IMG/VR virus record: IMGVR_UViG_3300035661_000073 | Coordinates: 1 to 57,883 of that record | Direction: 5' to 3' (one strand) | Length of the DNA: 57,883 nt | Source of the DNA: a virus | Taxonomy: Duplodnaviria; Caudoviricetes | Shown here: positions 1-57,883 of the stretch, piece by piece | Layout: the number at the start of each line of letters is the position of its first letter | How positions within the stretch are numbered: the stretch's first letter is position 1 | Program-made: the position numbers and the translations under genes | Notes under the pieces: generated by a model | Told to the model about the DNA's origin: nothing | Seen by the model: only the letters and a program-made list of their open reading frames with translations | The model's database searches: none

Positions 1-4992
<4,992 letters not shown>

Positions 4993-4996
<4 letters not shown>

Positions 4997-7179
4997 GACG
5001 GACTCCCAGAAGGAACTCGGGTGATCGTGCGAATCACGAAGTCAGTGGCGAAGGTCGGATCATAGTTCTCGATCAGGTGCGTGTTCCCGTCCGGGCCTTG
5101 CAGGAGGGAAACCAGGGAAGCGGACGCCTTGCCTGTTCCCGTCAGCCCGTCCACCGGGGATGTTCCGATGGCGAAGCGCGGGAGAACTCCGGCGGTATCC
5201 GGGATCACGGCCAGGGAGGCATCGTAGAAGTTGAGACCATAGTCAGCACTGGCCGGGTTGGCATCCGTGGACCAGCCACCGACTCCCGGGACGAAGGCCA
5301 TGGCGTTGTTGAAGGACGCATTCGGGAAGGGGTGCTGGTAGAGCACTGCCTTGGTGGCGAGGTCGAAGGCGACGATCCGGCTGGTGCCCGCACCATCCGT
5401 GGCCACATAGTAGAGGACCCCGTTGACCACCCGCAGGGACTGGTTCGGGGCGTCCCCACCGACCAGCACCGAAAGGCTGGAGCAGAACACCGAGATGGCA
5501 CCAGCCTGGGTAACGCGCAGGATGTCCTGCCGGGTTGCCGAAGCCCACCGGGCGACGAACAGGTCCCCGCTGATTGGATCGATGGCCACATTGACGGCCG
5601 GGGTGGAGACCCCCGCACCGCCGGCATAGCCATTGATGTCGGCCACCTGGACATCCTTGCCCAGGTTGTTGAAGTCGATCCGCCATAGGTAATGCCAGTC
5701 CACGAAGAACACGGCCGAACCGTTGGTGCAGATGTCCATGACGTAGCTCAGGGGGTTGGTGTTGGGATCCCCGGCAATGTTCGAGATCACTCCCGCAGGG
5801 GTGACCTTCCAGACGATGTAGCCGTTGCTGGTGTCCCCAGTGTAGAAATTCTCGTCCAGGTCCATGGCCAGGCCGGCGAAGTTGTAGGGCGCCGTCTTCT
5901 CATCCGGGGTGTTGGCCAGGGCCAGGGTGTCGATGCGGAAGTGGAAGGCCGGGATGGACTCGATCTTCCGTGCCCATTCCTTGTTTTCGTTGGCCCATTG
6001 TTCGATCAGGTAGGTGGCCCCGCCCACCGTGGCCATCCCGAACTTGATGGAGTTGAGCCCGGACGACCGGCCGGTGCCGGCGGCATAGCCATCCACTGGG
6101 GTTGTGGCGGTGTTCCACACGGTGATCTTCTGGAAGGTGTCCTGGACCGTGCCGTCTGCGGCTTGCTGGTTCAGTCCATAGGTGGGGCTGGAACTGCGGT
6201 CGTTCTGAGCCCAGAACGACCCATCCGGCTGGAGGGCGAAGTTGAGAGCCAGGGCGTTCTGCCCCAGATCGACCGTAGCCACCAGCGTTCCGGTGGTCAG
6301 GTCGAAAGATTCCAGGGTACTCGCGCAATCCCCACCCTCGGCCGACGCGGTCAGCAGGTAGTAGAGCAGGCGGTCGGAGCCAACCTGGATCATCCCGCCA
6401 CTCTGGTAGAAGGTCGCATCCAGTAGGGTGATGTCGGTCACCAGGGGGGAAATCACCCCAGCCTGAGTCACCTTGAGGATGTCCCGATGATTGCCGCTGC
6501 GGTACCGGTAGACGAACAAGTCTCCCGTCTCAGGGTCAATGGTGATGGACTTGGCATCCGACTCACCGTTCCCACCCGAGTAGTCCCCCACGTCCGCGAC
6601 GGTGGTGAGCACCCCGGATGGATCCAGTTTCCAAACGTACTGCCAGTCGATGAAGAACAGGTTCCCGCCGGCATCAATGCAGACATCGTTGAACTTGGTG
6701 TCCCCGCCACTGATGGATTGGATCTGGGAGGTCTTGTCGGCCAGCACGTTGGCCATCCCGCCGAGCCGGTCCCGCCGCCAGAGGGTGTTGTAAACATCCC
6801 CACTGTTGTTCTCCCCCAGGTAGACATTCCCGGCGGCATCGACCGCCACGCCGGAATAGCCGCCACCAGGGGTCAGGGTGGTGATGAAGTAGCCGCCTCC
6901 CCCAAGGTAGGGGGGCGGGACATACACCCCGATCTCGCAGCGCAGCACCTTGATGGCGTCCATGGGGATGGTAACGCCCTTCATGGCCTCACCCCAGGGA
7001 CCGGTCACGTCGATGGTCGGCAGGTTCGGTTCGGTGTAGGTCAACCCCACCAGTCGCGCCGCCTGTTCCTGGGCCCACTGGACGGCCGCATCGACCTGGT
7101 CCTGGGTGAAGGCGAGGTTCGCCGGGCCCAGGGTGCCCAGGAGGGTGGCGAGGTCGTTCTTGATCTGCGCGTAGTTCAT
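4993..7179 (-). CDS. Adaptor-like N-terminal domain fused to two tandem NHL/SMP-30-type beta-propellers
   Basis: NHL-like 'GVAVDAAGNVY' and 'GLAMDLDENFYTGD'; an internal duplication of about 310 aa; N-terminus paralogous to 7176..7799. Confidence 0.7.
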
Positions 7180-7799
7180 CGCTGCACGGATATCTGCGCC
7201 AGGGGCAGGGGTCCCAGGCCCAGTTCGGTGGTGAAGATGGCGAACATCTTGGAGGCCATCTCCAGGTTCTTGACCTTGGTGGAAATCTGGTAGAGGTAGG
7301 CCGCCGCCGCATAGCGAAGGTGCTGGTGGAACTCGGGAGGGATGCGCGGGTCCGGCTCATCGGCCGGTTCCACCATCGGGGTCGGGATCTGGATGTAGCC
7401 GACCAGGATGGCCCCGGTCGAAGGGTCGCCGTTGAGCAGGATGGTCGCCCCGTCCTGCTGGATCCAGACCGACGGTTCGCCCTGGCGCGAACGCCAGTTC
7501 GGGTTCTTCATGTCCTCGGTCTGGAACGTGGATTCCATCAGCACCTTGCCCATGCCGAGCCTCCCGCCTATACAGTTCACGACCGACACCGCATCCGCCG
7601 GGATGGGCGCCTTCTTACTGGTGACCGTGGCCGGGGCCGTGACGTAGGTGAGCCCCAGCAGTTTGGCCACCTGACCCGCGCCCCAGTTCAGGGCCGCATC
7701 GGTCCAGTCCCAGGACCCGCCTGGCCAGAAGGTCAGGTCGAAGGCCATGCCCCCGACCAGTTCCCGGGTCGCCAGGCGGAGGTCCGAGAGGGCGGTCAC
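7176..7799 (-). CDS. Head-tail adaptor-like protein
   Basis: 'LSDLRLATREL', 'DAALNW' and 'PRIPPEFHQHLRYAAAAY' are typical of podovirus adaptor proteins; lies in the virion operon. Confidence 0.65.
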   Translation of the reverse strand: MTALSDLRLATRELVGGMAFDLTFWPGGSWDWTDAALNWGAGQVAKLLGLTYVTAPATVTSKKAPIPADAVSVVNCIGGRLGMGKVLMESTFQTEDMKNPNWRSRQGEPSVWIQQDGATILLNGDPSTGAILVGYIQIPTPMVEPADEPDPRIPPEFHQHLRYAAAAYLYQISTKVKNLEMASKMFAIFTTELGLGPLPLAQISVQR

Positions 7800-9079
7800 A
7801 GCCAGCCCCAGGCGGAAAGCAGGTCACGGTCCTTGTGCCACTTGTGGCCGATGTCGGTGCGGTAGAATGCGTCCGCCAGGGACACCGACTTCACCTTCTG
7901 GTACACGTCGTCCTTGGCTTCCTCGTAGGTCATCCCCTTGCCGACGCAGACGCAGGCATAGCCGCTGTTGCCGGCCAGCATGTAGCGGTTGTCGATCTTC
8001 TTCACATCGGCCAGGTAGATGCCGCCCAGGCTCGGATCCTTGAACTCCAGTTCCTTGTCGGCGGAATATTTCTTGAACGATTCCGGGTCCTCGTAGGGGA
8101 AGGGCGCGGTGGCGATCACCACGCATATCTGCACCCCGCTTTCGGTGTCCAAGCGGAACTTCTTGCCGCTGCCCAGGGCATCGAAGAAGTCCCCGAGCGG
8201 GCTCTTGATCCCCTCCATCTGGAGCCAGATGGTCGGCACCCCGAACCTGGGCGTGAACTCCAGGGGGTAGACCGCGTCCTTGGTGGCGATGCAGTTGATG
8301 TCCAGGTAGCCGCTGTAGCCAGACGCCCGCACCGCCGCGACCATCTTGCCCAGGGTCTCGTCGTAGAGCCGGCAATGGTCGGTCCAGAAGCCCGTGGTCC
8401 CCATCTCTCCGGTGTTGGGGCCCAGGTCGTTGTTCATCATCTTCTTGTATTCGAAGTTGACGAAGCACGGCGAGATCGCTTCCTTGCCGTTGAACCAGGC
8501 GCCCACGGCCACCTCCACCCCTTTGGCGAAGGTCTGCACCTGGATCTCGTGGATCTTGGAACCCCACTTCTTCTGGTAGTTCTCCAGCATGGCGACGATG
8601 TCGGAGCCGTCCTCGCTCTTGCCCACGTAGGTCAGGGCCTTCTCGTCCTGGGCCTTGCCGCTCGGCTTGATCACGTAGCGGCCGGGGTTCTTCTGGACAA
8701 ACGCCACGGCGTCCTTGATGCTGCGGAAATTCCAGTCGGGCAGGACGGTCATGCCGGCCTTCTTCATCTCCTCGGCGCCGAAGCCCCGGTCCATCTCCAG
8801 CCGGTCGGAGTAGGGGCATGGCCCCACCACCGCCTTGCCCATCTGGCGCAGGCCATCGGCCACCTTGCCGAAGGTGGCGTCATCGAAGATGATCAGGTCG
8901 GCCCAGGCGACGTGGGGTTCCCAGGCGTTGACCTTGGTAATCAGCCCGTCGTTGATGTCCCGGCTGTGCGGGTCCTTGATGTAGAACTTGACCGGGTTGC
9001 CTTCCCCCAGGAACCGGTGGCACAGTTCGCCGCTCACTCCAAAATGGGAGATCACCAGGATGTTGCGGCGGTGGGCCAT
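7796..9079 (-). CDS. purD: PurD-like (phosphoribosylamine--glycine ligase family) ATP-grasp protein
   Basis: 'RLEMDRGF', 'YVIKPSG', 'EYKK...GPNTGEMG', 'LEFTPRFG' and 'FYRTDIG' match the GAR synthetase family (archaeal/CPR-like subtype). ATG at 9079 follows the upstream stop. Confidence 0.7.
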   Translation of the reverse strand: MAHRRNILVISHFGVSGELCHRFLGEGNPVKFYIKDPHSRDINDGLITKVNAWEPHVAWADLIIFDDATFGKVADGLRQMGKAVVGPCPYSDRLEMDRGFGAEEMKKAGMTVLPDWNFRSIKDAVAFVQKNPGRYVIKPSGKAQDEKALTYVGKSEDGSDIVAMLENYQKKWGSKIHEIQVQTFAKGVEVAVGAWFNGKEAISPCFVNFEYKKMMNNDLGPNTGEMGTTGFWTDHCRLYDETLGKMVAAVRASGYSGYLDINCIATKDAVYPLEFTPRFGVPTIWLQMEGIKSPLGDFFDALGSGKKFRLDTESGVQICVVIATAPFPYEDPESFKKYSADKELEFKDPSLGGIYLADVKKIDNRYMLAGNSGYACVCVGKGMTYEEAKDDVYQKVKSVSLADAFYRTDIGHKWHKDRDLLSAWGWL

Positions 9080-9081
9080 GA

Positions 9082-9843
9082 TCAGTACCCCAAGGTATCG
9101 TTGCTCATGAACCGGGTCCAACGCTGCGCCCGCTTCGGGTGCGTCGATCCCCGGTGGTAGCCCATGTCACCGATCAGCGTGATGCCACGCAGGCCGGCGG
9201 CGATGGACAGGAACGCGTTCTCCGAGTCGGCCGCCGCATTGGGATCTCGGCCCGGCCCGGGGAGGCGGTAGAAGTGAGCGAGGGCGCCTTCCACCAGGGC
9301 GTCCTCGAACTCGTGGCTGAAGTGGACTCCGTCAAAGTCGCCAGTGGGTTGGTACGCGACTTTGGCCCGGATCTGGGTGTCCACCATGGGTGGTCGGTTG
9401 GGCCGGAAACGGCCGTGATCCGAGGTGAAGGCCCGCATGACGCCATCGGATGGAACCAGGTGGTGGCCTACCGATTCCAGCGCCTGCTGGTTGTAGGGCA
9501 CCAACTTGGACCATTGGCCGGTCACCGGGTCCTGGTATTCAGCCTGGAAGATGTAGAGCGACTCCCTGGCCTGGGATGAATCGGAACCCTCCCAGGTGGA
9601 GGTATCGACGGTCGTGATGGAACCGTCGTCCGCCACCAGGTCGGTGGAGATGGCGCCCGGCTGGGAATAGGGCTCCACCGCCAAAGCCCCGGCCGGCAGG
9701 GTGAAGATCACGATCTCCTGGAGCGCCAGGGTTTCGGAAGCCAGCCGTCGCGCCCCGATCTGGAATGCGAGTTGCCCGTCCCGTCCCTTCTTGTCGCTCC
9801 GCATGGATTCGATGCGGTCTCGGATCTGGTCGTACCGGATCAT
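9082..9843 (-). CDS. Putative head-tail adaptor protein
   Basis: 'FEDALVEGALAHFYRLPG' C-terminal adaptor-like motif; downstream of the major capsid gene. Confidence 0.55.
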   Translation of the reverse strand: MIRYDQIRDRIESMRSDKKGRDGQLAFQIGARRLASETLALQEIVIFTLPAGALAVEPYSQPGAISTDLVADDGSITTVDTSTWEGSDSSQARESLYIFQAEYQDPVTGQWSKLVPYNQQALESVGHHLVPSDGVMRAFTSDHGRFRPNRPPMVDTQIRAKVAYQPTGDFDGVHFSHEFEDALVEGALAHFYRLPGPGRDPNAAADSENAFLSIAAGLRGITLIGDMGYHRGSTHPKRAQRWTRFMSNDTLGY

Positions 9844-9847
9844 GGTG

Positions 9848-10285
9848 TTACTCCCCGCTGGCGGCGGCCATCTGGACGCCTTCCTCCTTGGCTTTCAGGA
9901 TCCCCAGGATGGTGACCTTGGCCTTGGCGGACGGCTTGACGCCGAACCGCTTGGCGATGGTGGCCAGGTCATCCTCGTTGAGACCCATCAGATATTCCTG
10001 GGTGATCTCCCCGAAGGTCACGCCGGCCAGGAACGCCCGGCCCTCGGGGGTGTTCTCCTTGATCAGGCGGCCACCCTCCTGGGGGTTCTTGGCCACTCGC
10101 ATGACCATGCGGTGCCAGATCCATGGCTTGGGCCGGCCGTCCAGTCCCACCTGCTCCATCGGGTAGTCGGAGCGCCGGAGGGGCGGGTTGCCGTTGTCGA
10201 AGACGATGGCGATGGTCTGCCGGGCGTCCTCGATGTAGTCTTTCTGCATTCCTTTGTTGCCGATCATCAGGGGCATCAGAGACAC
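9848..10285 (-). CDS. Hypothetical protein with C-terminal Rho_N-like helical motif
   Basis: GAGG RBS overlapping the GTG start region; 'LNEDDLATIAKRFGVKPSAKAKVTILGIL'. Confidence 0.6.
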   Translation of the reverse strand: MSLMPLMIGNKGMQKDYIEDARQTIAIVFDNGNPPLRRSDYPMEQVGLDGRPKPWIWHRMVMRVAKNPQEGGRLIKENTPEGRAFLAGVTFGEITQEYLMGLNEDDLATIAKRFGVKPSAKAKVTILGILKAKEEGVQMAAASGE

Positions 10286-10288
10286 CTC

Positions 10289-10337
10289 AAAAAAGGGCGG
10301 GCCCGGGGCGTGACACTTGCCACCCCCGGGGACCGCC
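10289..10337 (-). terminator. Rho-independent terminator after the major capsid gene
   Basis: Long GC hairpin (ggcgg..ccccgggggtggca/tgtcacgccccggg..ccgcc) followed by T6 on the minus strand. Confidence 0.7.
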
Positions 10338-10347
10338 GGGTGGGCTG

Positions 10348-11316
10348 CTACGCGACCTTCAAGGGCATGGCGCCCATGTAGCGGGAGTCGGACAGGCCGA
10401 ACCCAAACACGTCAAGCTGGCGCATACCACGGCTGAACTTGGTCTGCATCTTGAAGCCGATCTCGGTCTCCATGAGCTGGCGGATGAAGCCGAGGCCGTT
10501 CTGGTGGCCCAGGATGCACTGGGCGATGTTGGTCTGGCCGCCGTAGGGCCCGGTCGGGATGGCGTCCGACACGATGATGTCGAAGCCGGCCACGCGGATG
10601 CCGAAGTCGCCGTCCTCGATGGCCTTCTTGTTCTGCTCGCCGTTGATCTGGTAGGTGAACTGGTCGCACATCATCAGGATCATTTCCACGTCGCTGTTGA
10701 CGATGGCGTAGCGGCCCTTGCGCGGGATGGCCATCTGGTTGTACGCCTTCCGGGCGGCCAGGAACTGGTGGATGATGTACTCGGCCGCGTTGGTCTTGCT
10801 GGTGCTGGACACAAAGGTCGGCACGGTCGGGTTGTAGGCCACGGTCCCGGGGGTCTGGCCCTCGTAGGACATGGTGCTGGCGCCGTAGATGGTGGTGATC
10901 AGGCCGGCGATGACGGTGAGGTACTCGTTCTCGGCGTGGGCGTCGGCCATCATCCGGGCCAGGTTGGACACCAGGGGAAGGTTGATCTCCTTGATGTCGA
11001 TCGGGTCGATGGTGGGGTACGCGTAGAAGGCGTTGTCCACGGTGATGGCGAAGTTGTTGCCGGTCACGGTCTCCGGGACGATGTCCATGTTGACGGTGTA
11101 GGGCGACACGGTGGGCGGGTTGAGGACGCGGAAGGTGATCTGGTCACCGAAGTTCTCCAACTTCTTCAGCGCCTCGGTGTTGGAGATCTTGCCCAGGAAC
11201 GATTCCCGGCGCATGACATCCATGGCCAGCCCTTCCACGATGTTCTCGATCAGGAGGGCCTGGGACGCGGCGGGAATGCCGGTGTTGGCGGTGGGGACGG
11301 TGCGACCGATAGCCAT
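10348..11316 (-). CDS. Major capsid protein (HK97 fold, P22/T7-like)
   Basis: 322 aa with strong codon bias and an AAGGA RBS; 'FGDQITF', 'VDNAFY', 'IPRKGRYAIV', 'IRVAGFDIIVS', 'RQLDVFG'; follows the scaffold gene. Confidence 0.85.
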   Translation of the reverse strand: MAIGRTVPTANTGIPAASQALLIENIVEGLAMDVMRRESFLGKISNTEALKKLENFGDQITFRVLNPPTVSPYTVNMDIVPETVTGNNFAITVDNAFYAYPTIDPIDIKEINLPLVSNLARMMADAHAENEYLTVIAGLITTIYGASTMSYEGQTPGTVAYNPTVPTFVSSTSKTNAAEYIIHQFLAARKAYNQMAIPRKGRYAIVNSDVEMILMMCDQFTYQINGEQNKKAIEDGDFGIRVAGFDIIVSDAIPTGPYGGQTNIAQCILGHQNGLGFIRQLMETEIGFKMQTKFSRGMRQLDVFGFGLSDSRYMGAMPLKVA

Positions 11317-11363
11317 GATGAATTCCTTTCATCTGTGAGGAGCCGACCCCGGCGCGGACGGAC

Positions 11364-12479
11364 TTAGAAAGTCTTGCCGCTGTGCCAGGCGGAAAAATCG
11401 GTGCCTGGAAGGGTCAGTTCGAGTCGTTTCAGGTAGGTTGGGTCCCCGCCGGCCAACTTTTCCCGGACGTAGTCCGGATCCAGTTCGGCCTGGGAAAGCG
11501 GGGTGAGCCTTTCGCTCGGGGGCCGCTGCGGCTCACGGGAAGGCTCGGGGAGGGCCCCGCCGCTGCGAAGCGAGGGGGAGGTGGGCATCCGGCGCGGGGC
11601 GGCCGGGGCGGTGCCACCGTTCAGGCCCAGGTCCACGTTGGCGTCGCGGGAGAACTCCCGGAGGATTTCCAGGGCGTCCTCGGGCGTGTAGTTGCTGGTG
11701 TTCTGCAACACGTCCACGTACATCCTTCGCTTGACCGGGGGGCGGGCGCCCATCCAGTCCAGGAAGGTCGGGTCCTGCATCAGGGCGTCCACCTTGGCCT
11801 TGGGGACCACGGCGTAGATGCCTTTTTCGACTTCCTCACGGCGCGTCTTGGCGAAATACTCACCCAGCCGCTGGGTGATCCCCTGGGTCTGCTCGCGCAG
11901 GCTGGAGACCATCTTGTAGAGCGGGGCGACGATGGCCTGCATGACCTGGACGGCTTCCGTCTGGTTCTCCTTCCAGTCGGCCAGGACTTCGGCCGAGGCC
12001 GGGTCGAGGTCGTCGGGCAGGACACCCACGGTCGCTTGCAGGGCGGCCATCTGCTGGAGCTTCTGGTCGATGTCGGCCAGTTTCTGGTCCAGCGCCAGAT
12101 TCTCCGCCTTCAGCCGCGCTTCCATCTTGCCCAACTGTCGCTGGGCCTCCCGGGCATCGGCTTCGCGCTTCTCCAGCCCTTTCGCCTTCGGGTCGGTGTC
12201 GCCGGTCGCGTCGCCCTCGTCCTCTGCTGGCAGGTCGCCAGGAAGGGGTTCGGGGTTCAGGTCGTCGTCTTCGAGCCGGTCGAAGGGGTCCTTCACGGGC
12301 GCCGGCAGCTCGCCTTCGGTGCCGTCATCCACGACGGGAACCTGGGACGGGGCATCCTGGCCCTGGAACGGGTTGCCAACGGGGTTCCCCTGAGCGTCGA
12401 AGGTGATGCCTTGCGACTTGAGGAAGTCAAGGGTGGCCTTGTCGTTGGGCTGCTCCACTGGTTTGAAAACCTTGCTCAT
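11364..12479 (-). CDS. Capsid scaffolding protein
   Basis: Acidic N-terminus, coiled coil, 'DPTFLDW'; lies between portal and capsid genes; AGGAG RBS before ATG 12479. Confidence 0.7.
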   Translation of the reverse strand: MSKVFKPVEQPNDKATLDFLKSQGITFDAQGNPVGNPFQGQDAPSQVPVVDDGTEGELPAPVKDPFDRLEDDDLNPEPLPGDLPAEDEGDATGDTDPKAKGLEKREADAREAQRQLGKMEARLKAENLALDQKLADIDQKLQQMAALQATVGVLPDDLDPASAEVLADWKENQTEAVQVMQAIVAPLYKMVSSLREQTQGITQRLGEYFAKTRREEVEKGIYAVVPKAKVDALMQDPTFLDWMGARPPVKRRMYVDVLQNTSNYTPEDALEILREFSRDANVDLGLNGGTAPAAPRRMPTSPSLRSGGALPEPSREPQRPPSERLTPLSQAELDPDYVREKLAGGDPTYLKRLELTLPGTDFSAWHSGKTF

Positions 12480-12537
12480 GTGTGCTCCTGGCCCTCGGGG
12501 ACCGGCGCTATGCCGGCGACCCATGGTGGGGGCAAAT

Positions 12538-12810
12538 TCACTGCTTCATTTCCAAGATCTCCCCAGGGATGGACAGCAGCGTGTAGAGCACCTGGGCGGT
12601 GCCCTGGATGCGCTGGCCGTCCCGGGCGATGTCGCACTCGCGCAGTTCTTCCATGGTTTCCAGGTACATGTGCTCCAGCAGCCGGTGGAAGGCCGGCGCG
12701 TCCCGGAACATCACGGCCGCTTCGCCGGGGTCCAGGCCGTACTTGCTGATGAAGTCCTCCACCAGGGCTTGCCGGGTGGCTTGGGCCATGTCTTCGGGAG
12801 CCGGGGCCAT
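12538..12810 (-). CDS. Small hypothetical protein between portal and scaffold (90 aa)
   Basis: MAPAPEDMAQATRQ...; start overlaps the portal stop; helical '..RIQG' pattern typical of this syntenic position. Confidence 0.65.
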   Translation of the reverse strand: MAPAPEDMAQATRQALVEDFISKYGLDPGEAAVMFRDAPAFHRLLEHMYLETMEELRECDIARDGQRIQGTAQVLYTLLSIPGEILEMKQ

Positions 12811-15050
12811 CACATGCCTCCCATGGGTGGCGGCGGGGCGCCTGGCTGGGGTTGCTGGGCCTTGGCGTCCGGGGACACCTCGCCGGGATTGGTGGCCGGG
12901 GCCGGGGCTTCCAGCACCGCCGTCTCCTGGGCATCCGCCACGCCCATGGCCTGATACTGCTGGGCCAGCATCTTGGCCCAGATGGCGAACGAGACGGCCA
13001 TCTTGTCGTCCCATTCCCCGAACCGCTTGGCCACCTTCTCGGTGACCGGGATGAGGAAGGGCGGCGGGACCCCGTTCTTGGCGATGGCCATGCCCTGTTT
13101 GAACATCTCCAGGAGGGCGTCGTCCTTGGACGACTGGGCCTTGAACTTGGCCCCCGGCGACTGGCCGGCTTCCTCCATCACTTCCTTCTTCTTGGCTTCC
13201 AGGGCCATCTTCTCGGTGTGTTGCTGGGCCGTCAGGACCGCCTTCTCCGACTCGATGCCCATGCCTTCCGAAATGATCTCCAGGAACCCGATCTCGTCCA
13301 TCCATCCGGGCAGGCCGAACTGGTGGATGTCCCTGAAGAAATCCTTGGCCTTGCGCCCGACGATCTCCCGGCGCAGGGCGCCGCGCACTCCGTGGACCTG
13401 GAGATCGGCTTCGACCTGGAACTTTTCGGGGTTCTCGTAGTACTCCAGGATCCATGCCTTGCAGTCGCGCAGGAACGGCTTCCAGAAGTAGCGGTCGAAG
13501 TTGCCGACCACGTCCTTGATAAACTCCTCCAAGCTGTCCCAAAGCTGGTTCATCATCGAATCGGTGCGAACCCCGGAGCCCATGTCCTGGCCGTTCGCCA
13601 TCTCCAGGAACCCGGTGCAAATCGGGACCATGCTCTCGAAGGTCTTGAAGGTCGCCAGGAGTTGGTCCAGGTTGCTCGGCACGGTGAAGAAGTCCACAGG
13701 CTTGTGGTTGGCGGTGTCGTCCTTGCGCCCCTTGCGCCGATAGATCCAGGTCTTGCGCCCCTGGATGGTGAGATCCTTGTTCTCCACCATGCCGGCGTCG
13801 ATGGCCACCTGGAAGCCGCTGGTGTCGGTCAGGGCGTCATCGATGCTGCGGGTGATGTTGGTCAGCATCTCGACACATTCCAGCGCCGACTCGCCGGCCC
13901 CCACCCCGAAGATCGAGCACGGGTCGCGGCGGAACGGGATGAAGTAGACCGGGATCTTGGTCGGCTGGAAGGTGCGCTTGGCCACCTTGAGCACCCGCTT
14001 GTCGCAGAACCAGATCTCCCAGATCTGGTCGGTCAGGGCCTTCTTCTCGTCGTCATCGAGCCCCTTCAGGTCATCGTTGTCCGGGAACTTCTGGCCCAGG
14101 GTCTCCAGCGCGTCTGCGGTCAGGACTCCAATCCGCATCCACACACAGTAGCCAGACATGGCTCCACCGCTGACGTTGGTGGGCTGGGGAACCAACTCCC
14201 AACGCTTGAGGTTCTGGGCCCAGTTCCCGTGCTCACCCAAATCCTCCAGCAGTCCGGCCAGTTCGGACTTGATGAAGGACGGGTCCTCTTGGAGCGCCCG
14301 GATCTGGTGCCGGGAGAAGATGTTGTGGAAGTGGACGTATTCGAGGGACTGGGGTTTCTTGGCGTTCGGGTCCGGGTAGACCCGCTTGGGGTCGTAGATT
14401 TCCCACATCGGCTTGCGGTCATCGGCGGACTCCACGGTCTCGTTGCCGTCCTGCCAGCGCAGGCGGGGCTGGGAGATGCGGATGGGGCCGTAGGCCACCG
14501 CGCAACCCAGGTTCGACATGTACTCGCACATGTCGTCCAGGTTGTTTTCGTTGTCCATGGCCTCCTGGATGTCCTCGATCTCCTCCTTGAGGGCCGCCAC
14601 CTTGGCCTTCTCCTCCTCGGAGGATTCCCCGCGCTTGTGCCGGGGGGAGGGCTGGATATCCCAGGGCCGCCCGTGGATTGGGCAGACGTGCTTGAACAGT
14701 TTGGCCTTGCCGATCTGGGTGATGCGCGGCAGGCGCCGGTAGAAGAAGGTGCTTTCGGTGTAGCCGGCCGGGGGCGGGTTCACATCCTTGCCGGCCAGGT
14801 ACTTCTCCACCTTGATCCAGGCTTTTTCCTTCTCGCGCCGGCCCCAGTCGGCCAGGTCGATCTCGGCGTTGAACTGGCCGATCAGACGCTTGACCGCGTC
14901 CACCTCGGGGGCATCCTGTTGAGGTTCCTCGCCTATCGACGGGTCTTCCGGGGGCTTGCTGTTTGGTCCGTAGAACGGCGCCGTGAATTCTCCCAACCCC
15001 GGTGCGATCACCGGCAATCGGGCGGGCGCCATCGAATTCAGACCCGGCAT
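12810..15050 (-). CDS. Portal protein
   Basis: About 746 aa directly after terL; 'DPKRVYPDP', 'IPFRRDPCSIFGVG', Pro/Gln-rich tail; GGAG RBS. Confidence 0.85.
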   Translation of the reverse strand: MPGLNSMAPARLPVIAPGLGEFTAPFYGPNSKPPEDPSIGEEPQQDAPEVDAVKRLIGQFNAEIDLADWGRREKEKAWIKVEKYLAGKDVNPPPAGYTESTFFYRRLPRITQIGKAKLFKHVCPIHGRPWDIQPSPRHKRGESSEEEKAKVAALKEEIEDIQEAMDNENNLDDMCEYMSNLGCAVAYGPIRISQPRLRWQDGNETVESADDRKPMWEIYDPKRVYPDPNAKKPQSLEYVHFHNIFSRHQIRALQEDPSFIKSELAGLLEDLGEHGNWAQNLKRWELVPQPTNVSGGAMSGYCVWMRIGVLTADALETLGQKFPDNDDLKGLDDDEKKALTDQIWEIWFCDKRVLKVAKRTFQPTKIPVYFIPFRRDPCSIFGVGAGESALECVEMLTNITRSIDDALTDTSGFQVAIDAGMVENKDLTIQGRKTWIYRRKGRKDDTANHKPVDFFTVPSNLDQLLATFKTFESMVPICTGFLEMANGQDMGSGVRTDSMMNQLWDSLEEFIKDVVGNFDRYFWKPFLRDCKAWILEYYENPEKFQVEADLQVHGVRGALRREIVGRKAKDFFRDIHQFGLPGWMDEIGFLEIISEGMGIESEKAVLTAQQHTEKMALEAKKKEVMEEAGQSPGAKFKAQSSKDDALLEMFKQGMAIAKNGVPPPFLIPVTEKVAKRFGEWDDKMAVSFAIWAKMLAQQYQAMGVADAQETAVLEAPAPATNPGEVSPDAKAQQPQPGAPPPPMGGM

Positions 15051-15153
15051 CGCTTCTCCCTGGAGATGGGACGCTTGGCCCCTTGACACTTTCAGAGTGT
15101 GTACTTTTTAGTCATCGGTCAAATTTTTCTTCTGATCAAATAGGTTTACCCAA

Positions 15154-17712
15154 CTAGTCGGAATTGCGCCCGGCCCGGTACGGCACCCAGGGGTGTTCCT
15201 CCACCGGTTCCTGCCATTCCGTTTCCTGCCAGGGCGGCACGGCGTCCAGGCGGTGGGCGTAGTCGGCCAGGCCCATGGTCAGGTAGCGCAGGCTGGTGAT
15301 CACGTCGTAGCGCCGGATCGGGGTCTCACGCATGGGCCCGTCGCCGTCCTTGTTCCACTCGTAGCCGCTGTACTGGTCGTGCAGGGTTTTCAGGTTCTGG
15401 CTGATCAGCAGGCGCTGGGTCTGGAACCGGTGCCACATGGTGTCCATCCCGGTCGGGAAGGAGTTGTTGGCCTTGATGAATTTGCGCTTCTCCTCCTCGA
15501 TCTCGTCCCAGTTCGGGCCGTGGGCCAGGTCCCAGTACTTCTCCAGGATCTTGGTGCCGTCCGCCTGGGACGCCTGGTCCGAGGCCGGATCGATCATGAA
15601 CGACATCGATGGGCCCCACTTCTGGAGGTTCCGGTAGTGGTATTCATAGTCCTTCTCCGCCTGCTCGTACGAGGCGTAGACGTAGACCACGTCGGAGAGG
15701 GGATCCCAGGCGGCGGCGGTGGCGGCGGTCGGGTGGCGCCAGCCCACGTCCAGCCCACCCAGGTAGCGCCAGTGGGGACTGATGGCGATCTTGCGCGGGT
15801 CGTAGAGCACCGAGTCCAGCGGGAACGGGAAGATCAGGCCGGAGTTGCTGGTCTCCCGGCCCTCGGAACGGGCCGCCAGCATGGCCGGGTCGGACGCCCA
15901 CAGGGCCCGGTTCCGCGCCTTCACCTCTGGGTCCAGGTGCTTGGCGTCGTCGTAGCTCAGGTAGACGCGCAGGACATGGGGGCCGCCGGCATTGTCGCGG
16001 ATCCACTTCACCAGCGGGGTGATGCCGTGCTGCGGGCACAGGGCGTAGTAGATGAAGCCATTGTTGACCGAGATGCGGGCGATCAGCTCGTCCATGATCT
16101 CCTTCGGGCACTCCTCATCCACCCACACCCGGTCGCCAGTCCAGGAGGCCAGGGCCTGTTGGTCCATGCCGTGGGTCTTGAACGAGATGACGCTGGTGGT
16201 GTCGGACGGGACGTGCTTGACCCAGACAGTGTCGATGGCGCCGGCCACCGACTTCATGGACGGTTTGCCCATGATGTACTTGTGGTGGATCAGGGCCTCG
16301 CGCCCCGGCTTGTCGGTCCACCCCGGGCGGTTCTTGTCGGGCCCGAACAGTTTGCGCTGGGGGGCGTCACGCACGTTCTCGGTCGTGTCACCGACCACCC
16401 AGGCGTTGATGCCCCGCGAGGTTTTCGGGCCCTTGTACCAGTCCGGGTAGAGCCCGGTGGCGTCCCACGCCAGTTGCACAGCGGCGGCATGGCTCTTGCC
16501 CGAGTTGTGATTGAGCACCGTCCCAATGAAGTAGTTGTGGGTCCCCTCCACTTCAAAGTCCCACACCTGCCCCTTGCGGAGCCAATCAATGCGCCTTACG
16601 CTTTGGTTTGGAGCGTAATATGCCGAACAAGCACAAAGGTCGTCAATCTCGAGACTGGCCCGTGGACCAGATTCGCCGTTGGGTGGAGGTTGAAGGGTGG
16701 AATCTGCACCAGATTTCTCGAGAGATGGGGGTGCCCCTGTCCACCATGCAGAAGGTTCTGGTCCGGAATGGGATTCTCTTGAAGGGCAAGGGACGGCCCC
16801 CCCGAGACTGGCCAGTCGATCAGATCCGGCTGTGGGTGGAAGTTGATGGCTGGACGATGGATCAGGTTGCTCGAAAACTTGGCACCCACCACCAGACGGT
16901 GTCAAAGGTTTGTGCAAAACATGGGATTCGGACCCAACGGACAGGTCCTCGAGCAGGGGAAGGGCACCCGAAATGGGAAGGCGGCCGGATCCTGGACAAG
17001 CACGGCTACGTGCTGGTCTACCGGTTGAACCATCCGATGGCACGGAAGCGTGGGAAGATGCCCCCCATCTACGTCCCTGAGCATCGACTGGTGATGTCCG
17101 AGCACCTTGGGCGGATGCTTGATCCTCTCGAGGTTGTCCATCACAAGAACGGGGAGAAGCAGGATAATCGGCTCGAGAACCTCGAGCTTTACACATCCAA
17201 TGCTCTCCACCTTGAGGACGAACTGACGGGTCGCTGCCCAAAGTGGAGCGAAGCCGGGAAACAGGCGATCCGTCTTGGAGTAAAGCGGAGGTGGGCTGCC
17301 ACCCGGAAGGGGTCAGGATCCGGTGACCCCTCGAGCAAATGATCTGGGTTCCGTCATCGAAGGTAACCCGGTAGAGGTCCTCGAGGCATTTCTTGAACGG
17401 CCGATGAGCCCTCGAGATCACCACCTCATGGCCGTCCCATGACTCCACGAAGAAGTCACCGTCGATCTCGTCAACCCGCCTCGAACACTTGGCCACCGGG
17501 TCCCAGATCTCCTGCTCACCACCTACACATTGGTTCGCTCCGAAAATTCCCTTGATATGCTTGAAGGAATTGAAAAATTCCAACTGCGGTTCGTAGATCC
17601 CGTTCGGAAAGGCCATGTCGGTCAGGAAGGCCATCTCGGCTTCCTGCTGGATGCCGGCCTCCGCCAGTCGTAATCCGGTGACCAGCCCTTCCAAGCCGTC
17701 GTGTCTTGCCAT
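15154..17712 (-). CDS. terL: Terminase large subunit, intein-containing (about 510 aa after splicing)
   Basis: Walker A GANQ|SGKS split by the intein, Walker B 'VWVDEE', nuclease motifs 'GGLDVGWRHP' and 'YDVITSLRY'. Confidence 0.93.
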   Translation of the reverse strand: MARHDGLEGLVTGLRLAEAGIQQEAEMAFLTDMAFPNGIYEPQLEFFNSFKHIKGIFGANQCVGGEQEIWDPVAKCSRRVDEIDGDFFVESWDGHEVVISRAHRPFKKCLEDLYRVTFDDGTQIICSRGHRILTPSGWQPTSALLQDGSPVSRLRSTLGSDPSVRPQGGEHWMCKARGSRADYPASPRSCDGQPREDQASAQGARTSPVDAQGRRWGASSHASVPSDGSTGRPARSRACPGSGRLPISGALPLLEDLSVGSESHVLHKPLTPSGGGCQVFEQPDPSSSHQLPPTAGSDRLASLGGAVPCPSRESHSGPEPSAWWTGAPPSLEKSGADSTLQPPPNGESGPRASLEIDDLCACSAYYAPNQSVRRIDWLRKGQVWDFEVEGTHNYFIGTVLNHNSGKSHAAAVQLAWDATGLYPDWYKGPKTSRGINAWVVGDTTENVRDAPQRKLFGPDKNRPGWTDKPGREALIHHKYIMGKPSMKSVAGAIDTVWVKHVPSDTTSVISFKTHGMDQQALASWTGDRVWVDEECPKEIMDELIARISVNNGFIYYALCPQHGITPLVKWIRDNAGGPHVLRVYLSYDDAKHLDPEVKARNRALWASDPAMLAARSEGRETSNSGLIFPFPLDSVLYDPRKIAISPHWRYLGGLDVGWRHPTAATAAAWDPLSDVVYVYASYEQAEKDYEYHYRNLQKWGPSMSFMIDPASDQASQADGTKILEKYWDLAHGPNWDEIEEEKRKFIKANNSFPTGMDTMWHRFQTQRLLISQNLKTLHDQYSGYEWNKDGDGPMRETPIRRYDVITSLRYLTMGLADYAHRLDAVPPWQETEWQEPVEEHPWVPYRAGRNSD
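16574..16602 (+). promoter_or_regulatory. Candidate sigma70 promoter for the antisense HNH gene
   Basis: TTGCGG-N17-TACGCT, then GGAG (16610-16613) and ATG 16620. Confidence 0.45.
16620..17342 (+). CDS. HNH homing endonuclease with two N-terminal HTH-like repeats, encoded antisense inside the intein
   Basis: Two copies of 'RDWPVDQIRxWVEVxGW'; 'GEGHPKWEGGR...HGY...YVPEHRLVM...VVHHKNGEKQDNRLENLEL' (HNH_3 type); GGAG RBS. Confidence 0.92.
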   Translation: MPNKHKGRQSRDWPVDQIRRWVEVEGWNLHQISREMGVPLSTMQKVLVRNGILLKGKGRPPRDWPVDQIRLWVEVDGWTMDQVARKLGTHHQTVSKVCAKHGIRTQRTGPRAGEGHPKWEGGRILDKHGYVLVYRLNHPMARKRGKMPPIYVPEHRLVMSEHLGRMLDPLEVVHHKNGEKQDNRLENLELYTSNALHLEDELTGRCPKWSEAGKQAIRLGVKRRWAATRKGSGSGDPSSK

Positions 17713-17791
17713 GAAAACACCCCTGGGTTTGGGGGCATCCCCCGTCCCAAGGGTGTCTACTTTTTAGTCATCCGTCAATTTTTTGAGCCGA

Positions 17792-18223
17792 TCACCCTTC
17801 ACTTATTGCGATGTTGTCGCAAATAAAGGCGTGGTCGGGGTGGTCGATGGTGATGCCCCAGATGGGCTCCTCCATGATCTCGCCCATGTATTCCAGCAGG
17901 GCGAAGGCCGGAGCCCCCCTGGGAGTGCGGACCACCACCGGGCGCTGGTCCTGGGCCGCCCGGCGGGCCCGGATGAATTCCTGCTTGCCGTTCTCGCACA
18001 GGACACAGACCTTGTGGGCCAGGGTGCATTCCAGGATGCCGAAGTCGTGGCGGAACCGGTGGACCATGCGGATGCCGGCGTCGAAGGAGGTCAGCACATG
18101 GGCGGTGCGGAAGTCGTGATCGCGGAAGTCGTAGGCCAGCACCGGGTCGCCGGGATGCAGGTGGGGGATGGCGGTGCTTTCCCCGGACGGGTGCAGCACC
18201 TGGGCATCGCCGCGCAGACTCAT
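17792..18223 (-). CDS. Free-standing Hint (intein-like) domain protein
   Basis: 'SLRGDAQVLHPSG' (block A), 'LHPGDPVLAYD', 'LECTLAHKV' (TxxH block B), 'PIWGITID..HAFICDNIAIS' (block F/G without HN). Confidence 0.8.
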   Translation of the reverse strand: MSLRGDAQVLHPSGESTAIPHLHPGDPVLAYDFRDHDFRTAHVLTSFDAGIRMVHRFRHDFGILECTLAHKVCVLCENGKQEFIRARRAAQDQRPVVVRTPRGAPAFALLEYMGEIMEEPIWGITIDHPDHAFICDNIAISEG

Positions 18224-18477
18224 TCCTCGTCCTCGCTCATGGGCCGGTCGTTGTCCTTCCAGCAGGCCACCAGTTGTTCCTCGGAGTCACAGGCCATCAG
18301 GCGGTACATCCCCAGGGTTTCCATCGGGGTGGCATCGTCGGTACGTTTCTGCACCACATTCATGGTTCCTTCCTGGGTCATGGTCAGGATCAGCACCTGC
18401 CGGAACCGGTCCACGTTGGCGGCCAGGTCCATGGCATGGTTGATGATTTCCCCGCGTTGTTCGTCGGTCCACTTCAT
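18220..18477 (-). CDS. Hypothetical protein
   Basis: GGAG RBS; ATGA coupling to the Hint gene. Confidence 0.65.
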   Translation of the reverse strand: MKWTDEQRGEIINHAMDLAANVDRFRQVLILTMTQEGTMNVVQKRTDDATPMETLGMYRLMACDSEEQLVACWKDNDRPMSEDEE

Positions 18478-18625
18478 GGTCGCTCCAGTGAAGGTTCAGT
18501 CTCGGGGAGGGCCCGGCTTGCGCCTGGTAACCCTCCCCAAAGCCGTGGTTTCGTATCCACGGCACGATCCCCGCTTCCGGCCGGGTCATGGCCAGTCCGC
18601 GCCGGACGACGGGCAGGGGATGGGA

Positions 18626-18823
18626 TCATTGCAGCGCCTTTCGGAGCCATTCGTCTCGCTCCTCGGTGGCACGGGACTTGGAGTAGTGGCCACACCTTGG
18701 GCATTCCAACCGTTCGGCTGCGGGGTGGACGGCCGCCCATGCGTGGTGGCACCACTCACATTCGGCTTTCTCCGCGCACCACGGGCCTCGTTCGTCGTCG
18801 GGTTTGCTCGTTATGACGGTCAA
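18626..18823 (-). CDS. Small zinc-ribbon protein
   Basis: CEWC...CPRC; probable TTG start overlapping the upstream stop. Confidence 0.55.
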   Translation of the reverse strand: MTVITSKPDDERGPWCAEKAECEWCHHAWAAVHPAAERLECPRCGHYSKSRATEERDEWLRKALQ

Positions 18824-18996
18824 CCTCCCAAGACAGCATCTGGAGTATTCATGCGGAAACTGCCGCCAGGGAAGGGGATGCGCTCCATGGGGCCGCCGCA
18901 GGCCGAGCACTCCAGGCCCTCGTCCATCTGGTGGGTCGGGCGGATCACCTCGTCCCGGTGGGTGCATTCGGTACATCGATAGGCGTAGATCGGCAT
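18820..18996 (-). CDS. FmdB-family zinc-ribbon protein (58 aa, not in ORF track)
   Basis: MPIYAYRCTECTH...LECSACGGPMERI matches the MPxYxYxCxxC...CxxCG pattern. Confidence 0.8.
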   Translation of the reverse strand: MPIYAYRCTECTHRDEVIRPTHQMDEGLECSACGGPMERIPFPGGSFRMNTPDAVLGG

Positions 18997-18998
18997 GG

Positions 18999-19283
18999 CT
19001 ACCCCACTTTCTGGAACCCCTCGAAGGTCACGGTGTTGGTGGCGGTCTCCTCGTCCCAGTGGTTCATCACCATGGGGGTGTAGAACGGTGGCTGGCAGGA
19101 GTCGTCCGCCGGGTCGAAGGCTTCGCTGAAAGCCAGATACTCCACGCCCCGGGTGGTGAAGATGAACTCAGCCCGGGTCACCAGGCACTTCTCCAGGGCC
19201 AGCAGGGCCACCTCTGGGTGCGCCCGAAGAATCTCCTCACCGATGGTGAACCGCCCGATGCGCTTCTCCTCCACGATGTTCAT
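18999..19283 (-). CDS. Hypothetical protein
   Basis: GGAGG RBS; in operon. Confidence 0.7.
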   Translation of the reverse strand: MNIVEEKRIGRFTIGEEILRAHPEVALLALEKCLVTRAEFIFTTRGVEYLAFSEAFDPADDSCQPPFYTPMVMNHWDEETATNTVTFEGFQKVG

Positions 19284-19292
19284 GGTTCCTCC

Positions 19293-20060
19293 CTAGAACC
19301 TCAAGTCCGAATTCCAGTCATCGCTGGGGTTGGCATCGCCCTGCATCCCCAGGGTGGGGATGTCGTCGGTGGGCATCTCCACCTCCGCATCCACCACCGC
19401 CACCCCCTGGGCCGGAAGCAGGATCTTGATGCCGGTCTTCTCCTCGATCAGTGCCTGGTGGACCGTCAGCACCGACTGGAGCCGGGACCACACCTCCGGC
19501 CCGGTCAGGTCGTCGTGGTGGGTCACATCCACGGTCTGCTTCTTGCCGTACTTCTTGGCGTACATGGACTCGGCCATGCGGATCCGCAGGTCGGCCCGGG
19601 TCTTCTGGTGGAAGGTCTGCTTCCCGGACGGGTCCGGCTCGTCCACGATCTCAAGCGCCTGTTCCGCCAGGATGATGGCCCGCATCTTCTCGGCGGTCTC
19701 CATCAGGTCGGCAAAGGTCTTGTAGTCCGAGATCCAGTTCATGACCGTGCGGGCCTTGGGCATCCCGGGCACGGCCAGCAGGGCCGGGATGGAGTAGCCG
19801 GACGCCACCATGTCCAGCATCAGTTCCATCACGTCGGCCCGGGAAAGCTGCTTGCGGTTGACGATCCAGTAGTCCTGGGTCTCGGTGCGCTGGAGGGCTT
19901 CCAGGGTGATGGCCGCCCGCAGGTCGCCCTGGCCGATGCAGGGGTTGGAGGCGAAGTAGTGGCCCATGGCGTCCATGAGGGTCAGGGGCATCCGGCCCAC
20001 CACCGGCACGGTGTCCGGCGGGGCGGTGGGGTCCGGGGTGGCTGGGGGGCGTCCGCGCAT
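19293..20060 (-). CDS. terS: Terminase small subunit (Sf6-like)
   Basis: 'MVASGYSIPALL..PGMPKARTVMNWI...AEQALEIVD...RIRMAESMYAKKYG' matches the Sf6 gp1-type pattern; ATG 20060 overlaps the upstream stop. Confidence 0.8.
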   Translation of the reverse strand: MRGRPPATPDPTAPPDTVPVVGRMPLTLMDAMGHYFASNPCIGQGDLRAAITLEALQRTETQDYWIVNRKQLSRADVMELMLDMVASGYSIPALLAVPGMPKARTVMNWISDYKTFADLMETAEKMRAIILAEQALEIVDEPDPSGKQTFHQKTRADLRIRMAESMYAKKYGKKQTVDVTHHDDLTGPEVWSRLQSVLTVHQALIEEKTGIKILLPAQGVAVVDAEVEMPTDDIPTLGMQGDANPSDDWNSDLRF

Positions 20061-20401
20061 CACGACACCAGGGGCTGGTCCGGGGCGGGCGGCGGGCCGG
20101 CCTGGGCATGGGGCGGCCCCCCGAGCAGTTCCCGGATCGGGTCCAGGGCGGCCATGATGTCCACCTTGGCGACCCGGGCGCCGATAGTGGTCCGCATCAG
20201 TGGGGCCAGGCGCAGCATCAGGGTGGCCTTGATCTGCTGGTTCTCGATCAAGGTCAGGGGCAGCAGGTGGTTGATCACCTTGGCGTGGGGGTTGCCGATG
20301 GCGTCCATGTCCTTGACCCACTTGAGCGCATCGTGGATCTGGAGGTTGCCGACCGGAGGTCCCGGGGCCGGGTTCAGGGGGGCGATGTTATCGGGTGCCA
20401 T
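20060..20401 (-). CDS. Hypothetical protein
   Basis: GAGG RBS before ATG 20401; coupled to terS. Confidence 0.6.
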   Translation of the reverse strand: MAPDNIAPLNPAPGPPVGNLQIHDALKWVKDMDAIGNPHAKVINHLLPLTLIENQQIKATLMLRLAPLMRTTIGARVAKVDIMAALDPIRELLGGPPHAQAGPPPAPDQPLVS

Positions 20402-20573
20402 GGAGGATCCTCGGAAGGCGGTCGTGCTCGAATACGCGGACCAGTTCAATCGGCATCAGGAAGCCGTCGGCGGTGCAGGGCCGGCCAGCGCAGGGGCCCG
20501 GGTGGTAGCCGAACCGGTCCTTGCACTGGCTGTAGTCGTGCTCGTCGCACCAGACTCGAAAGGCGTTGCCCAT
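20388..20573 (-). CDS. Small Cys-rich hypothetical protein
   Basis: GGAGG RBS; follows the stop at 20576. Confidence 0.5.
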   Translation of the reverse strand: MGNAFRVWCDEHDYSQCKDRFGYHPGPCAGRPCTADGFLMPIELVRVFEHDRLPRILHGTR

Positions 20574-20575
20574 GC

Positions 20576-20869
20576 TCAGTCCTCCGCTACGGTGATCCAG
20601 GCTTTGGGGATGCTGACGACGGTGGTTCCGGACGCGCCCGACTTACACTCCAGGATCCGCAGCACCCCGCGCTTGGCCAGGTCGTGCAGGTTCTTCTGGA
20701 AGGTCATCCGGGTCAGTCCGGAGATCCGGCAGAGGTCTTCGGTGCGGAACTCGATCCGTTCCGGCTTGCCCTCGGCCACCAGGGACATGGCCAACAGGCT
20801 GACCACCTCGGACGGCTTAAATTCCGACAACATGGTCGTCCACCTTCTGGTGTCGAATTGGACTTTCAC
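20576..20869 (-). CDS. Winged-helix DNA-binding protein
   Basis: 'TEDLCRISGLTRMTFQKNLHDLAKRGVL' wHTH pattern. Confidence 0.7.
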   Translation of the reverse strand: MKVQFDTRRWTTMLSEFKPSEVVSLLAMSLVAEGKPERIEFRTEDLCRISGLTRMTFQKNLHDLAKRGVLRILECKSGASGTTVVSIPKAWITVAED

Positions 20870-20881
20870 GGAGGCTCCCGA

Positions 20882-21118
20882 TCAGCACGGACCCACCGAG
20901 AAACCGTCGTCATCCCCGCCCACGGGCGGCAGGGAGGCGAGGTTTCGGAGATGGGACAGTTCGGAGCGCAGGATAGCATTTTCCGAGCGCAGATCGTCCC
21001 GTTCTTTTCGCAGGGAGCGCAGTTCAGCGGCCGGCACGGCCGTCAGCAAGGTGGCCTTCTCCGGGGCAAGGGGGTTCCATTCTGTGCCCGGGACATCGGA
21101 CTCCCGTCTCATCGCCAT
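20882..21118 (-). CDS. Small coiled-coil protein
   Basis: GGAGG RBS; heptad-rich 'LRKERDDLRSENAILRSEL'. Confidence 0.65.
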   Translation of the reverse strand: MAMRRESDVPGTEWNPLAPEKATLLTAVPAAELRSLRKERDDLRSENAILRSELSHLRNLASLPPVGGDDDGFSVGPC

Positions 21119-21340
21119 GCCATCCTCCGTTCAGTCTAAAAAATATGCCGATTAGGGCAGACGCGCAAGCAAAGTTTCGCCCCCACCATGCTGGGCCCGG
21201 AGAACAGGCCCTGCCCCTTGGGGAACCGGGGTTGACACAACCCTTAGAGCCAGGGGGGGGCGACGGTCGCACCTCTAGGTTCTGGATTACCCGGGATGGT
21301 GTCCGGCGCACAGGCCGGGCGGGAAGGGCGATCATGGGCA

Positions 21341-21592
21341 TCATCCTTTCGGCGGGCAATGGATTCGTAGAAGGCCCAGACGGTCGGTGGCATCGTCCAG
21401 GCCGCAATGGCACTCCTGGTAGGCGGCACAGCGCCAGGAATCGTGGGCGGCAGACTCAGCGATCAGAGCCTCCAGTTCCGCGACACGGGCGCGAAGGTCA
21501 ACAACCCGACCTAGGGCTTGCTGCGAGGCATCCCGGGATTCGCTCATGACCCGCTCGACCCGCTCGATATCCTCATCATTGACGTAGGGCAT
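21341..21592 (-). CDS. Hypothetical protein
   Basis: AGGAG RBS; coiled coil plus CHC motif. Confidence 0.65.
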   Translation of the reverse strand: MPYVNDEDIERVERVMSESRDASQQALGRVVDLRARVAELEALIAESAAHDSWRCAAYQECHCGLDDATDRLGLLRIHCPPKG

Positions 21593-21610
21593 GGCTTCTC
21601 CTATGAGATT

Positions 21611-21832
21611 TTATGATTTTTCTTTGATCCAGAAATAATTCCCAATGTGTTCAACAACTCCCTGGCGGGCCAGGGCCATCAAGGTGTCATAAACCAGGGT
21701 CTGATCAGTGGGCGGCAGGTCCAGCCATCGGCGCAAGCGGGTGGCGGTCACCCCGTGGATGCCGGCGTGGTCCAGCTCCACCAGCAGGGACACCGGCAGG
21801 GGCATGTTGACGCTGCGGACGATCCGGTTCAT
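21611..21832 (-). CDS. Putative winged-helix protein (start uncertain, possibly 21907)
   Basis: 'VTATRLRRWL...VYDTLMALARQGVVEH'. Confidence 0.5.
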   Translation of the reverse strand: MNRIVRSVNMPLPVSLLVELDHAGIHGVTATRLRRWLDLPPTDQTLVYDTLMALARQGVVEHIGNYFWIKEKS

Positions 21833-21995
21833 CGCGGCCACCTGCTTTCGAATTTCAGGATTATGCCTCCGATGACACCCGAAAAAATACTTACGGGGAT
21901 TCGCCACGGTTTTACCGGATTGGCGGTCCTGGCCTTACCTCGCGCCTTATTGGTGTTATTTATTTTTACCGAAAATTTATTTAATTCATTATTCC

Positions 21996-22892
21996 TCATG
22001 ACAGTGCCTCCTGGATGGCGTCCTTGACCATGGTCGGGGTGATGTCGCATTGGTGGCCGGCGAAGGCGGGGCACCAGTTCCTGAACAGGGAGCAGGTGTC
22101 GTCGGCGCCGGAGCGGATGCGCTGCATGGCGTACTGGGACCAACCTGGTTGTTGCATCCGTTCGTAGCAGGGGAAGTGGGGGCAGGGCGACTCCACCGCC
22201 AGGAACCGCCCCTGTGCCCGGAACGGCACCCGGTTGCGGCCCCGGACCACGGTGTAGAGCCCGACGATGGCGATGGCGGACGCCCCGGCCAGTTGGATCG
22301 GCCCGCCGTCGCAGGACACCAGCAGGTCGGCCTGGCGGCACAGGGCCACGAACTCCAGGAAGTCGGTGCGGTCCCGGTAGTCCAGCACCCCGTCCACGCC
22401 CAGGTCCGCCACCCCCTTCTCGTGGCGGTTCGAGCCGACCTGGACGACGGTGAACCGCTGCCCCAACAGCCAGGTGGCGATCTCCCGCCAGTGTTCAATG
22501 GGCCAGGTGCGGTTCGGGTCGCCGGTGGAAGGGTGGAGCAGGGCCACCTTGTGGTCCGGGTCGAACCCGAAGTCCAGCTCGGGGACGGCCAGGTCCAGGG
22601 TCTTGTCGGCGGTCGGGACTTCGTGGCCCAGGAGCGGGTCCAGGTAGGCGTCCACCTGGTGGCGGTCCGGGATGCCGTAGACCGCGTTGCGGAGGTCGGC
22701 CACGGCGCCCTCGGTGACGAACCCGGGCTGGGTGATGACGGCGGCGACATGGGGGCAGGCGCGGGCCAGGGGGGCGTACTGCGGGTCGGTCTGGAGGGTG
22801 ACGGTGATGCCGGCCGAGCGCAGGGCTTTGGCGGCGCACAGGGCCATGGCCACGTCGCCCATGCCGTTGGTTCGGATCAGCGTAAGGTTCAT
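21996..22892 (-). CDS. Glycosyltransferase family 9 (heptosyltransferase-like)
   Basis: 'GMGDVAM', 'LLHPSTGDPNRTWP...W', 'DYRDRTDFLEFVALCRQADLLVSCDGGPIQLAGA'. Confidence 0.88.
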   Translation of the reverse strand: MNLTLIRTNGMGDVAMALCAAKALRSAGITVTLQTDPQYAPLARACPHVAAVITQPGFVTEGAVADLRNAVYGIPDRHQVDAYLDPLLGHEVPTADKTLDLAVPELDFGFDPDHKVALLHPSTGDPNRTWPIEHWREIATWLLGQRFTVVQVGSNRHEKGVADLGVDGVLDYRDRTDFLEFVALCRQADLLVSCDGGPIQLAGASAIAIVGLYTVVRGRNRVPFRAQGRFLAVESPCPHFPCYERMQQPGWSQYAMQRIRSGADDTCSLFRNWCPAFAGHQCDITPTMVKDAIQEALS

Positions 22893-23335
22893 CCCTGTGC
22901 CTCGGGGTGGAGGTCAGTGTGGGCGATCACATGCTTGACCCGGCGCGGAAGCGACTCGGTCTTATGGGCCATATGGCTCATCGGATCCGGCTCAGGGCCG
23001 CCAACCCGGGGGGCCGGCGAGTTCCACCAGGTGATCGTCCGTGGGTTCGGGTAGTTCGGGTAGACCAAGTGCGGGTTGACGTAGAGCCGGCTCCAACTCG
23101 GGCTTGCCGCCCTCCGGACCAACCCATCGTCTTCTAACCGCTTCAGAGCCTTCCAGAGCGCCGTCCGGTCGATCCCCGCCTCCTCCTGGTAGGCCGCCGC
23201 GTCAAGCACCACCTCGTTGTGGTAGTTCATCTTGTCGATGAGATACCCGAGCAGTTCCCTAGAAACCTGGCTGCTGATACCAAGCAACACCCTTAGAGTG
23301 CTTACCTTGACCTTCTTGACCACGCCCAACTCCAC
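22889..23335 (-). CDS. RepL-like winged-helix protein
   Basis: 'LLGYLIDKMNYHNEV...GIDRTALWKALKRLEDDGLV...LYVNPHL'. Confidence 0.65.
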   Translation of the reverse strand: MELGVVKKVKVSTLRVLLGISSQVSRELLGYLIDKMNYHNEVVLDAAAYQEEAGIDRTALWKALKRLEDDGLVRRAASPSWSRLYVNPHLVYPNYPNPRTITWWNSPAPRVGGPEPDPMSHMAHKTESLPRRVKHVIAHTDLHPEAQG

Positions 23336-23367
23336 TTACGTTCGGGTGTCCGCCCGATTCACCCCTA

Positions 23368-23395
23368 AATGTAGTCTTCAAAAACTACACGTCAA
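23368..23395 (-). promoter_or_regulatory. Leftward sigma70 promoter with overlapping inverted repeat
   Basis: Minus strand TTGACG-N16-TACATT; TGTAGT...ACTACA palindrome within it. Confidence 0.6.
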
Positions 23396-24117
23396 GCCTC
23401 TTTGCTAAGTTTTTCAATGAACCCCTGTTGTCTCAAAAAACCATTCGATGAATGTCGAAGAAGCCAATGGAATCATACAATTACAACTTAGCTCGAAAAC
23501 CCCCTTTATAATTCTTATAGAAGCCTTCACTGATGCTCGCCCTTCGGGCTGCGCTTGAATCGCTTCGCGCCTGACGGCGCTACGCAATTCAATGTTGGAT
23601 ATTCCCTTCGGGAATGAATTTATTTAATTTTCTTCCGGAACTGAGAAAAAAATAAAAATTCAAACCGAAAATGCGCTCGACATAATTGGGTGCGTACTTA
23701 ACTTCAACCACCACCCCCACGCGATTCCCCAGGCCACCCCCCTCTGGGTTAGGGCATGTGCCCCATAGGGCCCGGTCCAGATGGGGTAGGGCAGGGCCCA
23801 TGGAGCGGCGGCACCCCATGACCTAGATGTGCCGGATCCCTTGTCGCGTACGTACCCACAGGCCATGGAATTATTTTCGGCGCTGCGAGAAAAATAAAAT
23901 CCACGCACGGAAATTGGAACGGGAGGCGGGGGGAAGGAGCGCACATTTCAACCCATCAAGTGTTCCTTGCCTTGCCACAGCACACCACCACAGTGCCGAC
24001 CACACTGTATTGGTCGCCAGGCCAACACAGTGATGGAATGTTTACCCCTATAGTCCCCACGTCGGGCGATCTGGGGTATTTTCTGAATTATTTTTTCAGA
24101 AATATTTAAATTACCCC

Positions 24118-24146
24118 TTGACCAAGGGGACAGCTTGACCGATACT
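24118..24146 (+). promoter_or_regulatory. Rightward early sigma70 promoter
   Basis: TTGACC-N17-GATACT with an AT-rich upstream region, followed by AGGAGG and ATG 24166. Confidence 0.7.
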
Positions 24147-24165
24147 ATTATCAGGAGGGGGAACC

Positions 24166-24354
24166 ATGACCAACGCAACTAACCACGATGAACCCATCCC
24201 GTATCGGGTTCACGGGATCCTGGAGGAATTCGAATGCCCTATGTGCGGGGCCATCGTTGAGAACGGGGAACGCGCCTATGAGTTTATGGGCGATGTGTTC
24301 TGTTCGAAAGCCTGCTGTGCCCAGGCCCTCATCGGCCGGCCCGGGGAGTTGTAG
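24166..24354 (+). CDS. Small zinc-binding (TRASH-like) protein
   Basis: CPMC...FCSKAC; strong RBS. Confidence 0.7.
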   Translation: MTNATNHDEPIPYRVHGILEEFECPMCGAIVENGERAYEFMGDVFCSKACCAQALIGRPGEL

Positions 24355-24356
24355 CC

Positions 24357-24575
24357 ATGAGCGCACCCGTCACGATGTCGGCCCCCTGGCTGGCCCTGGC
24401 CATCGCCGCCAATCATGGCGAGGCCAACCGCGCCCGGGAGGCCCTGGCCGCCGCCCTGGCGGTCAGCCCCCGCACCGTCAACCGCTGGTCTCGTGGCGCC
24501 ACCCGGCCTGGCGGCCCTGAGATCCTGGCTATCCGCAACCTGGCCGCCCACTTGGGCGTCCCTTCACCCGTTTAA
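24357..24575 (+). CDS. Cro-like HTH protein
   Basis: 'REALAAALAVSPRTVNRWSRGATRP'. Confidence 0.75.
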   Translation: MSAPVTMSAPWLALAIAANHGEANRAREALAAALAVSPRTVNRWSRGATRPGGPEILAIRNLAAHLGVPSPV

Positions 24576-24585
24576 CGGAGGGCCC

Positions 24586-24813
24586 ATGCGTTACGCATAC
24601 GGAATCGTGCCCAGTGGCGATCAAACCACCATCCGGACCCCGCCAACCTGGACCACGATGGGGGAGGCCAGAAAGGTCTCCGCCCAGTTCCGGGGTAACT
24701 CTGAATGGAAGCGGGTCGCCAGATGGCGGACCGATCAGGAACAGTGCCCGATCATCGAATGGCGTCGCGACCCGAACGGCAAGGGCCGCCGCTGGTTCAG
24801 CGCCACGGTTTAG
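24586..24813 (+). CDS. Hypothetical protein
   Basis: GGAGG RBS before ATG 24586. Confidence 0.6.
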   Translation: MRYAYGIVPSGDQTTIRTPPTWTTMGEARKVSAQFRGNSEWKRVARWRTDQEQCPIIEWRRDPNGKGRRWFSATV

Positions 24814-24883
24814 TGCAGGCCCGGGACCAGCCGCACCGCCGCCGGTCCCGCACAAGTGCTAGACCAACTCACCAGGAGCCATC

Positions 24884-25066
24884 ATGCGCCATTTCCCGCC
24901 CATCAACGTCCGCCTGATCACCTTGCAGGCCCATGACCGGCACCGCGCCCGCGAGCTGGCCGAGGCCACGCACCGCGCCTTTGTGGACCTGGCCAATCGC
25001 AGCTTGGCCGAGATCACCGCACCCGCGCCCAGTCTTATTTTTTGGAATGATCAGTCAAAAAAATAA
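24884..25066 (+). CDS. Hypothetical protein
   Basis: AGGAG RBS. Confidence 0.55.
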   Translation: MRHFPPINVRLITLQAHDRHRARELAEATHRAFVDLANRSLAEITAPAPSLIFWNDQSKK

Positions 25067-25168
25067 TCTGATTTTCCCTTGACTCGATCGGCAAATAATT
25101 TAATCTGATACCAGAAACCAAAGCACAAACACAGCCACGCGGGGCAGATACCGCACGGAGAATCGCCC

Positions 25169-25390
25169 ATGAGCAAGCCTTACAACGGGCACAAAAACTG
25201 GAATCACTGGAACGTTTCCTTGTGGATCAACAATGACGAGGGTCTGTACAACCTGGCGCTGGAGTCGATCAAGCGCACCGACAACCGCGACCAGGCCGCC
25301 CGGTACTTTCTGGAGCGGGTGGAGGCCAAGACCCCGGACGGGGCGCCCTATAGCGTGGCCACCATCAAGGCCGCCATGGCGGGGATGTAG
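25169..25390 (+). CDS. Conserved small early phage protein
   Basis: 'YNGHKNWNHWNVSLWINNDEGLY' is a recurrent phage early-gene motif; GGAG RBS. Confidence 0.75.
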   Translation: MSKPYNGHKNWNHWNVSLWINNDEGLYNLALESIKRTDNRDQAARYFLERVEAKTPDGAPYSVATIKAAMAGM

Positions 25391-25392
25391 CC

Positions 25393-25593
25393 ATGACCGC
25401 GCCCAAGATCCACGCCCACTTGGTCAAAGACCGGCAAGAGCATTTCAATACCCGCCGGGGCTGGTTCGTCAACGCTTACCGCCTGGTGGACCCGGAGACC
25501 GGGTTAGACCTGGTTCAGCCCTGGTTCAGCACTCGCAAGGACGCTATCACCTACGCGGCCCAAAACAACATCACCATCCAGGGGCAGCCATGA
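25393..25593 (+). CDS. Hypothetical protein
   Basis: In operon, coupled to the next gene. Confidence 0.6.
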   Translation: MTAPKIHAHLVKDRQEHFNTRRGWFVNAYRLVDPETGLDLVQPWFSTRKDAITYAAQNNITIQGQP

Positions 25594-26000
25594 CCACCCG
25601 CAAGCAGGAAACCGCAGAGGTTCTGTTCAGGCTGTACCGCCTGGGATTCACCGCCACCGAGGCCCAAGCCCTGCGCGGAATCGCCATGACCCTTTCACGT
25701 TGGGATGAGGTCGAGTGTAACGGCGACATCGAGCGCGACGAGGCCACCGGCAAGCCTTTCCGGTGCTGGGACCAGTACACCCGCCAGCAGGTCACCATCC
25801 GGCGCCGGTCTCCCGTTGCCGACCGTGAGGCCGGGGCACTGCGTCGCCTGGCCCGGATTCTGGAGGCCCACCCGGACCTGGCCGCCTACCATCAGAGCGA
25901 CCCGCGCGGCGCCAGCCTGTACATCTACCCCAAAGCGAAGATGGAACCCGGGCAGGACATCGCCTGCTGGTATTCATCCATCGGAACGGCGGTGTACTAA
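25590..26000 (+). CDS. Hypothetical protein
   Basis: MTTRKQ... start via ATGA overlap; 'ECNG' and 'YHQSDPRGASLYI' recurrent phage motif. Confidence 0.7.
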   Translation: MTTRKQETAEVLFRLYRLGFTATEAQALRGIAMTLSRWDEVECNGDIERDEATGKPFRCWDQYTRQQVTIRRRSPVADREAGALRRLARILEAHPDLAAYHQSDPRGASLYIYPKAKMEPGQDIACWYSSIGTAVY

Positions 26001-26309
26001 CCATGGCCGCCGAACCGACCCCCGCCCAGGTTGCCGCCGCCTGGGTCATTGGCTACCTGGCCGAGACCTACGGCGCCGGCCCTGTCACCCTCGCCGGTCC
26101 GGATCTGTCCCGCTTTGCCTTTGAGCAGGGCAGGGAGGACCGCCGCCAGGAGCAGGCCCAACCATGAACACCCAGCCCGGCACCCAGACCTATTTCCCCT
26201 GGTTCGAGGGTCAGCGCCCGCTGGAAATTCCGCCCGAGAACCAACCCCCGCCCATCCCGATCAAGGGCTATTTCCCCGACGAACCGCCCACGAACCCCCA
26301 GGAGGCCCA

Positions 26310-26810
26310 ATGGCTATCGCTTTCGAGCAGATAAAAGCCAATCTCTTTTGGCTCACCGTCAATGAGTCGGAATGGCACCAGCACCCCAAGGGCGGGGGCT
26401 GGGTCCAGAACACCGCCCACGTTGACGAGTCCGCGATGGTAGAAGGTGTGGTCTTCGGCGATGCCCAGGTCTTCGGCGATGCCTGGGTCTTCGGCAATGC
26501 CCGGGTCTACGGCGATGCCCAGGTCTACGGCGATGACTGGGCGTTCTCCCCGCTCCAAATACAGGGGGCGTGTCATTTTGTGACCACATGCACCCATACC
26601 CATCTCCAGATTGGATGCTATCGGCACACGTTAATTGAGTGGCAACGCCACTATCAGCGCATCTGGCGATCCGAAGGCTACACCCCTGACCAGATCGCAG
26701 AATGCGGGCTCATCATCGCCTTTGCCGCCGATTGGTTAGAAGCCAAGTTCTACAAACAAGGGGCATCGCAGCGCGATGCCAGGGGCCGATTCACCAAGAA
26801 AACCACATAA
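26310..26810 (+). CDS. Hexapeptide-repeat (left-handed beta-helix) protein
   Basis: VFGDAQ/VFGDAW/VFGNAR/VYGDAQ repeats; GGAGG RBS. Confidence 0.8.
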   Translation: MAIAFEQIKANLFWLTVNESEWHQHPKGGGWVQNTAHVDESAMVEGVVFGDAQVFGDAWVFGNARVYGDAQVYGDDWAFSPLQIQGACHFVTTCTHTHLQIGCYRHTLIEWQRHYQRIWRSEGYTPDQIAECGLIIAFAADWLEAKFYKQGASQRDARGRFTKKTT

Positions 26811-27586
26811 GGGAGGACCTGAATGATCATCTCGACGTATCTCTACTATGGCTTCCCCACCCGCCGGGAGGCCGGAACCATGGCCGAGGCGGAAGCCTTC
26901 GCCCAGGCATACGCCCGGGTTTCCCGGACCGTGGACAATGCTCGGGGCGCTGACTTCCAGGTGCCGCCCTACCAGGGCCGGGGCCGGAGCTATCAGGACC
27001 GGGACCACCACGCCCGCCACCGGGGCAAAAAGAGCGCCTGACCCCTCGGTTTGCTGAACGGGCCCAGCACTGGGGCCCTTTGAACAAACCCAAGGAGTCA
27101 TCATGGAACAAATGCTCGCCTACCTCCGCGCCCGCTATCTGCTGGCGCTCTGCTGGCCCAAGGGAGTGACCTGGCCAGCGTCCCGAAGGGATGAGGTGTT
27201 GAACTCCATGCGCCCGACCGGCCCCGTCCACCCCATGTGCCCGGTGGTGTTTGATGAGTAGACACTGGCTCGTTTGCATCTGCGTCTTTATCGCCATTGC
27301 CGCCGGCATCGTCCAGGGGATCGTCCCGGCCATGACCGCGACCGCCGTATTTTTTGGCTGGCGATAATCAGCAAAAAATATATACTTTAACCATCAACCC
27401 ATCATCCATGGGGGTGCCCGTGAACGTCCGCACCAAGCCCCATCTCATTACCCGCCGGGTCCAGGAAATCAGCGAAGCCCTGGACCTCGGATGGTTCGCC
27501 AACCCTGACGAATACTGGGAAAGCTGCCGCGAACTGGCCCGCCTGCACCAGATCGAGCGCGCCCAGATCGCCCAAACGGAGCCCGT

Positions 27587-27910
27587 ATGAAAACCGAACT
27601 CATCAAGGCCGAACGTTGCCTGTTCGGGCACTACCGTTACCGGCTGGAAGTGTGCCGATCCTGGGGTCCGTTCCGCTGGCGTGGTGTCTACCAGGCTGAA
27701 GGGCAGTCCATGTGTTGGTACGACCAGCAGGGGCACCGGGTCTACAGCGCCGGCCTGGTGGAAGACCTGACCAGGCTTCTGGTCCGCGCCCTGGCACTGA
27801 AACAGTGCCCGCCCCAGACCCTGCCGGCGGCCCAGACCGTGCCCGATATCGTGGAGATCGGCCAGCCGAGCGTCCGCGTGACCTACGCCCCGGGGGTGCC
27901 CCGTGGGTAG
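27587..27910 (+). CDS. Hypothetical protein
   Basis: GGAG RBS; coupled to neighbours. Confidence 0.6.
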   Translation: MKTELIKAERCLFGHYRYRLEVCRSWGPFRWRGVYQAEGQSMCWYDQQGHRVYSAGLVEDLTRLLVRALALKQCPPQTLPAAQTVPDIVEIGQPSVRVTYAPGVPRG

Positions 27911-28133
27911 GCTGGCTGAACTCGAAAGCGAGCTGCGTCAGGTGCAAGGGCGGCTGATGCGCTGGCCGATGTCGGCCCGCTACCAGTACCAAGCTCGGGA
28001 ACTCCGCCGCGCAATCGAGCGCGAACGGGAGACCTGGGTACGGGCGCTGCGTGGTGGGATCCGCCGCGCCCTGATGGAATTGGATGAGGCCACCCTGGAA
28101 ATGATCCACACACAGATTACAGGCCATGGTTAA
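27903..28133 (+). CDS. Hypothetical coiled-coil protein
   Basis: Overlapping start; helical composition. Confidence 0.55.
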   Translation: MGRLAELESELRQVQGRLMRWPMSARYQYQARELRRAIERERETWVRALRGGIRRALMELDEATLEMIHTQITGHG

Positions 28134-28297
28134 GGGTATGCAGATATCCGGGAGAAGAACCATGAAACCGAGCGGCGCTGCCGTTCTGCTGTGGGTCGTG
28201 GTGCCCCTGATTTTCTGGGGTGCCGTGGCTGCTGCAACGATTTTTAACAATTAACGAGATCCTGCCCAGGAGCACCACCCATCCCCATGGAGCCGAA

Positions 28298-28804
28298 ATG
28301 AAACGCTACACCCCCGAAGAACTCAAGACCGTGCTGGACGCCCACAAAAAGTGGCTGCGCGACGAGGACGGCGGCAGCCGGGCCGACCTGGGCGGGGCCT
28401 ACCTGGGCGGGGCCAACCTGCGCGGGGCCAAACTGCGCGGGGCCTACCTGCGCGAGGCCGACCTGCGCGGGGCCGACCTGGGCGGGGCCGACCTGCGCGG
28501 GGCCAAACTGCGCGGGGCCGACCTGCAAATCTATTCCCTGGAGGTATTCTCTGGCCTATATCCCTACGTCTGCTACTCATTTGTGACACAAGCCGGCGTC
28601 CCATGGGTCCGCATGGGCTGCCTCTGGCACAGCCTGGAGGATTGGGATCGGATTGGGATTCGGGCCAGCAATGTCAACGAGTTTCCCGACGATGGCGGCG
28701 GAAAATGCGAGCGGAGGGTCCGAGCGTACGAATTCGCCCGCGCTGCCGCTCTGGCCCAGGTGGAGAAATTCCGCACTGAGAACCCCGCCCAGGCCACGGC
28801 CTGA
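28298..28804 (+). CDS. Pentapeptide-repeat protein
   Basis: '[16 protein letters not shown]' followed by A(D/N/Y/K)LxG repeats; GGAG RBS. Confidence 0.9.
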
Positions 28805-29045
28805 TCTTGTCCAGGAGCATGGAGTGGTCCAGAGCTCACCCGCTTTCCCCGGCAAGGAAACCCAATTCGGATTTTCATGGGGTCCGGCTGAAGTGACTCG
28901 CCTCTGCTCCGACCCAAAGTGGGGCGTGATCTTTCAAGTCAAGACGCCAAAGGGAACACTGGAAATCCGGGTGACGCCCAAGGGTTTCATTCGGGGCGAC
29001 CATCCCAAACCCAAGAAGTGATCTTGTCCATCCTCGGAGCCATTC

Positions 29046-29246
29046 ATGAACCAGAACCCCGAAGAATCTGCCCGGAACGCCTTCAAATCGCTCCCTTACG
29101 AGGACCGCTGCCGGATCGTCTACTTCCGGAACCTGGAGCGAGTGGACGAGCTCTTGCCCCAACGGGCGCGGGCTGTGGCTGCGATCAGAGAGATTGGCGG
29201 TCAGATCAAAAACGCTCGTCGCCTGCGCACCGAGTACTTCAAGTAG
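29046..29246 (+). CDS. Hypothetical protein
   Basis: GGAG RBS. Confidence 0.6.
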   Translation: MNQNPEESARNAFKSLPYEDRCRIVYFRNLERVDELLPQRARAVAAIREIGGQIKNARRLRTEYFK

Positions 29247-29316
29247 CACATGTCCAGTAGTCAAGGATTCCTTGACTACTGAAATCCTGTCCAAACCCAT
29301 GAACATTGGAGCCCTC

Positions 29317-29880
29317 ATGAAACTCGCAACCATCCTTTCCCGTGTCGGAGCCTGCTCGGAGGCCCGCGAATGGGCCAAGGGCCAGCCCGATCTCGCCACC
29401 GCCTGGACTGCCTGCCATCACTCCGAATGGATGCTCTGGCTGTTGGGTCGGACCACGCTCGACCAGAACGACCCCCGCCTGCGCCTCATGGCCTGCGATT
29501 TCGCGGAGGCCGTGCTCCACCTGGTGCCCGAGGGCGAGGACCGCCCCAAAAAGGCCATCGAGGTAGCGCGTCGGTTTGCTGCCGGGGAGGCCACCCGCGA
29601 AGAGATGGCCGCCGCCGGGGACGCCGCCTTGGACGCCGCCAGGGACGCCGCCTTGGCCGCCGCCTGGGCCGCCAGGGCCGCCGCCTGGGCCGCCAGGGCC
29701 GCCGCCGGGGACGCCAGGGCCGCCGCCTTGGACGCCGCCTTGGACGCCGCCTTGGACGCCGCCAGGGACGCCGCCGGGGCCGCCAGGGCCGCCGCCTGGG
29801 CAGATCAGTCCGACATCATCCGTCGCTATTTCCCGGAGTGCCCGGAGATCAAACCTGAACTGCTACGAAAGGCCGCGTAG
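29317..29880 (+). CDS. Imm5-like protein with Ala-rich tetrapeptide repeats
   Basis: 'LMACDFAEAVL..EDRPKKAIEVARRFAAGE' followed by AAWA/AARA/AALD repeats. Confidence 0.7.
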   Translation: MKLATILSRVGACSEAREWAKGQPDLATAWTACHHSEWMLWLLGRTTLDQNDPRLRLMACDFAEAVLHLVPEGEDRPKKAIEVARRFAAGEATREEMAAAGDAALDAARDAALAAAWAARAAAWAARAAAGDARAAALDAALDAALDAARDAAGAARAAAWADQSDIIRRYFPECPEIKPELLRKAA

Positions 29881-30088
29881 CGCATGTCCATCCTCCACCC
29901 GCGCCCGGCGGCTCTGGGCACCCCACCGAAAGGGCCACCCCATGACCGATCTCATCAACGCCACCGAATCCGCCGCCGCCCGCGCAGCCAGTGCCGGGCT
30001 CTACGAGGACGCCGCCCTGCTCCTGACCGCCTCCAACGTGCTGGCCGGGTTCCCCCGAGCCGTAGCCTGACCCCACGATGTGCACCGA

Positions 30089-30114
30089 GCCGGGGCGGTT
30101 ACCCCGGCGCTTTT
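30089..30114 (+). terminator. Rho-independent terminator
   Basis: gccgggg-cggtta-ccccggc-gc-tttt. Confidence 0.55.
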
Positions 30115-30459
30115 GTCTCGCGCACACTTGTAAAATTAAATTAACATGTTGACACGGATTCGCGCCGGTTCCATGATCATTCCCGGTCCACACCAGCCAA
30201 TTCATCACGCCGCTTGCAAGTGCGAATTCCACCGGCCAGGCCGACCCGCCGAAACCGACCGCAAACCCCAGGTAACATCTTGTGGCTCGTTTTCTTGGGA
30301 TTTCACAGCTTGCGATAATGTATATTATGTATTCATGTGACTATACAACCGCACCCATGATTTTAAAGCATATTCTCCATGTGTGCAAGCCCTAGATAAT
30401 ACTGCATTCCTTCGACAACCACCACACTCAACCACAATGCATAAAAATATTAACTTCCC

Positions 30460-30948
30460 ATGGTGGACCTTATGGAAATTCTCGGAGACGGATTCTGGCC
30501 AAAAGTGAACAAGACCGCGCCTGGCGGCTGCTGGTTGTGGGTGGCTGGCAAGACCAAGTTGGGCTACGGCGCCTACAGCATCGGCGGGTTTAAAGCTGGG
30601 ATGTCCTACGCCCATCGACTGGCGTACGAATCTCTGGTCGGTCCCATCCCCACGGGGAAGGGGATCGACCACGTCTGCTACAGCCGCGCTTGCGTCAACC
30701 CCGCCCACATGCGCTTGGCGGATCGGGCCGAAAACATGCGGAACCGCAAGAAGCCGTCAAACAACACCTCCGGGTTTAAAGGGGTGTCCTGGGATGACGA
30801 GCATCAGAAGTGGCACGCCTGCATCGGCTATGAGGGACGCAAGATCAACTTGGGGTTTTTCACCTCCAAGGAAGATGCCTACGAGAAGTACTGCTGGGCC
30901 GCCAGGATCTTGCATGGCGACTTCGCCAACTTTGGCGAGGCGGTATGA
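30460..30948 (+). CDS. HNH-AP2 homing endonuclease
   Basis: 'FWPKVNK..GCWLW..GYG..AHRLAY..IDHVC..CVNPAH..N' plus AP2 'NNTSGFKGVSW..KW.A.I..LGFF'. Confidence 0.9.
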   Translation: MVDLMEILGDGFWPKVNKTAPGGCWLWVAGKTKLGYGAYSIGGFKAGMSYAHRLAYESLVGPIPTGKGIDHVCYSRACVNPAHMRLADRAENMRNRKKPSNNTSGFKGVSWDDEHQKWHACIGYEGRKINLGFFTSKEDAYEKYCWAARILHGDFANFGEAV

Positions 30949-31259
30949 GTGGGGGAGATATCTACCCTAGCCACAACGGTCGGGTTATGCACCTGTCAGA
31001 AATGACAGGTCCCCACCTGGACCACGCCCTGGCCAAGCTGCGGGCCCAGGACGCGACCCTGTGCCGGATGCTGGCTGGGGTGGAGCCCGAAATGGCCAAG
31101 ACGTTCCGCAAGGCCATGGCCGCCTGGGCTCCGGCCTTCACCCTGGACGAGATGCTGGAGCGGACCAGGCGCTGGATCGCCCTGCTGGAGGCGGAGCAGG
31201 AGCGCAGAAAAAATATTTCCTGGGAACCCTACCTTAGATCAGAAAAAAAATTATACTGA
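30945..31259 (+). CDS. Hypothetical protein
   Basis: ATGA overlap; 'LSEMTGPHLDHAL'. Confidence 0.6.
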   Translation: MSGGDIYPSHNGRVMHLSEMTGPHLDHALAKLRAQDATLCRMLAGVEPEMAKTFRKAMAAWAPAFTLDEMLERTRRWIALLEAEQERRKNISWEPYLRSEKKLY

Positions 31260-31284
31260 TATAGCCAGGTAAAGGAGCCCTAAG

Positions 31285-32202
31285 ATGAGCGTGAAGGACC
31301 GCATCAACGCGATGTTCCCGGGCGACGGGAACAAGGCTATCAGAGCAAAAATCTACCGGACACCTGGGATCATGGCAGGCGAGCCCACCGACGAGCAGAT
31401 TCGGCAGGCGGTCGGCGAGGGCGGGGAAGGGGAGTCCGACACTGAGCCCCCCCAGTCGGCGCCGGCCCTGGTCAAGGCGGTCCCCGATCAGGTGGCCGAG
31501 TTGCTGGCCAAGGTGCCGACCATCGTGGTCAAGACTGCCCAGGACTACGAGCAGGCGGCCCGGTGGTTCGCTTCGCTCAAGGCCATGGCCAAGGTGGTCG
31601 AGGACCGCCGGGGCGAACTCAAGGCGCCGCACCTGGCCGAGGGCAAGCGCATCGACGCCGAGGCCAAGGTCATGCAGGAACTCCTGGCCAAGGTGCTGGA
31701 CCCCATCGCCAAGCAGATGGCCGGGTTCAAGGCCAGGGAGGCGGAGGAACTGCGCCGGCAGGAGGAGGAGCGCCAGGCGGCCATCGCTGCCGAGCAGGCC
31801 CGGCTGGCGGCCGAGGCGGAGCGGGCCCAGGCCGCCGTGGCGGTGGTCGAGACCCAGGCCGAGGAGGACCCATTCCTGGCCGCCATCCTGGAGGACCAGA
31901 TCAGCGAGACCCGGCAGCAGGCCGGCATCGCCGCCGTGGCCCTGGCCATTGGGGTGGACGAAGCGGCCCTGCCCGAGGTGCCCAAGGCGGTGACCGCCGC
32001 CGGGGTGCGGGCGGTGAGCCGGTGGAAGTGGCGGATCACCGACGATGGCCTGGTCCCCCGGGCGATGTGCAGCCCGGATGAACGGAAGTTGAACGAATTC
32101 GTCCGCGCCTGCAAGGCCAACGGCCAGCCCATCGAGGCCCACGCCCACGCCTACGAGGGCATCGAGATATACGAAGAACTTTCCATTGAAGGGGGGAGGT
32201 AA
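31285..32202 (+). CDS. Coiled-coil protein of recombination module
   Basis: AAGGAG RBS; long coiled coil; 'WKWRITD..LVPR..CSPDE...GIEIYEE' C-terminal motif. Confidence 0.75.
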   Translation: MSVKDRINAMFPGDGNKAIRAKIYRTPGIMAGEPTDEQIRQAVGEGGEGESDTEPPQSAPALVKAVPDQVAELLAKVPTIVVKTAQDYEQAARWFASLKAMAKVVEDRRGELKAPHLAEGKRIDAEAKVMQELLAKVLDPIAKQMAGFKAREAEELRRQEEERQAAIAAEQARLAAEAERAQAAVAVVETQAEEDPFLAAILEDQISETRQQAGIAAVALAIGVDEAALPEVPKAVTAAGVRAVSRWKWRITDDGLVPRAMCSPDERKLNEFVRACKANGQPIEAHAHAYEGIEIYEELSIEGGR

Positions 32203-32204
32203 CC

Positions 32205-33716
32205 ATGACCCACGAAGTGGCAACCCTTGACCGTGCATCGATGCGGATGCACACGGTTCCCAACTATGAGGAGGCCATCAACAGCCTCCAGGCCCGCCGT
32301 GATCTGGTGCTCCAGATGATGGAAAAGGTGCTCCAGCCGGGCGTCCACTACGGCCTGATCCCTGGCTGCGGCAACAAGCCCAGCCTGTTCCTGCCCGGCG
32401 CCGAACAGTTGTCCAGCACCTTCAACTTCTGCCCCCGCTACAAGAAGACCATCACCCGCGAGGGGCAGCACCTGATCTGCGATATGATCTGTGAACTCTA
32501 CCTGCCGGACGGGACGTTTGTGGGCGAGGGCACGGCCATGTGCTCCACCTACGAGACCAAGTACCGCTACCGGCAGGGGGTCGGTGAGCCCACGGGCCAG
32601 CCGGTCCCCAAGAAATACTGGGACCTGAAAAAGACGGACTTCAAGGCCGCCCAGGAATCCATCGGCGGGGCCGGGTTCACGGTCAAGAAGATCGACAACC
32701 AGTGGGCGATCTGCACCGTGGTCGAAAAATCCGAGAACCCCGACCTGGCCGACCAGTGGAACACCGTGGTCAAGATGGGCGCCAAGCGGGCTTTCGTCCA
32801 CGCGGTCCGCACCGCCACCGGCACCGCCGACGTGTTCACTCAGGACTTGGAGGACTTCCGCGACTCCTACGGCCAGGTCATCGACGCCGAGGTGCTGCCG
32901 CCCGCCACCACCACCGCCACCCAGGCCCCGGCTGCGCCCACCCCCAAGCCCGCCGGCAACGACGCCTGGGAAGCGGCCCTGGCTGAACTGGACGCGGCCA
33001 CCCAGGGGATGCCCCGGGACACCCGTGAATCCCTGCTGCGCCTGTGGGCCAAGGAGGACCCGGCGAAGATCGGTGACCTCCGCAAGGAGATCGCCACCCT
33101 CAAAGACTCCCTGGCTAACGGCTGGGACGCCAAGGCCGAGAACCTGTTCAAGGCCAACCTGAAGGTGCTGAAAGGGATCTTCGAGGACGGCGGGCAGGCG
33201 GACCGGTACAAGGGCGAGAACGACCACTGGCAGGCCCGCCGGAACGCCGAGGCCGCCGGCCCGGTGCTGCGCGACATGGAGGCCCGGGTGGGCAAACTCC
33301 AGGGCGCTCTGACCACCGCCCTGGCGAAGAAGTCCGCCCCCGCCGGTAAGCCGGCCCCCCAGGATGAGGAACACCGTCGCCCGGACGCCATGAAGCCGCC
33401 GATTCCGAAGGAGGTGGACGAATTCGTGGATGGCATGGCCACCCCGCTGCCCAAGCCCGGGACCCCCGAATTCAAGGCCATGGCCTCCGGTGCACTGAAC
33501 GCCGCCTGCTCCCGCCTGTTTGCCCACTACAAGGCCAAGGCGCTGGCCAAGGACGACGCCGGCCTGGCCGCCCTGGTCAAGGACAAGCGCAACCAGGTGA
33601 TGGGTAGCCTCAAGATCCCCGCCGAGGCCCACTACGACGAGAAGGTCATGGCCCTGGCCAAGGCCATCGAGAAGGAAGCGGACCACCTGAAGATTCCGTC
33701 CACCCCGGCGGCCTAG
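32205..33716 (+). CDS. Putative single-strand annealing/recombination protein with C-terminal extension
   Basis: 'HYGLIPG..KPSLFLPGAE...NTVVKMGAKRAFVHAV...DVFTQDLED' conserved phage family at the SSAP position. Confidence 0.6.
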   Translation: MTHEVATLDRASMRMHTVPNYEEAINSLQARRDLVLQMMEKVLQPGVHYGLIPGCGNKPSLFLPGAEQLSSTFNFCPRYKKTITREGQHLICDMICELYLPDGTFVGEGTAMCSTYETKYRYRQGVGEPTGQPVPKKYWDLKKTDFKAAQESIGGAGFTVKKIDNQWAICTVVEKSENPDLADQWNTVVKMGAKRAFVHAVRTATGTADVFTQDLEDFRDSYGQVIDAEVLPPATTTATQAPAAPTPKPAGNDAWEAALAELDAATQGMPRDTRESLLRLWAKEDPAKIGDLRKEIATLKDSLANGWDAKAENLFKANLKVLKGIFEDGGQADRYKGENDHWQARRNAEAAGPVLRDMEARVGKLQGALTTALAKKSAPAGKPAPQDEEHRRPDAMKPPIPKEVDEFVDGMATPLPKPGTPEFKAMASGALNAACSRLFAHYKAKALAKDDAGLAALVKDKRNQVMGSLKIPAEAHYDEKVMALAKAIEKEADHLKIPSTPAA

Positions 33717-33719
33717 TCC

Positions 33720-34037
33720 ATGATCTCCGTCTCGCACCACACCGTCGGCGGCCCGGTCACCGGAACCATCCTCCGGGGCCGGGAACCGATGCCGTGGCTG
33801 CTGTTCACCATCACCACCCACGCCCAAGTCTGGGATAGGAACGGCAAGCCGGTGACCTATCCCGTGAAGGAACGAGTCCTCGTTCAGGGCGCCGCCAATG
33901 TGCAGGCCCTGGCTGACCGTATTCGCCCGGGGGTGTCAGTGCTGGCCATCGGCCAGGGAGTCCCCGCCCATGTTGTGGCGGCGGACGCCGATGTCCGAGG
34001 GTCCGTACTTCTCGCCCAACTCATACAAACCGTCTAG
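33720..34037 (+). CDS. SSB/PriB-like OB-fold protein lacking acidic tail
   Basis: Pattern 'FTITT...WDRNG...RVLVQG...ADRIRPGVSVLAIG' aligns by eye with the SSB core. Confidence 0.5.
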   Translation: MISVSHHTVGGPVTGTILRGREPMPWLLFTITTHAQVWDRNGKPVTYPVKERVLVQGAANVQALADRIRPGVSVLAIGQGVPAHVVAADADVRGSVLLAQLIQTV

Positions 34038-34045
34038 GAGGAGTC

Positions 34046-34486
34046 ATGGAGTTGCAATGCCCCCACTGTGGGTTCTGGGTCCCTGTCACCGGAGCCGGTT
34101 CCAAGATGGTCGTGAAGAAGAAAGGCAGCGCCCGTCCCCTGAAAGACCCCGATGCACCGCCGCCGCCCAAGAAGGGGCTGAAGGAACTCCTGGGGGACCA
34201 CTATGACCAGTACTGGATCCTCGCGTCGCTGTGGACCAAGGACAAGAACCATCGCCCGATGGAGTCGGCCATGCGCTACATGGACCACATCCATGTCGGC
34301 GCCACCGATGCCCAGATCCTGGCCGAGGGGCACCGTCTCAAGCGCACCACCAGCGATCCGAAGTATATGCCGCAACTGGCCAAGTGGCTTGCCGGTCAGG
34401 ACTTCCTCGCCGCCCCGCCGCCCGACCTGCCCACCGGTACGGAAGGCACCCCGAACCGCTGGCAGGGGAGGGCCCATGCAGAATAG
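34046..34486 (+). CDS. Putative replication initiator/organiser (N-terminal CxxC)
   Basis: 'KYMPQLAKWLAG' resembles the YIPxPxTWLN motif; immediately upstream of a DnaC-like gene. Confidence 0.55.
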   Translation: MELQCPHCGFWVPVTGAGSKMVVKKKGSARPLKDPDAPPPPKKGLKELLGDHYDQYWILASLWTKDKNHRPMESAMRYMDHIHVGATDAQILAEGHRLKRTTSDPKYMPQLAKWLAGQDFLAAPPPDLPTGTEGTPNRWQGRAHAE

Positions 34487-35225
34487 GGCCCTGCCACCGC
34501 CAATCCTCAACCTGAATCTGCAACGGCAGTTGGACTTCGAGGAAATTTTCGAAGCCGACCAGGCGGAAGGGTTCGCATCCCGGATCCGCGCCGAGTTGTT
34601 CGCCATCGGAGTCCCGCCGCGCCTGCAAAAGGCCGGTCTAGATCTGGTGCCGGGGGCGGTCAAGGCCCTGAAAAGCTGGCAGGAATTCCCGATCCGGAAC
34701 CTGGGTCTGGTGGGTCCTCCGGGGTGCGGCAAGTCCATGGCTCTGGTCTACCGGATGATCCAGACGATGCGCCAGGAGATGGCCGAGGCCGGCCCCCGGA
34801 GGATCGAGGAGACCGAGAAGGGGCCGCGCCAGGTCGTGCCCAGCCTCAAGACCGAGTTCAAGTGGATCGGCTGGCCGGCCATGGCCCGCCGCATGAAATC
34901 GCTGGCCGCACAGAAGCGGTGGGATGACCCCGCCGTCACCGTGGAACCCCTGCTGACCTGGATCAAACAGTGGCCGGAGCGCCGGGTCCTGGTCATGGAC
35001 GACATCGGTGAGGAAAACCCTGGCGGCTACCCGTCCGAGCAGCTGGCCCTGCTGGTGGACGAGGCGGACGGCTATGAGGGCCGGGTGTTCTGGACTTCCA
35101 ACCATACCGTCGAGCAGTTGGGGGAGTTGTACTCCCACCGACTGGTGAGCCGGCTGACCGGGATGAGCCCGGATGCTGTGCTCCCGCCCGACCTACCCGA
35201 CCTTCGCATCAGGAGGAGCGAATGA
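34476..35225 (+). CDS. DnaC/IstB-like AAA+ helicase loader
   Basis: Walker A GPPGCGKS, Walker B VLVMDDIG, 'WTSN', 'RLVSRL'. Confidence 0.85.
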   Translation: MQNRALPPPILNLNLQRQLDFEEIFEADQAEGFASRIRAELFAIGVPPRLQKAGLDLVPGAVKALKSWQEFPIRNLGLVGPPGCGKSMALVYRMIQTMRQEMAEAGPRRIEETEKGPRQVVPSLKTEFKWIGWPAMARRMKSLAAQKRWDDPAVTVEPLLTWIKQWPERRVLVMDDIGEENPGGYPSEQLALLVDEADGYEGRVFWTSNHTVEQLGELYSHRLVSRLTGMSPDAVLPPDLPDLRIRRSE

Positions 35226-35304
35226 CCACTACCGACAACATGAAGGTGCTCATGGGGATGCTGATCGTCGGCGGGTTGTTCGCCATTCTGCTGGGGCAGT
35301 TCCG

Positions 35305-35625
35305 GTGAATCGCCACTCCGGCCTCATCCCACTACGGGGCGGCAACGAGGCCCGGATGGACCTGGCCTTCCCCAAGGACATCGAGGCCACCTGCTACTAC
35401 TGCGGTGACCCGATCCTGATCCGGTCCTGCGAGCGGGCCGATCCGCCCGACTACCACCTGATCACCGCCATCAACGAGATCAAGCCCATCGCCACCTGTG
35501 GCAAACATCCCTGTGTCTGGAAAGACACCGAACGCCAGGACGCGCTGTTCAACTACGTGCTGCGCGAACAGAACCTAAACAAACCGGCCGGCCTTCCGGC
35601 CCCGCATGGAGTAACCCGCTCATGA
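35305..35625 (+). CDS. Small zinc-binding protein
   Basis: CYYC...CGKHPC; GTG start overlaps the upstream stop. Confidence 0.55.
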   Translation: MNRHSGLIPLRGGNEARMDLAFPKDIEATCYYCGDPILIRSCERADPPDYHLITAINEIKPIATCGKHPCVWKDTERQDALFNYVLREQNLNKPAGLPAPHGVTRS

Positions 35626-36947
35626 TCGACCCCAATGACCTCTCCTCCGCCCTCCGGGGCATCCTCCTCCTGCACAAGTCGGAGAACTTGACGCGCAATG
35701 TGCTGGCCATGCTGGGCCTGGCCCAGCTGGATTTCGGCGGGCCGGTCCGCATCATCTGGGACACCGAGGAGATCACCGTCGAGGCCAAGCCCATGGCCCC
35801 GGTCTGCACCTGTCTGGCCGAGCCCAAGGACCCGAAGGTCTACCGGGTGAAGGACGACCTGCACTCCACCCGGTGTCACCTGGCCATGTGGGACCACCTG
35901 ATCCGCCACCCCTGGTTGGTGGAGATGGACAGCGACGACGACCAGGCGCTCTATTCCTTCCAGTGGCCCCGGGACATTTCCGCCTACCGCGCCACCATCC
36001 AGGCCACCTTCGGGGAGTTGGACGATGACGCTCTATGGGCCAACTTCCAGCGGTCCTGGCAGGGCATCGTGGATCGGATGCCGGAGCCGCGCCCGTCCCT
36101 GGCGGACCGGACCATGGGGACCGGGGACATCCAGGAGCAGGCGGTGGGGGTGGAAGCCCCACTGGAGCCCCAGGAAGTGAGCGCGGTGGGCATGGACTTC
36201 GGGGACCTGGACTTCGACGCCCTGCCGGCTCCGGCCGACGCGCCGACCCAGGAGGCTGACTTCGAGCCGCCCATGGTGGCGATCCTGGAGCAGCCGCACA
36301 CCCCGGCCAAGCGGGTGCTGGTGGTGGAGACAACCGCCGAGCCCGGGAGCGAACTGACCGTGGTGCATGGCGCCGGCAACCCGGCGGTGGAGGCCGCTGC
36401 CCAGGCGGTGCTGGACGCCCAGGAAACCAAACGGGGTCGGGGGCGACCGAAGGGCACCGGCAAGCACCAGAAGGCCAGGGCCATCGAATCTGACCCCGGG
36501 GCGGTGGAACCCGAGGCCGAGGGTCAGCCCATCCCCGCCTGCAAGCGGTTCGCCCTGCTGTTCCTGGAGGAGATCGACCGCCTGACCACCGAGGCCGAGG
36601 CCATCGGCACCGCCGACAAGTTCCCCATCGACCAGATCCGCGACCTGAAAACCAGCCTGGACCGGATGGCCCTGCGGGCGGCCCACCTCGAATTCCGGGG
36701 CGCCCACAACCTGGACGACCCGTCCGCCATCAACCCGCTGATCGAGGTGTCCCTGGCTAACGTCACCGCCCAGGTCAACGCGGCGGTGCGGGACCTGGGT
36801 CTGGCGCCCGAGAAGCCCAAGACCTGGGAGGACTTCCAGAAGAACGTCAAGGAGGCGGTGGAACTCTCGAAGGATGTGCTGGGGGTGATGTCCCAGATGG
36901 GCGCGGCCCCGGCGATCCAGGAGTCCGCGAAACCGGCGGCGGCATGA
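35622..36947 (+). CDS. Hypothetical protein with AT-hook motif
   Basis: 441 aa, coupled at both ends; 'KRGRGRPKG'. Confidence 0.7.
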   Translation: MIDPNDLSSALRGILLLHKSENLTRNVLAMLGLAQLDFGGPVRIIWDTEEITVEAKPMAPVCTCLAEPKDPKVYRVKDDLHSTRCHLAMWDHLIRHPWLVEMDSDDDQALYSFQWPRDISAYRATIQATFGELDDDALWANFQRSWQGIVDRMPEPRPSLADRTMGTGDIQEQAVGVEAPLEPQEVSAVGMDFGDLDFDALPAPADAPTQEADFEPPMVAILEQPHTPAKRVLVVETTAEPGSELTVVHGAGNPAVEAAAQAVLDAQETKRGRGRPKGTGKHQKARAIESDPGAVEPEAEGQPIPACKRFALLFLEEIDRLTTEAEAIGTADKFPIDQIRDLKTSLDRMALRAAHLEFRGAHNLDDPSAINPLIEVSLANVTAQVNAAVRDLGLAPEKPKTWEDFQKNVKEAVELSKDVLGVMSQMGAAPAIQESAKPAAA

Positions 36948-37363
36948 GCCTGCTGCGCGAGCCGTCATCCGAGCCGACCCGCTGGGAGCAGTTGACCCGG
37001 CGGCCCAAGGCGGTGCCCAAGGCCCGCAACATGGCCCGCGACAAAGACCGCCTTTTCGACAACAAACTGGAGGCGGACTATGCCGAGCACCTGGAGGCGG
37101 AGCGCCAGGCCGGACGGATCGCCCGCTGGTGGCCCAAGCCGTTCAAGGTGCGCCTGGCCAACCGCTGCTGGTATGAGGCGGACTTCCTGGTGCAACTCCC
37201 GGACGGTGCGCTTGAAATACATGAAACGAAAGGCTTTATGCGGGATGACGCGCTGCTGAAGTTGAAGTTCCTGGTGCAGACCTACCCCTTCAACCTGGTG
37301 GTCATCACCAAGGGGAAGGTGCGCGGCGGCTACGTCTGGAACGAGCAACCTTTCCTTCCTTAA
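36944..37363 (+). CDS. PD-(D/E)XK nuclease (DUF1064-like, putative resolvase)
   Basis: 'NKLEADY..L...YEADFLV...IHETKGF'. Confidence 0.8.
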   Translation: MSLLREPSSEPTRWEQLTRRPKAVPKARNMARDKDRLFDNKLEADYAEHLEAERQAGRIARWWPKPFKVRLANRCWYEADFLVQLPDGALEIHETKGFMRDDALLKLKFLVQTYPFNLVVITKGKVRGGYVWNEQPFLP

Positions 37364-37455
37364 TTGGTGGCAGATGTTGATCATCAGCATTAAAATTAAT
37401 CTGTTCCTGATCACCCCGCCGGGGGGTGTCCCGGCCTTTTGCGAGGAGACCGACA

Positions 37456-37581
37456 ATGGCCAAGAACATGATTCAGGAGGAGGGCATGAAGGGGCCCGCC
37501 GCCGGCAAGCCCGGCAGCAAGGATACGAAGGTCAAGAAGGCCGGCGCCAAGCACCCCAAGCCCAAGAAGAAGGGCAAGTAG
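37456..37581 (+). CDS. Lysine-rich microprotein (41 aa, not in ORF track)
   Basis: GAGGAG RBS; MAKNMIQEEGMKGPAAGKPGSKDTKVKKAGAKHPKPKKKGK; strong GC3 bias. Confidence 0.65.
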   Translation: MAKNMIQEEGMKGPAAGKPGSKDTKVKKAGAKHPKPKKKGK

Positions 37582-37590
37582 GAGGCGGTC

Positions 37591-37728
37591 ATGGACGGCA
37601 AGTGCCCGGACTTCAACCCGAAGAACCCCAAGCCCTACATGGACCACAAGCACAGCGGATCCGGCGAAGCGCCGCCGGTCGCCACCCCCAAGCGGGAAAG
37701 CGAGTCCACCAGCAAGAAGCGGAAGTAG
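37591..37728 (+). CDS. Basic microprotein (45 aa, not in ORF track)
   Basis: AGGAGG RBS; MDGKCPDFNPKNPKPYMDHKHSGSGEAPPVATPKRESESTSKKRK. Confidence 0.65.
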   Translation: MDGKCPDFNPKNPKPYMDHKHSGSGEAPPVATPKRESESTSKKRK

Positions 37729-37792
37729 GGAGCGGGTTCACTCACGGGGCCGCTCTGATCAACAGGGCGGCCCCGTCTCCTGGCAGGGAGCG

Positions 37793-38209
37793 GTGATGGA
37801 CTGGAGCGCCGATCTGGACTTCGATTGGGCGGGCGACCTGGACTTCGACGCCGCGCCCGTGGGCGACCCGCGCTACCCCGCCGACCTCCAGCACCCCGTC
37901 CTGGTCTGGGATGACCAGGAAGAAGACTTGCAGGGCGCCGCGCTGTCCTGGCTGCTCCAGTGGCGCGTCAAGAACCCGTTCACCCTGGGGACGGGCAACA
38001 CCTCCAAGTTCCGGGACCGCCCGGAATCCGAACTGCTCTGGAAGGCTCATGGCGAGAAGATGGCCGACTGGGCATGGCTGGAGAAGGGCGGCCTGAATCT
38101 GGTCGCCATGGAAAAACTCATGCTCAAGCGCCATGCCATTCGCGTGTCGCTGCGACCGCCGTACAACCCCAATGCTCCGGTGTGTGCCGGGGCTCTCAAG
38201 GAGAAGTGA
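37793..38209 (+). CDS. Hypothetical protein
   Basis: GGAG RBS; Trp-rich. Confidence 0.65.
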   Translation: MMDWSADLDFDWAGDLDFDAAPVGDPRYPADLQHPVLVWDDQEEDLQGAALSWLLQWRVKNPFTLGTGNTSKFRDRPESELLWKAHGEKMADWAWLEKGGLNLVAMEKLMLKRHAIRVSLRPPYNPNAPVCAGALKEK

Positions 38210-38210
38210 C

Positions 38211-38642
38211 ATGGCAGCCCTCAATAAAGTCATCCTGATCGGCAACCTTGGGCAGGACCCCGAGATCAAGGCCACCCCGTCCGGGGACACCATGGCCCGG
38301 TTCTCCCTGGCCACCACCGAGACCTGGAAGAACCCCGAGGGGGAGAAGCAGTCCAAGACCGAGTGGCACAACTGCGTGGTGTTCGGGAAGTCGGCCGACA
38401 CCATGGCCGCCTACTGCCGGAAGGGCCAGCAACTTTGCGTGGAAGGCAAGATCGAGTACCGCAAGTACACCGATCAGGCAGGCGTGGAGAAGACGGGCAC
38501 CAACATCCGGGTCCACAACTTCGTCATGCTGGGCAAGAAAGACGACGCCGGGGAGGACGGGGGTGAACCCCGCCAGCCGGCCGCGTCCGCGCCGAAGCCG
38601 GCCCAGGCCGCGCTGGGCTACGAAGACGACATCACGTTCTGA
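38211..38642 (+). CDS. ssb: Single-stranded DNA-binding protein
   Basis: 'LNKVILIGNLGQDPE...FSLATTE...KTEWHNCVVFGK...KGQQLCVEG'; acidic tail EDDITF. Confidence 0.97.
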   Translation: MAALNKVILIGNLGQDPEIKATPSGDTMARFSLATTETWKNPEGEKQSKTEWHNCVVFGKSADTMAAYCRKGQQLCVEGKIEYRKYTDQAGVEKTGTNIRVHNFVMLGKKDDAGEDGGEPRQPAASAPKPAQAALGYEDDITF

Positions 38643-38649
38643 GGACGCC

Positions 38650-38841
38650 ATGAGCCTGACCACTAAGATTGTTTCCGGCAATCCACCCACGGCGCCCCGG
38701 CCCCGCACCACCTTCGAGGAGGAGCAGAAGATGGCCGCCCTGTTCGGGATCAAGTTGCGCCCGCCGCGCAACCCGTTCGCTGCCCGCGAGCCATTGCAGA
38801 GTTGGGATCTCGCCAACGGAGGGTCGCATGGCATCGTATGA
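38650..38841 (+). CDS. Hypothetical protein
   Basis: GAGG RBS. Confidence 0.5.
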   Translation: MSLTTKIVSGNPPTAPRPRTTFEEEQKMAALFGIKLRPPRNPFAAREPLQSWDLANGGSHGIV

Positions 38842-39013
38842 CCCCAGCCTCACCTTTGACGCCAACGCCCGGGCGCTGAACGAGAACCGCAGCCCAGGCA
38901 AGGAGTCCGACATCTCCAGGGCGTTGAAGGACGCCTACGAGGACGGCTGGCATGACGCCCGTGCGAAGCAATTGGCCGGGCTGGAGATCAGCGAATGTCC
39001 AGACAAGTGGTGA
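38828..39013 (+). CDS. Hypothetical protein
   Basis: GGAGG RBS; 'AYEDGW' motif. Confidence 0.55.
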   Translation: MASYDPSLTFDANARALNENRSPGKESDISRALKDAYEDGWHDARAKQLAGLEISECPDKW

Positions 39014-39112
39014 GCCCCGACGCCCCAAGGGAGCGTGATTGGGAGGATGACCCGGACGACGGGCGCATCACCGAGTCCAACCTCGGAACCTGCCCCGAGC
39101 ATGAAACCGGAG

Positions 39113-39610
39113 ATGGCGATGACGACTGAGACCCTGTGCCCCCTGTTCCTGGCCCTGCGCCGGGTCGCCCTGATCGCCGCCGCCAAGCGGGTGTTCTGGG
39201 GCTGCAAGGACCCCATCCCGGTCATCCCGGCCTGGCCGGGCATCTACCAGCCCCCGGTCAAGGGTGTCCTCCTCACCAAGCCGGTCAGCGACCGCCCCAA
39301 GCGTCGGGCCACCCCGCGCACCAACATCAAGCGTCCCGGCGCCTACTCCAGCGCGTCATGCGACCTGGCCCCGGGGACCTTGGTGCCGGCCGTCCGGGGC
39401 GTCGGCAGGATCGTCGCCCTGATCCCCATGGGGGCCAACCCGATGGACAGCGTCCCCCCGGGCACCAAGAACCGCTACCTGCCCCACGCCCACAACCGCT
39501 ACCCGGCCCAGATCCCGCGCTACTGCCTGGCCATCACCCTGCACGACGGGATCCACTACCAATTCCCGAAGGCCAGCGTGGCGGAACGCTTGGCCAAACT
39601 GGTGTCATGA
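39113..39610 (+). CDS. Hypothetical basic protein (start uncertain)
   Basis: GGAG RBS; good GC3 bias; coupled to the next gene. Confidence 0.6.
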   Translation: MAMTTETLCPLFLALRRVALIAAAKRVFWGCKDPIPVIPAWPGIYQPPVKGVLLTKPVSDRPKRRATPRTNIKRPGAYSSASCDLAPGTLVPAVRGVGRIVALIPMGANPMDSVPPGTKNRYLPHAHNRYPAQIPRYCLAITLHDGIHYQFPKASVAERLAKLVS

Positions 39611-39849
39611 TGCACCACAACTTGAAGATAGACCCCGAATTCATGACTGCCAAGTTGGCCGGTCTCAAACCCTGGGAGATCCGGTCCGAGGAAGACCGCC
39701 GGTTCGGGCCCGGCGACACCGTGACCTTCCAGGAGTACGACCAGGAAACATCGTCCTACACTGGGCGCACCCATGGGCCCCGGGGAATCATCTACGTCCA
39801 CCGGCCCAAGTCCGCCGCGCCCGGCTACGCCATTTTCACGCACACATAG
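39607..39849 (+). CDS. DUF3850/ASCH (PUA-like) domain protein
   Basis: 'HNLKIDPEF...GLKPWEIRSEEDRRFGPGD...EYD...YTGR'. Confidence 0.85.
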   Translation: MMHHNLKIDPEFMTAKLAGLKPWEIRSEEDRRFGPGDTVTFQEYDQETSSYTGRTHGPRGIIYVHRPKSAAPGYAIFTHT

Positions 39850-39897
39850 TTTGCCCCTCCCTAAATCAGCCTATAATTTAGGCTAAAGGAGGGACCC

Positions 39898-40317
39898 ATG
39901 CTGTTCCTGAGCGACCTGTTCTCCCACCCCGGCAGTCTCGATCACGAGCGGCGGGCCCAGATCACCCGCATCGTCGTGCGCTGGTCCTGGGCCGCCGTCG
40001 GGGTGTTCCTGATCGCCGCCTTTGTCCTGGGCTTCCTGCTGGTCCCGGACAAGGGCGCGCTCTACGACATGGTGCTCCAGTCCCGGTGGGCCTTGTTCCG
40101 GCTGGTGGTGGGCCTGGGCCTGATCGTGATCGGGACCTACGCCGCCCTGGTGATCTACAACGCCCTGGAGAACACCGAGACCGGCAAGCGCCTGATCGTC
40201 CCGGATGAGACCGACTTCTCTGGCCTGCACACCATCAAGGTCAGCAACGCCGGGACCATCCTGGGGTTCCTGTTCTTCGCCTGCGTAGGCGGGCTGCTGC
40301 TCGGTGTCTTGAGATGA
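39898..40317 (+). CDS. Membrane protein, holin candidate
   Basis: Three hydrophobic segments; AAGGAGG RBS; directly before the endolysin. Confidence 0.6.
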   Translation: MLFLSDLFSHPGSLDHERRAQITRIVVRWSWAAVGVFLIAAFVLGFLLVPDKGALYDMVLQSRWALFRLVVGLGLIVIGTYAALVIYNALENTETGKRLIVPDETDFSGLHTIKVSNAGTILGFLFFACVGGLLLGVLR

Positions 40318-40871
40318 GCGCCAAATCCTGGCCCCTGACCATCATCCTGTGGTTGGGGGTGCTGGTCATCCTGTTCGGCGCACCGGTCAAACCGGCCAAG
40401 CCTGCTCCCGGAGAGGCGGTGCCCTGGCAGTCTACCTTCCAGCGGGTGGCCGGTCCCCGGTGGATAGAACGGGCCGCCCAGGTCGGCGCCGAATCCGGGT
40501 TCAATGCGTTGGCCATCTCCCCGGTCGGGGCCAAGGGTGGCGCCCAATTCATGGATGGGGCGTGGCACGACTGGGCCCGTCCCGGGGAGTCCCCGTTCGA
40601 TCCGAACGCCTTCATCCCGGCCCAGCACCGCTACATGTCCTGGCTGGAGGCCAAGGCCGGCCAGCGCCTGGGACCGGACGGCCGGCGTGATCCGGCCCTA
40701 TCCGGCTACAACTGGGGTTGGGGCAATGTCCAGCGGGTGCTGAACCGCTCCCGCGCCATGGGTTCCCCGGACCCACGCTTCTGGGTGAGTCTGCTTCCGA
40801 ATGAGACCAAGAACTACCTGCGGCACAATGACGACTTCAGGAGGCGCATCCAGGCCGCCTTGCGGCCATGA
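40314..40871 (+). CDS. Lytic transglycosylase (SLT) endolysin with N-terminal signal/SAR segment
   Basis: 'AESGFN..AISPVGAKGGAQFM', 'YNWGWGNV', 'LPNETKNY'; hydrophobic N-terminus. Confidence 0.9.
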   Translation: MSAKSWPLTIILWLGVLVILFGAPVKPAKPAPGEAVPWQSTFQRVAGPRWIERAAQVGAESGFNALAISPVGAKGGAQFMDGAWHDWARPGESPFDPNAFIPAQHRYMSWLEAKAGQRLGPDGRRDPALSGYNWGWGNVQRVLNRSRAMGSPDPRFWVSLLPNETKNYLRHNDDFRRRIQAALRP

Positions 40872-41038
40872 CCCCCAAGCCGGGGAGCGTCACCTGGACG
40901 ATGCTCCATTGGGAGGTGCCCCCGGTGCCGTACTCGCCCCGCTGCCCGAAGTGCGGAGCGCACCTGGGGACCAGCGAACTCTGGTGCCACTGGTGCTGGA
41001 CCTGCCTGGATGACAGCCAACTCCTAACGAGGGGATGA
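40868..41038 (+). CDS. Small zinc-finger protein (56 aa)
   Basis: CPKC...CHWC; ATGA overlap with the endolysin. Confidence 0.55.
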   Translation: MTPKPGSVTWTMLHWEVPPVPYSPRCPKCGAHLGTSELWCHWCWTCLDDSQLLTRG

Positions 41039-41053
41039 ACGAGCAGGAGCCCC

Positions 41054-42145
41054 ATGGCGACAATAGCCCTGAACATGATCGTCAAGGATGAGGCGGCCGT
41101 CATCCAGCGGTGCTTGGCCTCGGTGCGGCCCTGGATCGACACCTGGACCATCGTGGACACCGGTTCCAACGATGACACCCCGGCACTGATCGAACAGTCC
41201 CTGCGTGGCATCCCTGGGGAACTGTGCCACCAGCCCTGGGTGGACTTCGGACACAACCGCTCCGAGGCCATCGCCCTCGCCGGCACCCGGGCCGACTACC
41301 TGTTGTTCATCGACGCGGACGAGGAACTGGTCATGCCCCCGGGGTTCGTCTGGCCGGACCTGACCGCCGACGCATACTCGTTCAACCACCACTACGGGAA
41401 CCTGCACTACCATCGCGCCGCCTTGGCCCGGGCCCGCCTGCCGTGGCGGTTCGAGGGGGTGTTGCACGAGTATCTGGCCTGTGCCCAGCCTCACCAGATA
41501 CAGCGCCTGGAAGGCCCCACCATCCTGGTCCGGCCCGAGGGTTCGCGCAGCTCCGACCCGCACAAGTATGACAAGGACGCGGCGCTCCTAGCCGAAACCA
41601 TCAAACGCGACCCGGGCAACCACCGCCACTGGTTCTACCTGGCCCAGAGCTACCGGGACGGAGGGCGTTTGGCCGAGGCTCATGCCGCCTACCAGCGCCG
41701 CGCCGCCATGGGCGGGTGGGACGAGGAGGTGTGGTATTCCCTGTACCAGATCGCCAGGCTGAAAGAGGTGTTGGGGGCGCCGAAGCCGGAGGTGTTCCAG
41801 GCCCTGATCGCCGCCTACGAATACCGCCCCAGCCGGCCAGAAGGGGTGGGGTCCCTGGTCCGGTTTTGCCGGATGCAGGGGGACCACCACACCGCCCACG
41901 CCTACGCCCGGGTGGCCATGGACCTGCCGCCCTGCCAGGATGCGCTGTTCCTGGAACCCGATTGGCAGCGGTGGATGGTCGATGACGAGTACGGGATCAC
42001 CTGCTACTGGACCGGGCGCTACGCCGAGGCGGTGGCGTCATGCCGGCGGCTGCTGGCGAACCCCCACCTGCCCGACCGGGAGCGGGAACGGGTGGCCCGA
42101 AACCTGTCCTTTGCCGAACGAGCCCAAGTCGGAGGTGCCGCATGA
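41054..42145 (+). CDS. Glycosyltransferase family 2 with TPR repeats
   Basis: 'LNMIVKDE', 'VDTGSND', 'FIDADE', 'GVLHE'; TPR 'WFYLAQSYRD'. Confidence 0.9.
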   Translation: MATIALNMIVKDEAAVIQRCLASVRPWIDTWTIVDTGSNDDTPALIEQSLRGIPGELCHQPWVDFGHNRSEAIALAGTRADYLLFIDADEELVMPPGFVWPDLTADAYSFNHHYGNLHYHRAALARARLPWRFEGVLHEYLACAQPHQIQRLEGPTILVRPEGSRSSDPHKYDKDAALLAETIKRDPGNHRHWFYLAQSYRDGGRLAEAHAAYQRRAAMGGWDEEVWYSLYQIARLKEVLGAPKPEVFQALIAAYEYRPSRPEGVGSLVRFCRMQGDHHTAHAYARVAMDLPPCQDALFLEPDWQRWMVDDEYGITCYWTGRYAEAVASCRRLLANPHLPDRERERVARNLSFAERAQVGGAA

Positions 42146-42870
42146 TCGTGCCCAAGCCCATCCTGATCGCCTACGCCGCCGGAGCGGTGGCCGTGCTGCT
42201 GGCCGTGGCCCTGGTTTACCAGGCCGGCAAGTCCAGCCAGAAGGTGGCCCAGGCCCAGGCCGAGATCGTCGCCTACACCAAGGCCAACAAGGATCTGAAG
42301 GCCCAGAAGGTGGCCGCCGAGAAAGCCGCCGCCGTGGCGCTGGATCAGGCCAACGAGTGGAAGGCCAGGGCCGAGAAGGACGAGGCCGCCCTGAAGGTGG
42401 CCAAGGCCAAACTCGCCGCCCTGCCGCCGACCCATCCTCCCACCGCCCTGCCGTCCGTGCCCGCCGACCAGCAGACCCTGGCCACCGCCTTCGCCGCCGA
42501 GGGCTTCCCGCCGATCCTGGCCGGACCGAACCTCGCCTGGCCCCTGGACCTGTCCCGGCCGATGTACGCCCTAGTCAAGGACGGCAAGGAATACCCGGCC
42601 GCCATCGAGAAGATCGGCGCCCTGGAGGAGGTGGCCCAGGATCTCGCCGTCGCCAAGGAAGACCAGACCCGAAGGGCCGATGCCTTGGAATCGGCGCTGG
42701 GGAATTGCCAGACGGCAGGGCAGGCGGCCAACAGCATCATCACCAACGATGAGAAGATCATAAGCGACAAGGACAAGATCATCACCCAGGAGAAGCGTGG
42801 CAAGGTCCGATGGGGGGTTATGGGGATGATTCTGGGGTGGTTAGGCAAGGTTCTGGTGGCTGCCCTTTGA
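42142..42870 (+). CDS. Spanin-like membrane-anchored coiled-coil protein
   Basis: N-terminal TM, Ala/Lys coiled coils, second hydrophobic segment at the C-terminus; last gene of the lysis cassette. Confidence 0.55.
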   Translation: MIVPKPILIAYAAGAVAVLLAVALVYQAGKSSQKVAQAQAEIVAYTKANKDLKAQKVAAEKAAAVALDQANEWKARAEKDEAALKVAKAKLAALPPTHPPTALPSVPADQQTLATAFAAEGFPPILAGPNLAWPLDLSRPMYALVKDGKEYPAAIEKIGALEEVAQDLAVAKEDQTRRADALESALGNCQTAGQAANSIITNDEKIISDKDKIITQEKRGKVRWGVMGMILGWLGKVLVAAL

Positions 42871-42986
42871 GCAAAAAAATTGCGCTAATCAATCTTGACT
42901 ACCTTGCTGGAATGCCGGATTATTACATCAGGATCACCGGAACGGATCTGGGCTGTCCTGGTGCTCTAGCCTGCTCCCCGCAGACG

Positions 42987-43022
42987 GCCGCCCCCCACAC
43001 ACGCGACGGAGGCGGTTTTTTT
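42987..43022 (+). terminator. Rho-independent terminator
   Basis: gccgccccc...ggaggcgg followed by T7. Confidence 0.65.
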
Positions 43023-43121
43023 ACATCCGATCTGTATAAAAATTAGTCATATCTTGGAATTTTGAATTATATACGATTTGACCATTGGCAGGTCGCGGTC
43101 ATGGCTCCTTCCGCACCTGGG

Positions 43122-43152
43122 GCGCCCCTTCATCGTGGAGGGGCGTTTTTTT
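43122..43152 (+). terminator. Rho-independent terminator
   Basis: gcgccccttca-tcg-tggaggggcg followed by T7. Confidence 0.75.
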
Positions 43153-43186
43153 GTTCCGGGGGTATAATCCCTGCGCGAGGTGGGAG

Positions 43187-43399
43187 ATGAGCCGAAAACT
43201 TCTGGGGGTTGCCTTGGGGTTGGTGATCGCCCCAGTTCTGCTTTTCTACCTGTTCTCCGTGGCCATGGGGCTTGGTGATGCAACCGGCAAGGTCGCTGCC
43301 CTGATGGCCCAGCCCCGGGGGTTCCTAGCCCTGGTCGGGGCGGTCTCCATCATGGGCAGCCTGCTCTGGTTCACTTGGAGAGGAGTCGTTGGACGGTAG
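43187..43399 (+). CDS. Small two-TM membrane protein
   Basis: MSRKLLGVALGL...; TATAAT at 43163 and GAGG RBS upstream. Confidence 0.6.
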   Translation: MSRKLLGVALGLVIAPVLLFYLFSVAMGLGDATGKVAALMAQPRGFLALVGAVSIMGSLLWFTWRGVVGR

Positions 43400-46300
43400 G
43401 CAGGCCCTTGCGTACCGCCTGGGCCTCCCGGCGCCGTTCCTCGGCGGGGGTGGGGGAGTCAGTCAGGTAGTGGGCCGCATCAGCGTAGCCGCGCGGTTTC
43501 TCTTGGCCGGTGAGGATCTTGGCCTGCTTGATCGATGAGACGCTGGACAGCAGCGGGGAGGCGCTGCCCTTCATGAGCGAAGCTGCCAGCGCGTAGATGT
43601 CGGCGCTGATCCCCAGCACCGGGCTGGAGGTGGCGGCACCGCGCCAGTCGCCCACGGCCGCAGCGACCTCGCGCTTGCCCTGCATCTTGTCGGGGGTGAA
43701 GAAGTAGTGGAACATGCCCTTGGTCATGTTGGCGGCCCAGTGGGCGTTCACCAGCGGGGGATGGAACATCATCTTGAACAGGTCGTGTCCGTACTTCTTG
43801 CCGATCAGTCCGATGGCACCCAGGGCGACGACGTGGCGGATCAGGTGGGCGGTCTCGTCCGAGCCGAACACGTCCTTCTCGCCCTTCAGCCCCTGGGCCA
43901 GGATCTTGGCCTGGATCTCCAGGCCCTTGGCCGGGGTCATGGTGAACATGATGCCCGCGTTGGCGACCGGGTCTTTCAGATACTTGGCCGCGTCCGCCCC
44001 GCCCCGGTAGTTGTAGTCCAGGATGGACAGCATGGTGGCGCGGATCTGCTTGTTGGCGTCGAACCCTGCGGCCGCGCCCCGGCGCACCGAGGCCATCATG
44101 TTCAGGCCGTTCTCGAAGGCTTCCACGGCCGTCACCGGATAGCCTGCCAGGGTGCCGATCTTGCCGGCCAGCTTGGTCACGGGCCGGTCCAGGGTGCCGC
44201 GCTCGTATTCGGCCACCATCGGGTCCTCGCGCAGCATCCGGCTGATCTGCTTGGTCGCCATCAGGTTGGCGGCCAGCACCTGGGTCAGGCTCTGGTCCCG
44301 GGGCGTCCCGCCCAGCGCCTTCACCGCCTTCTGAATCAGCGGGGCGTTGGCCGCGTCCTGCGCGTAGTTCACGGCCATATCCTTCATGGCCGGGAGCAGC
44401 CAGGTGTGGTGGTAGCCCAGCAGGTTGGCGGTCTTGATGGCATGTTTCACCGCCACCCGGGGGCTGAAGGCGATGGTCTTCAGGATCTCGAATTGCTTGG
44501 CCGCCTGGAGGATGGGCGCGTAGACCGGAGGCTCCTTGGGATATTCCATGTCCCGCAGCCGTTCGTTCAGCCAGGCTCCGTACTTGGGCGCGTAGTAGTC
44601 GCCGCCCTCGGTGAGATAGGGATTCTTGCCCCACTTGTTGAGTACCGGCTGGTAGGCCAGTTTCCGGGCCACGGTCGGGATGTAGTAGGACAGGGAACCG
44701 TGGGCGGTGGGGAACAGGTTCATGTTGCCGTTGCGGTGGTGGAAGGACAGCACCTGCTTGATCTGGAGCCGACCTTCGGGGGTGCTGAACCGCTGGGTGT
44801 CCAGGGGCTTCAGCAGGTGGGTGATGTAGGGGTCTTCGAGCACCGGGATGCCGCGCTTCTTCAGTGCCTCGCGGTACTTGTCCATGCCTTCCCGGATCTG
44901 GCCGGCAACTTCCATATCCTGCTTGGTGGCGATCTTCTCCAGCCATTCGGGCGGGGCCCCATCCGCCGGCAGTTCCGCCAGCAGGGAGACCCGCACGTCC
45001 TGGTATTTCTTGGCCAATTCCTGGATTCGAGCATCGGCGTTGGTGTAGTGCCCCTTGAGTTCGTCCTGGAGCCGCTTCATCGTGCCTCGGTTCTTGGCGT
45101 CCCACTTGGCCTTGAGCTCTCGCGCCTTGACCACGGACGGATCGTTCCCAGCCATGCCCATGGCGTTCAACAGGGCTTCCTCGGTGCCGCGCTTGAGCCC
45201 CTTGGACCGGTCCCCGGCCTGGCCAGATTTGAGCGCCCGGTCGATTCCCTTGGCCTCGGACTCGTTGGCGATCCGTGTCGCGGCACGTTCCGTTGCCTGC
45301 TTCAGCGCCTTGTCCAGCGCCTCGGCCTGGCGCTCCAAGGGGTCCAGTTGCCGGGACACCCGGAAGATGTTCTGGCTCACAGGGGTCATGACCTTCTGCA
45401 CCACCTTGCTGGCGTCCTTGACGCCGCGCAGGGTCCGCACCGCCCACTGGGTGCCGGCGGCCTGCTTCATCACCCGGTCATTGGCGGCCAGGGACTGGTC
45501 GATGACGATGCCCTCGCCCGGTTCGTGGACCTGGCCCTCGATCTGGTGGGGGGAGCGGCCGTACTGCCCGACCGTGCCGGATTTCAGGTCGCCCTTGGGC
45601 TTGGGCAGGGTGGGGTCGATCATGGAATCGGCCTGCTCCGCCAGCCCGCCGGTCCCCGCGTCCAGGTGCTGGAGTTGGTTGTTCCCGTCCAGGGCCTGGG
45701 CAAGGTTCTTGAAGGCGTTGTCGCCCAGGTGTCGGAACGGGGAGATGCCCTCGGAGATGGCGTGGACCGCCCCGGTGATGGCCCGCTTGGCGGCCCTGGC
45801 CAGCAGGCCCTGGCCAGCCCGGCCCGGGGGCACGATGATGGCGCCGGTCTGGCGCCCGACCTTGCCCGCTTCCTCCACATCCTGGGCCACGGACTCGGGG
45901 GTCTGGGCCCCCTGCTGGGCCAGCGCCTGGTCCAGTTCGGCATCGGTCTTGGGCTTCTGGGCGGCGCGGTACTGCTCAGCCATGCGCTGGAGGGTGGCGT
46001 CCTCCAGGTGGGCGTAGTGCGCCCTCTGAGTGTAGAGCCATTTCCGCAGACTCTTGTCCTGGTCGCCCGGGAACAGTTCGCCGATCCGGGCCTTCTCTCG
46101 AACCCTGGTATCCTTCATGGCCTTCTGCTCCGGGCTCAGTTCCGCCTTCGGCTTGGGCTCCGCCTTGGTGCGGACGGTCCGGAGCTTGGGCGCCGGCTTC
46201 TCGGTGGCCGGTTCGGGGGCCTTGGCGTTGGCCTTGGCCGGTTCGGGCGCCGTGGCTACTTCGCCTTCGGTCCCTCCGAAGTCGGCGGATCCGTCTCCGC

Positions 46301-49300
46301 CAAAGAGGCCCGGACCTTCGCCTCCACCGCCAGGGACAGTTTCACTTTCTCGGCCAGTTCCGGCGTGAGCGGAGCGAATTTCTTTTCGTACCATTTCGAA
46401 GGCTTCGGCTCGGATGGCGTCGGCGTCCTTGGCAGACTTGGCTTGCTGGAGTCGGGCGGCGTAGTCATTGATGATATCTCCTATCCCGGTCAGGTTCTTC
46501 TGGGCCTTGAAGTAGCCGAGTGCGGAGGCTGATTCCTGCTTCAATTCCCCGGCGCCCTTGGTGTCCACCGTGGCGGCTTTGCCCACCGCCTCAGAATATC
46601 GTTTCCCGGTCAGAACCGTGCCAGCCTGTTTGTCGGCCGCCAATTTGCCCTGGATATGGCGGATCAGGTCGGTCTGCTCGGCCAGGGTGGAGGTGGTCTC
46701 CTCTTCCCCGAACAGGTTGGTCTGGCCGGTGGCCACGTCGCGGGTGCCCTTGATCCGGTCCACCATCTCCTTCCAGTAGGGGGTGGAGATGTCCTCGGCG
46801 CTGCCCTTCTTGGCGATCAGGTCGTGCAGTTCCTTGAAGGCGGTCTCGGTCTGCTTGCCCTTCAACCCAGCCTTGCCGGTCTCGATGGCCAGTCGCAGGA
46901 TCTCTGGGTCATTGGCGGCGGCGTGGAACCAGGAGTCGGGCAGGCCGGCCAGGGCCATGCCGTCCTGGACGACCTTCTTATTGGCCGGGATGCCCTTGGC
47001 CTCCAGGTCGGCGGGAGTGGTCTTGGCGTTGCGGAAGTAGACCGCCGCGTCCAGGGCGGTGCCGTTGCCTTCCGCAAGGTTCTTCACCGCGCCCTGGGTC
47101 ATCGCATCCTTGGCGTCCTTGGCATCCAGGAACTGCACCCGAAGGTTCTGGACCCCCAGGTCCAGGGCCTTGTCGTAGCGGTTATGGCCGTTGACCACGT
47201 AGACCTTGCCGTCGGCCGGATCGCGCCACACGTCCAGCACCCCGGCGGACTGCTCATTCCATGCCTTGACCCCATGCAGGGAGCCAGTGGCCCCGGTTCG
47301 AGAGTTGACCTGCTGAATCCCGGTGGTCTCGTTCTGAACCTTGTGCTGGAACCGCACTGGATCGGCGTGGAGGCTGGCGGTGGGGATGGTGAACACATCG
47401 CCAGACACCTTCAGCCCAGGGACATCCTGGAGGGATTCCGGGACCTGCCGGGCCGGGGTCGGATCGAGGTTGGCGGCGGCACGGGCGGCCTTGGCGGCGG
47501 CCATCGCCTGGTCGGCCTTCTCGGGGGAGGTGCCGGTGCCGGAATGCAGTTCCCCGGTCAGGCGCACTTCCTTGCCGTTCTCGGTGAAGGTGAACGGGGC
47601 CTTGGCCAGCGCCTTGTTGGTGGCGGCGATGGCCGCATCGATCTGCGCCTGGGTCCCGCCGGTCAGACGGAACTCGTCACCGGAAATGTGAGCGGCCAAC
47701 AGACCCGCCTTCTTGGCCTGGGCATGGAGGGTCTTGCCGATGTGGATCAGGTATTCGGTCCCGGTCTCCTGGCCGTGCTTGTTGGCCGCTTTCAGCCCGC
47801 GCACGTCGAGGCTGGCGACCGGGTCGCCCTCTTTGTATTGTCGGTCGAAGGCGAGGCCGTTGGTCATCTCGGGAATGCGCTGGTCGAGCAGGCGGTCCCG
47901 CTCCAGTTCCTGCACCCGGGCGATGGCTTCCTGGTGGGTGAGTTGGTCGGCCGGCCGCTCCGCCGCAGCAGCGGCCCGCACCTGGGCTCGGCGCTCGGCT
48001 CCGCGCCGTTCCACGTCCACCGGCTGGTCGGCCTGCCGCCGGTCCTGGCCGGACCGTTCCTGGGGGGTGTCGAAGATCAGCCCTTCGGTGAAGTCCGGCG
48101 CTTTTTCTTGGACTTGCCTGCCTTCGACAGGGCGATTGCCACCGCCTGCTTCTGCGGGCGCCCCGACGACACCAGTTCCCGGATGTTCGCTGACACCACT
48201 TCCTTCGACTTGCCCTTCTTGAGCGGCACGGGGAGCCTCCTGGGGGTTCTGCTCGGGGGTGACCTTGCGCCACTTGTCCGCCACCGCCTCCCGGGCCTGG
48301 TTGATGGCGTCGAACTGCACCTGGTTGTAGGTGTGCCGGGCGTGGATGTCCTTCAACTCATCCACGGTCTTGGGGTCGTTCCGCAGCACCGTCTGGATGT
48401 CCTTGTCGGTGACCTTCTTGCCCTTCTGGGAGTAGGCTCGGCCCTTGGCCTTCTGGAGCACCCGGTCGAAGTCGCGCTGGATCCGCTCCAGGTCCGCCTG
48501 GGCTTGGGCCTGCTTCTCGTTCAGGGGCGCCATGTCCAGGTCGAACCGCTCCTGCAACAGCTGGGGCAGGCCGGCCCGGATCTGGTCCACCGGGATGGCC
48601 GGTGCCGCCGGTTCGGGGGCCGGGGTTGGTTCGGGCTGGGGAGATGGAGCGGCGGCGGCGGGCGCCTCTGGGGTGGGCAGGGTCCGCTTCTGGATGTCGC
48701 TCCGGTTGAACTGACGCTGGCCCGGCATCTCCTTGAGCGCCGCCTGGACTTCCTTCTGGACATCCACCGGTTCGGCCTTGCCCTTGTAGGCGATGCCGGC
48801 CTTGTCGATGTGGTCCAGCGTCCCCAGATCCCGCCAGGCGCTGGTGGCGTCCTTCTTGGCCTGTTCCCGCACCTCCGGGCGCCGATCGTCCATGCGCTCG
48901 TAGGCATCCTGCACCTTGCCCAGGATAGCCTCGCGGGCGTGGTCCCTGGACACGTACTCCTTGGCCACCTGCCCGGCCCGGAAGGTGCGTTGGCCTTCCC
49001 GGACCATGCCGGCCGCGCCGAACACATGCATGGCGGCGATCTGTTTGGTGGCCTCCACCACCCCCTGCTCCCACTTCTCCTTGGTCATGTCCTTGCCCAT
49101 GACCAACTTGTCCACCAATTGATCCAGGGTGCCCCAGGCCACGCCTTCCCCGGCGGTACGGGACGCACGGGCGGCGATCATCCCGGCCAGGGTCTTGAAC
49201 GCCTTGTCCCCACCCGGGACCGCCTGGAGCGCCGCCACGGTGGCGGCAGACAGGGTGCCTGCGGCCAGATACTGCGTAGGGGTGGCGTCCTCCTTCATGG

Positions 49301-50009
49301 CGCTGTGGGCCTTGCTGATCCCGTTCTCGGCCATCAGGAAGGCCAGCCCCCAGGGGTTGCCGTACTTGACCCCGGCGGCGGCGGTCCCGCCCACTAGTTC
49401 CGCGTCCTTGGCCACCCGACTTTCCGGGTTGCCGCCAGCCTCAGTGAGGAAGGTGCGGGCCAGGTTGTCGCTACGTTTCTGGTAGGCGTCCCAATCGTCG
49501 GACCAGTCCTTGACCGACTTGTAGACCTTGTCGAAGGCCCCACCGATGGCCTTGGTCACCGGGTTGGTGGCGGGCCCGGCCGCCGCGTCCAGGCGCCCCA
49601 GCAGGTCGGCCAGGATACCGGCGCCCTGAACGGGCACATTGACCGGGGCGGCCAGGCTCCGGCGGGCCGCTTCCACCCCGAAGGCGGCATCCTTGCGGCC
49701 CTGGCTGGGGGGTTCCACGGTCGGAGTGCGCCCCTCGGCGCCGGCCAGGTTGGCCTGCATGATGGTGTCCAGGGTGGACGGCTTGGGCGGCACCAGAGCC
49801 GGGCGCGGGGCGAGGTTCAGCGGACGCAGGACATCCGGCACCGGCCGGGGCCCAGCCGGAGAGGGCACGGCCGGACGCTGTGCCCGAGACAGCAGGGGGG
49901 CATCCGCACCGCCTTCCGGGACCGCCTCGAACCCATCCGGGGGAGGAGGTGGCCCTGCGGCCTTCCGGGCGGTGGCTTCCTCGAACCCCGGCGGCGGTGC
50001 GATGGCCAT
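43371..50009 (-). CDS. Giant virion ejection/polyvalent protein (2212 aa) with GGDEF-like and ParB-like domains
   Basis: 'PPPGFE' N-terminal repeats; last gene of the ejection cluster; SGDEF motif at 47670-47684; 'YVVNGHNR' ParB-like motif. Confidence 0.8.
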
Positions 50010-50011
50010 GG

Positions 50012-51601
50012 CTACTCCTTCACCCAGTTGTTGCCCTTGAGCCGGAACCAGACCAGATCCCCGGTGGCCTTGTCCCGGAACTGCTGGCGCTCACCGCCGG
50101 ACGAGGGTTCGGGACGACCGCCCTTGGGGGTTCCCGCGTCCCGAGAATTCTCTGGGCGCTGCACCTTGTCCTTCTCCCACTGGTCCAGGGCGGTCATCAC
50201 CGCCTTGCCCTGGTCCGGGTCGTTCAGGTTCAGGGCGTAGGCCAGGGCCATGTCCGGGTCCTCGTTGGCCAGTTTCTTGAACTGCGCCACCGCCTGGAGC
50301 GGGGATAGGGCACTGACGCCCTTCATCGCATCGCCCTTGGCCTGGTTGATCAGGGTGTTGACCCGCTGCTGCTTGCGCCGTTCCAGCCGGTCCACCGCCT
50401 TCTCCCCCTCGGACTTGACGTAGGCGTTGGCCCGGGTCACCTTCGCCTGGAGCGAATCCAGTTTGGCCTGGAGCGCGTCCCGCTTGGCCGGGTCGGCTTC
50501 CTTGGCCAGCGCCAGGGTGGTCTTCTGGATCTCGTCGGCCACCTGGATGTCCTTGTTGGAGTCCTCGCCCATCCGCAAACTGGCCCGCCAGTTCTCGCCC
50601 TTCTCCTTGAACCTCAGCCGCTCCCAGTCCCCTTTCTCCTTCATCATTTCGACCATGAGTTTGGTCATGTTGTCGGCGTTGTCCTTGGTCTGCTTGGTGT
50701 AATCATTGGCGTCGATCAGGCCCGCCTTGAGCATCCCGTCGGTGAGCACCTGACTCATGCCGACCCAGGTCCCGTCCGGGTTCTGGAGCCCGTCCAGGCC
50801 GGTGCGCGGGTCCTGGCCCACCTTCCAGCCGGGGCCGTAGATCGAGTTGATGGTGTTCTGGTCCTTGCGCCGCACCGCGTCCACGAACGCCTGCGCCTTG
50901 CGGTTGCGGACGGCGTTGTCCACGCTCGCCTTGTAGTCCTCCACCTCGGTCTTCCACTTCTGGAAACTCGGGTCCTTCTCCTTCATGTCCATCCAGGCGG
51001 ACAGCATCCGGTTGGCGGCCTGGGGATCGTTGGGGAAGTGCTGGCGGGCATACTGGATGATCCGGGTCTCGGCTTCCTGGGCCTCCTTGGTGTAGGCCAG
51101 TTCCTTCTCGTGCAGCCCTTTCAGGGTGTCGCTCATTTCTGGCGGAGCGACCGGGCCCTGGGGCTGGGCCTGGGGCGGGGTGGCGGTCAGGGCAGGGGCG
51201 GCGGCCGGTGCCGGGGGTTGCCACTGGGCGATCTTCTTGGCCAGCGGGGAGTCGGGGTGGACCAGCCCGGTGGTTGGCGCCCCCAGGCCCGGGACGGCAG
51301 GGGCCGCCAGGGTCGGGCCGTTGGCGGGGGCAGGGACGGGCGCGGGGCCGTTCAGGGACGCCTCATACTCGGCCAACTGCGCCGTGGCCAGATGGGCGGG
51401 GTCGGCCATTCGGTACGCCTTCTGCGCCCCGTTCAGGTCCATGCCCGCCTGGCGCTGCTGGGACTCGTCCCAGGACTGGCGGATGCGGGCCAGTTGCTCG
51501 TCCTGGATGGACTCCTGGCGGTCCTTGTCCCGCCGGGCCAGGACCCCCTCAGCGTACCCGTTCAGCGCCTGCCCGATGCCGCCTGCCGCTCGCCAGTCCA
51601 T
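50012..51601 (-). CDS. Putative DNA ejection protein
   Basis: 'GGIGQALNGYAEG' N-terminus, helical, 'GNNWV' C-terminus; synteny. Confidence 0.65.
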   Translation of the reverse strand: MDWRAAGGIGQALNGYAEGVLARRDKDRQESIQDEQLARIRQSWDESQQRQAGMDLNGAQKAYRMADPAHLATAQLAEYEASLNGPAPVPAPANGPTLAAPAVPGLGAPTTGLVHPDSPLAKKIAQWQPPAPAAAPALTATPPQAQPQGPVAPPEMSDTLKGLHEKELAYTKEAQEAETRIIQYARQHFPNDPQAANRMLSAWMDMKEKDPSFQKWKTEVEDYKASVDNAVRNRKAQAFVDAVRRKDQNTINSIYGPGWKVGQDPRTGLDGLQNPDGTWVGMSQVLTDGMLKAGLIDANDYTKQTKDNADNMTKLMVEMMKEKGDWERLRFKEKGENWRASLRMGEDSNKDIQVADEIQKTTLALAKEADPAKRDALQAKLDSLQAKVTRANAYVKSEGEKAVDRLERRKQQRVNTLINQAKGDAMKGVSALSPLQAVAQFKKLANEDPDMALAYALNLNDPDQGKAVMTALDQWEKDKVQRPENSRDAGTPKGGRPEPSSGGERQQFRDKATGDLVWFRLKGNNWVKE

Positions 51602-51610
51602 GATGCCCTC

Positions 51611-52300
51611 CTACGAAATCCGCAGATCCGACATGTCCGCGCCGTAACCGGACGGGGACCAGTCCTGGCTGTAGTCCACCGAGCCGCCCGGGTTGCCGCC
51701 GCCGCTGGGCGCCTGCAAGGGTTTGCGGTAGAGCATGGCCAGGTTCGCCAGGCCACGGGCCGCCTCGCCGTAGGCGCTGGCCGAAGCGGTGGAGTCCTGG
51801 TTGGACCACTGGTTCATCTGCCCGGCCATGTCGGCATTGACGCCGGTCTGCACCCCGACCCAGCCCGGCACCCGCGAGGCCCGGTCGGTCCACTGGCCGA
51901 GCTGCGCCCGCTTGTTGATCTGGTCCTCCAGGTTCAGCCCGGCGATGCCCTGGGCCTTGGCGAACTGGCTGGTGAGCATCCGCCCCCCGGCGATGCTGTC
52001 GCCGGTCACCGGGGCCTGGGTCAGGATGTTGCGCTGGATGCCAGCGAACTCGCTGCCCAGGCGGTCCTGGGCCCGCTGGCCTTCCGGGGTCAGGCCGGTG
52101 CCCTGGAATACCCCCAACTGCCTCTGGATGAGATCCTGGGTCGGCGCTTCCTGGGCCTTCAGCTCCTCCCCGATGGCCTGGTTGCGCTGCCACATCTCGT
52201 AGGCTTGCGCCCGTTCGCGCTTGGCATCCTTGCCCCCGGAGATCCCGGAGTAGATGCTGAACGCGGTCCCAACTCCTGCGGCTACGGCTGCGGCGGACAT
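51611..52300 (-). CDS. Putative DNA ejection (pilot-like) protein
   Basis: Ala/Gly-rich N-terminus 'AAAVAAGVGTAFSIYSG'; Gln-rich body. Confidence 0.65.
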   Translation of the reverse strand: MSAAAVAAGVGTAFSIYSGISGGKDAKRERAQAYEMWQRNQAIGEELKAQEAPTQDLIQRQLGVFQGTGLTPEGQRAQDRLGSEFAGIQRNILTQAPVTGDSIAGGRMLTSQFAKAQGIAGLNLEDQINKRAQLGQWTDRASRVPGWVGVQTGVNADMAGQMNQWSNQDSTASASAYGEAARGLANLAMLYRKPLQAPSGGGNPGGSVDYSQDWSPSGYGADMSDLRIS

Positions 52301-52767
52301 GGCAACACCTCCTGGAGAACCTTCCCGGTGATGAAGTCGAAACCGTGGGGTTCGTCCTCGAACAGTTGCTTCTCGATCTCGGTGAGGTCGGTGAGATGGG
52401 TGTGGTGGGCGGTGGCGAACAGGGTATCCTCGTGCGCCACGGCGAACGGCTTCACCCCGGCCTTGCCAGTGATCGAGGCCGGGCCTTGCAGGCGCACCAG
52501 CCCGCGCTCGGTCAGGATCGAGATGTCCCCGGACAGGCAGATCAGCAGGTCGTCCTGCCGGTGGACCCGCCCGGTCAGGCAGACATTTTTCGGAATTTTG
52601 ATTTTCCGGAAATAAATCCCGAAGGCGAATTCATGTTCCACTGGAAGTTCCACGAATTCCCCGCTGGCCAGGATCCCCTGCTCCATGGCCCGGATAGCCA
52701 CACGCACCTTGTCCGGGGTGGGTTCTGCCGCCCCGAAGCCGATGGTGCTGATTCGATGGGTGATCAT
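52282..52767 (-). CDS. Cupin-fold phage protein
   Basis: 'EHEFAFGIYFRKIKIPK..LTGRVH...AGVK..AHEDT.F.TAH'. Confidence 0.75.
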   Translation of the reverse strand: MITHRISTIGFGAAEPTPDKVRVAIRAMEQGILASGEFVELPVEHEFAFGIYFRKIKIPKNVCLTGRVHRQDDLLICLSGDISILTERGLVRLQGPASITGKAGVKPFAVAHEDTLFATAHHTHLTDLTEIEKQLFEDEPHGFDFITGKVLQEVLPCPPQP

Positions 52768-53192
52768 TGCGTCTCCAGGGGGTCCCAGTCGAACTTGATC
52801 AGGCGGATCCAGGCCAGCCCGGTCATCTGCAAGCGGATCCCGAAACCGGCGGTGCCTTCCGGGAGTTTCAGCAGGGCCGCCTGCCAGGCATCCTCGGCCA
52901 GGACCACGCGCACGTCCCGGGACAGCAGGGTCTGGTCGATCCAGACATTGACGAACAGGGTTCCGCCGCCCGAGAAGTGGATGGAGTCAAACGACCGGGC
53001 CAAGGACGGGTCACCGATCTGCTCACCCTCGCCCGGGTAGATCAGGCCGGTGTCCACGAACGGCAGGAGGTCCCGACGGTCCTGGTTGAACAGGGCATAG
53101 ACGGTCTGCCGACCGGTGCCGGCCGGGGCCAACCTCGAAAAGCTGGTCCCGGCGGCAAGGTAGTCCTGGTAGGTATCAACCAGGGACGGCAT
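52764..53192 (-). CDS. Virion protein resembling the C-terminal domain of nozzle proteins
   Basis: 'FDSIHFSGGGTLFVNVWID...LKLPEG..GFGIRLQMTG'. Confidence 0.5.
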   Translation of the reverse strand: MPSLVDTYQDYLAAGTSFSRLAPAGTGRQTVYALFNQDRRDLLPFVDTGLIYPGEGEQIGDPSLARSFDSIHFSGGGTLFVNVWIDQTLLSRDVRVVLAEDAWQAALLKLPEGTAGFGIRLQMTGLAWIRLIKFDWDPLETQ

Positions 53193-53198
53193 GGTGGG

Positions 53199-53945
53199 CT
53201 AGCCGTGGACGCTGCGGACGGCGGCGGTGACGTTCACGGTGCCGGTCACGGTGCCGTTCTGGAAGCGAAGATGGCTGAAGGCCACCTGGTTGCCCGAGGT
53301 GAGGGAGTTGTACTGGACCGCCGCACCCGTGGCACCGATGGCCAAGGCGCTGGACAGGTTGATCCAGCCCTGGCCGTCCACCGAACCCTGGACGTAGGCA
53401 TTGGCCACGCTGCCGGTGTCGGCCGCGTTGGTCTTGGCGACGATGGACTGGACGGTGCCGTCCACGGCCACCGGGAAAGAGGTGGCGGCCGACGCGGTGG
53501 CGGTGAAGTGGCGGCCCACGGTCATGGCGCAGGACGGGATGGTCAGCGGGCCGATGGCGTCGGTGGAATAGGTGCCGGTGCCGCCGGCCGAACCGGTCAA
53601 CTGGCCGGTGATGTGGACGCCTTCCGGGATGCCGGGGCCGTTCAGCAGGGTGGAATCCGGGTCCACGGTGGCGGTGCCGGTGCCGGTGCCGACCGTGATG
53701 GCGGTGAACCGAGTGCCGACGGTGGCGTTGGCCGGGGCGCCGGCCACGGACCAGTCCGTGGTGCCCAGCGACTTGATCTTGTAGGTCACCCCGGTCACCA
53801 GGGCGGTGGCCGCGACGGTGGCGCCCGGATTGCAGACGATGCCGGAACCGACGGTGACGGTAAGGACGCCGCCACCGGTCAGGAGGCCGCCCGCGTGGGA
53901 GGCGGTGATGGACTGGCCGGGGAAACGGAAAGCCTTCGCGGTCAT
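53199..53945 (-). CDS. Gly/Thr-rich virion structural protein
   Basis: AAGGAG RBS; 'YKIKSLGTTDW', 'GTGTYS', 'VQGSVDG..W'. Confidence 0.7.
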   Translation of the reverse strand: MTAKAFRFPGQSITASHAGGLLTGGGVLTVTVGSGIVCNPGATVAATALVTGVTYKIKSLGTTDWSVAGAPANATVGTRFTAITVGTGTGTATVDPDSTLLNGPGIPEGVHITGQLTGSAGGTGTYSTDAIGPLTIPSCAMTVGRHFTATASAATSFPVAVDGTVQSIVAKTNAADTGSVANAYVQGSVDGQGWINLSSALAIGATGAAVQYNSLTSGNQVAFSHLRFQNGTVTGTVNVTAAVRSVHG

Positions 53946-54035
53946 GATGTTCTCCTTTCAGGAGGGTGATGGGGTGGGGTGGTGGGCGGGTGGTGTTGAC
54001 CGGATGCCTCGCCAGGGATCACCCGGAGGGTTGGC

Positions 54036-54263
54036 TCACTTCTTGCTCTGACACGATTCCAGGTTGGTGATGCGCCGGTCGAAGCCTTCCATGGTCGCCT
54101 TCAAGCCGGAGAGGTCGCCGCGCAGGGCCCGGGTCTCGCAAACCTGGTCCTGCATGGCACCGGTCAGTTGCCCCCCCCCAAGGAGGACGAGCACCCCGAT
54201 CAGGGCGAGTAGAGCAGGCACCATCCAGGCTCGGACGGAATCGCGGCGTTCGGCGTTGGTCAT
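54036..54263 (-). CDS. Small TM plus coiled-coil protein (holin-like)
   Basis: One TM segment, then 'RRITNLE'; AGGAG RBS. Confidence 0.6.
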   Translation of the reverse strand: MTNAERRDSVRAWMVPALLALIGVLVLLGGGQLTGAMQDQVCETRALRGDLSGLKATMEGFDRRITNLESCQSKK

Positions 54264-54364
54264 GATGAACTCCTACACAGGACACACCCCTGTATAAATT
54301 TTAGTCACTTTCTGACGGAAGCATCCTTTTCTTGATGGGTTGGTCAGATTTGGTTCAGCCAAAT

Positions 54365-54739
54365 TTACATCCCATTCTCTGCCATCAACTCCGGCACGGT
54401 GAACGGCATCGGCCCACAGGGGTTGAAGTCCATCAAATCGCCGGACCACTCATGGGTGATCAGCGGCTTCCGCTGGTAGTAAAGTCCCCAGACGCTGGTA
54501 ATCCAGTTCTGCACAGCTACTGCCTTGGGCAGGCCACGAAGAACGCTGATGGTGAGCAGTCCAATGGCCGCGCCGGAGATACTGGCCTCCTGGTAGTCCC
54601 GCGCTGCGCACCAGAGCGCGTCCAGGTTCTGCGCTCGAATCACATCCAAGGAGGTAGTGAATTCCTCGTCCGTCAGGTCCGGATTCCGCACCGGGCCGGC
54701 TTCGGTGTTAACCCACAGAGGGCGTTCGGGTCCTACCAT
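54365..54739 (-). CDS. Putative tail fibre assembly/chaperone protein
   Basis: Follows a fibre gene; GGAGG RBS. Confidence 0.55.
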
Positions 54740-55803
54740 ACGGGCACCTCCTGGACAGTCATCGAACCTGCGGCGATGTCCACGGTGTTGGCGGCTAGGC
54801 TGTGCTGAAAGTCCATCTGGAGTTCATCCCCTGCCGCCAATGGCGCAAATTCGTTGTATGGCGGGGTCGGGTACTGGCCGCCCACGAAATTACAAATCTC
54901 CAACAGAGCGGTGTATCCGGCGTTGATCTTCACGCTCATGAGGAAACGACCCATTGTTCCGGTGAAGCTGGTTGCAGATCCGTCGATCTGGAACCGTCCA
55001 CAGATGAAGTAATACCCAGCCCGGCGGATCTTGAATTTGGCATTGGCAGCATTGGTCATGCTGGAGTTGTCAAACCCAACCGTGGTCATGGCTGTATAGA
55101 CGTTGTGTGCGAAACTCCCGGTAAGGTCCGTCTGGGCCCCGCCTGCGAGTTTTGCGATCATCGGGATAGATTTCCCACCGATCTTGCACCAGTTGGACCC
55201 GTCGCACTTGAGTATGGCGACTTCGTTAGCCCACATGACCCTAGTGTTCTGCCCATCGATCAGTTCCGCGCCGTTCCCCTTGACCGTCACCAGTTTGGTG
55301 CTGGACCCGTCAATCCGGACGCCAACCAGTGCCCCGTTCGAGGATGCCGCAGCCGGCAGGGTGACGGTGTAGTCGGCCGAAGTTGCGGTGCATTTGTGGA
55401 AGGTCGCGGCGGCCAAGTTCGCGGTCGTGGTGACGGCCACCTCGGCGTTGACCAGGGTGGCAAGTAGGTCTGCGGCCGCGTCTGCACCAGTCGCTCCCGT
55501 AGGCCCGGTTGGTCCCGTGGGGCCTGGCACCGTGGAATCAGCCCCAGTGGGCCCTGTCGGCCCAGTTGCACCGGTTGGTCCCGTGGGTCCTGTGGCACCT
55601 GTCGGACCGGTCGCACCAGTGGCACCCGCACCACCACCGCCACCGCCCCAGTAGCCGAGGTCGCTCCAGTGATCGATCCCGTTGCCCAGTTTGACCCGGG
55701 AGGTATCCAGTTCGATCCCCAACTCCCCCTGCGCCAGGATAGGGTTCGTGGCCGTCCATGCAGCCGCCGAATCACGCCGAAGTTGAATCTGTCCAGCCAT
55801 CAT
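54733..55803 (-). CDS. Tail fibre protein with Mtd-like N-terminus and collagen-like repeat
   Basis: '[34 protein letters not shown]'; GPT repeats; 'TVTLPAA'. Confidence 0.85.
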
Positions 55804-55994
55804 GCCCCTCCACCATCAATCCCAGTGGTCCCGCCATAGACCGAACTCGCGGTTCCGCCGTCGATATTTCCTCCGCCCCCTGCACCCGCCGGCAGGAATT
55901 CGGCCGGGATTGTCGCTCCCGCCTGGAACTCCGCAACCCCGGTGGGATTACCGTCCAGGTCGTAGGTAACGTAGATGGGGATGTGATCAGTCAT
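55800..55994 (-). CDS. Small virion protein (IDGG motifs)
   Basis: MTDHIPIY...[22 protein letters not shown]; coupled to the fibre gene. Confidence 0.6.
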
Positions 55995-56082
55995 GTTTTT
56001 CCCCTTGGGCACTGGCAGCGGCGGTACACCACCTGCTGTCGGGCCTCGGTCAGGGCGACCAGGAGGTGGGCGGGAGTGAGGG

Positions 56083-56238
56083 TCACGGCCGCCGTACCGG
56101 CTGACCCTCGGGCCAACGTTGGCCGGTGGGGGGTGGAGTGGGCCCGAGCACCGTCGTAAAAAGGACCGGACCCAAGACCTTAGTAGCAATTGCCGTGGTC
56201 ACTCCCAATGCCGCTGGCTTCACCGAGTAAGTAGACAT
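56083..56238 (-). CDS. Small hypothetical protein (51 aa)
   Basis: AAGGA RBS before ATG 56238; MSTYSVKPAALG... Confidence 0.45.
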   Translation of the reverse strand: MSTYSVKPAALGVTTAIATKVLGPVLFTTVLGPTPPPTGQRWPEGQPVRRP

Positions 56239-56247
56239 TGCCGATCC

Positions 56248-57108
56248 TTATTCGTAGCGCATGGCGAGACAAGACCCAGTCCAACCGCTTGTGGCTGTAC
56301 TAGCCGCCCCCAGCGGCACGTACATGTGGTCAGCCCCATATATTGAAGAACGTATCGGGTTCATAACAGTGAGATCAGCGGTGTAGTAGGCCAGCAGCCC
56401 CATCCCCGGATTGACCGGACCCGTTATATCCACTGGGTACAGCGGGAGCATGCCCACGTTCGAGCCGCTGGCGAGAGACCCGAGAGCGCTTTGCGGGGCC
56501 GCTGCAAACGCATTCTGGCCAGCTCTTGCAGACCTAGAAAAAGGTATATATTGACTAAATTTGGTGTTGGTGTAGGCCTGGACTTGAATGATAATGCCGT
56601 CTGACGTATCACTACCGTTGTTGTCTTTGCTGCGCTCAAGGTTAAAGATAACGTCATACGTTGGTGATTGGATCCCGATAAACAGAGCGAAGTTCACCCT
56701 GTTTACACTGGAGGAAAAATATGAGGCTGGCAGGCTGGTCACACTATTGTTTACCGACCATGCGGTCCTTGCCATCAAAATTCCGGTTATATTGCCAGCA
56801 CCATCGGAACCCGTTCCGATGGTGACCCAAAACCCAAACGTGACATTATTTGAAGCGCCTGCCCCAAGCTCAATTTTGAAAAATACCGGGCATGCCTCCT
56901 GTAAATCATCAGCGAACCGCCAGATTTGGTAGCCCGCCGGGGTGTTCGCGCCAGCAACAGTGCTAAAGGATTCATTGGCCGTTTGCCCCGTATCCCCCGT
57001 TTGCACCAACCCGCCAGCAGCAAACGATCCAAACAACGCCGCTGCGATCGCTTGAATTCTTGCCGCCGCCCCAACATCGGAGGCCAACGAAACGGTAGAT
57101 GATGCCAT
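56248..57108 (-). CDS. Putative minor tail protein, lower GC than genome
   Basis: GGAGG RBS; 'GYQIWRFADDLQ..PVFFKIELG'; many A/T-ending codons. Confidence 0.7.
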   Translation of the reverse strand: MASSTVSLASDVGAAARIQAIAAALFGSFAAGGLVQTGDTGQTANESFSTVAGANTPAGYQIWRFADDLQEACPVFFKIELGAGASNNVTFGFWVTIGTGSDGAGNITGILMARTAWSVNNSVTSLPASYFSSSVNRVNFALFIGIQSPTYDVIFNLERSKDNNGSDTSDGIIIQVQAYTNTKFSQYIPFSRSARAGQNAFAAAPQSALGSLASGSNVGMLPLYPVDITGPVNPGMGLLAYYTADLTVMNPIRSSIYGADHMYVPLGAASTATSGWTGSCLAMRYE

Positions 57109-57883
57109 TTAAACCTCCTGCGGAATATGAACCACGGTCAGGGTGATGGCCCGACCCACCGTGTCGTTGTTGGTGATGGCGACATAGGCCGTGACGGAAA
57201 CCGGGTCATCATCGTTGGCGAAGATTGGCTTGGGGTCCTGCAGGACGCGCAGAGCCCCAGTAGCAGTCACCGTGTCAGCCACTACGCCAGAGCCACTACG
57301 GGGGTAGCTGTTGACGTTGCGGGATGCGTCAGCGGTTCGTGCGGCGGCCGTCGCGCAGACCCGCACCCAGGCAGGGTAGTCCGTTTCAAGGACCTTGATG
57401 AGTGTGGTCTTGGCGAGGTCTACCTGCACATTGGCCGTGGCCCCCGGTGCAATGCTGGCGGTGGTGATGGTCGCCGTGGTGCTGGTGCCGCCGCCGCTCC
57501 CCGCCGGCCCCGCCGGTCCCTGCACCCCCGCCCCGCCGCCGCCGAGGTCCAGGCTGTCCACCCAGCCGAGCAGGTAGGCCCCGCAACTGGCGTCGTTGGC
57601 CGCGTAGTAGACGCTGTCCGACTCCAACACCAGATCGCCGGGGATCGCGGATCCGGTAACCACTGTCGCCGTTTCATACAGCAGCGGCGGCGGGTTGGTC
57701 GAGGATGTCAGGCCACCGTAGCCGTTGTTCGGAGCCAGCAGCACCACGGCCTCGTTGTTGTTGTAGGCGCGGATCATGGCCCGGATGGCCACAGCGGTGG
57801 ACGGCACCAGGTGCCCGTTCCCACGCACGGCCACGGCAACCCAGGTCGGCGTAACCGGATCCCCCTGAGCCCCGGAGGCAATC
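57109..57883 (-). CDS. 3' part of the origin-spanning collagen-like tail fibre gene starting at 1353
   Basis: In frame with 1..1353 through the terminal overlap; C-terminal 'AWVRV..AAARTADASR..GSGVVAD' fibre motif. Confidence 0.8.
   Translation of the reverse strand, partial: IASGAQGDPVTPTWVAVAVRGNGHLVPSTAVAIRAMIRAYNNNEAVVLLAPNNGYGGLTSSTNPPPLLYETATVVTGSAIPGDLVLESDSVYYAANDASCGAYLLGWVDSLDLGGGGAGVQGPAGPAGSGGGTSTTATITTASIAPGATANVQVDLAKTTLIKVLETDYPAWVRVCATAAARTADASRNVNSYPRSGSGVVADTVTATGALRVLQDPKPIFANDDDPVSVTAYVAITNNDTVGRAITLTVVHIPQEV
57757..57883. repeat. Terminal direct repeat copy of 1..127
   Basis: Exact sequence identity. Confidence 0.95.

Follow-up and report, generated by a model that had tools for sequence, protein, structure and literature searches.

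The large terminase gene (terL) of a tailed phage very probably carries, in its P-loop, a class-1 intein whose homing endonuclease is a separate gene of the HTH-HNH_3 type, lodged antisense between the two lobes of the HINT splicing domain. The window analysed here, i.e. the whole 57,883-nt virus record IMGVR_UViG_3300035661_000073 (Caudoviricetes), is complete, has direct terminal repeats rather than cos ends, and has a GC content of 64.6%. Its terL precursor ORF (15154..17712, minus strand; 852 aa plus stop) consists of N-extein, intein and C-extein. Alignment with intein-free and intein-bearing TerL proteins delimits the N-extein (17530..17712, minus; 61 aa), which ends with FGANQ, the first half of the Walker A motif, and is 38-57% identical to the N-exteins of relatives. 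The C-extein (15154..16503, minus; 449 aa plus stop) begins with SGKSH, the second half of that motif, and is 49-77% identical to 39 metagenomic TerL proteins. Pfam Terminase_6N matches terL residues 404-630 (E 2.5e-08; 34.3 bits against a cut-off of 22). Since this is the only Terminase_6N match across the complete 57.9-kb record, we infer that the precursor undergoes protein splicing.

Local misassembly had been named as a possible flaw; a 56,785-nt Logan contig from sequencing run X1 is identical to the window over 15100-18500, a check of the assembler and of continuity only, as X1 is possibly the window's own source. That was the one DNA run matched when sequencing runs were searched for the stretch, and no RNA run was listed. 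Searches of a phage collection, by distant DNA similarity or by protein, returned nothing.

The intein (16504..17529, minus; 342 aa) extends from C1 to H341-N342 and is followed by S+1. With a slash marking each junction, the window reads FGANQ/CVGGEQEI at the N-terminal end and VLNHN/SGKSH at the C-terminal end, and canonical junctions occur in all 53 parsed inteins, the window's included. The nucleophilic Cys stands directly after the N-extein (GANQ/C1); block B contains SRGH (in SRGHRILT), which supplies His69, with Ser at the Thr position of the TxxH-type motif; and at VLNHN/SGKS the terminal Asn is invariant across the family, the penultimate residue being His or Lys. An alignment of 31 family members shows no variation at C1, H69, D324 or N342. 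In an AlphaFold2 model the HINT N-lobe (17275..17529, minus; intein residues 1-85, blocks A and B) is mostly beta strands, with pLDDT of 93-98 at residues 1-80 and 71 at 81-90, and the C-lobe (16504..16608, minus; residues 308-342, blocks F and G, ending VLNHN) has pLDDT of 93-97 at residues 311-342. Together the lobes are predicted to form a HINT fold: the best match of the HINT model is the NpuDnaB intein (VIA-align Z 17.8, rmsd 3.0 over 130 residues), and 30 solved intein/HINT chains match the intein model at a Z of at least 8. The Pfam Intein_splicing profile scores 23.3-26.1 bits in the window intein, below its cut-off of 35.8, and covers only the C-terminal block (positions 121-155 of 155), while some relatives score 40-46 bits. 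The long insert splits the domain; with the score below its cut-off, the intein call rests on motifs, alignment and modelled fold. By these, the 342-aa intein that the original prediction placed across the terL Walker A motif stands with all its coordinates, its class-1 junctions and a modelled HINT fold.

Between the lobes lies a linker (16627..17259, minus; intein residues 91-301), which is what the antisense strand of the HNH gene encodes. It had been described as rich in Ser, Pro, Gly and Arg and lacking a recognisable domain, and so it is: these four residues make up 49% of it, a Pfam search of the 342-aa intein finds nothing in the middle, and the AlphaFold2 model gives it pLDDT of 32-50 without secondary structure.

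The opposite strand contains an intact HNH gene, for a probable homing endonuclease, at 16620..17342 (plus; 240 aa plus stop, ATG start), as had been proposed. An alternative TTG start at 16608 (plus) would give an ORF of 244 aa (16608..17342), and a Shine-Dalgarno-like GGAG, read from the sequence, lies at 16610..16613 (plus), 6 nt before the ATG; of 23 non-redundant family members, 10 have a GGAG/GGAGG-type motif ahead of the start chosen for them. The ORF matches Pfam HNH_3 above its cut-off (E 1.5e-10; 40.9 bits against 24.8, and 44.2 bits in a six-frame search), HTH_23 at 28.6 bits (cut-off 24.6) and PHROG HNH endonuclease families (best 5e-25). Its catalytic core (17079..17213, plus; residues 154-198), with HNH_3 matching at 155-194, reads EH...VVHHKNG...N...N...H, and E154, H155, H174, H175, N183, N187, N194 and H197 are invariant in 24 HNH lineages. 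The tandem HTH-like repeats noticed earlier reflect a duplication of 153 nt (51 codons; 16629..16874, plus) that yields two HTH modules, the direct repeats 16629-16721 and 16782-16874 being 72% identical. Its length is a multiple of 3, so that both frames survive it. AlphaFold2 folds the HNH protein well (mean pLDDT 84), and the model contains two three-helix bundles corresponding to the duplicated modules; these and the HTH_23 match point to a sequence-specific DNA-binding module. A Foldseek search with the HNH model gave no match at E <= 0.001, and a profile search of PDB sequences with the HNH matched only HTH repeat proteins. Another HNH_3 gene of the record, an HNH_3-AP2 gene at 30460..30948, was considered as the source of the intein's HNH and set aside, the two being unrelated beyond the domain.

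The window copy belongs to a widespread family, members of which sit in at least 12 divergent TerL groups and in an SNF2 helicase; hosts include Terminase_6N and Terminase_3 proteins besides the helicase. Single-protein pattern scans of viral contigs found no relative with the HNH and one with the C-extein; it was alignment-based scans that found the family. Among viral loci ascertained through the intein, 52 of 61 have an HNH antisense in an ORF that stays open across it, and all 52 share one frame offset. The further cases that the original prediction expected an HNH search to find were found: the best 80 of 429 relatives in viral contigs are all antisense in a long open frame with the same offset. 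The same arrangement is seen in 8 of 11 loci on bacterial or archaeal genome contigs. Combined, these are 131 loci with 88 distinct HNH peptides in 50 clusters below 90% identity; near-identical loci are not independent, and the de-replicated sets used are the 50 clusters and 24 lineages. The window HNH is 39-62% identical to the antisense HNHs of 51 other loci.

Position 1 of HNH codons faces position 1 of terL codons, so the two frames are offset and not in the codon-aligned shadow arrangement, as had been stated. The HNH ORF covers intein residues 63-304, and its last codons, about 27 of them (estimated before at about 25), lie over block B with His69. Across the HNH gene the terL frame has no stop, while the other two antisense frames have 2 and 8. 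The window HNH contains 37 at-risk dipeptides, and in the codon-shuffle check that had been suggested, only 3 of 20000 synonymous-codon shuffles reached zero stops, six being the most frequent outcome. All 52 HNH-bearing regions of at least 141 aa (51 loci and the window) are likewise free of stops in the terL frame, where 2.0-9.7 would be expected; their GC spans 0.42-0.63. In the family's HNHs, Phe is never followed by Ile, Met, Thr, Asn or Lys (0 against 9.7 expected; none of 2000 shuffles is as low), and all 19 Ile codons before these residues are ATA, a codon used for 51 of the 204 Ile overall. Stop avoidance has thus shaped the codon choice of the HNH and even its dipeptide content.

Two readings that would remove the overlap of its meaning bear directly on these counts. 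One takes the HNH for a chance antisense ORF of a GC-rich genome, or for an assembly artefact. At 64.6% GC, long chance antisense ORFs do exist in this record, e.g. one of 744 aa opposite the portal gene; however, the chance antisense ORFs of this genome use the codon-aligned frame and the HNH does not, the Pfam and PHROG matches are strong, only 3 of 20000 shuffles are stop-free, the same layout recurs elsewhere at GC of 0.42-0.63, and an independent assembler gives the identical sequence (possibly from the same sample). We regard this reading as effectively refuted. The other, which we find scarcely credible, holds that the intein is split or non-contiguous, or that the stretch between the lobes is cut out of the RNA, which would make reading through the linker irrelevant. 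There is precedent for a nuclease gene standing free between the two parts of a split intein ('fractured genes'; Dassa et al. 2009, via bioRxiv 10.1101/2025.01.02.630785), but each of the 52 loci ascertained through the intein with an antisense HNH, and each of the 80 ascertained through the HNH (the best of 429), has a terL-type frame that stays open over the whole nuclease, well beyond chance, a pattern expected only if ribosomes must read through. A ribozyme intron was likewise dropped as an explanation, as Rfam gave no family at E <= 0.1 over 15000-18600, group I and II introns included.

The substitution pattern separates the two strands. Over 24 lineages, pairwise nucleotide difference at HNH codon positions 1, 2 and 3 is 0.38, 0.33 and 0.64, and the same DNA gives 52.3% amino-acid identity when translated in the HNH frame and 23.5% in that of the linker. 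Among 84 close pairs, which are not mutually independent, the HNH frame shows 999 synonymous and 322 non-synonymous changes and the linker frame 209 and 1178. The suggested substitution check on both frames thus gave mostly synonymous changes in the HNH frame and mostly non-synonymous ones in the linker frame. This DNA is dual-coding, with amino-acid selection on the HNH frame, and with the terL frame across the HNH selected only to be stop-free. The earlier claim that none of the 240 codons makes a terL stop, and that this implies selection on both strands, is borne out by the shuffles, the stop counts of the family and the substitution pattern. On the sense strand the linker has the look of filler free of sequence constraint, which splicing would excise; substitutions and model support this part of the earlier proposal that splicing discards a junk peptide, the splicing itself being predicted.

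The history of the intein differs from that of its host protein. Identities of HINT and HNH co-vary (r 0.66; none of 5000 Mantel permutations reaches this value), and the family's C-exteins are so diverse as to form 12 clusters below 45% identity, yet its HNHs share 44-68%. On the tree the window intein groups with those of loci L003, L005 and L006 (support 95/90), the exteins of which share only 27-29% identity with the window's. The TerL proteins closest to the window's have either another mini-intein or no intein at all, and the HNH is missing from each of the 21 close TerL relatives L063-L083. From this discordance of extein and intein we infer mobility, and the window intein looks horizontally acquired. 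GC3 (N-extein 0.72, HNH 0.67, C-extein 0.93, and 0.80-0.85 for the HINT C-lobe in a block analysis) is at most a weak sign of recent arrival. Decay is seen as well: L002 has two stops in its HNH with the terL frame open, L052 has a 148-aa intein with a 43-residue HNH remnant, and seven mini-inteins lacking the HNH are scattered among HNH-bearing ones on the HINT tree, where well-supported branches force at least three changes. The family, on this tree, repeatedly decays to mini-inteins by HNH loss.

Such decay lends something to the view that the layout is real and the HNH of this phage a silent passenger, i.e. that the element is fixed and its nuclease, unexpressed or inactive, is on the way to a mini-intein. 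A scan for a sigma-70-like consensus, which may not be that of the host, found no plus-strand promoter ahead of the HNH, its single match on that strand falling inside the gene (17140-17168), and L002, L052, the seven mini-inteins and the unusual extra HTH duplication of the window's HNH can be read the same way. Nevertheless, the 240 codons are intact, none of the invariant catalytic residues is missing, the ATG is preceded by GGAG, HNH-frame substitutions are strongly biased to synonymous ones across the family, and the intein looks horizontally acquired; we consider a silent passenger unlikely.

Some cos phages encode HNH proteins beside their terminase genes. The HNH, physically inside terL, might then be a terminase accessory nuclease rather than a homing enzyme, and HNH genes adjoining terminase genes are described as common (PMC3592412). 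Yet its HNH_3 plus HTH type is that of annotated homing or free-standing phage endonucleases, it is absent from the 21 close TerL relatives L063-L083 and from the seven mini-intein relatives, it is also found inside the SNF2 helicase intein, and the record has direct terminal repeats and not cos ends. An accessory role is very improbable.

A homing intein with a separate antisense nuclease is the reading we prefer. The terL gene would be translated straight through to an 852-aa precursor, in which the N-lobe (1-85) and C-lobe (308-342) would fold together while the linker of about 210 residues loops out disordered. Splicing via C1, the block-B His69, H341-N342 and Ser+1 would then join GANQ to SGKS and restore the ATPase motif. 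The HNH would be made from its own message on the opposite strand; during co-infection it would presumably nick or cut intein-free P-loop alleles, and repair would copy intein and HNH together (homing).

Just upstream of terL, and not part of the HNH intein, is a free-standing, splicing-dead HINT gene (17792..18223, minus; 143 aa), whose ATG overlaps the stop of the upstream ORF (ATGA). C1 is replaced by Ser after the start Met, and the terminal Asn by E-G-stop. It is 29-49% identical to the terL mini-intein of L063-L083, with 58% over one truncated 33-residue match. Free-standing HINT homologues arose at least three times. A metagenome scan and two viral scans for contigs encoding them gave only terL-embedded copies. 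The longest contigs of proteins P0193 (a free-standing HINT) and P0035 (an intein-free TerL) are both 11,322 nt, which hints that they are neighbours. One-step displacement of a resident mini-intein by the HNH intein was not adopted, because of the at least three origins of free-standing HINTs and this hint. It could be that on three or more occasions this phage group converted its older mini-intein to a splicing-dead HINT gene standing on its own, possibly a case of domestication.

A broader reading, which we offer tentatively and hold to have somewhat less than an even chance of being right as a whole, joins these threads: the antisense layout would be a stable, selected way of life; the HTH-HNH clade would be essentially only an antisense passenger of one intein lineage, as suggested by the at least 429 relatives in viral contigs, the best 80 of which are all antisense inside inteins; its sequence would be moulded by the open frame; and to this would be added P-loop hopping, separate timing and HINT domestication. 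The element may hop between P-loops of unrelated ATPases, namely several terminase families and the SNF2 helicase. If the reading is true, placement on the opposite strand would permit a nuclease timing different from that of the late terL, and the HNH transcript might in addition influence how terL is expressed.

Antisense gene overlaps that persist for long are rare and as a rule disputed; the family is a well-replicated case (50 clusters) in which selection is separable by strand, acting on amino acids on one and as bare stop avoidance on the other, and in which the constraint of overlap leaves a footprint in the nuclease's own dipeptide and codon usage. Antisense-HNH inteins are common in environmental phages, and gene callers will label them 'decayed' inteins. 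As to possible uses, the HINT lobes are predicted to accommodate some 210 disordered residues between them, and P-loop codons would be the target of the HTH-HNH nucleases.

The premise that inteins spread by homing with an in-frame endonuclease was overstated, as published antisense nucleases of LAGLIDADG and VSR-like type are exceptions to it. An antisense LAGLIDADG gene is described for the Synechocystis DnaX intein (Gorbalenya 1998, Gogarten 2002; via bioRxiv 10.1101/2025.01.02.630785), and actinophage inteins, TerL included, are described with antisense LAGLIDADG and VSR-like nucleases (Gosselin, Arsenault & Gogarten, bioRxiv 10.1101/2025.01.02.630785). The layout agrees with these, as far as the preprint describes them, in having an opposite-strand nuclease between the splicing blocks and an uninterrupted host frame, an in-frame middle without recognisable fold, and a terminase among the hosts; the origin proposed there, an intein invaded by a free-standing nuclease gene, is the one proposed here, and our data fit the view that the splicing domain came first and the nuclease invaded later. 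Unlike those, the nuclease here is an HNH_3 with HTH modules. Where the preprint lists antisense types it gives only LAGLIDADG and VSR-like, with HNH only in frame; an antisense HNH in an intein was not found in the literature searched, although the supplementary tables of the preprint might list further types. HNH joins these two as an antisense type, so that the published list, as far as it is given there, is incomplete.

As in inteins with in-frame nucleases, HINT domain and site-specific nuclease would form one mobile unit with a homing cycle and decay to mini-inteins; unlike in those, the nuclease would be a polypeptide of its own, translated from its own message, and the intein protein has no nuclease domain. 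'Fractured genes', in which a free-standing nuclease gene separates the parts of a split intein (Dassa et al. 2009, via bioRxiv 10.1101/2025.01.02.630785), share a free-standing-type nuclease gene lodged inside an intein, but as described there they differ from the present case, where the host gene is unsplit, a single 852-aa ORF, and the frame is uninterrupted in all 52 relatives of the one set and all 80 of the other (the best of 429). I-HmuI, the HNH enzyme of a phage group I intron (PDB 1u3e), is the top Foldseek match of the HNH model, though a weak one (E 0.11, probability 0.99, TM 0.26/0.35). It resembles the modelled protein in combining an HNH beta-beta-alpha-metal core with a helix-turn-helix DNA-binding part; here, however, the HTH comes first, i.e. 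the domain order is reversed, and the carrier is an intein, not an intron. What goes beyond the antisense inteins of the preprint is the documentation of the layout at 131 loci in 50 clusters, where a single frame offset is conserved and selection can be measured in either frame. The architecture is not categorically new; what is new is only its HNH version and its wide spread.

The window is a complete virus record of 57,883 bp that has direct terminal repeats and a GC content of 64.6%. It carries its packaging module on the minus strand: a small terminase gene (Sf6_terminase, 19293..20321), a zinc-ribbon ORF, an 85-aa ORF (18220..18477), a 143-aa free-standing HINT gene (17792..18223), terL (15154..17712, 852 aa) and an SU10-type portal gene (12810..15089). 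The Terminase_6N match in TerL begins only at residue 404. Alignment with 15 relatives identifies TerL residues 62-403 as an insertion exactly between the Walker A halves GANQ and SGKS, with CVGGEQEI as its first residues, VLNHN as its last and Ser following; this bears out the original prediction of a 342-aa intein at 16504..17529 splitting that motif. The same prediction placed a 240-aa HNH endonuclease antisense to the intein (16620..17342, plus strand), and its product does match HNH_3 (40.9 bits; cut-off 24.8), HTH_23 (28.6 bits; cut-off 24.6) and PHROG HNH-endonuclease families (best 5e-25). A 153-nt in-frame tandem duplication is the source of an extra HTH in this HNH, and explains why the intein has 342 aa rather than the usual 280-323. 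Residues E154, H155, H174, H175, N183, N187, N194 and H197 of the HNH are invariant among 24 lineages.

The intein model, built with a 31-sequence alignment, has pLDDT of 93-98 at residues 1-80 and 93-97 at 311-342; residues 91-301 (hereafter the linker, the terL-frame translation opposite the HNH gene) have pLDDT of 32-50 and no secondary structure. With the low-confidence stretch removed, the model matches the NpuDnaB intein (Z 17.8, rmsd 3.0, 130 residues), and 30 solved intein/HINT chains score at Z of 8 or more. The HNH model (mean pLDDT 84) has two three-helix bundles and then a beta-beta-alpha core; its top PDB match is weak (E 0.11), to the HNH homing endonuclease I-HmuI.

Long antisense ORFs are frequent in the window genome, for example one of 744 aa opposite the portal gene. 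They lie in the codon-aligned frame, which is kept free of stops by a GC3 of about 0.9. The HNH gene has its codon position 1 opposite terL codon position 1, and therefore any HNH codon NTT, NTC or NCT before A stops terL, a rule already in the original prediction and confirmed by this geometry. None of the 37 at-risk dipeptides in the window HNH is realised as a terL stop, and the stop avoidance claimed on that basis was upheld by codon shuffling: zero stops were obtained in 3 of 20000 synonymous shuffles, the commonest outcome being 6. The remaining two antisense frames over the HNH gene contain 2 and 8 stops. A 56,785-nt contig of sequencing run X1, made with a different assembler, shows no difference over 15100-18500; as X1 is possibly the sample from which the window came, the agreement bears on the assembly alone.

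The arrangement recurs widely. A search with the intein part of TerL found proteins that align across all 342 intein residues, linker included (P0061-P0064), and also short versions. An alignment-based scan of viral contigs with the intein gave 61 loci, 52 of which have a relative of the window HNH (tblastn, 39-62% identity), in every case antisense to terL and inside an ORF that stays open across the HNH (593-1064 aa, some cut by contig ends). The frame offset relative to the host ORF is identical in all 52. Window included, 53/53 inteins parse as C...(H/K)N followed by S/T at the P-loop. The nine loci without an HNH match are seven mini-inteins (inteins lacking the HNH gene) of 125-142 aa and two contigs ending within the intein; in L052, a 148-aa intein retains a 43-residue HNH remnant. 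Ascertainment from the HNH side found 429 relatives in viral contigs, and every one of the best 80 among them lies antisense within a long open frame and keeps the identical offset; both junction patterns are matched in 62 of the 80, the other 18 having variant motifs or contig cuts. The pooled sets comprise 131 loci, with 88 distinct HNH peptides in 50 clusters below 90% identity.

Of 11 HNH relatives in contigs of bacterial and archaeal genomes, 8 show the same layout; three, more distant or matched only in part, appear to stand alone. Hosts here include one SNF2-family helicase and one Terminase_3 TerL. The helicase inteins are in Acidobacteria MAG contigs (L219, 939-5402, minus strand, and L220), in the P-loop of a protein with SNF2-rel_dom and Helicase_C, which shows that hosts of the element extend beyond terminases. 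At three loci (L146, L204, L216) the antisense-HNH intein apparently follows the P-loop GK (NRIGK or NKIGK, then C) instead of preceding SGK, which suggests drift of the site within the motif. In L214 (486-3392, minus strand) residues 759-832 of the 969-aa host ORF give a further, weak match to Hint/Vint and might be another intein.

Selection acts differently on the two strands. No terL-frame stop occurs in any of 52 regions of at least 141 aa (51 loci and the window), against 2.0-9.7 expected, and since GC in these regions is 0.42-0.63 this is not a high-GC effect. The 24 lineages, which share less than 90% identity, diverge in nucleotide sequence by 0.38/0.33/0.64 at HNH codon positions 1/2/3, so that variation peaks at the site that is codon position 2 in the terL frame. 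Translated as the HNH, this DNA retains 52.3% amino-acid identity; translated as the linker, 23.5%. Over 84 close, non-independent pairs, the HNH frame shows 999 synonymous against 322 non-synonymous single-base codon changes; for the linker frame the counts are 209 against 1178. The opposite-strand constraint is visible in the HNH's own sequence: Phe is never followed by I/M/T/N/K (9.7 expected; 0/2000 residue shuffles as low), and Ile before these residues is encoded by ATA in 19/19 cases, ATA being 51/204 of all Ile codons. In L002 the HNH has two stops and the terL frame is still open, which is what an essential terL and a dispensable nuclease would predict.

HINT and HNH identities co-vary (r 0.66, reached by 0/5000 permutations), hence the two travel together. 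The HNHs of the 24 lineages stay 44-68% identical, and their host C-exteins fall into 12 clusters below 45% identity and are often barely alignable. The window intein clusters with those of L003, L005 and L006 (support 95/90); the exteins of these three share 27-29% identity with those of the window. At this site the window's TerL relatives (49-77% identity) have an unrelated-looking, different mini-intein, or none, from which it follows that the window gained its element by horizontal transfer. In the HINT tree, mini-inteins are interspersed with HNH-bearing ones, and well-supported branches force at least three changes, a distribution that fits repeated nuclease loss. GC is about 0.47-0.64 per 75 nt over window positions ~16510..17870 and ~0.66 in the flanks; the lower-GC stretch spans the intein and HNH, the N-extein, a spacer of 80 nt between genes and the final 11 codons of the free-standing HINT gene, and GC3 is 0.72 in the N-extein versus 0.93 in the C-extein. 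The stretch could be a tract that arrived by co-conversion from a donor of lower GC. Two TerL relatives of about 1004-1008 aa (P0010, P0036) have two inteins three residues apart in one P-loop, SGK being preceded by a mini-intein and followed by one of LAGLIDADG type; in P0001 the mini-intein apparently lies after SGK, not before.

The free-standing HINT gene directly upstream of terL is a homologue of the mini-intein embedded in the terL of close relatives (29-49% identity to copies in L063-L083; a single truncated match of 33 residues reaches 58%). An ATGA couples it to the 85-aa ORF, its start codon overlapping that ORF's stop. Start Met and Ser stand in place of Cys1, and Glu-Gly-stop in place of the terminal Asn; GC3 is native-like (0.87) but 0.42 in the last 11 codons. 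An exhaustive profile-free search of metagenomes gave other free-standing versions of 147-153 aa (P0188, P0191, P0207, P0208), all without Cys1, two of the four having also lost the terminal Asn. In a tree with 31 embedded copies the free-standing versions are not one clade; the window HINT pairs with P0188, adjoining P0001, which among TerL relatives is the closest. Well-supported branches require three changes or more, and by this tree free-standing versions arose at least three times. All other HNH-intein loci lack such an ORF.

A GGAG lies 6 nt upstream of the HNH ATG in the window, and GGAG/GGAGG-type motifs precede the chosen HNH start in 10/23 other lineages. Six loci (L011, L018, L022, L026, L040, L061) have a TATAAT-like or TGnTAnnAT box right before the HNH start in place of a Shine-Dalgarno sequence, a hint that the HNH of some lineages has a promoter of its own or a short-leader message. 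A scan with a sigma-70-like consensus, which may not be the host's, found no promoter upstream of the window HNH. As the original prediction has it, the HNH may be expressed ahead of terL. The window has a second HNH_3 gene (30460..30948, plus strand; 162 aa, AP2-like), an ordinary free-standing one among plus-strand genes; we rejected it as kin of the intein HNH, the two having nothing in common beyond the domain.

Antisense nucleases in inteins have been published, and the kind is therefore known. The preprint text of Gosselin, Arsenault and Gogarten (bioRxiv 10.1101/2025.01.02.630785) refers to earlier work on inteins with an antisense LAGLIDADG nuclease (Gorbalenya 1998; Gogarten 2002), describes antisense LAGLIDADG and VSR-like nucleases in actinophage inteins, TerL being among the hosts, proposes that free-standing nuclease genes invade inteins and predicts that inteins with antisense nucleases are under-annotated. 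HNH is listed there solely as an in-frame type, whereas in the inteins described here it is antisense. Among openly available full texts, and in the text of that preprint, our search turned up no intein with an antisense HNH. The antisense-HNH intein is a well-supported, real finding; its novelty lies in the nuclease being an HNH, in how abundant such inteins are, in the one frame offset conserved among them and in the measured selection on both strands.

Follow-up and report, generated by a model that had tools for sequence, protein, structure and literature searches.

Why should a phage carry what looks like a complete mini-intein, without exteins and with a start codon of its own, immediately upstream of a large terminase gene (terL) that holds another intein? 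The question was raised by the window, that is, the whole stretch of DNA analysed (57,883 bp), which is a complete phage genome with terminal repeats. The genes around the locus lie on the minus strand in the order terS, 94-aa ORF, Zn-ribbon ORF, Zn-ribbon-like ORF, o85, Hint gene, terL and portal:

19293–20321, minus strand: terS, small terminase of the Sf6 type (PF20901, E 5.2e-19)
between terS and the 58-aa Zn-ribbon ORF, minus strand: 94-aa ORF
18820–18996, minus strand: 58-aa Zn-ribbon ORF
18626–18817, minus strand: second, Zn-ribbon-like ORF of ~63 aa (pattern CxxxxxCxxC...CxxC, GC3 about 0.74)
18220–18477, minus strand: o85, an 85-aa ORF translationally coupled to the Hint gene
18224–18234, minus strand: pair of GAGGA motifs, a predicted ribosome-binding region read from the sequence
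17792–18223, minus strand: stand-alone Hint-domain gene (143 aa plus TGA), as judged from ORF, homology, predicted fold and residue comparison
15154–17712, minus strand: terL, encoding an 852-aa precursor (Terminase_6N, Intein_splicing)
12810–15089, minus strand: portal gene, next after terL

terS heads a string of genes on the same strand of which the Hint gene is the last, and the stop codon of the Hint gene lies 79 nt upstream of terL. The Zn-ribbon-like ORF, placed between the annotated Zn-ribbon ORF and o85, matched no family of PADLOC, the sole library scanned with it, and no family match was found for o85.

The Hint protein has 143 aa (MSLRGDAQVLHPSG...CTLAHKV...IDHPDHAFICDNIAISEG, then TGA). 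Its ATG (18221–18223) and the TGA of o85 overlap as ATGA, and GAGGA copies lie at 18230–18234, 6 nt upstream of the Hint ATG, and at 18224–18228, within codons for the acidic tail of o85. The earlier note on this DNA had placed this coupling in the terS operon; the ATGA overlap was confirmed, its partner being o85 and not terS, from which the gene is separated by small ORFs. The GC contents at codon positions 1/2/3 of the Hint gene were 0.674/0.431/0.868, compared with 0.614/0.401/0.887 for the portal gene and 0.607/0.444/0.929 for the terL C-extein, and this pattern of the neighbouring structural genes was seen at the Hint locus in the Hint frame only. The claim that the gene is present, uses codons typical of the genome and looks maintained was thus borne out by the intact ORF, the Shine-Dalgarno (SD) sequence, the ATGA overlap and the GC3 value. 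A look through sequencing runs gave one DNA run, probably from the source sample, and no RNA run among those listed. Fusion of the Hint protein to TerL by read-through or frameshifting was also considered and was excluded, because the Hint gene is in another frame than terL and a further in-frame stop codon occurs 24 nt downstream.

When the Hint protein was folded by AF2 with a 14-row alignment, a model with a mean pLDDT of 95.7 and a pTM of 0.88 was obtained. The alignment included true inteins, which favours the Hint fold, and the model is therefore partly a model of the family; folding of the single sequence gave a pLDDT of 37.8 and was unusable. When the model was compared with the PDB by Foldseek, 60 entries matched at E ≤ 0.001, those listed being without exception inteins, BIL domains or Hedgehog Hint domains. 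The TM-scores were 0.83 for 1mi8 (Ssp DnaB mini-intein, the top match), 0.82 for 4o1r and 0.83 for 1at0, and the BIL and Hedgehog matches, including 6y75, 2lwy and 1at0, ranged from 0.75 to 0.83. The alignment extended over about 145 columns, so that the whole 143 aa corresponds to the Hint core. The earlier note had read the entire protein as a mini-intein fold and had suggested AlphaFold as a check, and the predicted structure agrees with that reading.

Searched by itself, the Hint protein gave weak matches to Pfam Hint (E 0.062) and to the Mxe GyrA intein (E 0.027; colinear at both ends), with no further Pfam domains and nothing meaningful in PHROGs, PADLOC and NCBIfam. The family profile matched 20 distinct PDB sequences at E ≤ 0.001, all of them inteins or BIL domains, and Pfam Hint was matched by 8 of 14 family members, as was Hom_end_hint. 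On the model and these matches, the 143-aa protein is assigned to the Hint (Hedgehog/intein) superfamily.

The closest relatives of the protein were found inside terminases. A phmmer search of the Hint protein against 1.84 billion protein representatives (E ≤ 0.001) gave 21 matches, the best being P0001, a TerL of 1008 aa (E 1.2e-42, 51% identity). Its matched residues 63–202 form a mini-intein inserted at GANQ|C...VVSN|SGK in the Walker-A loop; another such intein, that of contig L011, is 48% identical to the window protein. In the viral and metagenome collections, the homologue was an in-frame terL intein in all 17 distinct related contigs among the matches listed; the loci confirmed in a metagenome scan, at least three, were all terL inteins. 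The earlier note had proposed to look for co-occurrence of homologues with intein-bearing terL; the association was found, in one direction only and in another form, as the homologue itself is the terL intein in these contigs. These contigs belong to the same phage group as the window, since their TerL C-exteins are 53–77% identical to that of the window over the aligned part. Five related records, of which one is 99% complete, were searched from end to end, and each has a single copy, in terL, whereas in the window genome the mini-intein family occurs only outside terL. Judged by sequence, the window protein is by descent a member of the TerL P-loop mini-intein family.

In this phage group the mini-intein family has two insertion points in the TerL Walker-A loop, separated by three codons. 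It lies before SGK (site a, GANQ|..|SGK) in L005, L006/L007, L008, L009, L010 and L016–L022, and after SGK (site b, GANQSGK|..|SH) in L002, L003, L004 and L011. P-loop terL inteins at neighbouring sites are also represented by the TerL1-a/b insertions of mycobacteriophages (Kelley et al. 2016, PMC5050341). Three terminases (P0001, L017 and L021) hold two inteins, with the mini-intein followed by 'SGK' alone and then by a second intein; LAGLIDADG motifs were seen in the second intein of P0001 and in L022, which is cut at the 5' side and lacks its start. In L024 (4021–6636), a TerL of a different type carries a LAGLIDADG intein in its C-terminal half (GLDVGWNR|C...VVSN|TAAV); the Hint lobes of this intein are members of the mini-intein family (37–40% identity over two matched stretches). 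Four larger proteins (P0007, P0009, P0013 and P0017, 941–1575 aa) contain three to four copies each, counted as HMMER stretches, of related mini- or LAGLIDADG inteins and give the impression of multi-intein phage RNA-polymerase-like proteins. By tblastn against 50,697 GenBank phage records only matches of E ≥ 2 were obtained, 20 of 25 in mycobacteriophages and all those listed lying under terminase genes, and a central family member gave one weak Vibrio phage match in the same records. Given such weak matches, the mini-intein family has no isolate representative in this set.

These results bear on the simplest alternative, in which the ORF would be a chance open frame or a mis-assembled piece of terL. 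Long spurious ORFs are common in GC-rich DNA, and several overlap the Hint ORF itself. Against this stand the matches to a TerL intein (E 1.2e-42) and to a homologue of 147 aa (E 4.3e-29), the high-confidence Hint model and a codon-position GC pattern that is right in the Hint frame only, while mis-assembly is opposed by the intact neighbouring terL with its own, different intein and by a record that is a complete genome with terminal repeats. For practical purposes this alternative is refuted by the homology search, the codon-position GC and the AF2 model, and we regard its probability as negligible.

Whether the protein could still act as an intein was judged from an alignment of the stand-alone forms with nine related inteins:

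position 1: Cys in 9/9 related inteins; Ser2, after Met, in the window copy
block-F Asp (presumably the position named F:4): Asp in 9/9 related inteins; Gly123 in the window copy
terminal residue: Asn in 9/9 related inteins; Glu142 in the window copy
+1 residue: Ser or Thr in 9/9 related inteins; Gly143, then stop, in the window copy
block B TxxH: kept in the window copy (T67-L-A-H70)
block-F motif DHPDH: kept in the window copy (IDHPDHAF)

Ser2 aligns with Cys1 and is preceded by Met alone; Ser at position 1 of an intein is chemically allowed. The window ORF thus has Met directly before position 1 and a stop codon one residue past the last intein position, and no remnants of terL exteins were seen in the flanks of the gene. 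The window copy is not an in-frame insertion with N- and C-exteins, and it is not a split intein, as both lobes lie in one 143-aa chain and terL is one continuous gene. On the residues and established intein chemistry, the window protein should be unable to splice, because it has no C-extein, no terminal Asn and no +1 nucleophile and has lost the block-F Asp; the same residues lead us to infer that it can neither splice nor cleave. The earlier note had described a protein without exteins or a terminal HN-[C/S/T] that could not splice in cis, and both points hold: the chain ends in Glu-Gly-stop, the flanks carry no extein traces and, on sequence, the C-extein and the block-F Asp needed for cis splicing are gone. 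Its description of intact blocks was right for block B (TLAH) and right only in part for block F, where the Asp invariant in the nine inteins is Gly123.

In contrast, the intein that now resides in terL has the full catalytic set, from Cys1 through an SxxH block B and the Asp of block F to a closing His-Asn with Ser behind it. Two overlapping features are found here:

16504–17529, minus strand: terL intein, TerL residues 62–403 (342 aa), at site a (GANQ|C...HN|SGKS)
16608–17342, plus strand: HTH-HTH-HNH homing-endonuclease ORF of 244 aa (HNH_3 E 1.6e-10, HTH_23 E 1.2e-6)

The terL intein was not found by the profile of the stand-alone family at E ≤ 1. A paralogous relation between the Hint protein and the resident intein was rejected, BLASTP of the Hint protein against the window TerL giving a best E of 0.65; by sequence, the two belong to distantly related Hint families. 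The HNH ORF underlies TerL residues 124–369 on the opposite strand, and this 246-residue stretch of TerL is coded only as the antisense of the HNH ORF and is probably disordered. The '~240-aa unstructured insert' reported by the earlier note is thus the antisense strand of the HNH ORF. When the codons of the HNH ORF were shuffled synonymously, the terL frame stayed open in none of 1000 shuffles (mean 6.1 stops), which implies that both strands are co-constrained. The HNH ORF has a GC3 of 0.665, below that of the rest of the genes of the genome, and contains a 93-nt direct repeat (16629–16721 and 16782–16874, 72% identical), which is a duplicated helix-turn-helix module. A scan with the HNH protein found no further phages. 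In the main text of a recent study on antisense or out-of-frame endonucleases in inteins, the antisense ones are of the LAGLIDADG and VSR-like types, and HNH endonucleases are described in frame only (Gosselin et al. 2025, bioRxiv 10.1101/2025.01.02.630785). The window terL intein resembles these systems in having an endonuclease nested on the opposite strand with the intein frame kept open, and differs from those described there in that the antisense endonuclease is of the HNH type.

It had been suggested in the earlier note that the Hint protein is a domesticated intein that helps or gates the splicing of TerL in trans, or that poisons the mini-inteins of competitors. The position of the gene directly upstream of an intein-bearing terL, the 246-residue, probably disordered stretch of the resident intein and the presence in the phage group of competitors with mini-inteins 35–51% identical to the Hint protein would all suit such a role. 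Nevertheless, the terL intein appears to be self-sufficient because it has a full set of catalytic residues, and it belongs to a distant Hint family; the Hint protein is modelled as a complete closed fold with no obvious open half to complement another intein; and no precedent was found in the literature. Nothing points to an action in trans on the terL intein, no support was found for a poisoning of competitors' inteins, and we consider the suggestion very unlikely in either form.

The window differs from related phages between the Zn-ribbon ORF and terL. In these phages the Zn-ribbon ORF is followed directly by terL, and the window has about 1.1 kb more, made up of the Zn-ribbon-like ORF, o85 and the Hint gene. 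A homologue of o85 (58% identical) was found in two related phage contigs, in which it lies upstream of terS with no Hint gene adjacent; a profile scan with the o85 alignment found no further phages. A tblastx comparison over the 1.1-kb region gave noise in the GC-rich DNA, and the only pointer was a 45-nt repeat. Three elements lie at the junctions of terL:

17750–17794, minus strand: first copy of a 45-nt element (repeat family D5), starting at the Hint stop codon
15094–15138, between terL and portal: second copy of the 45-nt element, 82% identical to the first
17713–17760, minus strand: RNA hairpin of very high stability, located in the Hint–terL gap with its 3' end against the terL ATG (17710–17712)

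As the 45-nt element is present on both sides, terL is flanked by direct repeats. The 26-nt core of the element (TTGACNGATGACTAAAAAGTANACAC) has two matches in the window and none in 100 shuffles, and the repeat may be regulatory, or else a scar left by recombination during the exchange of a terL cassette. A 96-nt stretch containing the hairpin folds at −40.9 kcal/mol (z −4.68), a stability reached by none of 200 shuffles. The hairpin covers the likely SD sequence of terL and, to judge by its appearance, could be a terminator or gate translation. No hairpin of this kind accompanies the portal-side copy of the repeat (z +0.98).

The window protein is not the only stand-alone form. Four more homologue clusters of stand-alone size (147–153 aa) were found in metagenomes:

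P0002: 147 aa
P0005: 153 aa
P0004/P0022: 147 aa, P0022 being present on 12 contigs, the longest of 58,615 nt
P0008/P0023: 150 aa

P0004 has 126 aa, being shorter at the N-terminus and diverged at its start compared with P0022, the full-length member of the cluster (147 aa), and may be a decaying copy. A profile search limited to 73–268 aa found no more close members. The ends of the five stand-alone forms are similar, with Met at −1 in 4/5 (the window protein and three of the other four) and a stop codon 1–5 residues past the last intein position in 5/5. Position 1 is Pro, Gly, Pro and Ser/Tyr in the other forms; neither Cys1 nor a +1 Ser/Thr occurs in any of the five, and the terminal Asn and the block-F Asp are each kept in 2/5. 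Scans of viral contigs with P0002 and P0022 gave no match and that with P0023 two partial matches. A contig scan with P0005 returned terL inteins only, a scan with an alignment of four stand-alone forms only a further terL intein, with LAGLIDADG, and scans of genome contigs for stand-alone homologues no match. Searches of the ESM Atlas and BFVD gave several viral clusters or models of 128–172 aa with Hint features, hinting that other Hint-like phage proteins of this size exist. The protein g075 of Lactobacillus phage P1 (taken from what we presume to be the genome accession of this phage) was rejected as a Hint protein, as it had no Pfam Hint match and an hhalign probability of only 10%.

A maximum-likelihood tree was calculated from a 143-column alignment. 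The stand-alone forms were interspersed with inteins, and the window protein was nested among them, with the inteins of P0001 and L011 as its nearest neighbours; every stand-alone protein except P0002 is closer to an intein than to another stand-alone protein. A single clade of all five was rejected (AU p = 0.011), whereas a clade of the window protein, P0002 and P0005 was not (p = 0.10). Two pairs, the window protein with P0002 (79/72) and P0022 with P0023 (84/78), were weakly supported, their members being 37–40% identical. The tree suggests that stand-alone forms were born at least twice, or else that rate effects are strong on an alignment of 143 columns. Because the lone clade was rejected and the proteins are more like inteins than like each other, repeated and possibly short-lived births would fit these data.

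How well the folded domain is maintained was assessed from its conserved columns. The window protein keeps 38 of 49 non-catalytic columns conserved among inteins and 31 of 85 variable columns, and across the five stand-alone forms the retention was 0.61–0.82 at conserved and 0.19–0.36 at variable columns. Since the core inteins retain 0.87–0.95 of the conserved columns, the lower values of the stand-alone forms point to a general relaxation. In a substitution-only neutral simulation, 22% of ORFs were free of stop codons at 70% identity and 6% at 50%. An intact ORF by itself is thus weak evidence of selection, because neutral ORFs may stay open and a protein search finds open frames only. Estimates of pairwise dN/dS (NG86) suffered from saturation and from the shared GC3 bias, were uninformative and were not used.

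Two readings of these results were weighed. The Hint gene could be a pure fossil of replacement or rearrangement of a terL allele, still open for want of time and heading to loss. Such a fossil would account for the rarity of the stand-alone form (five clusters among 1.84 billion representatives), the scatter of the five forms outside a single clade, the loss of key residues in a patchwork that differs between lineages, the lowered retention at conserved columns and the one possibly truncated variant (P0004 compared with P0022), and by the neutral simulation a frame may stay open at moderate divergence. It accounts less well for the precise trimming at both ends, with Met at −1 in all forms except one and a stop just past the intein in every form, for the SD sequence and ATGA coupling, for the strong codon-position GC pattern and for conserved columns that are kept far better than variable ones. 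The weakly supported pairs also speak against it: if each pair shares a stand-alone ancestor, an identity of only 37–40% would mean long persistence. We consider a fossil quite possible, and think it somewhat likelier that the ex-intein is kept for a non-catalytic, binding-type role, a reading that we favour slightly.

In the scheme that we propose, the Hint gene would be an 'ex-intein', a complete Hint domain derived from a mini-intein of the TerL Walker-A (P-loop) site that is now a cistron of its own immediately upstream of terL, with its own ATG coupled to o85. The protein would fold as a whole mini-intein, resembling a permanently 'excised' intein. Its origin would most likely lie in intein turnover at terL, where an unrelated intein with an antisense HNH endonuclease now holds the P-loop site, so that the old intein family would survive in the window genome only outside terL. 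The folded domain would then have been kept by selection for the binding-type role.

Known Hint systems offer partial parallels. The TerL Walker-A mini-inteins (P0001, L002–L021) are of the same family as the window protein (up to 51% identity), with about 141–143 aa, the Hint fold, an association with terL and recognisable blocks B and F (TLAH, IDHPDHAF). In contrast to them, the window protein lies outside terL, has no exteins, and shows the changes of Cys1 to Ser, block-F Asp to Gly and Asn-Ser to Glu-Gly-stop. Domains of the BIL and Hedgehog types lie within larger proteins, keep the nucleophile at position 1 and cleave off or transfer their N-terminal partner. They share the Hint fold with the window protein and, like it, are Hint domains doing something other than canonical splicing; unlike BIL domains, the window protein has no flanking polypeptide, and it is most closely related to terL inteins. 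Intein-derived, free-standing genes beside their target gene are described from yeast, namely the HO endonuclease and the WHO elements; splicing is not needed for them, and their proteins act by cutting DNA (Coughlan et al. 2020, PMC7282813). As far as that account goes, the window gene resembles them as an extein-less gene of its own beside the gene targeted by its intein family, with splicing playing no part, but its product is a bare Hint core of 143 aa, to which neither a nuclease nor a DNA-binding module is joined. Nearby, a nuclease is encoded only by the separate HNH gene within the terL intein. The window protein is best described as a look-alike of an excised intein that is made directly by translation. 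In the main texts of the literature searched, two phage-intein surveys among them, we found no account of a mini-intein gene standing alone and lacking a nuclease.

The usual view of inteins is that of selfish insertions, which may persist, lose their endonuclease or be deleted precisely, and have no other fate. At this locus a mini-intein appears to have left its host gene and to persist beside it as an independent, folded and splicing-dead protein, with at least four counterparts elsewhere. A bolder reading, which we hold to be rather doubtful, is that terminase P-loop mini-inteins have repeatedly ended up, under selection, as stand-alone ex-inteins, each a folded protein with a role of its own. 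If this were true, the role might, for instance, belong to the packaging module or bear on how terL alleles compete. An endonuclease intein would take the terL site, and what the old intein did would be saved by a catalytically dead gene beside terL. Such genes would be a nuclease-free phage counterpart of yeast WHO/HO, and some mini-inteins would be more than passengers. Selection on the stand-alone copies would mean that in phages mini-inteins, or the products of their excision, can have functions of their own, and the question whether inteins are ever useful would become approachable. If the copies are fossils, they would document how one intein replaced another at a hot insertion site and how terL alleles exchange.

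Follow-up and report, generated by a model that had tools for sequence, protein, structure and literature searches.

The window analysed here, 57,883 nt at its full length, is a complete phage genome of 57.8 kb, and one of its genes encodes a 2,212-aa protein with an embedded GGDEF domain. This giant gene lies flush against the genes ahead of it in a tail-fibre operon on the minus strand. The genes of the block and the regions of the giant protein are as follows:

52282..52767, minus strand: tail-fibre-like gene in a tightly packed operon with the giant gene (phrog_12032, 6.1e-30; phrog_24280, 1.6e-26)
50012..52300, minus strand: two genes upstream, of 229 aa and 529 aa, that contain no Cys and lie directly against the giant gene; possible smaller ejection proteins
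43371..50009, minus strand: giant gene, 2,212 aa, polyvalent-type, cysteine-free, final gene of the minus-strand late operon
47988..48044, minus strand: basic motifs DRR656, ERR667 and ERR672, preceding the GGDEF domain
47475..47936, minus strand: stalk helix and GGDEF domain, aa 692-845, recognised by AF2, PF00990, PDB profile matches and Foldseek
46365..47417, minus strand: ParB/Srx-fold domain and helical bundle, aa 865-1215, with motifs DPxRFQxK and VVNGHNR
43374..46112, minus strand: C-terminal 913-aa region, conserved in the relatives P0005, P0006 and P0007, with no Pfam match

The giant gene has a GC3 of 0.87, and the gene caller's version of its product (P0004) starts 56 residues later than the open reading frame. 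There is no cysteine among its 2,212 residues, against 1.09% in the 37 other ORFs of the genome (binomial P ~3e-11). A promoter and terminator scan stayed at background, its sole clear site being a plus-strand terminator at 43119-43149; no terminator-like site was found on the minus strand within the operon block. For the 229-aa and 529-aa genes, position and composition make a role as smaller ejection proteins a candidate assignment. PHROGs searches of 22 small ORFs recovered neither a sponge of the anti-CBASS type nor any other named gene for counter-defence.

Searches of the whole giant protein and of six slices with Pfam, NCBIfam and PHROGs returned nothing credible except phrog_21, whose C-terminal part is matched by aa 865-1215 (E 7.7e-49). 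Pfam gave no peptidase match for the giant protein and, on the whole protein and slices, none of the named LPD domains; the HExxH peptidase motif is absent from it and from P0005-P0008. In the Atlas, the N- and C-terminal parts fall with unnamed viral and bacterial clusters only, with weak leads to LPD22, LPD38 and LPD39. For the C-terminal 913 aa, viral hypothetical clusters reach 0.97 and the nearest named clusters, LPD39 and LPD38, reach 0.95, the latter to be taken as a lead only. A transmembrane C-terminus was considered and rejected, as no 19-residue window attains a Kyte-Doolittle value of 1.5.

The phrog_21-matching region was modelled by AF2 with a pLDDT of 84.8, and Foldseek returned 17 matches at E ≤ 1e-3 (ParB, Noc, KorB), down to 5.6e-5. 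The N76-G-H-x-R80 motif is invariant in our alignment (A3), in line with the conserved Arg and the Asp/Asn ending strand 2 that mark the ParB/Srx fold. A phmmer search of this slice against the PDB gave no match. Because no Pfam family matched the region either, its assignment to the DdrB-like kind of ParB/Srx-fold module follows the description of that subfamily in PMC5512222. The module has 112 giant homologues. In Prochlorococcus podophage P-SCSP1 it recurs in the giant protein encoded four genes after the tail-tube gene gp12, with three smaller proteins in between, and in Ruegeria phage 45A6 it lies downstream of the gene for the tail fibre.

The original prediction placed a GGDEF-like domain, preceded by (D/E)RR repeats, at 47490-48059. 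The peptide it quoted is present on the minus strand in ORF 43371-50009, the span corresponds to residues 651-840, and the repeats are the three basic motifs listed above; similar motifs ([ED]RR...R[RK]xR[VI]..M-like, read by eye) also precede the domain in relatives. On an excised 181-aa segment, Pfam PF00990 scores 27.5 bits against a curated cut-off of 23.8 (E 3.1e-6), whereas on the full 2,212-aa protein it is not reported at E ≤ 1, so that the domain becomes visible only once excised. Pfam GGDEF is likewise unreported in three of four close relatives (P0005-P0007). A single-domain phmmer search against the PDB was marginal (5euh, E 0.061) and a family profile was required: built from 29 members, it matched 49 distinct PDB sequences at E ≤ 1e-3, the best at 6e-16 and PleD at 7e-11. 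Almost all of these 49 bear the name of a diguanylate cyclase or GGDEF-domain protein, and no unrelated fold is named among them.

The AF2 model of the domain (pLDDT 90.7, pTM 0.81; elements H13-28 to H150-166 in P0003) has the GGDEF fold that had been predicted. Foldseek gave 91 PDB matches at E ≤ 1e-3, with GGDEF-domain entries throughout among the matches listed; the best TM, 0.70, belongs to DgcB (coiled-coil plus GGDEF), the Hypr GGDEF of Geobacter (6d9m) is matched at 9.8e-6, and the non-catalytic GGDEF domains of FimX (3hva) and LapD (6pwk) are also present. Residues ~692-845 of the giant protein are a true GGDEF-family domain. A chance motif match is ruled out by the Pfam and PDB-profile E-values; a palm domain of the Cas10/mCpol type was also considered and rejected, the sequence and structure matches listed all being GGDEF proper. 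Prediction of a homodimer from two copies of the domain (alignment A1) scored 0.31 against a mark of 0.42, which counts neither for nor against pairing. Searching GenBank phages by tblastn with the domain gave no match, and no close relatives with DNA context were found in viral contigs (patterns from P0003, P0002 and A2) or in metagenome contigs (pattern from A2).

Aligning 104 family segments allowed us to count conservation at each position of the domain. The residues of interest are:

47805..47807, minus strand: D735, metal-binding Asp on the first strand, invariant in 104/104 segments
47757..47783, minus strand: N743-K-H-G-Q-E-T-G-T751, base-binding stretch in remodelled form, its specificity position occupied by Thr
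47670..47684, minus strand: S776-G-D-E-F780 signature motif (G, D and E each 104/104; S 75/104; F 97/104)
47481..47492, minus strand: K840 and R843 in the last helix, A-D-x-x-M-x-x-x-K-x-x-R (K 100/104, R 86/104)

By the same count, K740 is kept in 94 and N743 in all 104 segments. The metal and substrate roles of D735, K740 and N743 are those that we take over from PleD and GacA. The catalytic set as a whole (D735, K740, N743, GDEF, K840, R843) is invariant across the clade of our protein at 40-70% identity, and SGDEF fits the pattern [G/A/S]G[D/E]E[F/Y] as written in PMC6456294. The metal-binding Asp, the Lys, the Asn and the SGDEF motif are therefore in place, as originally predicted, and so is the loss of the guanine-binding Asp: the consensus NDxxGHxxGD reads NKHGQETGT, with Thr751 opposite the D of GHQAGD in the 5euh alignment and the family column count in agreement. 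Across the family that column holds D in 83 segments, N in 16, T in 4 and S in 1, so that 21/104 are not Asp, an unusual degree of variation.

The four Thr-bearing sequences form one small clade within a large family of giant-protein phage GGDEF domains, and in all of them the guanine-reading residue and two neighbouring pocket residues are changed. Three more conserved family columns differ in the clade: the Asp after Asn743 is Lys (Lys744; D in 91/104 of the family), the His of GH is Gln (Gln747; H in 72/104), and the second Asp of D-x-D is Arg (D in 87/104). Ahead of the motif, His takes the place of Arg, as it does in 88/104 family members. With the base pocket remodelled in this way, the domain may not make plain c-di-GMP. 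An RxxD feedback site is absent from its place five residues before the motif, where the stretch reads [15 protein letters not shown]. Such an inhibitory site is typical of diguanylate cyclases without being universal.

In all, the family search gave 116 clusters at 50% identity, 81 of which are matches of at least 1,000 aa; 53 of these 81 giant GGDEF-bearing relatives contain no cysteine at all. Of 18 giant homologues, 14 pass Pfam GGDEF and 11 also carry other Pfam domains, including LPD38, LPD23, ART-PolyVal, InPase, RadC and Zeta_toxin. Those relatives that bear a name are all called diguanylate cyclase. In a domain tree drawn from the phage family only, Thr marks one derived branch (SH-aLRT 98) whose sister carries Asp; the motif of the sister P0008 reads GGDEA. 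Since the Thr clade is nested within the phage polyvalent family, next to a sister that carries Asp, its signature likely arose independently of the GacA/Bd0367 group.

The natural counterpart of this pocket is found in the Hypr GGDEF enzymes. According to PMC6456294, GGDE[F/Y] is the only motif found in natural GGDEFs that have Ser or Thr at the specificity position, Ser there admits adenine as well as guanine, and the products are cGAMP, c-di-AMP and c-di-GMP. The phage domain combines Thr751 with a central-Asp SGDEF, which is the same Ser/Thr-with-xGDEF pairing as in GacA of Geobacter and Bd0367 of Bdellovibrio, and it shares the fold of 6d9m. It differs from the Hypr enzymes studied in having Thr rather than Ser, in having neither receiver domain nor I-site, in the His that replaces Arg ahead of the motif, and in the likely separate origin of its Thr from Asp-bearing relatives. 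Compared with the canonical enzymes PleD (1w25/2v0n), WspR (3bre) and DgcB (6ttr), it has the same fold, metal Asp, Lys, Asn, signature motif and C-terminal Lys/Arg, and as in DgcB and WspR a helix precedes the domain; unlike them, it has lost the guanine-specifying Asp, has neither RxxD nor a sensory domain, and is embedded in a 2,212-aa protein.

Domains of the same subfamily also occur as solo proteins in YuA-like Pseudomonas phages (YuA gp44) and FP1-like Bordetella phages, where they stand alone at ~156 aa among non-structural genes, beside anti-restriction and SprT-like genes. The family member P0116 matches 54 phage records at 31-37% identity, many of them annotated as diguanylate-cyclase GGDEF domain proteins.

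A carrier for such a domain was described by Iyer et al. in 2017 (J Bacteriol, PMC5512222), whose inventory of domains in injected polyvalent proteins includes GGDEF. The presence of GGDEF in this kind of protein has thus been known since 2017, which the original prediction had missed, and the new part is the pocket variant, in which the specificity Asp is replaced by Thr751. Like the proteins of Iyer et al., ours is a giant multi-domain protein in a late, virion-type gene setting, with its GGDEF joined to an unrelated module (here the ParB/Srx-fold domain) and to two further large regions, in an operon with tail-fibre-like genes; its homologues carry LPD, ART-PolyVal, InPase and RadC domains. 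Unlike them, it has no zincin peptidase, a domain that is common there without being obligatory, and none of the named LPD domains was found in the giant protein itself. Gene setting and composition fit a virion-carried, ejected protein, and the giant protein is probably injected into the host. We found no experimental test of the GGDEF domain in this protein or in any relative in the literature searched.

The reading that we tentatively favour, while stopping short of calling it probable, is that the segment is a catalytically competent GGDEF (palm-fold) nucleotide cyclase module, cargo of a giant polyvalent protein that is probably packed and ejected with the DNA. The giant protein would be made late, and a few copies would enter the next host at infection, where two GGDEF domains could pair, perhaps via the helix ahead of the domain, and join two purine NTPs to form a cyclic dinucleotide. 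Having neither a sensor domain nor an RxxD feedback site, the enzyme would run unregulated. Given Thr751 beside a central-Asp SGDEF and the two changed pocket residues, its product would likely be a mix or a dinucleotide other than c-di-GMP (cGAMP or c-di-AMP), as in the Hypr enzymes. From the first minutes of infection, this dinucleotide would rewire the second-messenger signalling of the host or disturb its nucleotide-based immunity. The original prediction had offered three outcomes, namely altered c-di-GMP, a different dinucleotide or a degenerate decoy. Of these, the second is best supported, because Thr with xGDEF is the natural Hypr signature in the published account (PMC6456294). Taken as a whole, that prediction holds for a true GGDEF domain with catalytic and metal residues kept and the guanine-specifying Asp lost, whereas delivery, activity and host effects stand as proposals.

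There are other possible explanations for a GGDEF domain with this pocket. The domain may be degenerate and make no product, serving as an NTP or dinucleotide sensor, a sponge, a spacer or a dimerisation unit that, for example, regulates the adjacent ParB-like NTPase/nuclease; this is the decoy of the original prediction, and we consider it somewhat unlikely. Changes at four conserved family columns in the Thr clade, marginal Pfam scores, the GGDEA of P0008 and the presence of FimX and LapD among the structural matches would all fit such a loss. In PMC6456294, four of five canonical GGDEFs are reported to lose activity once the Asp is mutated to Ser, and Thr could therefore equally mark a dead enzyme. 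However, the residues for metal, catalysis and phosphate all persist among the four sequences of the Thr clade, at 60-70% identity, where decay should have eroded them, xGDE is invariant in 104/104 segments, and a sponge or sensor would have no RxxD site for binding the product. An active and injected enzyme might instead be an ordinary unregulated diguanylate cyclase that tolerates Thr and makes essentially c-di-GMP, leaving the host sessile with pili and flagella shut down, for example as a block to superinfection. All named relatives are called diguanylate cyclase, and Asp is kept in 83/104 family members, which makes c-di-GMP the likely ancestral product. PMC11461919 and PMC8085984 further describe phages raising host c-di-GMP by other means, and c-di-GMP inducing PlzR, which stops type IV pili from being assembled and pilus-dependent phages from adsorbing. 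We nonetheless judge this unlikely, as the residue for recognising guanine by its Watson-Crick face and two pocket neighbours are changed in 4/4 clade members, and in GacA a Ser-to-Asp change brings back pure diguanylate cyclase activity (PMC6456294).

At the other end, the clade with Thr751, Gln747 and Lys744 could be a virion-delivered synthase of cGAMP, c-di-AMP or another non-c-di-GMP purine dinucleotide that acts on entry, and the frequent switches at the specificity column could reflect phages diversifying the injected nucleotide to jam, pre-empt or mimic CBASS-type or decoy-nucleotide immunity rather than to control biofilms; this specific proposal seems to us quite unlikely. Slightly less likely again is that the giant protein is not delivered at all, acting only in the producing cell or being purely structural, so that the cyclase never meets a fresh host. 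The solo domain of cultured YuA-like and FP1-like phages sits among non-structural genes and therefore need not be packaged. Against non-delivery stand the late-operon position behind tail-fibre genes, the lack of cysteine in the giant and the two preceding proteins with the same trend across giant relatives, the occurrence of the module in giant proteins downstream of podophage tail genes, and the general case made for polyvalent proteins (PMC5512222).

Bacteria use cyclic dinucleotides to set their lifestyle, and several anti-phage systems rely on the same molecules as alarm signals. If our favoured reading is true, an unregulated synthase carried by the phage could shift host signalling before any phage gene is expressed. 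The protein kind itself has been catalogued, and what draws interest is the agreement of its base pocket with the published Hypr signature, within a family where that position changes repeatedly. GGDEF was termed 'not very widespread' in polyvalent proteins (PMC5512222), against which we recovered the 116 clusters at 50% identity, yet among proteins sharing the ParB-like scaffold of our phage only 5/111 carry it.

Spanning 57,883 bases, the window represents a complete virus record. Its GC content is 64.6%, a direct repeat of 127 bases stands at the termini (1-127 = 57757-57883), and no tRNA genes were found. Its giant ORF (43371-50009, minus strand, GC3 0.87) encodes 2,212 residues, of which 651-840 correspond to the span 47490-48059, where a GGDEF-like nucleotide cyclase domain had been predicted. 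The peptide quoted in the original prediction is present in this ORF: DRR656, ERR667, ERR672, D735, K740, N743, N-K-H-G-Q-E-T-G-T751 and S776-G-D-E-F780.

In a Pfam search (E <= 1), PF00990 (GGDEF) was not reported on the full-length giant protein; the excised 181 residues of the domain (P0003) match it at E 3.1e-6, with 27.5 bits against a curated 23.8. Searching 1.84 billion representatives in full with HMMER yielded 116 related proteins at E <= 1e-3. Leaving out 12 proteins whose best stretch fell below 30 bits and the gene caller's shorter version of the window's own protein (P0004), the family set holds 104 aligned segments (103 relatives and the query), a 29-row subset of which (A1) was used as a profile. 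At E <= 1e-3, this profile matched 49 distinct PDB sequences; almost all have names denoting diguanylate cyclases or GGDEF-domain proteins, and none bears the name of an unrelated fold. The highest-ranked are diguanylate cyclases throughout, with DgcB (6tts) best at 6e-16 and PleD at 7e-11. The AlphaFold2 model of the domain built with A1 (pLDDT 90.7, pTM 0.81) consists of a helix (residues 13-28) followed by an alternating alpha/beta domain; with it, Foldseek returned 91 PDB chains at E <= 1e-3, GGDEF-domain entries throughout among the matches listed, including the Geobacter Hypr GGDEF 6d9m. The best TM, 0.70, is to the coiled coil and GGDEF of DgcB (6ttr). Homology to GGDEF domains is thus virtually certain, and we regard homology and fold as settled, bearing out the predicted family assignment. 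The wider interpretation, of a possibly injected enzyme altering c-di-GMP or making another dinucleotide, is supported in part, namely for a GGDEF domain that keeps its catalytic residues and has lost the specificity Asp.

Active-site positions in the query, with residue counts per column over the 104 family segments
D735: kept in the query; family 104/104
K740: kept in the query; family 94/104
N743: kept in the query; family 104/104
G750: kept in the query; family 104/104
G777, D778 and E779: kept in the query; family 104/104 each
F780: kept in the query; family 97/104
K840: kept in the query; family 100/104
R843: kept in the query; family 86/104
Specificity column: Thr in the query and close relatives; family D 83, N 16, T 4, S 1
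Residue after N743: Lys in the query and close relatives; family D in 91/104
His of 'GH': Gln in the query and close relatives; family H in 72/104
Second Asp of D-x-D: Arg in the query and close relatives; family D in 87/104

Loss of the guanine-specifying Asp is confirmed by alignment, Thr751 standing opposite the D of GHQAGD in 5euh, and profile alignments to 6tts and 4wxo give the same column. The pre-motif position, Arg in canonical enzymes, is His in the query and likewise in 88/104 of the family, while inspection of the sequence ahead of the query's SGDEF motif found no RxxD site. As described by Hallberg et al. (2019, PMC6456294), Hypr GGDEFs, which produce c-di-GMP, cGAMP and c-di-AMP, have Ser in place of the canonical Asp, and this Ser forms hydrogen bonds with either guanine or adenine at the Watson-Crick face. 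The same account gives GGDE[F/Y] exclusively for natural enzymes with Ser/Thr at the specificity position, and reports four of five canonical enzymes as inactive once mutated from Asp to Ser. The central motif residue is Asp across the whole phage family (104/104); having Thr together with this Asp, the phage domain therefore carries the published Hypr sequence signature (PMC6456294).

In a quick IQ-TREE run, the four Thr sequences (the query and relatives P0005, P0006 and P0007) form one clade (SH-aLRT 98), whose sister, P0008 (support 99), carries Asp and GGDEA. Together they are nested inside the phage family, apart from seven cellular-looking GGDEFs, and Asn at the specificity column requires at least three origins. 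Thr is accordingly a derived residue, conserved within a small clade, and the specificity column is unusually labile in this phage family.

The giant protein is split by proline-rich linkers, located around residues 1-100, 400-500 and 1200-1300. Residues 865-1215 match the C-terminal part of phrog_21 (E 7.7e-49) and have 112 giant homologues. An AlphaFold2 model of this region, for which whole stored proteins were aligned (A3), has pLDDT 84.8; its first 115 residues match N-terminal domains of ParB, Noc and KorB (Foldseek, 17 at E <= 1e-3), and a helical bundle follows. The motifs invariant in A3, D-P-x-R-F-Q-x-K and N-G-H-x-R, agree with what Iyer et al. (PMC5512222) describe as 'DdrB-like ParB' domains in late-gene proteins of phages. 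Profile and Atlas searches gave no assignment for the first 680 and the last 900 residues. Only 5/111 proteins sharing the ParB-like scaffold have a GGDEF domain; others have Zeta-toxin-like, ART-PolyVal, 2H phosphoesterase, RelA/SpoT or PARP-like domains (precomputed Pfam), and P0007, whose two flanks are 56-63% identical to those of the query, is without residues 846-1307. GGDEF is thus one exchangeable cargo in a modular protein. Pfam GGDEF recognises the domain in 14 of 18 giant homologues that carry it, and 11 of the 18 have further Pfam domains (e.g. LPD38, LPD23, ART-PolyVal, InPase, RadC, Zeta_toxin), which are families defined for polyvalent proteins; the giant protein very probably belongs to that class. 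In several giant relatives (P0011, P0025), GGDEF lies directly upstream of an inorganic pyrophosphatase (InPase) domain, an arrangement that would favour the forward direction of a cyclase reaction releasing PPi. In the window's protein, this position is taken by the ParB-like domain.

Delivery with the virion is probable, on a circumstantial case. The giant gene begins 2 bases past the stop of a 529-aa gene, itself preceded by 229-, 161- (tail-fibre-like), 142- and 248-aa genes with overlaps or few-base gaps, and a promoter/terminator scan found no terminator-like sites on the minus strand inside this block. Elsewhere on the minus strand lie terminase, portal, capsid and an internal-virion-protein-like gene. 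The ParB-like module is shared with a giant protein encoded downstream of the tail-fibre gene in Ruegeria phage 45A6, and with a 2,563-aa protein of Prochlorococcus podophage P-SCSP1 whose gene is the fourth after that of the tail tube (gp12), following three smaller proteins; on our reading of gene order, the latter site would correspond to the T7 gp16 position. The 2,212 residues contain no cysteine, compared with an average of 1.09% in 37 other ORFs of the genome (binomial P about 3e-11), and among GGDEF-bearing relatives of at least 1,000 aa, 53/81 have none and 79/81 less than 0.2%. Such depletion may mark proteins travelling unfolded through tail and envelope, which we infer and do not take as an established rule.

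The reading that we favour, an enzyme that is active, is delivered and makes something other than c-di-GMP alone, is tentative as a full chain; catalytic activity itself is somewhat better than an even call. A dead binding or structural module, with the inactive Asp-to-Ser mutants in its favour and the kept catalytic residues against it, is rather unlikely. A plain c-di-GMP synthase, with Thr751 in the specificity column against it, is slightly more so. That the giant protein is never delivered, which overlaps these alternatives, is quite improbable given the late-gene setting; in its favour, YuA-like and FP1-like phages have the same domain family as a solo protein of about 156 aa, encoded amid non-structural genes, so delivery is not required of the family.

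The kind of protein is known and recurrent. GGDEF domains in polyvalent proteins were described by Iyer et al. (2017, PMC5512222) as 'not very widespread', with the proposal that their cyclic nucleotide disturbs the responses of the host or is directed at rival elements, and the diguanylate-cyclase domain of YuA gp44 has been annotated since genome deposition. Our literature searches found no papers testing a phage GGDEF enzyme, the sole match for 'phage-encoded diguanylate cyclase' dealing with a peptide ligand of YfiN, a cyclase of the host; nor did we find in print a Hypr-like pocket in an enzyme that is phage-borne and probably injected, or the family-wide lability of the position. In Pseudomonas, c-di-GMP is documented as a route by which type IV pili and phage adsorption are lost (PMC11461919). 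Interference with nucleotide-based immunity, a suggestion of Iyer et al. that we share, may benefit the phage.

Several further features were observed. Three consecutive late proteins on the minus strand (229, 529 and 2,212 aa; 51611-52300, 50012-51601 and 43371-50009) are cysteine-free, possibly a mark of ejected proteins. A 45-nt AT-rich repeat (15094-15138 and 17750-17794; 82% identity, 26-nt core identical save two variable bases) stands directly upstream of the minus-strand portal and large-terminase genes; it occurs just twice, where chance would give no copies, and is a candidate promoter or regulatory site of the phage. The large terminase (15154-17712, minus, 852 aa) matches phage terminases only in its C-terminal half (aa about 385-819), leaving an N-terminal extension of ~380 residues that these matches do not explain; aa 404-598 match phrog_31467, a family with no functional annotation.

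In the early region, five 18-nt tandem units (GGTCTTCGGCGATGCCCA-like) at 26432-26546 are possibly hexapeptide-repeat coding sequence on one strand, and ORF 28220-28804 (plus) has ten 15-nt tandem units encoding pentapeptide repeats of A-[DN]-L-[RG]-G type (phrog_7713, 1e-26), possibly a DNA mimic. Collagen-like Gly-X-Y repeat DNA (9-nt period, minus strand) occurs at 55487-55628, inside a tail-fibre-like gene (54733-55803), and at 551-1175, close to the start of the record, where the ORF containing it probably spans the terminal repeat. Within the lysis cluster, a glycosyltransferase-like gene (41054-42145, plus; phrog_13126, 9e-28) is flanked by an endolysin-like and a spanin-like gene, sharing about 100 bases with the spanin-like ORF.
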